From Psilocybe cubensis (taxonomy: Eukaryota): DNA of 64,000 nucleotides. The stretch covers positions 4,340,001-4,404,000 of the forward strand of contig CM038998.1 in assembly GCA_017499595.2 (NCBI GenBank). The letters are read 5' to 3'. Below are positions 1 through 64,000 of the stretch, piece by piece. The translations under genes and the position numbers were made by a program. Numbering within the stretch: the stretch's first letter is position 1; every line of letters starts with the position of its first letter. The notes under the pieces are model-generated. The model had not been told where the DNA came from. It worked only from the letters and a program-made list of their open reading frames with translations, and did not search any database.

Positions 1-20
1 ACTCGCTCATAACTCCTTTA

Positions 21-1163
21 GTTAATGTAGCAATTGCTATGGCTGTCGCAGTTGCGATAGTGGTATGGGACTTGTAAGAACGTTTCGTCTGACATATAGG
101 ACAGCGATGAGCTTACATTTCGTACTCAAGCCTGTCTATGATTCCTACGGAACGTGAACTTTTCCGTGAGAAAGACAGTAAGCTATGGAGAGCTCCTCCA
201 ACATGGGCGTAAGTGTTCTCAGCACATGTTATTACTTTGAGTTTAAACTAATTAATATGGGTAGATTCATGGTTCTTCGCTATTCTGGGGTTTTCGCTCT
301 TGTTCCGGGACTTTTTTTCACATCCCTGCAAAATCAGCACTGTCAAGTGGCTGCTTCCTTAGGCGAAGTTGGAGTCGTTCTCGTCACCGGATCAGCTGGG
401 CTTATTTTTGCTTATCGTGTGTTCGCCATCTGGCGCTACAACAAGACTGTGATGGTTCTCGTATCGGTCTTGTATGTTTTCAATGTTGCCTGTTGGGTAC
501 GTCTCGTTATCAATTGAAAATTTCCAATGACTGACTGGAGGTACAGATCGCAGTTGGTTCACAGCTCCGAGCGTCCCAGGGTCCTCCGACACCTTTTGGC
601 TCTAACTGCAAGTTACACCCAGTCCCTGATTGGGATCCCCTGCCATTTGCTTCATCCGTGTTATTCGATACCACCGTGCTGCTCCTTACAATAATCAAGA
701 CCAGAGAAGACAAAATCAAGAGCTCTGCCATTGGAAATCAAATATTGCGGGACAATATCATTTACTTCGTCATTCTTTCCGTCACCAACATCGTAGTTTT
801 GGTCATAAACTGTCTTGGCCCTAAATTTGACAACATCAAGCCTGTCACTCTTCCCTATCCTACCCTGATGACTACTGCTATGGGTACCCGGTATGTTTTA
901 GGGGTACCATCAATTATCCCCGTTTATAAGCTAATATCTGGCGTAATAGCGTTTACTTGAATTTGAGGCTGTATAACAAGAGACGCCACGAGACGTCGAC
1001 TCTTCCTCAGGTCACTTCGGGCGACACCATGCGGTTCAAGACAAACGACGTACCAATACCTCTCAACTCCATGAGGAGTGCTACCATGGTAGTTCAGTCT
1101 ACCCATGTGCAAAAGGACTGGGACGATACCAAACTACACACTGTCACCACTGAGAGCCTGTGA
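21..1163 (+). CDS. Multi-pass (7TM-like, DUF6533-type) fungal membrane protein, 5'-partial, multi-exon; paralog of 17076-18509
   Basis: Spliced exons give ...AIAMAVAVAIVVWD / MIPTERELFREKDSKLWRAPPTWA / FMVLRYSGVFALVPG...; GT-AG introns at the same positions as the paralog; stop TGA at 1161-1163; first exon lies outside the window. Confidence 0.75.
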
Positions 1164-1943
1164 ACTGGTGTATACCAGTAGCGTTTGTATTTAGTCATTA
1201 TTTATTTTTACTTTGTAGCGGAAGGACTGTAATATCATATCTTTGTTGCGCTTTATTATCGCACAATGTCAGATATAACTTGTATCTGGAAGTTCCTGGG
1301 AGATGAAGCCATTATGGAGCTACGAGGCGATAATGCCAGTGAGTTGTTGCTAACCAGTCTTGCCCCCCAGGGAAAATGATATCATTTTTTGCAAACAGGC
1401 GCATCAAAACTGAACATCCAAACGACGAAGAGTATGTAGCCTAAAGGTAACCGTAAACCTCTCAGAATCGGTTAAAAGATTCCCGTGTCCCGAAGGCCAT
1501 GCGCTCCGTCATTCCGCAGCTCACCGTCTGGACAGCCGCCGTTCGTTACAGATGCATTAAATCCCGATATCAAGCTCACAGAAAAAAGTTACATGCTCTC
1601 TGGGAGCTACTATGTTTTCACGGCTGAGGCGTCAGCATTATCCAGAAACTTGAAGTCAGAATCTGATGAACAACCGATTCGGGAGTTGCCGCTTGACTTG
1701 GTGGAATGAATCTTCGTCCAATAAAATTACCAAAGATCTATAGAATTTGTCCAGGTCCTGGCGTCCATATGATGAGCGATTAGTTTATAAATTTGAATGG
1801 AGTAGACTTTACCTTTTTCCACAACGCTCGGTGTTCCGCAAGAAGCAACTTGAAAGGATGCTTGCCGTTTACGGCTGGAACTGTCCGAATCGGGGTTCGA
1901 AAATTGATTCGATTGTATCACGTGCCCTGTGGTAGGCTGCTAG

Positions 1944-4331
1944 CACGGCGGGCAAAAGTGCTGACTAGTCAGCCCGGGTGTTGGTCTGACCAGTTACGTG
2001 ACGGGTTCGTGACGGGTTCCGTGACGAATCAATTGACCAATCCATTGCACGTCGGGATTTTCCGAATGTAAAACTAACTTGTACGGAAGACTCGTATCTT
2101 GCACAGATAGTCCAAGTAACTCCAATTAGAAATTTCTCTTACATTTTGAATAAAAGATGAACTTTAAAGTTGTCTTATACATTAAGTACCAGATCAAGGT
2201 GTCAGAATGAACTCCAGTTTGAGTGTAAATCAAACTGTAAGAGAACTGGAAGAAAAAATACGAGAAGTTTTTCCAGTTAAACTGGAAGACACGCTGCAAG
2301 GTTATTAGTCAGATGATGTAGCGTAATTACCTACCCGATTTAGCTGGAAATCAGTCTTATATTTTGATTTTGGCCCTGATATTAACATATAACACGTCGG
2401 GATATTCAGAATATGAAGTTTCCACGAAGTGGGTAATCGAACATTACAAAATATTTGAAATATAATAAGGTTTTAAATGATGCAACACACTTTAAATACA
2501 AAAGAAATACATATGTTAACTAAGATTGTAGTTACATGGCAACATCCAAATCTTTAAAGAATGTTGTGATAAATTTTATACATAAAGTACATTTCAAGAA
2601 TGACTTGTATATTAAATCTGAATCATCCTCTTTGAGACCAAGATATTTTATATCAAAGTTGTCCTTGAAAGGAACTTTGTATTTTAAATCCATTGTAACT
2701 TTTGAATGCCTCGTGAATGTCGAAAAAAATTTAAAGTACAAAGGTCCTTTGTGGGCTCACTTAGACATAGCATGTTTTGCACCATCTGTTGTTCATAGAC
2801 ATTTGAAATACAATACTCCCTTACATGCTGCCACATATATTGAGTTTGTTACTACTTACAAAGGTCCTTTATATTTTAAATATACAGGAACCTAATATCA
2901 GTACTTTGTATGTTATAACATATCTCAAATATGTTGTTCCAATATATTCTGCGCCCGCTCATTGCCCATTGAGTGCCCAACAGTCGCCCACTATAACAGC
3001 CACTGCGTGCCCACCTACATCTGGCATTGAACACCATTTTGCAGGCATCAATTCTATAAACATGTTCAATGCCCGCAAAAGAGATCTAGGTGGGCACGCA
3101 GTGGCTGTTATAGTGGGCGACTGTTGGGCACTCAATGGGCAATGAGCGGGCGCAGAATATATTGGAACAACATATTTGAGATATGTTATAACATACAAAG
3201 TACTGATATTAGGTTCCTGTATATTTAAAATATAAAGGACCTTTGTAAGTAGTAACAAACTCAATATATGTGGCAGCATGTAAGGGAGTATTGTATTTCA
3301 AATGTCTATGAACAACAGATGGTGCAAAACATGCTATGTCTAAGTGAGCCCACAAAGGACCTTTGTACTTTAAATTTTTTTCGACATTCATGAGGCATTC
3401 AAAAGTTACAATGGATTTAAAATACAAAGTTCCTTTCAAGGACAACTTTGATATAAAATATCTTGGTCTCAAAGAGGATGATTCAGATTTAATATACAAG
3501 TCATTCTTGAAATGTACTTTATGTATAAAATTTATCACAACATTCTTTAAAGATTTGGATGTTGCCATGTAACTACAATCTTAGTTAACATATGTATTTC
3601 TTTTGTATTTAAAGTGTGTTGCATCATTTAAAACCTTATTATATTTCAAATATTTTGTAACGTTCGATTACCCACTTCGTGGGAACTTCATATTCTGAAT
3701 ATCCCGACGTGTTATATGTTAATATCAGGGCCAAAATCAAAATATAAGACTGATTTCCAGCTAAATCGGGTAGGTAATTACGCTACATCATCTGACTAAT
3801 AACCTTGCAGCGTGTCTTCCAGTTTAACTGGAAAAACTTCTCGTATTTTTTCTTCCAGTTCTCTTACAGTTTGATTTACACTCAAACTGGAGTTCATTCT
3901 GACACCTTGATCTGGTACTTAATGTATAAGACAACTTTAAAGTTCATCTTTTATTCAAAATGTAAGAGAAATTTCTACTTGGAGTTCTACTTGGACTATC
4001 TGTGCAAGATACGAGTCTTCCGTACAAGTTAGTTTTACATTCGGAAAATCCCGACGTGTTGACTAGTCAGAAGAGGTCACAAAGATGTTGTCACGCTGAA
4101 CGATTTATTTCGCGCAGTTACCATTCAATCTTATTTCGATAAACTCATTTACCAATACTAACCAGAACCCATTCACCAATAAGTACTAACTAGTGTGACA
4201 ACGTCTGTGTGACATATTCTGACTGGTCAATGGACTGGTCAGTTGATTCGTCACGGAACCCGTCACGAACCCGTCATGTAACTGGTCAGACCAACACCAG
4301 GGCTGACTAGTCAGCACTTTTGCCCGCCGTG
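1944..4331. mobile_element. Non-autonomous TIR element (CAC...GTG termini, CMC/CACTA-like), ~370 bp host MITE interrupted by a nested insertion
   Basis: Left end CACGGCGGGCAAAAGTGCTGACTAGTCAGCCC at 1944, reverse complement ending at 4331; 3-bp TSD TAG at 1941-1943 and 4332-4334; left TIR resumes at 4062 after the insert. Confidence 0.9.
2048..4058. mobile_element. Fold-back (long-TIR) non-autonomous element nested in the 1944-4331 MITE
   Basis: Arms ~2048-3017 and ~3087-4058 are near-perfect reverse complements; termini CACGTCGGGATTTT / AAAATCCCGACGTG; 3-bp TSD TTG at 2045-2047 and 4059-4061; mirrored ORFs in the track. Confidence 0.93.
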
Positions 4332-4515
4332 TAGCTATGGCAGGCGCGTCTTTCTCTCCGATCTCGCAAACATAGACAAGAGCCTCAACGCGCATGGCGC
4401 AATTACTGCAGAGAAACACTGCGCGCTTTATTGGCGAAAGTGTCACAATATGATGTCGGATACAAGTGGAATTAAAGTTACATTTAATATTATACAGATT
4501 GTTGCATCTCATAAG

Positions 4516-7500
4516 TTAAACAATTCCCAACTTCTTTGCCTCCTCCCATTCTTTAGGATACATCTTCTGTGCTGCAGCCGGAAACAAGCTCAGTCTGGCA
4601 TATCCGCTACGTATTAAAGGATCCTCTATGGCCATGAGGGCTTGAACCTTGCTGTTCGGAGCAACGTGAACCTTGACCAAGGATGGGTTGTCAAACTGAG
4701 GCAAGGGAACGACAGGCTTCTCCAGTTTGGTTGTGAGAACGTAGGGAATAGTGTAGCGGTCGTTATCAATCTTGAGCGTATTTACTCGATGAGTGGTGGC
4801 AACGAGCTTCCCACCAGTAAGGCGCATAAATTGCATTCCTTGAAGAATTTGATCAGCACAAGATTGAAACACCAAAAACTTCCATACATACCAACGTTGC
4901 ACACAACGCCTCCTTCGACCATCGGTATATCAATCCATTGACCACTATGATTTTGAACCTGAAGACCCGGCCTTGATTGTATCAAGCACGTCAGGAACGT
5001 GGAAGGATCGCGATGCTCGTGCATTCCGTTGACAAAGCCCTCGCGTTCCGAAGCTTTCATCTCCGGCGTGAGGGGTAGATAGTGCCAAAGAGCGGCATTA
5101 AATTCATGTGGGGAAGGGAAATAGTCGTCAATGACAGAGTAGGGTACTTCCAATAAGGCAGCAATGTGCTTGTTTAGATCCACATTTAGAACACGATAGC
5201 GCTCGAAGAGGGCTTCAAGTTTCGCACGGAAGCCAGGAAGATCAGCGTCCTTGGGCCATTGATTTGGACCTGAATATATTTTTAGTGACTGACTAAACTA
5301 AACTTCGGTTTTGAAAAACACATACCCTCGTGAATGCGGAGCCAGAAAGGCACATCTGGACTGTCGTGTGCTGGTCGCTCAGCGCCGAAGCGATAGGCCT
5401 CAGCATAAGCCTGGAACACAATATGAGAAGTATGAAAAATGAACGAGTGATATCGAATACAACCTTATGAGGTCCCTCAATCTTATCACATCGGAAATGT
5501 CCGCGCAGAGAGGGAGAATTATCAGTAGCAAGAGAGGCCTTCCATTCTTCTGGTTGTTGGAAGAATTGCGCAGCGAGCTGGAGAACTTCGTCCTGGAAGC
5601 TCTGCTCGAATCCTGGTACGTTAACAAAAATGCCAAATCCTACATCCTCCAGGGCAAACTTCAGTTGCTTGAAGTAGTCCGTAGGATTTGATCTGGAGAG
5701 GGAAAAATCAATGATTGGAACAGAGTCAAAATTCTGTCGGGAAGGTAGTGCAGGAGCGGGAGGAGGAAGTTGCAGAAGCTCGGCACGATGAAGAGCGTCC
5801 CTCATCTTAGCGGCGAAGGACTCGACATGGATTTCTGAAATCATAGTATAGTGCTCGCCATCGACGTCAATCATCTCGAAGTTTTTGCCAGAGTAATCTT
5901 TCCATTTGGAAAGTCGATCACGCTTATATTCCTCTCTTGTTCCCATCGAGGGAAGAGGAATGGCGCAAAACACGGTGGTCAAGGCACTCTCGACACAACC
6001 GGAAGGTACATACGTTCGTCCTGCGTCAATATAAGAAAGTATCAAAAAATTCAGCGAGTAATCACCCACCCGTGAAGGAAACATCATATGCGACATTGAC
6101 CCAGCGATGGAAGTACTCGATGGGCATGTTGAGCTCTGCCAACCTTTCCTGGTTGCAGTGCGCAAAGGTCCACTCAATCAGTTGCCTTGAGTTGGCAGGT
6201 TCCAAGTCTGAGTCACCACCAGGATTCTGAAGAAGAAGAGCAGTTTTGAAGTGCTCGAAGTCTTCTGACCGGATGAGGGCCAGGAACATTGAGAGATTAA
6301 GGCTAATGAAAACAGTTAGTCGACTGTCATATCGTATAAGGATTGTAACAACTTACAGTGTTTCAACCCAAACCAATTCCTTTACTCGGAACTGAATAAA
6401 AGGCGGTAGGTTCATCACACCGAGCCATGGTACAACCTTGCCCCTCTTCTCCAAAAGCTTGCCTATTTCAAACGCGATACCTGCACCGAAGCTATATCCT
6501 GCAAGGTAGTACGGGCCTGAGGGATTGTTTTTGACGATGGCATCAGCGTATATGTCGACCATCTCTTGCATAGACGACGGAGGTGTCTCCCCGGCTTCGA
6601 ATCCCCTTGCACGCAAGGCATAGACTGGTCGATCATCGTTGAGGATACGAGCCAGATTTATGAAGATGAGAACTTCCCCGACACCAGGGTGAACAAGGTA
6701 AATGGGTGGCTTTGAGCCCTGAGGGTTCAGGCAAAGAAGAGGGTTGTACGGGGCTTGATGATCATTGCCTTGGTTAACCAATTGCTGAACGTAGGTAGAA
6801 ATCTCAGAGACGATAGGACGTTGTAGGAGTTCGATAGTAGGAATATTAACGATACCAAAATGGTCCTGTAGGAACGTCTTGAGACGTATGAGATGCATGG
6901 AAGAAGCGCCCATATCAAAGATATTTTGGGACAGATTGACAGTTTCCAGTTCGACCTCAAAGACAATCGAAACGCCTTCGCAAACAACCTTTTCCAACTC
7001 AGATTGAGGAGCAGATGATGCGGCACGTGCTTCCTGTCGTCTAGCTGAAGCTTCACCGATACGCTTTTCGATGACGGCAAATTTGTTGTCACCGTACGCC
7101 TTGGCTAGCGTGATACGAGATACCTTGCCCAAAGCAGTCTTGAAGAAGAAGTTTCGAGGGAGAGGTAGAATGACATGTGGAGCTTGAGAACAGAATGCAG
7201 CGCATAGATTTCGAATGCGTTGATTGGTATCAAGAACAGACTCAAGTTGTTCGTCTGTCAACGAGGTGATAGTGTCTTCCTCGATAGAAACGCCGTTATG
7301 TTGGTAGAAGATTGTATACGTCTCGGTATCCGCTCCCGGTAGCCTAAGAGCGCATGCGAAGATACACGAAATTTCCACGTTGTCGATATTTGAGTCGGCG
7401 ATGTAGTGTTCGATGTCCACGCATGGGTGTTTAACTCCGTTGACGTTGATAACATCCTTGTGTCGGCCGAGCATGTGAACGTTCCCATCATCGTCGATGA

Positions 7501-8947
7501 GTGCCAAATCTCCAGTGATAAACCATCCATCCGATGTGAACGATTCATTAGTAGCCGTTGGATTGGAGTAGTACTGCGTGAAAATAGCAGGCCCGGACAT
7601 CTGAAGTTGGCCAACCACTCCCTGAGGACAGGGAAGCGATGTAACCGGGTCCATAACCCGAACGTTGCCGCCGACATGAGAGGTTCCGATGGAAAGATAT
7701 GTTGCGCCTTTGTAGTCAGCAACGTTCTTCAAAATCGGAAGGTTGTTGTAGATAATACCGGCCTGCGATGACTGTCAGTATTGTTTCAAAGGAAATAAAT
7801 ATAGAAGAAACGTACGCCAGTTTCAGTCATCCCAAACGCGGCCCTCAGAGTTGTTCGAGGGGCACCGAAGCGTTCAATGATATCGCTGAATTCGACAGCG
7901 GTGGTAACAGGATTGGCCTCTCCTCCAGTTACCATAACCCTGAGCGCTGATAGGTCTGGGCCTGGCTGCCCAGCTGACTCTATAGAGGCAGCACTAAGAG
8001 TAGCATCGCGGCAGATTTGGGCTAACAGAAAGTTTGGACTGAAAGTGTGAGTGACGTGGTACCTGGAACACCAGTCAAGAAGGTTTCTTGGCTTGCGAAT
8101 GATCGCGGAAGGGTTGACTTGATATTGACTATGAATTGATACGTTAGTCATATCATATAAAACCATCTACAAGATATCGCTTACGATGCGCCCGCCCAGA
8201 TGGCGTGCAGGTGGGCTTCCGTGACATTGGCGACATGGTCGAAATTAATCCAGTTGAGGAAGATGTCGCTGTCCTTGGTACCGTGTTTCAAGGCCTTCCC
8301 TCTGATGGCAGCCAGAACCATAGAATGTGGTAGCATCACACCCTTGGAGTTCCCAGTGGATCCAGATGTAAGCATAAGTGCAACTATCTCGTTGGCTGAT
8401 GAAGTGCGGGTAGGATATATCTGGGCGTCGAGAGACGCGTCGAAGGATGTCATATTTAGAATAAGCTCGACGTCAATGGTACGAGACTCCGGAACCAGCC
8501 TCTGGACAACTTCGAGAGCGGCAGCATCAGAGATAAAGGTGGGACTTCCGAAGAGATTCTGGAGATGATTGAGAAGGAGGGATTGACGACTTTCATCAGG
8601 GTGGAATGGAGGCAGAGGGCAGTATGGGATGCCAGCTGCAGTCGTGTATACTCCTTAAGTTGGGACTAGAGCAGACAAAGACAGGACTTACCGAAAGCGC
8701 ATCCCCAGAACACGAGGATGTGCAACCGTTGGTCGTCGAACTTGGAAACGACGATGTCTTTACCACCGCCTCGAAGGCCTGAAGAAAGTAGTGCCCTCGC
8801 AATGCGCTGGGCAGAGTCAACGAGTTGTTGAAAGGTGTAGGAGCATGTAACATCTCCAGATTCGCCAAGAAAATTAATGGTACTGGAGGATGTTTTGGCG
8901 CGGAGAGCGAGAAGCTCAGTAATAGTTGTGGGCCCTGTTGATTCCAT
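4516..8947 (-). CDS. NRPS-like quinone synthetase-type enzyme A-T-TE with fused C-terminal 2OG-Fe(II) dioxygenase (PpaA1-like architecture), multi-exon
   Basis: A domain: LMLTSGSTGNSKG, LNWINFDHVANVTEAH, GMTETG, GWFITGDL, TALGKVSR. T domain: FDMGASSMHL. TE: VHPGVGE, GYSFG, GEHYTM. Dioxygenase: VPIIDFS..GFG, HEHRD, GLQV, TTHRV, DRYT. TE and DIOX_N lie in one uninterrupted ORF (5293-6177 track). Confidence 0.9.
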
Positions 8948-9737
8948 GTTTGGAGCTGCAAAAGCAGAGTCGCGGTCTGAGGTTCATTCTTTTAAAACGC
9001 GAGGGCTTTAAATGATTCATCAAACGGATCGGTTACTTTTCTTTGATGACGACCAGAAAATCTTATCTGGCAGTGATGAGTGAAAGCTGAGCGGACCCTG
9101 TACGCCCTGGCCAGCCGCCCTGATGTCCCAAAATACATGTGGGCGAGATGGAAAAGGATGGGAAGTCGTAAAAAAGTCTTGAGAGTACCGTACGCGCGAT
9201 TTGCGACCTAATTCAAATCAACATCAAACACCATCTCAAACACGGAAACAGCTGGAAACGGTTCACAGTTACCCAATTTGTAGACGTTTTGCAAGCAAAT
9301 TTATGTGCACGATCGTATTGATGGGTTCGGCTGGGGGGACGGCAGTCGGTAATCCGATTTGGCCGCGCTTAAGCTGCATCAAATGTTACATTGGTGCATT
9401 GCCTACAACATCCGCATATTTTTCCCAAGGACCCTCACCATGATCGATTGTGTCGCCAGATAGGCTCAGTTGAGTCGGGCCCGACACAGCTTGGGAACGT
9501 GCTGACTTATTTGCTCAACACAAGCGCTGACAGAGAGGGCGCCCGAATGCAAGTATACGTTGTGCCTGGGTTTTCCAAGTACACGATATTGATTTTATCA
9601 CCTCAATTCGGATATGAATATTGCGGATATGCAGCGAGTCGTAGGTGCAATGACCAGCCTTTGATGTTAGTTTAGTAATTCCCTATTGAAATTGCACCCT
9701 TGATATCAAAAAATTCTTTTGATTTCCACCCACCACA
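8948..9737. promoter_or_regulatory. Divergent (putative bidirectional) intergenic promoter region between synthetase and O-methyltransferase
   Basis: Head-to-head starts ~790 bp apart; no specific binding site established. Confidence 0.4.
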
Positions 9738-11419
9738 ATGTCTCCCATCGACCTCGTAAACGATCTTCAGAAACTTGTTGTTTCCACGTTTTCCGGCGAG
9801 GTTACCGACCCGTTCGAAGTGTACAAGGCAAAGCACAAAATCTCCGATCTTTGTCTTGCACTTTTGCGATCTGTCCAAGGCCCTGAAGAGTATACGGCCA
9901 TCTTAGCTGGTACGATAGCACAGAGCATCACAACTGATAGGCGCTGATTGTTGCCAACAATGATTCTGTATAGAATCATGTCAAGAGTCCTCCGCTTTGA
10001 ACGTTATCACGTCTCTGAACGTAGCAGACCACATCGCTGAATCTCCAAATGGTCAGCTGAGCTTGACAGAACTCAGTAAGAAAGTCAAGGCAGATGAGCA
10101 ATACCTTAGTGAGTATCTATAACTGCTTTCAGTATGTTTCTCATGGCGTTCTCATTCGACAGGTGTTATGTTGAGCTCGCTTGCGTATCACGGCTATTTC
10201 GTTGAAGTTGGGGGCTTCGGCTCTCAGGTGTACGCCAATAACGAATTCAGCAACATTCTCCTTTCAGAAACCACACACGCCAAAGATGGAAAAAGCATGA
10301 AGGATGCAGTCGGCCTGGCGTAAGCATGCAGCTTAATATAACCTTCCTACTAAGGTTGTTGAGAATCCTGAAGTGCAGACGATGGAGCGAAGTCCACCAC
10401 TCGTCTATTGGAAGCTGCCACAGGGAAAGGAAAGGAAAGCTCAAAAACAGCAGCCAACATTGCGTTCGGTTTCGATGGCAGCGTATTCCAGTGGATGTCC
10501 TCTCCAGGGAATGAATGGCGAGGAAAGAGGACTGCAAAGGCAATGGTCCAACTTCACGGAATGGCTAATGGAGAGATAGGCGAAGGTATGTCCGTAACTT
10601 TTTGCTTTGCGTACTGGTTGTAACGGTAGGGTGTAGATTATTCCTGGGAGAAGCTCGCGACGCCAATTATCGATATTGGAGGGGGCATCGGATCCTTTGA
10701 AGGAGTAGTGCTTTCTGCTCCCAAAAACAGAGACTTGACCTTCAAGATTTTTGATATCGAAAAGACAGTGGAACACGCGAAGAAAGTAAGTGTTTCGGGT
10801 ATTTTTCTGCGATTTTCTGAACACTAGTTCCCGAATGTCAGGTATGGAGCGGAAAGCCACAGTGGATGCAGGAACGTGTGTCGTTTATCGCAGGCGATTT
10901 CATGCAGTCCTCTCCCGCCGACAGTAAGATCCCCACCCCCGCTGAAGGCGCAGGCACCTACGTGATCCGTCATGTCCTGCACGATTGGAACGATGACCAG
11001 GTATGTGATTCTCCTTGCTCCGCGTGAGGGGACACAGTTTACAACATACACACATCCACAGGTCGTCACCATCCTTACACACGTTCGGAACGCTATGCTC
11101 GGATCACCGCCGCCAACCACGTCGACCCCACCGCCTAGACTTCTCCTCGTCGAGATGATGCTAACTGAGACCTCGTCGCGTTTCACGAGAACGACTTCAT
11201 TACAGCTGCTTTCCTTGAGCGGCGGCGTGACACGCACAGAAGGTATGTCTGTCCTTTCCACATTCACTGCAACAAGATGCTGATCGCCCCGCTCGTGTCT
11301 CGCGCCTTTCCCCAGTCCAATTCCGCAAGCTTATCGCTCAAGCAGGGTTCATTGTCGAGAATGTCACCGCAGTCAGGGGCGTAGATCTGATTGTTGAATT
11401 GAAGCCGACGCCACTTTAA
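9738..11419 (+). CDS. SAM-dependent O-methyltransferase (Methyltransf_2 / COMT-like fungal family), multi-exon
   Basis: YPWEKLATPIIDIGGGIGS (motif I), KIFDIEKTVEHA, IAGDFM, YVIRHVLHDWNDD, LLLVEM; last exon ...DLIVELKPTPL*, TAA at 11417-11419. Confidence 0.9.
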
Positions 11420-12444
11420 ATGACCTGTTATGTCGCCTGTACAGTACTTCATATGATCTTCAATCCCATTAAAATAATAAAAACCCCATCGGCCCCCGAA
11501 ATGGGAAACGAACATGACCCGAGAGGAGTCAAGACCATTGGCGTTGACTGCTATTTAGCCCGACACGTCGATATGTTGCCTTATGTTGCTTTGTAGGTGG
11601 AGTATAAAGTGCGATGCCCGTGTTGCCCACACGGAACCTCGACGCGGTCAGATGGACGCGCCTTGACTGACTTTAATTACGCGCCGCATCGGCTTCCGGT
11701 ATCAAGCGGTTGGAATCGTCGCGTATTGAATAATTAAATTTGAAGGATAGGGGAGAGTTGAATTTGGTGAAACAACTGTTGATAGGTATCGCCAATACGT
11801 CAGGTAATCGCGATAATGGGTTGAATTGCCGTGACGAAGCCCAAATCATGCATTCCACATTGAACCTTTTGGTTAGACTGAATCGGCATCTAAACCATAA
11901 CCATCCCACTTGCAACAGAAGCATGAAATATTACCCAGTAAGATTGCGGCGAAGGGCACTGGCAGGGTCGTCATATATGGCGCATATATTTGACAACGCT
12001 GAGAGAACTCGGGGAGCCCATGCCATGGCGCGACATCCCAGTAACCGCGATAACCGTGAAATGAAGTCTTCGACAAAAAACGCGAACCTGAAATTACCCT
12101 TCCGACGCCGCTTTGAAGTCTTGCAAAACGTAAAGAAAATTCAAACCCGCCAGACCACCCAATGCTCGGGTATATATCGTGACCAAATCCTCGCCGTTTT
12201 CTTCAATAGTAGACATCGCTAAAAGACTATCATTTGATTAAGAAACAGTTGAACGTGCGATAAAACTAACTGTTACGGGACGAACATTCACCGTTATGTC
12301 GGCGTGTTTGGATGAGGCCCTTTGACAAGTCCATATTTGTGAAGAGCCGCACCACGTATGGTCCCTCTAATCCTCCGAGCGCGCCAGAACATGAGAGAAT
12401 ACAACTCCTTGGTCATACACAGTCGGTGTTCGGGAATCATAGCC

Positions 12445-12897
12445 TAAGGCTCCAACCGTTTCGTTTGTTTATCGTTTGTAAACGGTATATACCATTTACC
12501 GTTTCGTTTAGTTTATGAGCCTTGCTAAACAGTTTACAAACGTTTATAAACGGTTCAAACGGTAACAGATTTTTGTGCTAAAGTATATCTCTTTTTTGGA
12601 CAATATTGGGTGCGTATTACATCAAATGATTCATCTTTTATTCTTTACACCAAACTAACTCATTTGCACTCTTTTTTTGGTCCCATTTTTGTACCAATTA
12701 GGTGCCGACTATTATCTTCCTTGGCAAATCGGCCGCATTAGGACAAATGATGCGTTGAACGCTGTTGAACGCCTGCCCTTGTAGCCACCCTCGAGCTTAC
12801 TGTTTACAAACGTTTATAAACGTTTGTAAACTGTTTATTACCGTTTCCGTTTAGTTTGTAATAAAATTTAAACGGAAACTAAACGGTTGGAGCCTTA
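12445..12897. mobile_element. hAT-type MITE (453 bp)
   Basis: TIR TAAGGCTCCAACCGTTT / AAACGGTTGGAGCCTTA; 8-bp TSD TCATAGCC at 12437-12444 and 12898-12905; many subterminal AAACG/CGTTT repeats. Confidence 0.92.
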
Positions 12898-13672
12898 TCA
12901 TAGCCTGATGGTTGGTTCAACTTGGTTGGGAGTTTTTTTTAAGCATGTTCTTTGTCATGGACGGTGAGACAGCGGAGTTTGGATTTTTCTTCCTTCATGC
13001 GCAGTCAAGACTCAATAGCGTGCAATGACAACTTGGAGAAACTTATTGGCGGATTCTGATGGGCACGGAGAGAGGTTCCATTACCGTGATAAATATGTAC
13101 CATTACGGTGAGTATACGCTATTTCATTTGCCTTGAAATTAAGCCAACATGGCAAAAGGGCAGTAGTAGGTCAGTTTCAACTTTCCATCGACATCATCTT
13201 CCGCTTCGAAGCTTGTAAATATATTTGGTTCAACAGCAATTCAGATGTGCTCTCTTGCATTCGGGCCCTCGGGGGCATTATCATTGAGTTTTCCAAAGAA
13301 AAGTGAGCACTGAGCGTAGACCTGAGCTGTGAATGTTGACCGTCGGACAGCGGACAAGGAAATTCTATAAATAGAACTTAGAAAAGGCGAAGGTAGTATG
13401 GACCTCTTTCTTCAAACAAGACTGCGATACAACTGCCATAAAAAATGCATTATAAAAACAAGAACTATAGAATGATAAGCTGTACAACGTGGATCTCAGA
13501 AGACCCTGCCACGCCACCCCCACTGTCTAGTGCTTATTCGAACAACCCCGCCCGGCGCCCACAGGGATACTTTCGCGCCCATTACGTTCCGATCGCTATC
13601 CCCACCTAGTGCCAGCGCGATCACCCAATATCCTATCTCCCTGGTATCTCCAGTACCTTATCAGGCAGGATC

Positions 13673-14677
13673 TCATGCACCAGGTTGCTTGCGCACATTT
13701 CCGGAGAAATCTAATGGGCCAAATTGCCATGCAGCACTGTGTTTCCTTGAGAACCACCACCGAGCTGCCCATCGGGCGGGTGCTGGGAGAGGAGGGAACC
13801 TAGACTCGCCCTTAGAATGGGAGTGCGCATCAGAGACTATAATACATACCAAGGGGTAGCAGGGTTCATGCACACGATGGTCATGGGAAGAGTGGTGTGG
13901 AAGTCAATGTCAGCAAAGACAATCTTCTGGAAGTCTTTGTCGATCGCTTTGAGTTCCTGCTCTGTGAAAGCAGCTTTGATTTTACTGCTCTCCAGTGTCG
14001 GCAGTTCCTATATTTAAGTATGTTATTTTAGATTGGCGTTTTGACAGAAGAAAAAAAGTTACTGACGTGAACCAAGTGCTCGTACATAAGGTCCCCAAAC
14101 GAGTTGATCTTCTCGAGGAAAACATTTGCGTCGTACTGCTCCTTGCCGGCCTGGACGTCCCTGCACCACTGCGCAGTCGCGTCAAGTTGAGGAACAAACG
14201 ACGCGTGCTCATCCACGTTCGATGATAGTGAGCCGGCACCGAGCTTTTTTTCAAGAGTTGGGAAATAAAATGTCTCTTCCACGTTATGATGGTGATGAAT
14301 GGTATCCAGCTAAGAATAAAGAGAAGAAAGTTAACATGATAGCAACGGACATTAAATGATCTGAACCCGCGGCGTACCACTGTTAGACAAAACACCATGA
14401 AAGGTTGCACCTTCTCAGGTGTGATATGTGGGGCATGCGCAACAGCAGCATTGATGCCTTGGATAAAGACGTTATGGGCAGCTGCCATATTGCTAATTAT
14501 CCGTGGGTGAGTTCTCAGAGTGTATTCATGGAAAGAACTTCCACCTACATGGCCTGGTAATCGAACATGTTCGAAAACTTGCCAGGTGGCATATCTGATA
14601 TTCGAAAAGGTTATGAGCAGTGAATACCCTTTGAAAGCAACAACGTATGTACCTTGGAGAGGGTATGGGGCGGGCAT
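13673..14677 (-). CDS. Hemerythrin-like (HHE cation-binding domain) protein, multi-exon
   Basis: MAAAHNVFIQGIN, IHHHHNVEETFYFP, NVDEHASF, HLVHE motifs typical of fungal hemerythrin-like proteins; ends ...GNVRKQPGA*. Confidence 0.8.
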
Positions 14678-17075
14678 ATTGGATGTGTGGTGGAAGTCGG
14701 AGGCAGACGTCTATCTCGTCCAGTACGCTGGGGTATATATACAGATCGTGACCAAGCAGACGCCCAAGAAAGTTCTAAAGAACGTTCAGGTGGAGGAAGA
14801 GAGCTAACGAATCATTAAGAAGCTCGTTTACGCTATGATATTTTTGGCCCTTTGATCGTGATCTGAAACTCGTGCAGGCCCCTTGAATTTGTAAAAGACA
14901 CCTTGTCGTTGGCTAGGTAGGGTACGCATCAGTCCAGATTTACACTAGACTTGTGCCGGCGTGGTCGCCGGCGAACAATACCTCCATACTAGAACCTCCC
15001 GTCGGCCGGCGCGACGCCAGACGTCAAAAAGGAAATGCCAACTTTTTGAGTAAGTATGAGTCTTCGAACAAGTTGTAATTCAGGTATGCTCAGGAAAACC
15101 ATCAGAATGAGCAATCAGTCGAAAAACGACGTCTTTAATTTGAAAGTTGGAGTGGCTTCTTTGTTATTACTGACTGATACTCAACGTAGCGCTTTGTACA
15201 GCATATCATACGGATCGTGCAAATTAGAGTCTGGGTCCTGGGAGAATTGGAGAATGTATATAGTTTAATATGTGCTATGAATACAACGCTTTCCTGCATC
15301 AGTATCACTGAAGCTGTCGTGTTCAGACATCTGTGAGTCGTACCAGTCCCTATAGTCACTCCTATCTGTAGTGTTCTCTTGCTAGTGGAATCTGCGAGCC
15401 TTATCACCGAGGTAGTGATAATTTTAGTAACAGACGGAAAGAATTGCACCGTATGCATTTCCATCAACGCTTTTAGAAATGGAAACTCGTGGTTAATGCT
15501 CAGCTCGACGGAGGCATTCGTAGCAAGTATCGAGACCTGCATCAAATAGATCAAAGTCCCTCGTATGGTTGTTGATGCTAGTGTTTCGAGTGTAGTTGCT
15601 TTTGTATACCTCGATCGAGAACCCGTAGACAATCAGTGATGTACCAAGAATTGTACTGACTGAGATCAGGCCCATTAGCGAATGTGTAAAGATAACCCCA
15701 CTTTTTGGCTTTGATAGAAGCAGAAGAAGTGCAATATTTGATGTTCTCTGACTCTTCAAAGAGCAGTGTTCGAATATTTTTTGAGTCTTGAAGGTGGTTG
15801 CCGAGAGCAACCGTCGAGCTCGGATCAATCATTTGGTCTGTGTTCCGTCTGTCGATAACCTGTTCGGATGCGATCTGTGGGATTCGGGAGGGTGGAGTTG
15901 TGAGCCTTGAACATAGACTGATGCGTTTTGACCTAGTAGCGTCAAGGAAACCATGTCAACAGCAACTAATGAGCATTGGGAGAGAGGTTAGACGTCAAAC
16001 TATTCAAGTCAAGAGGACCAATGATGGTGTTCTACAAATGTTTTGGCACCAGTGGGAGAAAAGGAGTGTGTCACCGTCACTATTACATGTGACTTGTCTA
16101 CCAAACTTTTCGGCACGTGCCACGTGTTGGGAGCTGGCTTCATTCAAAGCGCGTATGCTCCATCCGACTTTCTGCCGCATCCCAAGCCGATTCCAAGAAA
16201 TGCATGAACAAATGGAAGAAAAGGCTAAAACACGATGTTCTCATGACAGCTCCGGCACATTGGGCCAATCGCGCTTTCGCAGAGATAGTCTCAATGGACG
16301 TACACTTACAATTCATCTAGGAGCCTATAGGGGTTCCTCTCAAACAATCAAGTCGGGTTGATTCCAACGCTGATCAGAAAGCTGCCCTTTACGGTACAGA
16401 CTGATAGCATAGCCGCATGGCGTCGGAGGGCGTGGGCGTTTTCAAGCTTAAATTTGTCCAAGTGGCCCAGAACCCGTGAACGAAGTTGCTTCTGAGTTTC
16501 AGGGGGGAACGTCTTACTGCCGCCTCATACTGTAACTCTGGAGGTTACTCCACGCCGCACGGGCGCTATACCGTATGTACTTGCTCGTCTTGTATCTTTG
16601 GCGTCCCGTCGCACTCTCGCGTAGCTCGTGCTTGCATCTAATCACGGTCGATATAGCGGACCGTAGCACGAGATTGATGGATCGCTATATCATTCGGTGA
16701 GTTGAAGCTTCAGGCTTCAAGCTTCACTGAAATAAAACGAAAGACAGGAATACGGTGCTCCAGACACCAGTGACAGTTCATTTCATGCGATGCGGTAAAA
16801 TTCTCGCAATGCTATGTGGCGCCAGTCTCAATTTCTATCGGACGTTGGCCCGGAAATACGGACATGAACTTAAGGTGCGTAGACACCGGGCTTCAAATTG
16901 TGTGTAACACGCTCCGAGAATAGAACTTGATAGAGATTACAACGGCGCGATCGACTATATCGGCCCCATCATTTTTGGGAATGACATACCAACCTGGACT
17001 TCTCTTTAAATAGGTAAGCCCCGTAATCTTGAAATTTCTTTGCCATCCTACCTTTCCTCGATTACCCAGCGCGCT

Positions 17076-18509
17076 ATGTCCGACGCTCCTCCTCCTCCTC
17101 CTGCGGCCCAGCCTGGATCCATCACTGTCCCTCTCCCTCCTGGGATGACTGTGGATCAATTCCTGGCCCTCCAAAAAGTAGTCGGTGAGTGTACAAGATT
17201 TTAATACTGTCGCGCTATGTTTACGCTCTATGCAGTAAATCTGGCTATTGCTATGGCGGTCGCAGTTGGAATCATTATCTGGGATTTGTGAGTGCTGATT
17301 CAGTAAATCAGTATTTGATTCTGTCAACTCATCCTTGATGCAGCGTCTCAATGATCCCTACAGAGCGAGAGCTCTACCGCGACAAGGACAGAAAGCAATG
17401 GAAAGCACCTGCAACCTGGGCGTATGTGGATTCTCTTTCAATTACTTTTGATTATCAATCTCACGACGGAATCGGGACTAGGTTCATGGTGCTGCGCTAC
17501 GCCGGAATCCTCGCGCTGTTCCCCGGCCTGTTCTTTACTTCAATACAGAATGACCACTGCCAAGTCACCGCCTCGGTTAGCCAAGTTGGCGTCATTCTCG
17601 TTACGGGTTCTGCAGGTGTTATCTTTGCATACCGAGTGTTTGCAATCTGGCGCTTCAACAAATTCGTCGTAGGTGGTGTTTCGTTCCTGTGGGTGTTTAC
17701 AGTCGCTTCATGGGTACGTTTTTTCCATTTCGCCGTTTTCGCTTACAGGGCTGCCCGCCTGATACAAGATTTCTAATCACTCGTTTACGACAGATTGCAG
17801 CAGGCTCGCAGCTCCGTGCATCTCAGGGCCCCCCTACCAATTTCGGGTCTAATTGTATTCTCCACCCTGTCCCTTCGTGGCAACCCCTTCCTTTCGCGTC
17901 GTCGGTGTTGTACGACGTTGTCGTCCTCGTTCTCACTCTCGTTAAGCTGCGCGGAGACAGGATCAAAGCGTATTCTATCGGCAGTCAGATTCGAGGCGAC
18001 AATGTTCTGTATTTCGTAATTGTGACTGCGACCAATATTGCTGCATTGGTTATCAACAGTCTAGGCCCAGAGCACGACGACATCAAGCCCGTCGCGCTCC
18101 CCTTCCCAACGCTGTTAACCGCAGCCATGGGAGCTCGGTACGTTTTCTTGATCTATTTGGCTTTTGTTATTAATTTTACTGACCTATTCTCGTCCCGGTT
18201 AGTGTATACATAAATCTTCGAATGTACAACAAGAAGATCAACGGTGAACTCTCGGGCTCCATCCCGACACACAGCAGCGGTACAACGAGGTCTGCTGTGG
18301 AGGACACCATCCGCCTGAAGAACAGCAACGGCGTCGACGAGAGCATCCGCATCCGCAAGCCCGGTCCCTCCGACGCAATCCCGCTCGGCTCAATGAAGAA
18401 CACAGTGTCTGTGCACCAGCACCAGTCGTCCTTCAGCGATGGTGACCACTGGCAGGGTCCAACTAAAGTCAACAACGACTACCGGAACATAAACCGCGAC
18501 AGCCTGTGA
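17076..18509 (+). CDS. Multi-pass (7TM-like, DUF6533-type) fungal membrane protein, multi-exon; paralog of 21-1163
   Basis: MSDAPPPPPAAQPG...; MIPTERELYRDKDRKQWKAPATWA, FMVLRYAGIL, GSNCILHPVP, DIKPVALPFPTLL; strong similarity and identical intron positions to the first gene. Confidence 0.8.
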
Positions 18510-21468
18510 GGGCTCTGCTCTACCTTCACCCGGATGTTCAAATCCTCTTGGCGGCATCGCCTTGCCCCCCGTGGTGGTGGTGGTGGCTGATGTCGCATTT
18601 CACATTTTCTTCACTGTCCATCATCCATCTAATTTATTAAACTCTCATGATTCACGACCCTTGTTCCCCTCGATCTTGCTATACATTACGAACAATTTCT
18701 ATTCTACCTCATGCACCCCCTCCCGTCGCCTTTTTTGGACCCCTCGGTTTCTGTCTCTCTCAATCTTGTCATTCTCTTTTTGGGCGGGGCGCTGATGATG
18801 GTTTGTGGCTCTTTTTACCTTACTACCTATTCAAAAAGTTACGATGGAACGCAATGGAACAGTTAACAAATCGCAGCCTGACTGGATTCAACAATACTTT
18901 CGTTCTTTTTTCATGTCTTGTACATACTTAACACATAAAACCCCTACTATTAGTGTTTTTCTTGTTGTGCTTACTCCATCTGTCTCCCCAGTACATCATC
19001 ATCCTTTGTCATACTACATAGTACGCGGATAATCATCATGCGAATGAATATATTTCGTGAAATTACGTCCTGGAACTTGGAAGTGCTTCGGAGAATTCTT
19101 TGCGCCTCAGCGGCTCAGCCCCACATTAGAAGCTTATTTATTTTGCGCTGCGAGAGTGTGGATCCTCAGCGCCCATACGTACGTATGCGGTATGGTCAGT
19201 CTGAATCCGGCACCATAGGCTAACGCTGTATAGCAGCGATGCGTCTGATGATACATAATAAAATAGCCCAGATCCACAGCAGCTAAGAACAGAACCTGAA
19301 ACGGCTAACAATGACATAGAATTTACAGATCTGCGTACGTACTTTGCGGAATGCGCAAATACCAAACCTGATTGCGCCGCGGCGGGGAAAGGCGCGGACG
19401 GCGGACGCGTGGACGGTGGTTTGACGACGACCGACCGGCGACGAGCTCGAGGCCGCAAATCAATTGGCCGAGATCGGTGAAAATCTCCTCTCCCTCTCCG
19501 TGCGTTGTGATGCCACTAATTTGTTATTCAGTTCGATACGCGATATTGACTGATATTGATTTTTTTTAACGAGCGTACTGCTTGAATCCCGCGTGGCGAG
19601 ACGCATACATAATATAATAAAATTTTGGAGTAATTTTATTTTCGTTGATTTCGAAAGTCTTCTCTATCAGCTCAAGTGAAACGTTTCAAGAGCGAATAGT
19701 CATTTTTGGCAGTTGTTTTCTGACTGATCTTGCAACTGTGAACTTTCAAGTGAAACGTTTTAACAGCGGATTTCACATGCTACTGCTGTCGACTTGCAAA
19801 TTAGATGAAGGCTGGCTAGGCTGACGCGCACTTTGCTGAGTGTCTCAATATTCAACCAACAAGAGATATCTCATGAAATGTCGTATATAGCTCTCTGAAT
19901 TTCTGAACGCGACCGACCGCATGCTTGAAGGACACCAATCGGTTTCAACAATTGATTGAATCTCGTTTCTGTTGACAAAGTGCATCACGGCAACCGCCGC
20001 AGTTCACATGACAATCTTCAATCTCCGCGTTAATACTTCCTGTTGCCGCAAGATGCCGCTTTGTTCGTCCAAACTTTCTTGGTGATACTTGTTCGTTCGT
20101 TCCACCATCTGATGAATTTGTTCGATTTTGCTCATGCAACAATGAAATCAGACTCTGTCTACTGAAAAGTATCACTTCTTACATCAGAATGATCAAAATC
20201 ATACTCAAACCGTCGCTGGATTCAGATTATGATATTTACCTTTCATCTGCACTGATGATTCTTCCAGGGCAAGCGCTGACTTTGCCTGAAGTGACCCTCG
20301 GAGTGTATCCAAGCTCATGAGGGATATATGCCGTATGGAACCTTCAAAACTGAAATTCTCCCACAAGGTATTTTTTTTTACAATTTTGACCCCCTTCAAG
20401 GCGCATATATTCACTTTTTTTGCCGTCGTTAACGCTCTCTGGACGCCATTTGACTTGTTTTGCAGACATTTTTTCTTATAAACATGGCTACAGTCTAATA
20501 CAAGCTGCAGGACTGATGCTGCAATATCTAAAATTCAACGGTATTCGTACTCTGATTTAAAGCATTGTAGGTTTATCCGCCATCATGCTGGGCGTCTATG
20601 GGGTTACAATACAAATGATTATCTTTGATCAAATCTTCTATCCAATACTAACAGTTCTGATAATCGTCTAATTTTTGCTCTCAGTCCGGCCATATGTGGA
20701 TGGGTCTAGAGAAATCTCGAAGTTGCATGTTCATTGTCCATCTTGAAGCGCCCTACAATCAACGCTAATACAGGGAAAGACCTCGCGAACACCTACGCTG
20801 GGTTGTCAATAATTTCATTTGGAAGGGCACCCGTGATCAACGAAGAACAATAGCAGCCAGGCAAAAGTTGCGATTCTCCAGTGGACTATCGCAAAATCAA
20901 ATACTTATTCCACCCGAACTCATCCTTAGCATACTAGCGTCCAGAGCTGTCCAAACGCTCGTTTGTTCACCAAAATGGCCTGTGGCCCTCCCTCCTTTCA
21001 TCGGCGGCTTTGATATTGACTGTATGTCTTGTAGAGAAAGTAGAAGATCTACTGACTGTGTGCCTTCATTTCAAGCTATTATTATGCGGGAGTAATAATG
21101 CTCTGATTGTCATAAAGTCCGGTGGCTGTGCGACTCTGGGCCACAAGACAAAGAAAAGGGCAGCCGCATCGTTGGAAGGTCCCAACAACGGCGACGACGA
21201 CGGACAGACGACAAACAGGGCCCACAAACACCTCTGCACTCGACCACAATCTTCCCGGGCTGGCCTCGAGGCTTGATTCTCAGACTAGATATACGGGACA
21301 GCGGCTCTTTCCTTTGTCGCCTCGTTGCGAGTTCACTTTACCCCATCAAAGTCATAAATAAGAATTGGCTGAGTGACTCTGGGTTCCTGGGAGCCTTTCT
21401 TTTAAACAACCATCTCCCTCTACCCTTTCTCTTCAATCCGCCCCTCTCCCTCCCTTTTTCTTTACACC

Positions 21469-22898
21469 ATGGACTACAAACCCCAATCGCCCTACAAACG
21501 AACCAAGGGCGCCGCTGCCACGGTTCCACCCCTTGTTCGCAGTGGTTCTGCCAATCTGTTGGAGCGTTCCACGTTCAGTGGCACTACTTGGAAGCCCAAG
21601 CGGCTTGAACTCGACAGCGAGTCGCTGACAATCATCAATGTAAGTTCTCTTGTTCGCCATAGTTCGCTTTGGCTCCACAGTTGTCTCACTCGCGTCGTTG
21701 CAGCCCTCGTCAAACAAGCGCACTCGCATCAGTCTGCAAGACATCACCGAGCTCGAGCGAACAGACCTGGCAGACCATGCACTCGAACTAAAGACAAAGA
21801 TCAAGCGGTACAACTTCTCATTCACCACCGACTCGGAATTGTATGACTGGCAGGACGATATCTACCAGCGGTGTCCTCTAGGCAACTACAGCGCACCCTT
21901 CGATTTTGTGCACAAGTCGCATATAGGATCGGATTCGGTGGCGGGTACATTCACGGTGCGTTCAATTCATAGGCATTCTCACTCCTGTGTTCTCACATTC
22001 AAGGCGGCTTCTTTTCCCATAGGACGCGAACATTCTCCCCATCTATGCAGAGATCATTGGCGGACAGCCGGCTGTTTCCAAAACCTCTCCATCCATCGTC
22101 GCCTCGCCCCGCTCACGGCCTGCATCTGCTTCTCCACTCGCCGCTGTGCCAAAGGGCAGCTCATCGCCATCACACCCGGTCCTGGATGGACTTTTTGCGA
22201 TCAAACAAACAGGCCTCTTCGCGGGTTGGCTGTGGAAAGAACGATGGCTGACACTCACGCCACAGGCTCTTGTCATTCATCGGCGAAGTACCAAGGTGAA
22301 CTAGTCTCTTCTTTGCTCTACTTCTCCACCTTCAGATCCCCACTCGGGGGACCCAAATCTATTCTTATTCGTATCTCTTATCGACCTTCTTTACTGACAT
22401 CCTGTTTTTCATTTGCCCTGCTCCGCCAGTCCTCGCCGGCATCGAAGAGTATTCCACTACCCGCTCTCACCCGAATCGACATCGACGTGAAACGGGACAA
22501 TTGCCTCATTGTCGAGTTCACCACCCGCCCAAGCTCCTCCACATCCTCAGGGTCCGTGCCGACCGATATACTAGCGATTGTGTTTAAGGGCAATACGAAT
22601 TTATACGAATGGCGCGACGCGCTGTACCTCCGCAGCGCGCTCTCCTCGCCGATCGGAAACCCGACCAGTTTCGTCCATCATGTGCACGTAGGGTTTGACC
22701 CTGTAACGGGTGCCTTTACCGTAAGTCCAATAAATCAGTGAATTTGGTGCAAACTTGTAGAATCTCAATTTTGTGTGTGCTTGACAGGGTCTTCCGGCTG
22801 AATGGAACTGCGTTAATCCAGGACCGTCGCCTTCCTCTGAGAAGAAGGCGCGCCGCCAGTCAAGGCGTAGATCTGCGCCCCTGGTGGCCTCTAATTGA
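21469..22898 (+). CDS. Tandem PH-CRIB-PH-CRIB protein (Cla4 N-terminus-like), no kinase domain
   Basis: PH motifs WKPKRLEL...ELYDWQDDIY and WKERWLTL...LYEWRDALY; CRIB YSAPFDFVHKSHIG and [29 protein letters not shown]; stop TGA at 22896-22898. Confidence 0.85.
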
Positions 22899-25800
22899 TG
22901 ATGATGGTGCCCCACCCCCACCACACAATTCAACGCGTCACGCGTGCCTTCGTGCGCGTACATACTCCTGGCTCTTTTGAATCCGAAATCGATGTTGTAT
23001 TCTGGTCTCATTTGCACCTCTTGTTACCTTTTTGGTTTACTCGTCTCGTACCCTCCACTTCTACTGGCCTAGAGCTCCCTTGGAATGGTCTGTTCACATC
23101 TCTGTGTACCTATATTATTATCCCTTGATCTTGGGCACTGAATAGTCCCACTGTCATATTCCCCCATCATCGTCGCCGTCAACCTCATCATTATCATCAT
23201 TTTGTCGACAATCACACCTCTCATCCGTCCATCTATCCATCCATTCATCCCACCATCCTCTGTCACCCGCACCCGCTCAGTCTAGGATGACTGGAAGACA
23301 ACGACATGCTGTATATGTGTCTGTGTCATACAAATATAACAACATGGATATATGTGTCTTGACACCAACGACGTCGTTATTCCAGGAATAGAGGTTCCGC
23401 TACCCCTCTCACACACTCTTCCCCGACGACGCTTCTTCTGTTTCCTTTTGACGACCGCCATAAAAAATTTTCACGAAATGTTGTTCGACTTGGAATCTCC
23501 GCACGATACGATGTTCGCTTTGTCCCACACACACTTTTTGCTTTTGTTTTTCTCCTTCTCTCTGTCTCGGAACGAACAACACACATTCTTCCACCCTTCC
23601 CACCCATTATACTTCCATTCATTTTGTAAGCGCTTTGCAATTCGTCCATCATATTCTTTTTCCCCCCTCAATCACTCCAAATTTGTTGTCTACGTACATG
23701 CATACACCTGGACTTCTCTTACGTTCCCTTGTTCCATTTCTCTCCTTCTTGTCTCTCTTCATCTTGTCACTTGTCCCAAGTTTCGGCCCTTGTCAAGCAA
23801 CCCTTGTCTCTTAATTCCCTTCCATTTCTTTTTCATTCTTTTTTTACCTTGTCATACGTATACGTATCATTATTGTACTAGTACTACTACTTAACAGTCT
23901 CTCTTGTATGTCCCGTGTAAAAGGTTCCTTTCGGCTTCTACCTTTTTTTTTGGAAGTTGGAGACGGATGTGATGGTGATGTATGTACATATGTTTGTTAT
24001 GCATATACCCACCCCTTCCACCTCATAACAATCGGCACATCCGAACCAGGACCTTTCCTTTCCCCTTTCTCCATATGCCTACTACTCGCCTGCCCTGTCT
24101 ATGTACGCCGAATTATGCCCATGCTAGGCCATAAATTATCTTCGAAATCGTCATCGACGATGTAGTTGTTCCATGTCATCCTCTTTTTTACCCTTCTATC
24201 TCCCCCCTTAGGCTTTCGCTTATGGTGTCTCCCACCTTATCTATTTATCTCTGGCACTCTTTAGTGGTTTTTAAATTGCATAGTTTGGAATCTGGATTCA
24301 CATTCGCATTTCGCATCTATTTTATTTAGTATTACATATGTAGCTAGAACTTGAGAAGGAGTGTTTTATTTCTTTCGCGATTTGCTTTTGCTTGGTTTAC
24401 TGCGCTCCCCGCACAACCCCGCTTCTCCAGCTCCCTTGGGCGCGAGTTTCTGAGCTCTGGTAGGTTCTGGAGTTGAGTGATTTAGATCGTGGGTTGGGTC
24501 GTATGACCATGATGCGACTTATATTTATCATGTTATCAAAGTTGAAGTTGATAGCGAGATACGGCTTTCAGCTTTTACTTCAATCTCAAGAAAAAGCAAC
24601 ACAGTGGCACGGGTCACGGTGATTGGCGTTTATTAATTAACTGTACGGTATAGTAAGTTATGTTACTGTTTACTATACCCCGCTCTGTGCGGGTAGAGTG
24701 GGGGTTTTAGCTTTGTGGTGTTTGTGAATTTGTTCTATTTGACGTAGTTGGAGCTTATACCAGTCGTCGAACATACCCCCCTGTACCTCTCTTTCACCTC
24801 TCGTAAGTGTCATAATTCATTTGGGACCCTCTCGGGAGTTCCGCCTGCCCATCTGACTGGACTTTGCCCGGCCCTTCGCCCTCCCAATCCACTCCAGCAC
24901 GGTTATCGGAAGACAAGCACACCACCACTGGCAAAACCTGGAAGAACTGACATTCATGGACAATAAGAGCTGCCAGAGATAATTGTTGTCTTATTGTTTT
25001 GAGTGCTTGCGAAGTTTCTCTTTTGTCTGGATATGTCAAGAAATCGAGTGGCCGCGTTAGGACCTTGCCGAGGTCACATTCAACTCCGTGATCATGAGGG
25101 GCCTCGCACCCATGGTCATGCTATTACTATACCATCACTATTTTACTATGACCCACTGGTAAAGTCCACAAAGATTCGTCTTCTTTGCACTGCTCAGTGC
25201 CTCAGTGTAGAATAACAGGTGCTCCCCTCAGGCTATTTGATGCTGTCAATTCATCCGGGTCCGATACGCAGCCAGCGTTTGGAGTGCGCCGCTCACGCCA
25301 ATGTTAAGTACAATAAGTACTAATAGACGCTCGCTCATCCGCACTGCAACCGCGTACATCCCTGTTCCCACTTATTTTGCATTAAATGGCCCGGTCATCG
25401 ATCCGGGTATTCGCTCTGAGCCCTGCATCTCATCTCATCTCACCTCACTCGCTTTCGATATCTCGCTTCCCTTGAATGTATATGTGATGCGATCCCAGAT
25501 AGCCTGAGAGCGCTCTAGTTTTACGGAAAGAGCACTTCCGACCAGCCATCCGAATCTGGTACATATTCCATGCGCATGACCGTTCGCTGGCTATAAACGA
25601 TCAGGACATTCGTCCCGATTTCGTTGGGGTTATACAAGAAGGAGAAAACTAAAGCACCACCACTCCTATCGGTAGTACAATGTAAATTGGCAGGATGTTT
25701 GGTTTGACCCTCTACCGTATAGACATTTACTAAAGCTATATGATTGAATAAAGTCTCTATCTGGAATCGTTTTGCCTTATCATGTGGGGATAGCCAGGTG

Positions 25801-27149
25801 GAGGACGAAACTTCATATGTATTGATGGTCCTCCAATGATGCATATCGGAGCGATGTGCAGAGTACGATAGTAGACCGGATCCTCCTTATTCATAGCCTG
25901 ACCATCAGATAAAACTATTCCACGGCGCCAGGTGGGTTTATCTCTCGATTTGGGTGACTCAATTGAAGGTAAGTTCATGTGACACTAGTTGTATATCCCC
26001 TCTGTCGGCATTTGATGAGATTGTGTGCATTTACTTCGACCCGTTTCCTCTGTCGACATCATTGACGATGGATATATAGTATACTCATATACACCATGAC
26101 CCTAGTTCAATTCATACTGCCACTTTATGAACAAAGTAAACTATAAAATTGTTCATAGTGATCAAAGCCCGACCATAGTATCAATCAAATATGTACATAT
26201 CAGCATAGACCGCAAACGACCACATCTTAGTAGGTTTCTAACATATCTTCAGGAAGAGACCGCCTTTTTCGGGAGTTACTGTCATTACAAGAACGGTAAA
26301 GTGTTTGGAGACTGAGCATCACAGTGGTACATGCATTGAGAAAGTGGGAAATCTGTGTCCGATGGAGTAAGTATATGAGTAAATCGTGTCTCCATTGACC
26401 TGAAAAACATATCTAGCATGTACTAGAAAGATTATGATGTATTTCCAATGGTCTAGGGCACATTTAAATACATTGGATGATTGGTGGATGCTAAAGGATT
26501 ACTCCCAGTGGAACATCAGCGGGTTAGTTGAAAAAATAATAATAGTATTTAGTTTTACCAGAGTCCTATTGAAAAGTGATCTTCAAATAAATTTCAAGTG
26601 GGTCGGTTTGAAGTTGTCTCGAAATGGTACTACGCGTCCGATGTCATTGACGCGTCGTTTCACCGAGATGATCCCGTGACAGGACTTTCGACTCTCGAGT
26701 ACCGTCAATCATCGGATACTGCCGAGATTATGTTTTCTTTTATGATGTCGCTCAGCTTTAAAAAGATGGTAGTAACCATCATCTCACGGAGGTGTTTCAC
26801 GGTTCAGGATGAATTTTCCGATGCTGCATGTGGTCCTGTACATTGCCGACAATGCACTCTGTAGGAGCTTTATTCAAGATATCGCGTTGGTTCATCCAAT
26901 GTGTCTACTCAGTCCTCAGTTTTTTTTATTTCTAGGAGTTTGCTCTGATCTCTATGTTATTTGCAGCCGTTACCCGCCATAAATTTTAGGCGCCCGCAAT
27001 TCGGTCTGACTTGAACATCAAAGCCTCACGAATGTGGATTCATCGATCAGTGTGAATTTTCTCACTCAGTGCCAGGTTTATTCACCCCGCAATGGTTTTA
27101 AATCTCACACCATCGTTGTCTGGCTTCACATCCCACCGTTATTCTTGTC

Positions 27150-53860: not shown

Positions 53861-55054
53861 AAAATCCCTTCATCGTGAAGTAATTTCTTGCCGGTACCCC
53901 TTTTCTCTTCTTTGAACTTCGGCATTGTATCTGATGCCGCGTTGGACGTCCTAAAAATAAACTTCGATCAATTGTCCTGTAGGATCGGTTATCAGAAACT
54001 TCAGTAGATACATACTAGAGGTAGAGATAACACATATCGTTGGCTGTGAACTCAAGTTCCTTACGATAGGGTCAAAAATTCTTACACTGACAGCCAAACA
54101 TTCATGCCAAATTTGCTGACACCCAAGGTTGACTTGAAATTCCAACTTGGACTCCCTGAATCCACCCTTACGACGCCATCGATAGAAGATTGTACCCGGA
54201 AGACGGATAATCAACCGTAGTCTGCTGAGTATTTTATCGCTCTATTTCTAGGCCTATGATCACTGATTATGGGCATGACGTATTTCCCTGCGGTAGGGAC
54301 ATGCTATCTGTTCTAGAAGTCCTGCTCATCCGGGCCTCGGTGCTTGAATGCCAAGCCTTTGCAATCGGTATATGAATGGGTGAATAGTCTAAACTACGTT
54401 GATGACCAGTGATTACTATCCCAGCAGGAAGTTTACTGTACCTAATCAGGGAGAAATGAATGAGGTATTAATTGATCCGGGATCACCTTTGACGCCCCGT
54501 CTTGGCGCTGGTTGACGACCTTGCGAGAGGAACAGGTAACTGCATAATCAGGCGATGACTGGCGACATCGAATATAGCCTCTAAATCTGCATTTAAAGGT
54601 CTTTCTACTATGGATCAATAGAGAAAACAGTCATTCCCAGGTGTCTTGATTATCCAAATCCAACCACCTTACTTCATCCACCTTCGGGTCAACAACTTAC
54701 GAGGCATGTTATTCCAACTGTTTAATTTTGAATGCGTCACATAACTGTCCAGCTCTGCCAAGCAATGATAACATCTCATAATAGAAGGGTAAGCCAAATT
54801 CCCTCAGGCCAAAATCCCGCTGCGATGTTTTTGCCAGTGGGCATGCTCAATTTATATCCCACTGACATCAGTAACAGTTACCAGATCTCCCATCGCACAA
54901 AAGGCGACATATACAACCCTTGTCTTCTGGATTGACGCGCCGGACTGTGAGTTGCTATTACTAACTGGTTGTGAACTAGTTCTATAAAGGTCATTGAGGG
55001 CATAATCTCTTTCCCATCCCTCATCCTTCCCTTCCTAGACCCAAATTACTTCCC

Positions 55055-57339
55055 ATGGCTGTTAGAAGAAATGGACTCGCTTTGGGCGTGCTGCTCATTA
55101 GAGCCTCTATCGCCACCCCGTATTTGCGCCCACTGTCGAACACCACCTCTATTATCACTATGGGAAACGGCGGCACTGAGAGAGGTTCTCGCGAATTTTG
55201 GTACCATCTAGCAATCAGTGTCGTACTTGTCCTTGCTGGAGGAGTTTTTGCGGGGTACGCGGGTTTAGTTCTTGTCACCGCTGATGATTTTCATAACCCC
55301 GCCTTCGTATAGATTGACCCTGGGGTTGATGGGCCTAGATGAACTCCATTTGCGTGTGCTGGCCACATCTTCTGAGAATTTGACGGAGAAACGGAATGCA
55401 CAGAAAGGTGCGCTGAACAGTTATTTGACATGGAAGATATCAAGACATGAAGGATACATAGTACTCAATCTTCTACGGAGGGGTCGTCACTGGGTTCTTG
55501 TTGTGCGTTCGATGCAAATCCATGCATTATTCAACATTCTGATGATTTATACCGACAGGTTCTTCTGTTATCAAACGTGGTATGATGCTAAAATTGTTGT
55601 AATTTAGATAGATCTGTACTGACCACTGTGGCTAGATTGTCAACGAAAGTTTGCCCATTTTCTTGGATAATGCTGTCAGTAATTCGCTATCAATCCACTT
55701 ACTTGAAATCGTACCTAAAACACATCCCAGATTGGAGGCGGAGTAGCAGCCATTGCTATCTCAACCACTGCAATCGGTGAGTTGGCAATGATGTATATGG
55801 GTCGTCTTCGCTAATTCTCCGACCGAATCAGTTATTTTTGGGTGAGCTCGTTCTTCGAATAACGCTATAGTATTTATTTACAGGTGGTTTGGTTTTACAG
55901 AGAGTCAGTATTGAAATTTGAAACGTCAAGGCATTTGTTGCTGACGATTGATTATGAATGTAATACTTTACAGGGTAATCCCACAAGCCGTCAGTGTCAG
56001 GTACGGGTTGTATGTTGGCGCAACCTGTGCACCTCTGGTGCTGGTCATGATGTTTATCTTTGGTAAAGCTAGATTCAGAAACCCTAGTGGAATTCTATTG
56101 CTGATATCGTCTAGCTCCCATTGCGTATCCCATTGCCAAGCTTCTAGACCTCGTCCTGGGGGCGGATAAGCACCAGCTTTACAAGAAGGCAGAGCTCAAA
56201 TCGTTCCTCCAGTTCCATCGTGCGGGGGAAGAGCCACTACGGGATGACGAACTAGCGATTCTGAATGGCGTCCTGGAACTTAACACTAAGAATATAGAGT
56301 CAATTATGACACCCCTTCGTGTACGTATCGAATTCTGGCCTTCTGGACGCTTTTTTAGGGTCTAATTGGTGTACATAGGACGTTGTCATTTTGAGCACGG
56401 ATGATATTCTAGATGAAACAGCTGTCGCAGCCATGTAAGTCATGGCGACCATTCTTGAATAGGCTTATTGAACTACCATTTTTGCTAATTTATCTGTACT
56501 CCTTCTTAGGCTACAGAGTGGCTACTCGCGATTTCCCGTTCACGAAGCAGGAAACCCAACGTCCTTCGTCGGTCTTTTATTGATAAAAAAGGTAGACATA
56601 AAACAATTTTGAGATTGTTCACCCCAACTGATTTTCAATGATTTAGCTTCTCACGTATGATGCAAAGAAAGCTCTTCCTGTTTCTTCGTTCGCCCTGTCT
56701 ATTCTTCCAGAAGCTCATCCGACGTTGAATTGCTTCCAAGCCTTGGACTATTTGTGGGTTTTCCTCGGTAATTGATGCTTTGTGCGTTATTATGAACACT
56801 ACAACTTGAAGCCAAACCGGACGGGCACATCTTTTGCTTGTCAGCAGAACACCTGGAAAGGCTGGTGGGGCCATGGGTGTGATAACTCTCGAAGGTCAGT
56901 GTACAAGTAGACGAACATGGCATTTTGCGCTAATCGTGCTCCATTTGTAGACATCATTGAAGTTCGTTTCCTGGTGTTGGTATTCTACATCTATTAATTT
57001 GATTATTACAGGAAATCATCTCTGAAGAAATTGTCGACGAAACTGATCAATACCAAAGCAACCTTACCAGAGACAAGGCGAGACGCTCTACAACGTCAAC
57101 CATCATGCAAGGGTACTTGTAAATTCCGTAAATTCTGCAGAGATTGCACTAATTCTCTTAATTAAAGCATCGTCGAGCGCCGAAGTCCGTCAAATTGGCC
57201 GTACGAGATGTTCAATGAGAGTACAGCTTTATTAGGGCTGAATAGCCGTTGCGCTTCTCTTGATCAAGGGCAGCAGAGGATATATACGGGTCGTTACTCA
57301 CAGGAAGGGACGTTTCCTAGAAGTGTCTCCCACCATTGA
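55055..57339 (+). CDS. CNNM/Mam3-type DUF21-CBS metal transporter, tandem copy 1, highly multi-exon
   Basis: [76 protein letters not shown]. Confidence 0.9.
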
Positions 57340-57702
57340 TAGCTCCCCATTGCAATTGCCCACATCCTTATACCAAGAAAGCGACTTTTGTGTCTCGAAG
57401 TTCATGTAAATATCATTAAAGCATTTATATAACAAGGGAAATTCTTGTAATATATTATGCTTAAAGCAACTTATCCCTATACACATGCAATTCTTTTATC
57501 TTATCTGGTAGCACACGCATAGGAATTCAATATTTCATGTTCGCTTTAACTAAAGGCCCCTATTATTAGCCCCTATTCGCATTCGAGCTGATCTTGGCGC
57601 TTACGACGTCAGTGATTACGTAAGGACCAAGGGTTCTAGTTGTCGACGCTCGTCGCTGCCGCCGTCGCCAACGCTCTCATCACATTACCACTACCATCGT
57701 CG

Positions 57703-59799
57703 ATGAGGCTAAGGATACCTACTTTAGTCTTCTTATTGCGTTCCGCAGCCGCATTTCCGTTCTTCCGCACCACACATATACCCGGGGAAGATGAGCCCGC
57801 CGAACCTGGATCTTCCGAGTTCTGGACAAAGGTTTTCGTCAGCATAGGGCTCGTATTGGCGGGCGGTGTATTTGCTGGGCAAGTGGAGACGTGTATATCT
57901 CTTTAAGTGACTAATACGTGACGCGTAGATTGACTTTGGGACTGATGGGGCTCGATGACTTGCACCTGCGCGTACTTGCAACATCCTCGGAAGACTTGAA
58001 GGAAAAGAGAAACGCCCAGAAAGGTGAACGTCGGAACGAGGACTTCTGGATGGTTTATTGATGTATGTCTCTATCAAAGTTTTGAAATTGATGCAAAAAG
58101 GGCGGCACTGGGTTCTTGTGGTACGTCTCTTGACTGTTGAATACGTCTCGCCCTAAACTAACTCGCTGCTGTAGGTACTGTTGTTAGGAAATGTGGTAAG
58201 TAAAACACATGTCAGACCGAATGAAGCTATTTGATTTTTTCTAGATCATCAACGAAAGTTTGCCAATCTTTTTGGATAGCGCCGTACGTGTGTTTCACAG
58301 ACTGGTGGTTGGGTCTCATGAGCAATTCTAGTTGGGTGGAGGAGTCGCGGCTATTGTTATTTCTACCGCTGCTATCGGTGCGTTCGTCATTTTGACCGAG
58401 ATGGTGATTCTAATGCGCTTCTTACAGTTGTTTTCGGGTGAGCGTCTACGTTTTTATTGCCATTCCAACATTTAACGGCCTTAATCCCGTATTTAGCGAG
58501 TGAGCACCTCTTTCTTTTCTTCATCGCGTTTCGTCTATAATGCGAATATTAGAATCATTCCCCAAGCTGTGAGCGTGAGGTACGGATTGGCCGTCGGTGC
58601 GACGTGTGCCCCTTTGGTGCTCTCGATGATGTACATCTTCGGTACGAATCTATCCACGGTGCGATTTCATGGGGCTAACAAACTATCGGTCTAGCTCCCA
58701 TCGCTTGGCCCATAGCTAAACTTCTCGACTATGTGCTTGGTGCTGGAGAGCATCACACGTACAAGAAAGCTGAATTGAAGTCCTTCCTGCAGTTCCACCG
58801 GACCGGTGAAGAGCCGCTTCGTGATGATGAAATTGCCATCCTGAACGGCGTTTTAGAGTTGAACACTAAGAACGTTGAGACTATTATGACCCCTCTCAAG
58901 GTATATTACTTTACTTTTGCCTTGTATTAACTGTTCGAATGACCCGTCGTACCAGGATACCGTCATACTGAGTGCGGATACGATCTTGGATCATAAAGCC
59001 GTCGATGCAATGTACGTGCAGTGTGTATTATTTCGGTGTCGCCTGACTGAAGTCGATGAAAAGCATGTTGAGCGGCTATTCGCGGTTCCCCGTCCACGAA
59101 CCCGGAAATCCGCTCTCCTTCGTTGGTCTTCTGCTCATTAAGAAGGTAGGTGTGATCCAAACGAAAAGACTTGGCGATAACGCTTCTTTCCTAGCTCCTT
59201 ACCTACGATCCCAGCAAAGCTCTTCCTGTCTCTGCTTTTCCATTGGGAATCCTGCCTGAGGCCCATCCATCCATTAACTGCTTCCAGGCTTTGGACTACT
59301 TGTATGAATAACTTTACTCCCACTCAAAATCTGTCCTAAATTCAACCAAATAGCCAAACAGGTAGGGCGCATTTGCTTTTGATCAGCCGTACGCCTGGTG
59401 TTGCTGGAGGTGCGATCGGTGTCATCACACTCGAAGACGTCATCGAGGTATGGATGCTAAATATATCTTATCCTCTCTCTGACAGCTACCTCCGACAGGA
59501 AATTATCTCGGAGGAGATTGTGGACGAGACAGATAGGTATGAAGACAACCAAAGTAAAAGACGCGCTAAACGGGCCACGACGGCTGCTGTCATGCGAGGG
59601 TTAGTCGGGATGTAATATTTGTCTTCGTCATTTGACCTGTTTTTTGCGTAGCATCGTGGAACGCCAGAGACGCGCCACACAAGACTCAGAAAGGACGCCA
59701 CTATTGGTCGACACGTCAATACCGAACGCTTCACAAGAAGGAAATACTTTATACGGGACTACGAACGGAGTAGTCAGCGAGTCACCGAAAGATTCGTAA
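57703..59799 (+). CDS. CNNM/Mam3-type DUF21-CBS metal transporter, tandem copy 2, highly multi-exon
   Basis: Same motifs as copy 1; stop TAA at 59797-59799. Confidence 0.9.
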
Positions 59800-60810
59800 G
59801 ACTTTCGAGTAGATATGTGGCTTTCAACATATCGCAGATCATTATCTATTGTGGTCCGCGGTCTACTATTTTTAATCATTTATATGCTAGTTTTGTCATG
59901 TGTTGGGTCTGTTTTTTTTTGGTGGCGGCATTTGTTACAGAGAGCAGCTCGGGCGTAAGGGGACGCATGGTGAACTGGCCTTCACATTTACTGTTCTAGC
60001 ACTGAAGAGATCATTAGGTGGATTCCAAAGAACCTTCTATCAGCATCTACCCCTACCGCTTCGCAGCACTTAATGTCTTTTACTTTTTCCGCGTCCAGTG
60101 TCAGATGGCTCAGCATAGGAAGTCACATTACAAAAACGAGCCAAAATCCTGGAGCGGGGTCTTGCCTTACAAGATCCGTTAACGAACCATTTGACTGGAC
60201 GCAAATCGATAACAGGTGCTTTTTCAAAACTGTGAAGTTCTTTTGGAAATTCCGGTCTATTTTTGGCACTAACGCCCACACATTGCGGAGTTTTAAAACG
60301 ACTTGTGGCTCATAATCGAAAGTTTTTTGATTATGTTTTCTAAACAAAAAGATCCACAAATACAGGTTGACATCAGGTTGAAATCACTTTCAAAAATTTC
60401 ATGAGCAAAATTGTACATTGGCTGTTTGCGCTTCGCCATGCTCCAAGTCTCCCAACAGGTACACACTGCAAAACGCCGGAAATCGCCCATGTGCTTCCAT
60501 GTGTGTGAATCCTCAAACGATTGTGTCTATGGTTTCAAGTGACTCATACCACCCTATTGACTGTTCTAATCTTGTAATCTTCAGAGATGACCGTTTTAAG
60601 AGCGTAAAATACAGAGCCTGCTCTCTGGGTACTGATCCTTATCTTATTGTGTACGAGGGTAATGTGTTGGGGTATAAAACTTCGATAATGCATCTGTACT
60701 TCAACTCAAGCTTCCTCCTTACTCGCCAGAACTTGAACGCTGAAGGAGTAACCCTCTGGTGCCTTTCCCACACCCTTATACAGAGAACTCTCGCCGAAAG
60801 CTTGTATACC

Positions 60811-61266
60811 ATGGAAACATATCATAAACTCATTATATCGACTTACCATCGCGGATGGGACGATGCGGGTAACACCAAGCCGTACCACTGGGCTTTGTTC
60901 GTACACGCTCCTAGCTATGATAACAACCAGTATAGAGCCAACTCTGGAATTGTTCATCAAATTACAGGGTATCCTGGTGCATACGAATATCCAGGACCAC
61001 ACACGATTTCCGACTTACATGGGTCGGGATCAAGGATGCAAGACCTTTACATCGGAGAGATTGGGAACACCAAGCTAGATCGCATCACAGAGATATGTCG
61101 ATCTGTGCCAATTCCTGATGCCACTAAAGATTCTACAAAGCAGTTTTGGAATTGCCAGAGCTGGACTGCAGCAGTCGTACGGGAGTTGAACAAAGAGGGG
61201 TTTATATATTCACAAATCGGCGATACAGATGCATATTTGTGGGGACATCTTGCAGAAACTCGATAA
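60811..61266 (+). CDS. Small hypothetical protein, DUF6540-like (HW...H...NCQxW)
   Basis: YHWALFV, IVHQITG, WNCQSW motifs; ATG at 60811; intronless. Confidence 0.6.
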   Translation: METYHKLIISTYHRGWDDAGNTKPYHWALFVHAPSYDNNQYRANSGIVHQITGYPGAYEYPGPHTISDLHGSGSRMQDLYIGEIGNTKLDRITEICRSVPIPDATKDSTKQFWNCQSWTAAVVRELNKEGFIYSQIGDTDAYLWGHLAETR

Positions 61267-61428
61267 ATAAGTATTTCAATGCATGTAACAGAGACCTAGT
61301 CGACTTTATGATTGTTGTGATTATCCGTGCTGTAACCAATGGTTTCAATGATAGAGATTATAAGTACAGCGACGTCTCCTATGATCGATTGGAAGTCAAC
61401 TTGCGAAGTTCCGTGGTGTTACAGCTAT

Positions 61429-62268
61429 TCAAAACACCTGCAGCTCAGAATCGAGGGAAAATTCATCCTTCCATGGTGCCATAATGGTCTTTACCAGGTC
61501 TACCCACCATTTCTTCCCCGGTCGACTCCCATACATTGCTTTGCGGTATTCCCAATACTCTGGCCACCAGCCTGCCATTGACCAGTCAAGGATGGCAGTG
61601 ACCTTCCCGGTGTTTTGGTCCACAAGGATGTTTTCGAATGACAGGTCTGCGTGCGAGTAGACAATGTCGTGATTGTAGCTCAGAACCCTCGCAAATTTTT
61701 GCTTAAGCTCTTCAGCTTTTCGATACTGCTCCAAGCATTCCAACAAATACGAGTGAAACTCCTTTCCAGAATTCCAAGGACCTCTGGGACCCATCATAGA
61801 GATTCGTGGGCAGTAGACGGATCGCCTATTTGTTGAACCCACCCACCCATGTGGGGCCGGTTGTTGAAGTCCTCTGAGCTCCTGCATGTAAGCCTTGAGC
61901 TCATTGACGGTGCGAGATCGTGAGCTGTCCGTCATGTTTGGCCAGGCCTCGTCCAGCTGCACTCCTCTGCACATAGATATGCGAATAAACCCATAAGACG
62001 CATCCTTGAGTTCCCAAACATCCAGGAGAGTTGGGATAGGGATAGATGTATGTTTTCGAACAAAAATCATGGCCTCGGCTTCTTGGGTAGCGACGGTCGA
62101 ACCCTTGAGAACAGTCCATGGGTCAAGCTTTGTGACTGAACGTTTGAAATCAGGATTTCGATACAGAATACGAGCTATTCGTAGACGTAGTGGGACTAGT
62201 AGGCGACCCAACCTGCGCCATACAAACTTGATCAAGTAAAAGAGGAACATGGGAGATTTCGTTAACAT
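61429..62268 (-). CDS. Aminoglycoside phosphotransferase (APH)/choline kinase-like protein
   Basis: EAEAMIFVRKHTSIPIP, HADLSFENILVD, ILDWSMAGWWPEYWEY; intronless 279-aa ORF. Confidence 0.88.
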   Translation of the reverse strand: MLTKSPMFLFYLIKFVWRRLGRLLVPLRLRIARILYRNPDFKRSVTKLDPWTVLKGSTVATQEAEAMIFVRKHTSIPIPTLLDVWELKDASYGFIRISMCRGVQLDEAWPNMTDSSRSRTVNELKAYMQELRGLQQPAPHGWVGSTNRRSVYCPRISMMGPRGPWNSGKEFHSYLLECLEQYRKAEELKQKFARVLSYNHDIVYSHADLSFENILVDQNTGKVTAILDWSMAGWWPEYWEYRKAMYGSRPGKKWWVDLVKTIMAPWKDEFSLDSELQVF

Positions 62269-64000
62269 GACAGCAAATCAAAACCTTAACACCTACTTGC
62301 CATTTAATAAACAAACCCTGCGTGAGAAAAGTCAATCGTCTTTTGCGCTGTCACGTTCTCGGATTAATCTGGCGCAAATTCAAGGTTTGGCGCTGTGTTG
62401 CCACCATGGACGGCCTATACAGCTTGATACCTTTGATCCCTTGACTCAGATTGACTGACATTTGTTCTCAATGGTTCTGCCTTCAAGTTTCAGCTACCAG
62501 TACAACCGGATCGCATCTGCTATCAATTATTATGTTTTGCCATCATATCTAAACTTTGGAATATGCACACTGTTTCCTCATCGAGTTTCATAAGATCGAC
62601 TTTGAAATAGATTTTGTTGGTTCAGATGTCATTCCACACTTTGCCACTTGGTTTGAATGACGGGACGGTACCAGCCATCAGGCAATTTGCGTCGTAACAG
62701 CGCAAAAGGCCTTTGGAGTAGAGAAGAAGAAGCACCATTTGAACCTTCGCTTCGAGGTATGACAGCAAAATCATTATCAGTGTTTGTTGCGATCGTCCGA
62801 AGGGTTTTGACGGTCGAGATTACGAACAATAGTCTATTAGGTGTAATGCATTAAAATACAATTTGCATCAGTGGTTCATGACTATAACTTGCCTCTAGTG
62901 CATAGAGATGAGAATCAAAAGACTCGGGCGATAATTGTCGCACTGATTCAACGAGTTTGTAGAGATATTCCTGATTGCTTGTCAGCATCGCATGGCAGGA
63001 CAAGCGCTCAACGATTTGACATGCCTTGTTGGGTCCGGATGGACCTACAGATTTCCAAATTCGGTATCCGAGAGCGTCTAGAGGTTCAGAACCAACTGGA
63101 CACAAGGGTGAGCAACTCGATTTCGGATCGAGTAATCATAAACTTACTAAAAGAAGGGTTGTCGTTACGACCGACGTAGCACTGTCCAAAATACGATTAA
63201 ATGGCACGATGAGTTCAAGGAAGATGCAGATTCAAAAGGTCGCCAACTCACATAAGCCTAACCATACGTATGTTAGCCTAATTTTCTTGCGAGAGTGAGA
63301 GCTAGAACTAACGTCATGAATAATTACGGTCTCTGTACCGTTCGAATCGACGCCATATATATCTAGGGTCTCCATGGTATATCCATCCTGAAGGATAGAG
63401 GGTGTCTAGCCTATGTAACATAATGTAGACATTGAAATACCTTTTCCCTGTAATCTGTAACACAAATACAGATCATGGTGTTATCGGGATATCATAGGAA
63501 TACGTACCCAAATAGTCTCGAACCTCAGCTTCGTAAGCTGGGTCAATGGTATATGCAATTCCTTCAAGAAAAAAATAAGTGTCAACGTTTTAGAGGTTCC
63601 TCATTGGGTTACCAACCCCACACAATGTCGTCGTCTGGGAAAGCGTCCTGAGGGTGTAAAGTCGTTGAGTTATATATTGGGGTTGTTATTAAGTCAGTTG
63701 CCTACGGAACCCGAAAATTTGTCCCAGTCTTCCTTATGGATGAGGGTGACGACTCTTCCTGGACTCTGTAGTCAACATATGAGCCAACGAAAGTTCATTC
63801 ATTTTCGAAGGAAGAAAGTGGACCTCTGGCGTCCCTCGATGGTCATGGGACTTCTGTGCGAAGCGGCGAACATATCCTTTCAGATATCCTGGTGCTAGCA
63901 CATAGTTAAGTCATTTTCTCATGTTTTCGTATTCCTGATAGGTACTTCGTGATATAGTGTGTGGAGGGGGCTATACACTCGAACATCTGTTATCACTGAT

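What the first reader, a model, noticed from the sequence alone, without database searches (positions are those of the whole stretch)
4516..8947. Four-domain NRPS-like enzyme: quinone synthetase (A-T-TE) fused to a 2OG-Fe(II) dioxygenase with intact iron ligands
Seen: the TE end (GEHYTM) runs without stop or intron into a DIOX_N start (NFDSVPIIDFS). Later exons supply HxD (HRD), the distal His (TTHRV) and an R-x-T (DRYT) where RxS is usual. Known: the FDHVA motif (Val in place of the amino-acid-binding Asp) marks aryl alpha-keto-acid-dimerising synthetases such as atromentin/polyporic acid synthetases, which are normally just A-T-TE. From memory, Psilocybe cubensis PpaA1 has this rare extra dioxygenase domain, reported as inactive. 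Inference: here the facial triad looks complete, so the domain may hydroxylate or cleave the quinone, or act only with a partner such as the adjacent OMT.
Basis: partly seen in the sequence, partly recalled or inferred. Interest (0 to 1): 0.8.

Follow-up and report, generated by a model that had tools for sequence, protein, structure and literature searches.

The report
Psilocybe polyporic acid synthetase gene ppaA1
This is the already published magic-mushroom gene ppaA1, a pigment-precursor synthetase with an extra dioxygenase domain, and that domain proves to be widespread and unusually well conserved among mushroom-forming fungi.

Summary
On the minus strand, 8947-4516, lie nine exons and eight GT..AG introns: 4432 bp encoding 1333 aa. 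The protein is identical at 1333 of 1333 residues to an NCBI Psilocybe cubensis protein. Its length, intron number and residue numbers match those published for PpaA1 (PMC10316625). So the gene is ppaA1 itself, not a relative with a "better" triad. Intron-less contigs of two public runs confirm all eight introns and read from the TE into the dioxygenase part in one piece. The paper had already noted the intact HxD...H motif. Triad mutants and a D-domain deletion still made polyporic acid in Aspergillus.
- 27 proteins of other species have the same four-domain build.
- D is the best-conserved part, and its iron and 2OG ligands never vary.
- Free-standing orthologues exist.
- Three-domain enzymes are scattered among four-domain ones in the tree.
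- Phlebiopsis gigantea gene models also run into a D domain.
D is probably an active enzyme whose substrate is unknown. The finding is already known and of modest interest.

The parts
4516..8947 (-). ppaA1 gene, ATG to stop (4432 bp). Exons: 8947-8692, 8635-8185, 8128-7816, 7762-6357, 6302-6070, 6020-5464, 5410-5326, 5269-4892, 4838-4516.
   Evidence: The model built is identical to P0001, a P. cubensis protein. All eight introns are supported by intron-less contigs. Size, intron number and protein length equal those printed for ppaA1.
7568..8848 (-). Adenylation domain core, aa 34-405, spanning introns 1-3. V220 is code position 1 (in FDHVA) and V302 is code position 5.
   Evidence: Pfam AMP-binding, E 9e-43. 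Residues read. The paper states that Val at position 1 marks alpha-keto-acid activation and describes a V302N mutant.
6788..6979 (-). Thiolation (carrier) domain, aa 602-665. The phosphopantetheine-bearing Ser628 is encoded at 6901-6899.
   Evidence: Pfam PP-binding, 21.6 bits against a cut-off of 20.8, and ACP_SdgA_C. S628 is invariant in 28 of 28 four-domain proteins. The paper's S628A mutant made no product.
5800..6706 (-). Thioesterase (Claisen/Dieckmann cyclase) domain, aa 693 to about 960, spanning introns 4 and 5. It holds the GYSFG and GEHYTM motifs.
   Evidence: Pfam Thioesterase, E 2.5e-24. Three-domain relatives (CorA, HapA and others) end at the equivalent of aa 963-967.
5722..5799 (-). 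TE-D linker, aa 961-986, rich in Pro and Ala. It is the least conserved stretch of the protein.
   Evidence: Mean pairwise identity 0.40 and 1 of 26 columns invariant. It lies inside exon 6 and is transcribed in one piece with TE and D.
4519..5721 (-). Fe(II)/2-oxoglutarate dioxygenase (D) domain, aa 987-1333, spanning introns 6-8. H1186 is at 5015-5013, D1188 at 5009-5007, H1243 at 4791-4789, R1254 at 4758-4756 and T1256 at 4752-4750.
   Evidence: Pfam DIOX_N and 2OG-FeII_Oxy. AlphaFold model with pLDDT 91.5 and pTM 0.90. Best fold matches are T7H, an ancestral ethylene-forming enzyme and TropC. Ligand columns are invariant.
8948..9737 (.). 790-bp stretch between the start codons of ppaA1 and the divergently oriented OMT gene. 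It is a possible shared promoter region.
   Evidence: Positions. An intron-less contig reaches 9025, giving a ppaA1 5' UTR of at least 78 nt. Promoter function is inferred, not tested.
9738..11416 (+). O-methyltransferase gene (protein P0188, 422 aa), the neighbour of ppaA1.
   Evidence: Three exon pieces match Pfam Dimerisation and Methyltransf_2 in colinear order, each below its cut-off. P0188 is named 'O-methyltransferase gedA [Psilocybe cubensis]' and carries PF00891 and PF08100. It maps to 9738-11416.

Best explanation
The gene is Psilocybe cubensis ppaA1, a clade I NRPS-like quinone synthetase. The A domain adenylates phenylpyruvate (Val220 at code position 1, Val302 at position 5) and loads it on the phosphopantetheine arm of Ser628. 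The TE domain joins two units by Claisen/Dieckmann condensation and releases polyporic acid. These steps are shown in print for this very protein. After a short, poorly conserved linker the same polypeptide continues into a complete Fe(II)/2-oxoglutarate dioxygenase. Published work shows that this domain is not needed to make polyporic acid. My inference is that it is nevertheless a working enzyme under strong selection. It belongs to a tight Agaricomycete family that occurs both fused and free-standing, and it most likely oxidises polyporic acid or a derivative in the native fungus. That activity would be hidden in Aspergillus, because those hosts convert polyporic acid to phlebiopsins by themselves. 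I put identity and the A-T-TE mechanism at about 0.97, 'D is catalytically competent in nature' at about 0.6, and 'its substrate is a terphenylquinone' at about 0.35. The confidence given for the whole statement (0.6) is set by the claim that D is competent.
For: Identity:
- The model is 1333/1333 identical to P0001.
- It is 4432 bp with 8 introns and 1333 aa, and seven residue numbers equal the paper's.
- All domains pass their Pfam cut-offs.
- Transcription as one piece and all eight introns are supported.

D under selection:
- Among the 28 four-domain proteins of at least 1200 aa, mean pairwise identity is D 0.72, TE 0.63, A core 0.57, A sub-domain plus T 0.54 and linker 0.40. Invariant columns are 29%, 23%, 12%, 12% and 4%.
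- H1186, D1188 and P1189 are kept in 27 of 28 rows, the last row being a gap. H1243, R1254 and T1256 are kept in 26 of 28, the other two being gaps.
- Y1164, H1186, D1188, H1243 and R1254 are invariant in 33 of 33 close and distant homologues.
- Against the fused metagenome relative L004, dN is 0.117 in D and 0.194 in TE.
- The PpaA2 paralogue is most similar to ppaA1 in the D exons, 83-89%.
- Seven full-length free-standing proteins are 58-65% identical to D. Unlinked free-standing genes show dN/dS of 0.16-0.35 among themselves.
- The D model is confident (pLDDT 91.5) and has an ordinary 2OG-oxygenase fold.

Long retention:
- Three-domain and four-domain enzymes are interspersed, with 7 changes of state, of which starred branches force at least 6.
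- An AU test rejects the three-domain rows as one clade, p 4e-41.
- The D tree and the A-T-TE tree agree for Trametes and Cubamyces.
Against: - The published D1188A, H1243A, triple-mutant and D-deletion versions of this protein gave the same products as wild type in two Aspergillus hosts. D fused to CorA changed nothing either.
- No polyporic acid or labelled product was found in P. cubensis itself.
- The family carries fixed departures near the active site. Thr replaces the usual Ser (Ser in 25 of 25 distant homologues). Val or Ala replaces Phe (Phe in 25 of 25). A Pro is inserted after the Asp ligand. These could equally mark loss of the usual chemistry.
- Some free-standing orthologues lie among housekeeping genes with no synthetase within 10 kb. 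The family therefore need not act on terphenylquinones at all.
- Conservation shows constraint, not catalysis.
- The identity figures rest on database gene models of uneven quality.
- The trees are quick searches with SH-aLRT support only.
- The clade for the AU test was named after the tree had been seen.
Confidence: 0.6

Rival explanations
1. The D domain is a catalytically dead appendage, kept for folding, stability, localisation or regulation of the synthetase. This is the reading the 2023 paper leans towards.
For: Triad mutants and a D deletion gave unchanged products, and D fused to CorA had no effect. The paper notes that the residues aligned with the aromatic substrate-binding residues of T7H and TropC are P1189 and V1260. 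The family differs from 25 of 25 distant homologues at three positions near the active site.
Against: A dead domain is not expected to keep every iron and 2OG ligand in all rows that have the region. It is not expected to be the slowest-evolving part of the protein. It is not expected to persist as a free-standing gene under purifying selection. P1189 and V1260 are themselves conserved: 27 of 27 rows with a residue there have Pro, and 25 of 26 have Val. That looks like a fixed, different pocket rather than decay. The paper itself shows that the synthetase stays fully active without D, so D is not needed for structural integrity.
Confidence: 0.25
2. The D domain is the missing oxygenase that starts the oxidative ring contraction of polyporic acid to diarylcyclopentenones of the phlebiopsin type. 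This is a specific version of the best explanation.
For: Phlebiopsins are proposed to arise from polyporic acid through an oxygenase-made epoxide, and no enzyme is named in the passages I read (PMC6100525). Aspergillus hosts make phlebiopsins from fed polyporic acid, which would mask such an activity. Phlebiopsis gigantea, the phlebiopsin producer, does carry D sequences. P0037 runs from the TE into DIOX_N up to the conserved intron site. P0162 is a separate first D exon. Fold neighbours include epoxidising and ring-rearranging 2OG enzymes such as H6H, TropC and SpoC.
Against: There is no direct evidence. HapA1, HapA2 and CorA are three-domain, yet the paper credits the Hapalopilus and Psilocybe species with the capacity to reach phlebiopsins. 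The P. gigantea models are truncated, and the rest of their D domains was not seen. Unlinked free-standing orthologues sit in housekeeping surroundings.
Confidence: 0.15
3. D works only together with the adjacent O-methyltransferase as a small gene cluster, for example on O-methylated polyporic acid.
For: The OMT gene lies 790 bp from ppaA1 and is transcribed divergently. Polyporic acid pathways elsewhere use an OMT, AlfD (PMC12105029). P. gigantea makes O-methylated terphenyls.
Against: The OMT orthologues seen in Leucoagaricus and Lyophyllum atratum lie on contigs of different length from those of their synthetases, 2 of 2 species. No OMT was found within 10 kb of D in L002, L008 or L012. 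The rest of the window is housekeeping: Chs7, a carboxypeptidase, a 2-oxoacid dehydrogenase E2. The OMT search had only 14 candidates, so the test is weak.
Confidence: 0.07
4. The fusion is an annotation artefact, and two neighbouring genes have been read as one.
For: Fungal gene models often merge or split neighbours. Free-standing and fused forms are sister to each other within Cubamyces.
Against: TE, linker and DIOX_N share one exon with no stop between them. A 2261-nt intron-less contig spans the junction. The paper cloned and expressed the cDNA. A second organism's DNA (L004) shows the same uninterrupted junction and the same intron site.
Confidence: 0.01

Closest known systems
PpaA1, polyporic acid synthetase of Psilocybe cubensis (Seibold et al. 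2023, PMC10316625)
   Same: Everything tested matches: 4432 bp, 8 introns, 1333 aa, S628, V302, H1186, D1188, P1189, H1243 and V1260 at the printed numbers. The protein is 100% identical to the NCBI P. cubensis protein.
   Different: Nothing was found to differ. The paper's strain is FSU12407. Public runs differ from the window by about 30 single letters over 4.7 kb, which I read as differences between strains.
PpaA2, the paralogue in P. cubensis (P0002, 1326 aa)
   Same: It has the same four domains. The paper gives 80.4% identity.
   Different: It is not in this window. It gave no product on heterologous expression.
CorA (Terana caerulea), HapA1 and HapA2 (Hapalopilus rutilans): three-domain clade I polyporic acid synthetases
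   Same: The A-T-TE logic and the product are the same. CorA and the one Hapalopilus polyporic acid synthetase examined here (P0068, 964 aa) are 49-50% identical to PpaA1 over aa 6-966.
   Different: They end at the equivalent of aa 966 and have no D domain. In the A-T-TE tree they nest among four-domain enzymes, so they look like the derived state.
Fe(II)/2OG oxygenases of the DIOX_N plus 2OG-FeII_Oxy type with solved structures: N. crassa T7H (5c3q), ancestral ethylene-forming enzyme (9ovh), TropC (6xjj), SpoC, TraH, rice HIS1/HSL1
   Same: The fold is the same (TM about 0.66, E down to 6.5e-24). The HxD...H triad, the Arg that binds the C5 carboxylate of 2OG, and a conserved Tyr are shared.
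   Different: Identity is only 18-28%. The family has Thr for Ser in RxS, Val or Ala for a Phe, and an extra Pro after the Asp ligand. A long stem branch of about 2.6 changes per site separates the family from its nearest relatives.
The alf cluster of Allantophomopsis lycopodina (AlfA with AlfC, AlfD and AlfB; PMC12105029)
   Same: A polyporic acid synthetase is followed by tailoring steps that include an O-methyltransferase and an oxygen-dependent ring-contracting enzyme.
   Different: AlfA is a three-domain enzyme. AlfB is an extradiol ring-cleavage dioxygenase, not a 2OG enzyme, and it is a separate protein.

Membership tests
Psilocybe cubensis ppaA1 / PpaA1 | Gene of 4432 bp with eight introns encoding 1333 aa | tested here: met
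   Model. Figures printed in the paper.
Psilocybe cubensis ppaA1 / PpaA1 | Sequence identity with the P. cubensis protein, and the published residue numbers | tested here: met
   1333/1333 identical to P0001. S628, H1186, D1188, P1189, H1243 and V1260 and V302 match. The paper's own accession number was not seen.
NRPS-like aromatic alpha-keto-acid quinone synthetase (clade I, polyporic acid type) | Domain order A-T-TE | tested here: met
   Pfam AMP-binding 34-405, PP-binding 602-665, Thioesterase 693-792.
NRPS-like aromatic alpha-keto-acid quinone synthetase (clade I, polyporic acid type) | Val at specificity-code position 1 and an aliphatic residue (Val or Ile) at position 5 | tested here: met
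   V220 in FDHVA and V302. The rule is stated in the paper. The placement of V220 at position 1 is mine, by motif, not by alignment to GrsA.
NRPS-like aromatic alpha-keto-acid quinone synthetase (clade I, polyporic acid type) | Phosphopantetheine-bearing Ser in the T domain | tested here: met
   S628 is invariant in 28 of 28 rows. The S628A mutant is inactive in print.
NRPS-like aromatic alpha-keto-acid quinone synthetase (clade I, polyporic acid type) | Product is polyporic acid | not testable with these tools
   Shown in print for the identical protein in A. niger and A. nidulans.
Fe(II)/2-oxoglutarate dioxygenase (DIOX_N + 2OG-FeII_Oxy) | Both Pfam domains above their curated cut-offs, and the double-stranded beta-helix fold | tested here: met
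   55.5 bits against a cut-off of 27.3, and 49.1 against 23. Model pLDDT 91.5. T7H, EFE and TropC are the top fold matches.
Fe(II)/2-oxoglutarate dioxygenase (DIOX_N + 2OG-FeII_Oxy) | HxD...H iron-binding triad | tested here: met
   H1186, D1188 and H1243 are invariant in 33 of 33 aligned homologues.
Fe(II)/2-oxoglutarate dioxygenase (DIOX_N + 2OG-FeII_Oxy) | RxS motif that binds the C5 carboxylate of 2OG | tested here: inconclusive
   The Arg is invariant in 33 of 33. The Ser is Thr in 8 of 8 members of the tight family and Ser in 25 of 25 distant homologues. Thr keeps a hydroxyl group, but binding was not tested.
Fe(II)/2-oxoglutarate dioxygenase (DIOX_N + 2OG-FeII_Oxy) | 2OG-dependent oxidation of a substrate | not testable with these tools
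   No activity became evident in vivo in print. No in vitro assay of the domain was found in the passages I read.

The most novel reading that the evidence does not exclude
The four-domain build is the ancestral and still common state of basidiomycete clade I quinone synthetases. Its dioxygenase is then the long-sought enzyme that oxidatively tailors polyporic acid, for example by epoxidation and ring contraction to phlebiopsin-type cyclopentenones. On this reading the 2023 'inactive' result arose because the Aspergillus hosts perform the same conversion themselves.
Probability: 0.15. Interest if true: 0.6.

Novelty: already known. Interest (0 to 1): 0.3.

Why it matters
The gene itself is published and functionally characterised, so the finding as written adds nothing new. 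What remains open is what the dioxygenase domain does, which the 2023 authors also leave open.

1. The build is not unique to Psilocybe. It occurs in four orders of mushroom-forming fungi.
2. The dioxygenase is the most constrained part of the protein, and its cofactor ligands never vary.
3. One published argument against a role in phlebiopsin formation was that the Phlebiopsis gigantea enzymes have only three domains. The database gene models contradict this. They run into a dioxygenase exon and break off at a conserved intron.

If the domain is active, it would be a rare case of a tailoring oxygenase fused to an NRPS-like synthetase. It would also be a candidate for an unassigned oxidative step in terphenylquinone metabolism.

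Tried and rejected
- Whole-genome search for ppaA2 and its neighbours: no genome is held for this window.
- The look-up of sequencing runs: no RNA holder listed. Runs X1 and X2 are only guessed to be RNA. I used only what their contigs bridge.
- Earlier findings of the scan: none for this genome.
- OMT co-location test: only 4 hits among 14 candidates, so it speaks weakly against a conserved OMT-synthetase pair.
- dN/dS of ppaA1 against other loci: synonymous sites are saturated (dS not computable), so only dN could be compared.
- Representative search with exon 4: this was meant to give an unbiased ratio of three- to four-domain enzymes. At 50% clustering only five representatives reach 47-53% identity. 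One of these is full length and four-domain (P0039), one is a fragment with DIOX_N (P0020), and three are fragments. No ratio can be given.
- Share of four-domain enzymes in clade I: the query spanned the TE-D junction and so favoured fused proteins. I make no claim about proportions.
- Remnants of a synthetase upstream of the free-standing D genes: none, even at E up to 1.
- Pfam on 149 window frames outside the gene: no further secondary-metabolism genes.
- Literature follow-up on the D domain: five searches found only the 2023 paper.
- Complex prediction for TE with D: not run, because I make no binding claim.
- The phlebiarubrone / methylenedioxy-bridge idea for Punctularia rests on recall only and was dropped.


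Full report
**1. What is there**

Stop-to-stop frames on the minus strand of 4516-8991 carry adenylation, carrier, thioesterase and dioxygenase motifs in order. From the sequence I set nine exons:
- 8947-8692
- 8635-8185
- 8128-7816
- 7762-6357
- 6302-6070
- 6020-5464
- 5410-5326
- 5269-4892
- 4838-4516

The eight introns are 49-56 nt long and all are GT..AG. The CDS is 4002 nt and encodes 1333 aa with no internal stop.

**2. Identity**

A search with exon 6 returned a 1333-aa NCBI protein of Psilocybe cubensis (P0001). My spliced model equals it at 1333 of 1333 positions.

I read the abstract, many passages and the discussion of Seibold et al. 2023 (PMC10316625). I could not see its supplements. 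The paper gives ppaA1 as 4432 bp with eight introns and 1333 aa. It names S628, V302, H1186, D1188, P1189, H1243 and V1260, and the model has exactly these residues at these numbers. The gene is therefore ppaA1. The paralogue PpaA2 (P0002, 1326 aa) is not in the window.

Pfam on P0001 gives AMP-binding 34-405, PP-binding 602-665, Thioesterase 693-792, DIOX_N 987-1107 and 2OG-FeII_Oxy 1180-1261.

**3. Transcript**

No run is on record as RNA. Contigs of runs X1 and X2 nevertheless lack the introns, while X3 and X5 keep them. Seven introns appear as exact joints. Intron 6, which has the unusual GTTGTA donor, is shown by an 8-letter loose end that equals the start of exon 6.

One 2261-nt contig runs from 7761 to 5463, from the A domain through T and TE into DIOX_N. 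Another covers 5412 to 4500, past the stop codon. A third reaches 9025, which is 78 nt upstream of the ATG. The paper also cloned and expressed the cDNA. Transcripts therefore do not end after the TE.

**4. What is already known about the D domain**

The paper reports the conserved HxD...H motif. It mutated D1188, H1243 and all three ligands, deleted the domain, and grafted it onto CorA. In every case polyporic acid and phlebiopsins were still found in A. niger or A. nidulans. The untransformed hosts also turn fed polyporic acid into phlebiopsins. The authors call the domain catalytically inactive in the abstract, but state in the discussion that its function warrants further investigation.

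**5. The build is not unique**

[quoted passage not shown] Of the 72 hits, I counted 29 by hand from the Pfam column that carry both AMP-binding and 2OG-FeII_Oxy. Of these, 27 come from species other than P. cubensis. They include Termitomyces, Hypsizygus, Lyophyllum, Mycena, Collybia, Agaricus, Cristinia, Gloeophyllum, Punctularia, Antrodiella, Hermanssonia, Trametes punicea and Cubamyces. Four more hits carry AMP-binding with DIOX_N only. The orders covered are Agaricales, Polyporales (recalled for Trametes and its allies), Gloeophyllales and Corticiales.

A metagenome contig (L004) shows the same uninterrupted TE-linker-DIOX_N reading frame and an intron at the same place as intron 6.

**6. 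Conservation**

I aligned the 28 four-domain proteins of at least 1200 aa, out of the 33 with any D part.

| Part | Mean pairwise identity | Invariant columns |
|---|---|---|
| A core | 0.57 | 12% |
| A sub-domain plus T | 0.54 | 12% |
| TE | 0.63 | 23% |
| Linker | 0.40 | 4% |
| D (26 rows) | 0.72 | 29% |

One search gives the same order for identity to PpaA1.

- H1186, D1188 and P1189 are kept in 27 of 28 rows (one gap).
- H1243, R1254 and T1256 are kept in 26 of 28 rows (two gaps).
- V1260 is Val in 25 rows and Ile in 1.
- With 25 distant homologues added, Y1164, H1186, D1188, H1243 and R1254 are invariant in 33 of 33.
- The tight family has fixed differences from all 25 distant homologues: Thr for Ser in RxS, Val or Ala for Phe at 1260, and an extra Pro after the Asp.
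- Against L004, dN is 0.117 in D and 0.194 in TE, with dS saturated.

Caveat: database gene models can be wrong, and that would lower identity more in intron-rich parts.

**7. Free-standing relatives**

Seven full-length proteins of 348-376 aa are 58-65% identical to D over at least 97% of its length. They come from Trametes versicolor, T. polyzona, Exidia, Phanerochaete carnosa (two), Cubamyces menziesii and one metagenome. The next full-length hits drop to 34% or less.

A metagenome scan gave 17 loci. Only L004 has TE sequence upstream. Eight loci checked at E up to 1 show no synthetase remnant. L002, L008 and L012 have 10 kb on each side and are syntenic with one another. In them D sits between ATP synthase gamma and eIF5-type genes on one side, and ribosomal protein L14/L23, hexokinase and a HAD hydrolase on the other. 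This is effectively one lineage, not three independent cases. Their pairwise dN/dS is 0.16-0.35.

In the D trees the family is one clade on a long stem. Fused and free forms are mixed, with at least 4 changes of state. The unlinked metagenome genes group with the Psilocybe and Termitomyces T112 domains at 99% SH-aLRT.

**8. Which state came first**

I built a tree of the A-T-TE part from 42 rows (quick search, LG+G4, one ascomycete outgroup). It scatters the three-domain enzymes among the four-domain ones. These are CorA, HapA, T. polyzona, T. pubescens, one Antrodiella protein, Phellopilus, Gautieria and Mycena vitilis. The tree needs 7 changes of state, of which starred branches force at least 6.

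Holding all three-domain rows together costs 1433 log-likelihood units, p-AU 4e-41. The group was named after the tree had been seen. The three-domain proteins stop at the equivalent of aa 963-967.

The D domains form one clade, and the two trees agree for Trametes and Cubamyces. One early fusion followed by several losses or splits is therefore the simpler reading. This is inference. The root is weak and the sample is biased towards fused proteins.

**9. Phlebiopsis gigantea**

The paper argues against a role of D in phlebiopsin formation because the two P. gigantea synthetases are three-domain. The NCBI model P0037 (1080 aa) is colinear with PpaA1 through TE, linker and DIOX_N. It departs exactly where P. 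cubensis intron 6 begins. P0162, from another contig, is a free-standing first D exon that breaks at the same place. In the A-T-TE tree P0037 is sister to HapA.

Whether the remaining D exons are intact could not be checked, because no P. gigantea DNA was within reach.

**10. Structure**

With a 33-row alignment, AlphaFold gives pLDDT 91.5 and pTM 0.90. Foldseek places the model with T7H (E 6.5e-24), an ancestral ethylene-forming enzyme, TropC, SpoC, TraH, HIS1/HSL1 and H6H, at 18-28% identity. A sequence search of the PDB agrees. The fold is ordinary and does not reveal the substrate.

**11. Surroundings**

The OMT gene (P0188) lies at 9738-11416 on the plus strand, divergent from ppaA1. Its orthologues in Leucoagaricus and Lyophyllum atratum are on other contigs than their synthetases. 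The rest of the window looks like housekeeping. I see no conserved cluster.

**12. Verdict**

- The feature is already known.
- The A-T-TE mechanism is shown in print.
- That D is a working enzyme in nature is my inference from conservation (about 0.6).
- That D acts on polyporic acid is a guess (about 0.35).
- The specific ring-contraction idea stands at about 0.15.

Noticed in passing
window 1944-4331: A large, near-perfect inverted repeat. Arms 2118-3022 and 3082-3986 are 905 nt long and 99% complementary, with a 59-nt spacer. They are extended by arm pairs 2048-2118/3988-4058 and 1944-2047/4228-4331. The region is AT-rich (GC 0.34 in 2001-4000). It ends 185 bp downstream of the ppaA1 stop. 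Its frames have no Pfam match. It may be a foldback-type element or an assembly artefact.
   Followed up: partly
P0037 and P0162 (Phlebiopsis gigantea proteins): Both gene models break off exactly at the site of P. cubensis intron 6, after the first dioxygenase exon. They probably miss a conserved intron. This hides a D domain in a species that the literature describes as having only three-domain synthetases.
   Followed up: partly
L002:10001-11256, L008:10001-11260, L012:10001-11260: Free-standing orthologues of the D domain (55-64% identity) lie in a shared housekeeping neighbourhood: ATP synthase gamma, eIF5/eIF2B, ribosomal protein L14/L23, hexokinase and a HAD hydrolase. No synthetase or OMT lies within 10 kb.
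   Followed up: yes
P0052 (Leucocoprinus birnbaumii, 541 aa): This gene model joins a protein-kinase fragment to a D domain that is 77% identical to the PpaA1 domain. It is probably a merged or truncated model of a four-domain gene.
   Followed up: no
window 4400-9100: Public runs of the same coded organism differ from the window by about 30 single-letter changes and one 2-base deletion near 4444. I read these as differences between strains. Several fall inside the D-domain exons.
   Followed up: no
window 14031-14309 (-), 21644-22738 (+), 35505-36766 (-), 38541-40007 (+), 42617-44002 (-), 50265-52110 (+), 60382-61263 (+): Other genes in the window by Pfam on open frames: a hemerythrin-like domain, a PAK-type P21-Rho-binding domain, the Chs7 chitin synthase export chaperone, an S10 serine carboxypeptidase, an alpha/beta hydrolase, a 2-oxoacid dehydrogenase E2 component, and a DUF6540/DUF6914 protein. 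None suggests a biosynthetic cluster.
   Followed up: no

What the first reader, a model, noticed from the sequence alone, without database searches (positions are those of the whole stretch)
4516..14677. Candidate biosynthetic cluster for O-methylated terphenylquinone or pulvinate-type pigments
Seen: the synthetase-dioxygenase and an O-methyltransferase are head-to-head ~790 bp apart, and a hemerythrin-like di-iron protein lies ~2.3 kb further on. Known: terphenylquinones can be oxidatively opened to pulvinic acids, and methylated derivatives (e.g. vulpinic acid, methoxy-terphenylquinones) need a methyltransferase. Inference: these genes could form a compact dimerisation-oxidation-methylation pathway. 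No aminotransferase is in the window. Hemerythrin membership is speculative.
Basis: partly seen in the sequence, partly recalled or inferred. Interest (0 to 1): 0.75.

Follow-up and report, generated by a model that had tools for sequence, protein, structure and literature searches.

The report
Conserved polyporic-acid tailoring gene cluster
The region holds the already published Psilocybe cubensis polyporic-acid synthetase gene ppaA1, and its neighbours, an O-methyltransferase and a hemerythrin-like protein, recur beside related synthetases in many mushrooms, so they probably form one pathway whose product is unknown.

Summary
The minus-strand gene 8947..4516 is ppaA1 of Psilocybe cubensis (A-T-TE plus a C-terminal Fe/2OG dioxygenase "D" domain). 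It is a published polyporic acid synthetase (PMC10316625). This scan already reported the paralogue ppaA2 on neighbouring DNA.

What is new is the context, which that paper and its three held supplement files never mention. An intact 422-aa O-methyltransferase starts 790 bp away, head to head. A 237-aa hemerythrin-like gene lies 2.25 kb further on.

- **OMT linkage:** the OMT belongs to a discrete family. It shares a contig with a clade-I synthetase in 30 of 37 species. Locus tags or accession numbers lie within 4 in 18 of 19 species checked.
- **D domain:** it is the best conserved part of the fusion, with its iron and 2OG ligands intact. It also occurs as a separate gene just downstream of the OMT.
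- **Hemerythrin linkage:** such genes sit in 4 of 8 informative metagenomic loci and in one Arthromyces gene model.

Most likely this is a conserved tailoring cluster for an O-methylated, further oxidised polyporic-acid derivative. Co-regulation and the product are not shown, and a pulvinate product has no support. It is a new variant of the published Terana caerulea cor locus type.

The parts
4516..8947 (-). ppaA1: polyporic acid synthetase, A-T-TE plus C-terminal Fe(II)/2OG dioxygenase domain. 1333 aa, 9 exons: 8947-8692, 8635-8185, 8128-7816, 7762-6357, 6302-6070, 6020-5464, 5410-5326, 5269-4892, 4838-4516.
   Evidence: The spliced model equals P0001. It is 1330/1333 identical to the deposited 'polyporic acid synthetase' P0279. 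Pfam domains, spliced contigs. The gene length of 4432 bp and 8 introns match PMC10316625.
4516..5724 (-). D domain of ppaA1 (residues 986-1333, then the stop codon at 4516-4518): DIOX_N and 2OG-FeII_Oxy, with H1186, D1188, H1243, R1254 and T1256.
   Evidence: Conservation across fused homologues: H 30/33, D 32/33, H 31/33, R 33/33, T 33/33. Mean identity to PpaA1 is 65% for D, against 48% (A), 40% (T) and 59% (TE).
8948..9737 (.). 790-bp divergent intergenic region between the ppaA1 and OMT start codons (presumed shared promoter).
   Evidence: Coordinates. The same head-to-head arrangement occurs in metagenomic locus L019. Promoter function is inferred.
9738..11419 (+). O-methyltransferase, 422 aa, 8 exons: 9738-9909, 9974-10108, 10163-10319, 10374-10585, 10637-10785, 10842-11000, 11062-11242, 11316-11419.
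   Evidence: The model equals P0166. Pfam Methyltransf_2 and Dimerisation. The exons align over the full length of homologues. Invariant columns of 20 family members include D238, G240-G244, H322, W324 and E359.
12436..12896 (.). 461-bp repeat insertion between the OMT and the hemerythrin gene. It is absent from two other DNA runs of the same organism.
   Evidence: joint 12435->12897 in X3 and X4, with raised word depth over the stretch.
13673..14677 (-). Hemerythrin-like (HHE domain) protein, 237 aa, 6 exons: 14677-14653, 14594-14549, 14492-14378, 14309-14067, 14007-13850, 13799-13673. The transcript contig reaches 13446.
   Evidence: Five introns come from spliced contigs. The model equals P0278. 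PF01814 scores 32.3 bits. H30, H69, H70, E73, E74, H97, H140 and E144 are conserved against the Arthromyces type.

Best explanation
The region is a conserved secondary-metabolite cluster built around ppaA1. Shown: the A-T-TE part of PpaA1 dimerises phenylpyruvate to polyporic acid (published experiment). Inferred from conserved linkage: the divergently transcribed COMT-type O-methyltransferase is a pathway enzyme. It would methylate an enolic or phenolic hydroxyl of polyporic acid or of its reduced terphenyl form. Inferred more weakly: the Fe/2OG dioxygenase domain is a working enzyme. Its substrate would be a downstream, probably methylated, intermediate rather than polyporic acid itself. That would explain why no D-dependent product appeared when ppaA1 was expressed alone in Aspergillus. 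The hemerythrin-like protein is a recurrent cluster member. It is either a di-iron oxidative tailoring enzyme or a protective partner against the redox-active quinone. The final product in P. cubensis is unknown.
For: Identity: the model equals P0001 and is 1330/1333 identical to the deposited PpaA1. The published activity is in PMC10316625.

OMT linkage: the OMT family is discrete. Full-length members score 441 bits or more, and the next unrelated OMT scores 140 bits. My hand count gives 37 species with both a family member and a clade-I synthetase. In 30 of these the two lie on contigs of equal length. I chose 19 of those 30 to check locus tags or accession numbers. The numbers differ by 1 in 10 species, by 2 in 5, by 3 in 2, by 4 in 1 and by 10 in 1. 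The species span Agaricales, Polyporales, Gloeophyllum and Punctularia, and include unfused synthetases (Trametes polyzona, Cubamyces lactineus).

DNA-level synteny in metagenomic fungal contigs: L012 reads synthetase(-), hemerythrin(+), OMT(+). L019 has synthetase and OMT head to head. L021 has two OMTs, a hemerythrin and a synthetase. L023 and L008 have a hemerythrin with an OMT.

D domain: 41 of the 59 best fungal hits carry it. It is the most conserved domain and its ligands are intact. In three groups of loci (L003, L011, L015/L009) it is a separate gene about 700 nt downstream of the OMT. In L003 and L011, the two loci whose upstream ORF I translated, it has its own Met and no TE remnant.

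Hemerythrin: Arthromyces P0182 is annotated as hemerythrin plus OMT in one model.

Precedents: the T. caerulea cor locus has corA plus three OMT genes (PMC9603100). AlfD methylates a polyporic-acid-derived terphenyl (PMC12105029).
Against: - Published mutants of the iron triad, and deletion of D, still gave polyporic acid and the same follow-up products. The authors judged D catalytically inactive.
- They detected no polyporic acid in P. cubensis, and labelled phenylalanine gave no labelled product.
- No methylated terphenylquinone is reported from Psilocybe in the passages I read.
- In 7 of 37 species the partners are not on contigs of equal length. Three of these are different assemblies or very short contigs.
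- 14 species with a synthetase show no family OMT among the 120 rows. Hapalopilus and Terana are among them, and their entries come only from 'nr'.
- In Phanerochaete carnosa the checked pair is 10 accession numbers apart.
- In loci L003 and L011 the OMT-D pair sits among housekeeping genes with no synthetase within 10 kb.
- The two hemerythrin types are only 24% identical to each other.
- Hemerythrin is absent from the other 4 of 8 informative loci.
Confidence: 0.7

Rival explanations
1. The cluster is real in evolution but silent or vestigial in P. cubensis. ppaA1 still encodes an active synthetase, but no end product is made under normal growth.
For: No polyporic acid was found in fruiting bodies or mycelium. 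PpaA2 gave no product in Aspergillus. qRT-PCR showed only marginal regulation (PMC10316625). Repeats flank the locus: the region left of about 4330 and the 461-bp insertion.
Against: All three reading frames are intact and match homologues over their full length. The catalytic residues of D and the invariant OMT columns are kept. ppaA1 and the hemerythrin gene give correctly spliced contigs. P. cubensis cultures converted fed polyporic acid.
Confidence: 0.3
2. The hemerythrin-like gene is not a pathway enzyme. It is a stress, oxygen or iron protein that is co-located with the cluster, or acts as a self-protection gene against a redox-cycling quinone.
For: Fungal HHE-domain proteins form large families in both Ascomycota and Basidiomycota. 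The family has no solved relative by sequence and no enzymatic role in the papers found. Its position and orientation differ between loci.
Against: Recurrent linkage in two sequence types is hard to get by chance for a small gene. A protective role would still make it a functional cluster member.
Confidence: 0.35
3. The D domain is a structural or regulatory relic without catalysis, as published. Only the synthetase and the OMT matter chemically.
For: Triad mutants and the D deletion were unchanged in product. CorA fused to D was also unchanged. Two Leucocoprinus homologues have Tyr at both His positions and a D domain only 44-46% identical.
Against: D is the most conserved domain: 65% against 40-59% for the others. 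R1254 and T1256 are kept in 33/33 and the triad in 30-32/33. D also exists as an independent, intact gene next to the OMT. The residues the paper cites against substrate binding, P1189 and V1260, are themselves conserved (30/33 and 29/33).
Confidence: 0.25
4. The three genes are chance neighbours with no shared function.
For: Co-regulation has not been shown. Basidiomycete pathway genes are often scattered (statement in PMC9603100).
Against: Linkage is conserved in 18 of 19 species checked and in independent metagenomic contigs with different gene orders.
Confidence: 0.04

Closest known systems
Psilocybe cubensis PpaA1 (Seibold et al. 2023, PMC10316625; deposited protein P0279)
   Same: It is the same gene: 4432 bp, 8 introns, 1333 aa, 1330/1333 identical. 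Domain order A-T-TE-D.
   Different: The paper treats the enzyme alone. Its main text and the three held supplement files contain neither 'methyltransferase' nor 'hemerythrin', and the main text also lacks 'adjacent', 'neighbor' and 'locus'. It calls the D domain unique and inactive. Here 41 of the 59 best fungal hits carry D, and D is the most conserved domain.
Corticin (cor) locus of Terana caerulea (Lawrinowitz et al. 2022, PMC9603100)
   Same: A clade-I polyporic acid synthetase clustered with putative O-methyltransferase genes. Two neighbouring reading frames (corE, corF) have no assigned homology.
   Different: CorA has no D domain. There are three OMT genes instead of one.
Allantofuranone (alf) cluster of Allantophomopsis lycopodina (PMC12105029)
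   Same: A polyporic acid synthetase, followed by an O-methyltransferase (AlfD, 433 aa) and an oxidative ring-modifying iron enzyme.
   Different: It is an ascomycete cluster. The OMT substrate there is the reduced, dehydrated terphenyl made by the dehydrogenase AlfC, and no such gene lies next to ppaA1. The dioxygenase AlfB is an extradiol ring-cleavage enzyme, not an Fe/2OG oxygenase, and there is no hemerythrin.
Solved O-methyltransferases GedA (7wh9) and MmcR (3gwz)
   Same: These are the best PDB matches by sequence: E 1.7e-22 and 6.6e-21. MmcR covers residues 55-405.
   Different: The relationship is distant. That MmcR methylates a hydroxyquinone is recalled, not tested, and says little about the substrate here.
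Thymine 7-hydroxylase (5c3o/5c3p) type Fe/2OG oxygenases
   Same: Best solved relative of the D family by sequence (E 9e-10 with the stand-alone D exon of L003). The paper used the same comparison.
   Different: The substrate-binding aromatic residues of T7H are replaced by P1189 and V1260 (paper), and these replacements are conserved within this family.

Membership tests
Clade-I basidiomycete quinone (polyporic acid) synthetase | A-T-TE domain order with a phosphopantetheine-accepting serine | tested here: met
   Pfam AMP-binding 34-405, PP-binding 602-665, Thioesterase 693-792. Ser628 is kept in 33/33 aligned homologues.
Clade-I basidiomycete quinone (polyporic acid) synthetase | Closest characterised relatives are polyporic acid synthetases | tested here: met
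   1330/1333 identical to deposited PpaA1. HapA of Hapalopilus is 50% and CorA 49% identical over the large exon.
Clade-I basidiomycete quinone (polyporic acid) synthetase | Makes polyporic acid from phenylpyruvate | not testable with these tools
   Published heterologous expression in A. niger and A. nidulans (PMC10316625).
Fe(II)/2-oxoglutarate dioxygenase | DIOX_N plus 2OG-FeII_Oxy fold signature | tested here: met
   55.5 and 49.1 bits, above the cut-offs of 27.3 and 23.
Fe(II)/2-oxoglutarate dioxygenase | HxD...H iron triad and RxS/T 2OG-binding motif | tested here: met
   H1186, D1188, H1243, R1254 and T1256 are present and conserved at 30-33 of 33. The assignment of R1254/T1256 to 2OG binding rests on general knowledge of the family.
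Fe(II)/2-oxoglutarate dioxygenase | Catalytic turnover | not testable with these tools
   The published result is negative with polyporic acid as the only available substrate.
COMT-type (Methyltransf_2) SAM-dependent O-methyltransferase | Methyltransf_2 domain with N-terminal dimerisation domain | tested here: met
   76.8 bits (cut-off 22.3) and 31 bits (cut-off 25.6).
COMT-type (Methyltransf_2) SAM-dependent O-methyltransferase | Glycine-rich SAM motif and catalytic His | tested here: met
   D238, G240-G244, H322 (followed by D323, W324) and E359 are invariant or nearly so in 20 family members. The functional reading of these residues is recalled.
COMT-type (Methyltransf_2) SAM-dependent O-methyltransferase | Substrate is polyporic acid or a derivative | not testable with these tools
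   Inferred only from conserved linkage.
Hemerythrin HHE cation-binding domain protein | PF01814 match above the curated cut-off | tested here: met
   32.3 bits against 25.3. The nearest Atlas clusters are all PF01814.
Hemerythrin HHE cation-binding domain protein | Conserved His/Glu metal ligands | tested here: inconclusive
   H30, H69, H70, E73, E74, H97, H140 and E144 are invariant in a 3-sequence alignment that includes the 24%-identical Arthromyces type. Which of them bind metal is not established.
Hemerythrin HHE cation-binding domain protein | Four-helix bundle | tested here: inconclusive
   The AlphaFold2 model has mean pLDDT 45. Four long helices are predicted (19-46, 49-85, 94-115, 123-144), but the model is too weak for a fold search. 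There is no PDB relative by sequence.
Biosynthetic gene cluster (cor-like: synthetase plus tailoring genes) | Linkage conserved across species | tested here: met
   18 of 19 species lie within 4 locus-tag or accession numbers, and 30 of 37 share a contig length. Metagenomic loci L012, L019 and L021 add DNA-level support.
Biosynthetic gene cluster (cor-like: synthetase plus tailoring genes) | Co-regulation of members | tested here: inconclusive
   Only assembled contigs of two RNA-like runs were available, and they cannot rank expression.
Biosynthetic gene cluster (cor-like: synthetase plus tailoring genes) | A shared end product | not testable with these tools
   No product is known from P. 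cubensis.

The most novel reading that the evidence does not exclude
The dioxygenase domain dismissed as inactive, the O-methyltransferase and the hemerythrin-like protein together form an old tailoring module, shared across several orders of Agaricomycetes. It would convert polyporic acid into a still undiscovered methylated and oxidatively rearranged metabolite. In this reading the hemerythrin-like protein is a new kind of di-iron oxygenase in fungal secondary metabolism. It would be a candidate for the unexplained oxidative ring contraction or cleavage of terphenylquinones, a step PMC9379647 calls unclear.
Probability: 0.15. Interest if true: 0.85.

Novelty: new variant of a known kind. Interest (0 to 1): 0.55.

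Why it matters
The only study of this enzyme expressed it alone and concluded that the extra dioxygenase domain does nothing. The context found here offers a concrete and cheap explanation: the domain's partners, and therefore its substrate, were missing. The same synthetase-methyltransferase arrangement, often with a hemerythrin-like gene, occurs in cultivated and well-studied mushrooms such as Agaricus, Hypsizygus, Lyophyllum, Termitomyces, Trametes and Mycena. None of the papers I read reports a polyporic-acid-derived product from these genera. A widespread cryptic metabolite family may therefore be waiting. It would also give fungal hemerythrin-like proteins their first pathway context.

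Tried and rejected
- **Whole genome:** none is held for this window, so the ppaA2 side of the locus and the three genes annotated between ppaA2 and ppaA1 could not be read.
- **RNA runs:** no listed holder is on record as RNA. X1 and X2 behave as spliced transcript assemblies, but as contigs they cannot rank expression.
- **OMT transcript:** the OMT region has only a short low-depth contig (about 10472-11002). It carries letters inside the predicted intron 10786-10841, so a mature OMT transcript is not shown. This is not evidence for or against expression.
- **Hemerythrin homologues:** a search with the 81-aa exon found only the protein itself. The intervening genes in Hypsizygus, Lyophyllum, Termitomyces, Collybia and Leucocoprinus therefore stay unidentified.
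- **First metagenome scan:** alignment A1 was rejected for lack of conserved columns. I repeated the scan with A2.
- **Hemerythrin structure:** the prediction gave pLDDT 45, so I ran no fold search.
- **Extra alignment rows:** the step that would have added hemerythrin exon rows from the metagenome loci was not completed. The alignment for that prediction stayed at two sequences, which may be why the model is poor.
- **PDB by sequence:** nothing meaningful for the hemerythrin.
- **Earlier notes of this scan:** no look-alikes of the OMT or the hemerythrin.
- **L027 and L028:** left out of the synteny count as too distant (31-35% identity).
- **Unknown gene upstream of the OMT in L003, L011 and L017:** this roughly 950-aa gene has no counterpart in the window.
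- **Extra copies:** no second OMT, hemerythrin or D copy is in the window.
- **My first dynamic-programming gene models:** they over-extended both ppaA1 and the OMT. I corrected them with the spliced contigs and with homologues.

Full report
**What is in the sequence.** The window is intron-rich fungal DNA. Pfam scans of open frames on the minus strand between 4.5 and 9 kb gave AMP-binding, PP-binding and Thioesterase, then DIOX_N and 2OG-FeII_Oxy. I built a spliced model. I corrected it with assembled contigs of two runs (X1, X2) that skip GT..AG introns and therefore behave as transcript assemblies. One 2261-nt contig runs from the T/TE exon into the exon that carries DIOX_N, so the fusion is read as one message. 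The final model has 9 exons, runs 8947..4516 and encodes 1333 aa. It is letter-for-letter the database protein P0001 of Psilocybe cubensis.

On the plus strand an 8-exon gene (9738..11419) encodes a 422-aa protein identical to P0166, with Methyltransf_2 and dimerisation domains. Its exons align over the whole length of homologues.

On the minus strand a 6-exon gene (14677..13673) has all five introns taken from spliced contigs. It encodes a 237-aa protein identical to P0278, with a hemerythrin HHE domain.

The rest of the window carries genes with ordinary, non-pathway annotations: a PBD-domain protein, Chs7, an S10 peptidase, an E2 acyltransferase and others.

**What is already known.** The synthetase is ppaA1. 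Seibold et al. 2023 (PMC10316625; I read the abstract and passages, and searched the supplements) describe a 4432-bp gene with eight introns and a 1333-aa product. Both match this gene. The deposited 'polyporic acid synthetase' P0279 is 1330/1333 identical.

- They showed polyporic acid formation in A. niger and A. nidulans.
- Mutating H1186, D1188 and H1243, or deleting the D domain, changed nothing, so they called the domain catalytically inactive.
- They detected no polyporic acid in P. cubensis itself.

The words methyltransferase and hemerythrin occur neither in the main text nor in the three held supplement files. The main text also lacks adjacent, neighbor, locus and aminotransferase. 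The accession numbers agree: ppaA2 is KAH9487375, ppaA1 ...379, the OMT ...380 and the hemerythrin ...381.

**Is the OMT a chance neighbour?** No. A profile search with the OMT family returned a sharply bounded family. Full-length members score 441 bits or more, and the next OMT scores 140 bits at 26% identity.

I compared its rows by hand with the synthetase search.
- 37 species have both a family OMT and a clade-I synthetase. In 30 of them the two proteins lie on contigs of the same length.
- The 7 exceptions are Gautieria, Trametes gibbosa, Cubamyces BRFM 1775 and Mycena floridula, plus Hermanssonia and Agaricus bisporus (different assemblies) and Arthromyces (contigs of 4 and 9 kb).
- From those 30 I chose 19 to check positional numbers. 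Five came from locus tags in the names. Fourteen came from GenBank accessions.
- The numbers differ by 1 in 10 species, by 2 in 5, by 3 in 2, by 4 in 1 and by 10 in 1 (Phanerochaete carnosa, which has three synthetases on that scaffold).

Reading adjacent numbers as adjacent genes is an inference from how genome records are numbered. The pair occurs with fused and with unfused synthetases.

Against universality, 14 species with a synthetase show no family OMT among the 120 listed rows, and 9 species show the reverse. Both searches depend on shared words and are capped, so absences are weak evidence.

**DNA-level evidence.** A scan of metagenome contigs with an alignment of 20 family OMTs gave 28 loci. 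Near-identical loci collapse into three groups: A (L002-5, L013), B (L010-11) and C (L009, L015-17). Local tblastn used the PpaA1 A-T-TE part, the D domain, the OMT and two hemerythrin queries. Pfam scans followed.

- L012: synthetase(-), hemerythrin(+), OMT(+).
- L019: synthetase and OMT head to head, as in P. cubensis.
- L021: two OMTs, a hemerythrin divergent from an unfused synthetase, a FAD phenol-hydroxylase-type gene and an MFS transporter.
- L023: hemerythrin then OMT.
- L008: OMT, a P450, then a hemerythrin.
- Groups A, B and C: the OMT is followed about 700 nt downstream by a separate gene homologous to the whole D domain.

Eight distinct loci of the family have at least 3 kb of flank (A, B, C, L008, L012, L021, L022, L023). 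Four hold a hemerythrin-like gene, three a stand-alone D and two a synthetase. L022 holds none of these, only a Helitron-like fragment. L012 and L023 look closely related to each other.

**The D domain.** Of the 59 best fungal hits to the synthetase, 41 carry DIOX_N and/or 2OG-FeII_Oxy. The architecture is therefore the majority in this clade, not unique.

In an alignment of 33 fused proteins, identity to PpaA1 averages 65% in D. It averages 48% in A, 40% in T and 59% in TE. Over all pairs the figures are 68, 56, 46 and 60. This confirms the earlier scan note.

The iron triad is kept in 30, 32 and 31 of 33 sequences, and R1254 and T1256 in 33 of 33. The deviants are two Leucocoprinus proteins with Tyr at both His positions and one model with a gap. 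P1189 and V1260, which the paper cites as arguing against substrate binding, are conserved in 30 and 29 of 33. That suggests a family-specific pocket rather than decay.

The stand-alone D genes of groups A and B keep all five residues, begin with their own Met and have no TE remnant upstream. They are 62-82% identical to PpaA1 D in the aligned segments. There they sit among housekeeping genes with no synthetase within 10 kb. This argues that OMT and D work together, but it also shows the pair can persist away from a synthetase gene.

**The hemerythrin-like protein.** Pfam membership is met, and the nearest Atlas clusters are all HHE families. Two sequence types are linked to the cluster.

- The P. 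cubensis type also occurs in L012 and L023. P. cyanescens P0283 is 87% identical.
- A second type is seen in the Arthromyces model P0182 (hemerythrin plus OMT in one annotated protein), L008 and L021.

The two types share only 24% identity but keep H30, H69, H70, E73, E74, H97, H140 and E144. No solved relative was found by sequence, and the structure model was too poor to use.

No paper in the library links hemerythrin with terphenylquinones. One review table lists a hemerythrin-like protein in one fungal cluster, with no function given.

**Mechanism.**
- Shown (in print): PpaA1 makes polyporic acid.
- Inferred with good support: the OMT is a dedicated partner of clade-I synthetases and methylates polyporic acid or a reduced derivative. 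The precedents are the cor locus of Terana caerulea, where corA sits with three OMT genes and two unassigned frames (PMC9603100), and AlfD, which methylates the reduced terphenyl in allantofuranone biosynthesis (PMC12105029).
- Inferred with moderate support: D is an active oxygenase whose substrate was absent in the single-gene experiments.
- Speculative: the hemerythrin-like protein is either an oxidative enzyme or a protective partner.

Nothing found here points to pulvinic acids. How terphenylquinones undergo ring contraction is called unclear in PMC9379647. That is why an unassigned iron enzyme in this cluster is worth testing.

**Verdict.** The core gene is already known. The conserved context of OMT, D as a selected and separable unit, and hemerythrin is not in the papers found with my searches. 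It makes a published negative result directly re-testable.

Noticed in passing
window 12436-12896: A 461-bp stretch is present here but skipped by the DNA contigs of runs X3 and X4 of the same organism. Word depth is raised over it and contigs break there. It is a strain-polymorphic repeat insertion between the OMT and the hemerythrin gene.
   Followed up: partly
window 1-4330: An AT-rich stretch (GC 0.34 at 2001-4000) with no Pfam hits. The DNA contigs of X3 and X4 break at about 4236-4334 with several different loose ends, so repeats probably separate ppaA1 from ppaA2.
   Followed up: no
window 5330-5424: Separate spliced contigs of higher depth cover only the 85-nt exon 5410-5326, with three differences (5365, 5377, 5378) and loose ends on both sides. 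They most likely come from the paralogue ppaA2.
   Followed up: no
window 16844-18970 (+): A six-exon gene supported by spliced contigs encodes a 373-aa protein with several hydrophobic segments and no Pfam family.
   Followed up: partly
window 10472-11002: The only contig of X1/X2 over the OMT carries letters at 10799 and 10812, inside the predicted intron 10786-10841. It is therefore unspliced there: pre-mRNA, intron retention or DNA carry-over. PMC9603100 reports splicing control of corA in Terana.
   Followed up: no
protein P0026 (Phlebiopsis gigantea PHLGIDRAFT_229718): PMC10316625 describes the two P. gigantea clade-I synthases as canonical A-T-TE; its supplement names this model as one of them. 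Its 1080-aa annotated model ends with about 135 residues that are 43% identical to the start of the PpaA1 D domain. A family OMT has the neighbouring accession number.
   Followed up: partly
proteins P0020, P0023 (Leucocoprinus): Both iron-binding His positions of the D domain are Tyr, and D identity drops to 44-46%. These look like degenerate D domains inside otherwise conserved synthetases.
   Followed up: partly
L003 6077-8924, L011 6881-9694, L017 2279-5092: A conserved gene of roughly 950 aa with long exons and no Pfam family lies directly upstream of the OMT / stand-alone-D pair. It has no counterpart in the window.
   Followed up: partly
window 11243-11315 (last OMT intron): A second annotation of the same gene (P0282, 435 aa) uses another acceptor site and adds 13 residues after residue 388. 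Homologues fit the 422-aa form.
   Followed up: yes

What the first reader, a model, noticed from the sequence alone, without database searches (positions are those of the whole stretch)
55901..58499. 3-nt micro-exon supplies the conserved Glu of the CNNM GExxP motif in both tandem paralogs
Seen in copy 1: ...TTTTACAG|AGA|GTCAGT (exon 55901-55903). Seen in copy 2: ...ATTTAG|CGA|GTGAGC (exon 58497-58499). Splicing through them gives GGA GAG GTA (G-E-V-I-P-Q) and GGC GAA ATC (G-E-I-I-P-Q). Skipping stays in frame but deletes only the Glu. Known: the GE of the DUF21 GExxP motif contributes to the Mg2+-binding site in CNNM/CorC transporters. Inference: annotation pipelines would likely miss it, and regulated skipping could switch transport activity off.
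Basis: partly seen in the sequence, partly recalled or inferred. Interest (0 to 1): 0.72.

Follow-up and report, generated by a model that had tools for sequence, protein, structure and literature searches.

The report
Real 3-base exon in mushroom CNNM genes
Two neighbouring metal-transporter genes of a Psilocybe-type mushroom really do contain a three-base exon that supplies the key metal-binding glutamate; it is spliced into the message, is shared by many mushroom-forming fungi, and is missed by most public gene models.

Summary
AGA (55901-55903) and CGA (58497-58499) lie between canonical introns in two tandem CNNM/Mam3-type genes. Fully spliced contigs of two runs carry the 10-nt exon plus these three bases in both genes. 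The run type is only a guess, and contigs cannot show that a minor skipped form is absent.

With the exon, the proteins read VIFGEVIPQ and VVFGEIIPQ. Without it, only the Glu is lost and the frame is kept. The equivalent Glu binds Mg2+ in CorC and CorB.

The exon is old. In 72 of 73 genomic instances from 76 environmental loci, AG|NGA|GT lies 44-64 nt upstream of the IIPQ exon. The N varies while GA is fixed.

Annotation misses it often. Only 14 of 68 motif instances in 76 NCBI models are correct, and 24 lack only the Glu. The matching Psilocybe cubensis model lacks the whole helix.

Nothing supports regulated skipping. All 39 transcript-like contig proteins keep the Glu, and exon skipping makes up 0.5% of splicing events in Coprinopsis.

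Exons of 3 nt are already catalogued in an agaric, so this is a new member of a known kind. The scan has noted other fungal micro-exons on other DNA, but not this one.

The parts
55055..57339 (+). Copy 1 coding region: CNNM/Mam3-type gene, 17 coding exons, 16 introns of 50-75 nt, 453 aa
   Evidence: Model from window coordinates, stop position. All 13 joints of the spliced contigs of X1 and X2 fit the model. Identical to the public Psilocybe cubensis model P0004 except for the parts that model leaves out.
55832..55841 (+). Copy 1 exon 7, 10 nt (TTATTTTTGG), encoding V-I-F-G(2 bases)
   Evidence: its letters lie between the joints. Skipping it breaks the frame.
55842..55900 (+). Copy 1 intron 7, 59 nt, GTGAGC...ACAG
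55901..55903 (+). Copy 1 micro-exon AGA: third base of Gly151 and first two bases of Glu152
   Evidence: table 5c: 13 letters between 55776 and 55974 in X1 and X2; only possible GT-AG source.
55904..55973 (+). Copy 1 intron 8, 70 nt, GTCAGT...TTACAG
55974..56062 (+). Copy 1 exon 9, 89 nt; its first base G completes the Glu codon, then V-I-P-Q-A...
57703..59799 (+). Copy 2 coding region: tandem paralog, 16 coding exons, 15 introns of 48-59 nt, 437 aa, 75% identical to copy 1
   Evidence: Spliced contigs of X1 and X2 (2 of its 12 joints are shown in table 5, 2 more appear in table 5c, and the rest were not printed).
58428..58437 (+). Copy 2 exon 7, 10 nt (TTGTTTTCGG)
58438..58496 (+). Copy 2 intron 7, 59 nt, GTGAGC...TTTAG
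58497..58499 (+). Copy 2 micro-exon CGA: third base of Gly143 and first two bases of Glu144
   Evidence: table 5c: 13 letters between 58377 and 58553 in X1 and X2.
58500..58552 (+). Copy 2 intron 8, 53 nt, GTGAGC...ATTAG
58553..58641 (+). Copy 2 exon 9, 89 nt; its first base A completes the Glu codon, then I-I-P-Q-A...

Best explanation
These are two tandem CNNM/Mam3-type (DUF21 plus CBS-pair) membrane-protein genes of a Psilocybe cubensis-like agaric. In each, the codon for the invariant metal-coordinating Glu of the TM3 G-E-x-x-P motif is split by two ordinary short introns lying only 3 nt apart. This leaves a constitutive 3-nt coding exon (NGA) just downstream of a 10-nt exon. Each flanking intron is a normal 53-70 nt unit with its own donor and acceptor. 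Exon length therefore matters little, as expected where short fungal introns are recognised intron by intron (inference). Because the acceptor AG of the upstream intron and the donor GT of the downstream intron are 3 nt apart, the two introns are probably removed one after the other rather than at once (inference, not tested). The arrangement predates the tandem duplication and is shared across mushroom-forming fungi (Agaricomycetes). Its main practical consequence is widespread mis-annotation of these genes.
For: Shown: (1) The splice-site anatomy is as described and the frames are open only with the small exons. (2) Fully spliced contigs in two runs (two samples, one study) include the 3 nt in both genes, while contigs of two other runs of the same coded organism are unspliced. 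(3) Of 76 anchor instances in 74 of 76 environmental loci, 73 are genomic. 72 of these have AG|NGA|GT 44-64 nt upstream and 70 also have the 10-nt exon. The single miss has only 39 nt of contig upstream. Among 62 distinct sequences the exon is AGA 46, CGA 14 and GGA 2: the Gly wobble base varies and GA is fixed. (4) Three environmental contigs with uninterrupted frames of 310-451 aa read GG-CGA-A straight through. (5) All 39 transcript-like contig proteins have xxFGE. (6) Exact one-residue loss of the Glu in 24 of 68 motif instances of NCBI models, and in 12 of 44 further models, is what a gene predictor produces when it joins across such an exon. (7) Family: PF01595 at 1.2e-29 plus CBS for the 84%-identical ortholog P0005; human CNNM4 structures match at E 5e-70 and align over ivifGEilpqa. 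(8) Exons of 3 nt or less are documented in Coprinopsis cinerea: 27 of 3 nt in 26 genes (passage read).
Against: Neither X1 nor X2 is on record as RNA. That they are cDNA is inferred from the exact removal of every intron, from contig lengths of 1.5-1.7 kb, and from the unspliced form in X3 and X4. Both spliced runs come from one study. Contigs keep only the major form, so 'constitutive' means that no skipped form was seen, not that none exists. The order of intron removal and the intron-by-intron recognition are inferred from general knowledge, not tested. How far the exon extends beyond Agaricomycetes is unknown. Models from Cryptococcus, Phakopsora, Umbelopsis, an ascomycete and a chytrid keep the Glu, but their genomic DNA could not be read here.
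Confidence: 0.9

Rival explanations
1. Regulated switch: the 3-nt exon is skipped under some conditions, for example Mg or Mn stress. This would give an in-frame protein without the metal-binding Glu, which would be inactive or would poison the dimer.
For: Skipping keeps the frame and removes only the Glu. E130A in TpCorC abolishes export while the protein still reaches the cell surface. A regulated micro-exon has been reported in another fungus, Trichoderma Xlr2 (abstract, passages).
Against: No skipped form was seen in 4 spliced contigs, in 3 spliced environmental contigs, or in 39 of 39 transcript-like contig proteins from many samples. Exon skipping is 0.5% of splicing events in Coprinopsis, against 67.5% for intron retention. 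No conserved intronic element beyond ordinary splice signals flanks the exon in 62 sequences. All of this concerns major isoforms only.
Confidence: 0.06
2. Chance look-alike: the AG-NGA-GT strings are accidental, and the true message joins the 10-nt exon directly to the IIPQ exon (G-V-I-P-Q / G-I-I-P-Q), as many public models have it.
For: 24 of 68 motif instances in NCBI models have exactly this form. The frame stays open.
Against: The spliced contigs carry the three letters. 72 of 73 genomic instances keep the exon, against about 0.04 expected by chance. The single intron would be 115-132 nt, where all others in these genes are 48-75 nt. The Glu is invariant in the family.
Confidence: 0.01
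3. The spliced contigs of X1 and X2 are not RNA-derived but come from intron-less DNA copies (retrocopies) of both genes.
For: The run type of X1 and X2 is only a guess.
Against: Both paralogs would need retrocopies at 99% identity or more. Contigs of X3 and X4 from the same coded organism show only the intron-bearing form. X1 and X2 total 18-19 million letters in 31,601 and 37,305 contigs, against 45-46 million for X3 and X4, as expected for transcriptomes. The contigs carry UTR-like ends.
Confidence: 0.01

Closest known systems
Exons of 3 nt or less catalogued in Coprinopsis cinerea (PMC12230235; passages read)
   Same: Same class of fungi and same kind of feature. These are internal coding exons of 1-3 nt between short GT-AG introns, found with transcript data and often missed by annotation. 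The paper reports 27 exons of 3 nt in 26 genes.
   Different: The paper's main-text passages do not name this gene family. [quoted passage not shown] Omitting this exon makes no stop codon, so it is silent to frame-based checks. The Coprinopsis model P0334 does carry the Glu, so the gene may be among their 26, but I could not check that.
CNNM/CorC/CorB Mg2+ transporters: TpCorC (PMC7875539), MtCorB (PMC8242095), human CNNM2 and CNNM4
   Same: DUF21 transmembrane domain plus CBS pair, with the G-E-x-x-P turn in TM3. The Glu aligns with CNNM4 Glu284.
   Different: The fungal proteins have Gly and Ala where the two TM1 serines of the Mg2+ site sit: 73 of 73 close relatives and 61 of 105 broader representatives. 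There is no cyclin-box/CNBH tail within the 437-453 aa. Transport has not been tested. The split Glu codon is a feature of gene structure, not of the protein.
Saccharomyces cerevisiae Mam3 (recalled, no call)
   Same: It is the fungal member of the same protein family, as I recall.
   Different: Nothing about Mam3 was tested here. The search for 'Mam3' plus 'micro-exon' found 0 papers.
Regulated micro-exons: Trichoderma virens Xlr2 (PMC11121469; abstract and two passages seen); Drosophila homothorax 3-bp exon (seen only as a title in the reference list of PMC12230235)
   Same: Very short in-frame exons whose inclusion changes the protein.
   Different: In those cases both isoforms are reported. 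Here only inclusion was seen.

Membership tests
CNNM/CorC (DUF21 + CBS-pair) transporters | CNNM/DUF21 transmembrane domain (Pfam PF01595) | tested here: met
   P0005 (84% identical to copy 1 over 458 aligned positions) scores 1.2e-29, 103.7 bits against a cut-off of 28.4. P0004, the public model of copy 1 that lacks TM3, scores 1.3e-12. The spliced window protein itself could not be passed to the tool.
CNNM/CorC (DUF21 + CBS-pair) transporters | Cytosolic CBS-pair domain | tested here: met
   PF00571 scores 24.5 bits (cut-off 24) for P0005 and 29.1 for P0004. CBS-pair structures of CNNM2, CNNM3 and CNNM4 match at 5.7e-30 to 1e-20.
CNNM/CorC (DUF21 + CBS-pair) transporters | Invariant G-E-x-x-P turn in TM3 | tested here: met
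   FGEVIPQ and FGEIIPQ are present only when the 3-nt exon is included. They align to CNNM4 F-G283-E284-I-L-P-Q.
CNNM/CorC (DUF21 + CBS-pair) transporters | Complete five-residue Mg2+ site (two TM1 Ser, TM2 Asn, TM3 Gly and Glu) | tested here: not met
   Asn, Gly and Glu are kept. The positions of CNNM4 Ser196 and Ser200 are Gly and Ala (column count on the alignment; G/A in 73 of 73 close homologs). One of the two serine contacts in CorC is through the main-chain carbonyl, which a Gly can still provide.
CNNM/CorC (DUF21 + CBS-pair) transporters | Mg2+ (or other divalent cation) transport | not testable with these tools
Constitutive coding micro-exons of 3 nt or less in Agaricomycetes | Internal exon of 3 nt or less between canonical GT-AG introns, present in the mature message | tested here: met
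Constitutive coding micro-exons of 3 nt or less in Agaricomycetes | Kept in related genomes with a coding-type substitution pattern | tested here: met
   72 of 73 genomic instances. AGA 46, CGA 14 and GGA 2 among 62 distinct sequences.
Alternatively spliced (regulated) micro-exons | Both the included and the skipped isoform occur | tested here: inconclusive
   Only the included form was seen, but assembled contigs drop minor forms and no raw RNA reads were available.

The most novel reading that the evidence does not exclude
The split Glu codon may be more than a frozen accident. Because the acceptor and the donor are 3 nt apart, the two introns must be removed in a fixed order. A small, condition-dependent fraction of transcripts could then join across the micro-exon, giving a full-length subunit without the metal-binding Glu. 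That subunit would pair with normal subunits in the CNNM dimer and damp transport. Such a splicing-level rheostat would have been kept since the ancestor of mushroom-forming fungi.
Probability: 0.06. Interest if true: 0.7.

Novelty: new member of a known kind. Interest (0 to 1): 0.42.

Why it matters
This is a clean, transcript-backed case where a single functional residue of a conserved transporter is encoded by an exon too short for gene predictors to see. Missing it does not break the frame, so nothing flags the error. As a result most public models of this gene in mushroom-forming fungi are wrong at the ion-binding motif. Only 14 of 68 motif instances in the first 76 NCBI models are correct. 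The model for the species that matches the window lacks the whole helix. Anyone comparing CNNM/Mam3 sequences across fungi from database proteins could wrongly conclude that the Glu, or TM3, is missing. The locus also gives a compact natural test case, with a 10-nt and a 3-nt exon in a row present in two paralogs, for micro-exon-aware aligners and annotation tools, and for asking how two introns 3 nt apart are spliced.

Tried and rejected
No RNA holder listed: the look-up of sequencing runs returned 5 rows and none is on record as RNA. X1 and X2 are labelled RNA only as a guess, and no raw reads were available. Isoform ratios, intron removal order and skipping frequency therefore could not be measured.

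The window's own genome is not held, so other CNNM paralogs and genome-wide micro-exon counts could not be examined.

Earlier scan notes gave nothing by place or by sequence. By words they gave only other fungal micro-exons on other DNA.

Literature: 'CNNM' plus 'microexon' found 3 papers, all on animals (listing only). 'Mam3' plus 'micro-exon' found 0. The Coprinopsis supplements held as text do not mention CNNM, DUF21 or PF01595; tables held only as figures or not held could still list the gene.

Looked for a conserved intronic element around the micro-exon that could act as an enhancer or silencer. Only ordinary splice signals were found, with a somewhat stronger GTnnGT donor after the 3-nt exon.

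Tried to judge how deep the exon goes from the 'Glu alone missing' signature among 148 representatives at 50% clustering. There were 4 cases, all with the agaric-type sequence context. Named non-agaric examples keep the Glu, but without their DNA this does not show whether the intron pair exists there.

A Pfam scan of the 68-aa exon-10 translation alone gave no family, because the piece is too short. The first attempt at that scan failed on a badly framed L053 reference.

The overlapping alternative AG|TGA|GT inside AGA|GTGAGT, seen in some loci, was considered. It is rejected for the window, because the contigs read AGA and CGA.
Full report
**What is there.** The window region 55055-59799 (+ strand) holds two tandem, intron-dense genes of a fungus. 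Reading the sequence and assembling exons by coordinates gives copy 1 with 17 coding exons (55055-57339, 453 aa) and copy 2 with 16 (57703-59799, 437 aa). All introns are 48-75 nt. The two proteins are 75% identical and share intron positions. The exception is one extra intron in copy 1. Each gene has a 10-nt exon (55832-55841; 58428-58437). An 89-nt exon beginning G/A-(V/I)-I-P-Q follows after 70 or 53 nt. The 3-nt exon gives the third base of a Gly codon and the first two bases of a Glu codon, so the proteins read ..AIVIFGEVIPQ.. and ..AIVVFGEIIPQ...

**Is it real?** One search for sequencing runs returned five holders, none on record as RNA. X1 and X2 hold about 40% of the sampled words and total 18-19 million letters. 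X3 to X5 hold 82% and total 41-47 million. Laying X1-X4 on 55000-59900 showed one unspliced contig spanning the whole stretch in each of X3 and X4. In each of X1 and X2 it showed two contigs of 1.5-1.7 kb with every intron removed.

All 13 joints of copy 1 match my model. For copy 2, two joints are printed in table 5 and two more in table 5c; ten rows were not printed. The aligner could not place the smallest exons and reported them as letters between joints. The joint 55776->55974 carries the 10-nt exon plus AGA, and 58377->58553 carries the 10-nt exon plus CGA, in both runs. Under the GT-AG rule these letters have a single possible source in each gene. The 11-nt exon of copy 1 and the GC-AG first intron of copy 2 are confirmed in the same way.

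There are limits. The RNA nature of X1 and X2 is inferred from the splicing itself, both runs belong to one study, and contigs show presence, not the absence of minor forms.

**Is it more than chance, and how old is it?** The translated exon 10 is 100% identical to a Psilocybe cubensis protein, so the window comes from that species or a very close relative (Agaricales). A scan of metagenome contigs with the same exon gave 76 loci. I anchored on the first bases of the IIPQ exon and found 76 instances in 74 loci; the other two loci are cut off upstream.

Three instances are continuous and belong to contigs with uninterrupted frames of 310-451 aa. These look like spliced transcripts and read GG-CGA-A. 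Of the 73 genomic instances, 72 have AG|NGA|GT 44-64 nt upstream and 70 also have the 10-nt exon 50-75 nt further up. The one miss has only 39 nt of contig upstream. Among 62 distinct sequences the exon is AGA 46, CGA 14 and GGA 2. The Gly wobble base varies and GA never does, which is the pattern of a coding exon. The background rate of AG-N-GA-GT in these loci is 190 in 566,750 bases, about 0.04 per search window. Two loci carry two tandem copies, each with the exon, so the exon predates the duplication.

**Family and the role of the Glu.** A correctly modelled ortholog (P0005, Galerina, 84% identical to copy 1) matches Pfam CNNM/DUF21 at 1.2e-29 and CBS just above threshold. It also matches full-length human CNNM4 structures at E 5e-70, with the motif aligned to F-G283-E284-I-L-P-Q. 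One deposited CNNM4 chain has Ala at that Glu.

Passages of the TpCorC paper (PMC7875539) state that Glu130 coordinates Mg2+ directly, that E130A loses export, and that it equals CNNM2 Glu357 and CNNM4 Glu284. Passages of the MtCorB paper (PMC8242095) call the Glu invariant, place it in a pi-helical turn of TM3, and note the CNNM2 E357K disease mutation.

One reservation applies. By column counting on the alignment, the two TM1 serines of the Mg2+ site are Gly and Ala in these fungal proteins. This holds in 73 of 73 close homologs and 61 of 105 broader representatives. The site is therefore not identical, and the transported ion is not established.

**Annotation.** Among the first 120 database hits, 76 are NCBI genome models. 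These hold 68 motif instances in 65 models: 14 are correct, 24 lack only the Glu, 13 lack both small exons, and 17 are otherwise mis-modelled. Eleven models have no motif at all. The P. cubensis model P0004 joins ..ISTTAI directly to APIAYPIAK... That drops the 10-nt, 3-nt and 89-nt exons together (102 nt, in frame) and so removes TM3. The same model also reads into the last intron. Models from P. cyanescens, Gymnopilus and Panaeolus fuse the two tandem genes into 875-929 aa.

A second search added 44 NCBI models: 28 correct, 12 lacking only the Glu, 1 lacking both small exons, and 3 other. In contrast, all 39 proteins called on short jgi/Logan contigs under 5 kb, which are transcript-like, have the Glu.

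**Regulated skipping.** Skipping is in frame and removes only the Glu. Skipping the 10-nt exon, or retaining intron 7, truncates the protein at about 143-151 aa. No skipped form was seen in any assembled transcript-like sequence. The flanking introns carry nothing conserved beyond ordinary splice signals. In Coprinopsis, exon skipping is 0.5% of splicing events, against 67.5% for intron retention. I therefore rate the switch idea at about 6%: untested at the level of minor isoforms, but without support.

**Mechanism.** The shown parts are two ordinary short introns 3 nt apart, both removed, with the 3 nt retained. The inferred part is that short fungal introns are recognised as units, so exon length is not limiting. 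It is also inferred that the two introns are spliced one after the other, because an acceptor and a donor 3 nt apart can hardly be engaged at the same time. The donor after the micro-exon is close to GTnnGT in nearly all sequences. This may compensate for the coding-constrained GA at exon positions -2 and -1.

**Comparison with what is known.** Exons of 1-3 nt are already catalogued in an agaric: 89 gene models in Coprinopsis, including 27 exons of 3 nt in 26 genes. The kind is therefore known. I found no paper in the searched library that connects CNNM or Mam3 with a fungal micro-exon. The Coprinopsis supplements held as text do not name the family, although the Coprinopsis model does carry the Glu.

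Outside Agaricomycetes, models from Cryptococcus, Phakopsora, Umbelopsis, an ascomycete and a chytrid keep the Glu. Their gene structure could not be read here. The scan's earlier notes include other fungal micro-exons on other DNA, but not this locus.

**Verdict.** This is a new, well-conserved member of a known kind. Its main value is practical, for annotation and as a test case for splicing of adjacent introns. Interest 0.42.

Noticed in passing
window 56895-57011 (11-nt exon 56951-56961): Copy 1 has an extra intron that copy 2 lacks, creating an 11-nt exon (ACATCATTGAA). It is confirmed by the spliced contigs. A pattern search finds the 11-nt form in 36 of 76 environmental loci and the continuous form in 7, so copy 2 probably lost this intron.
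   Followed up: partly
window 57879-57928: The first intron of copy 2 is a GC-AG intron (GCAAGT...TAG). The spliced contigs of X1 and X2 remove exactly these 50 nt.
   Followed up: partly
window 55559-55579 and 58175-58195: Both genes also have a 21-nt exon, so each contains small exons of 21, 10 and 3 nt (plus 11 nt in copy 1) within about 1.4 kb.
   Followed up: no
window 55055-59799 versus public models P0001-P0004: The public Psilocybe cubensis model of copy 1 lacks 34 residues (TM3) and reads into the last intron. Models from P. cyanescens, Gymnopilus dilepis and Panaeolus cyanescens fuse the two tandem genes into single proteins of 875-929 aa.
   Followed up: yes
copy 1 residues about 60-66 (window 55232-55254) and the same motif in copy 2: The TM1 motif reads L-A-G-G-V-F-A-G-L. 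The two serines that bind Mg2+ in CorC and CNNM4 are Gly and Ala here, in all 73 close homologs, and in 61 of 105 broader fungal-type representatives. The ion site of this fungal branch may therefore differ from the solved ones.
   Followed up: partly
window 55000-59900 versus runs X3 and X4: The genomic contigs of X3 and X4 differ from the window at 31 bases and one 1-nt insertion over 4.9 kb (tables 3 and 4), so they are a different strain or haplotype. None of the listed differences touches the 3-nt or 10-nt exons or their splice sites.
   Followed up: no
loci L004, L006-L008 and others: Where the donor after the micro-exon is GTGAGT, an overlapping second candidate AG|TGA|GT lies 4 nt downstream and would also encode Gly-Glu. 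The window's contigs show the upstream form. Whether the downstream one is ever used elsewhere is unknown.
   Followed up: no
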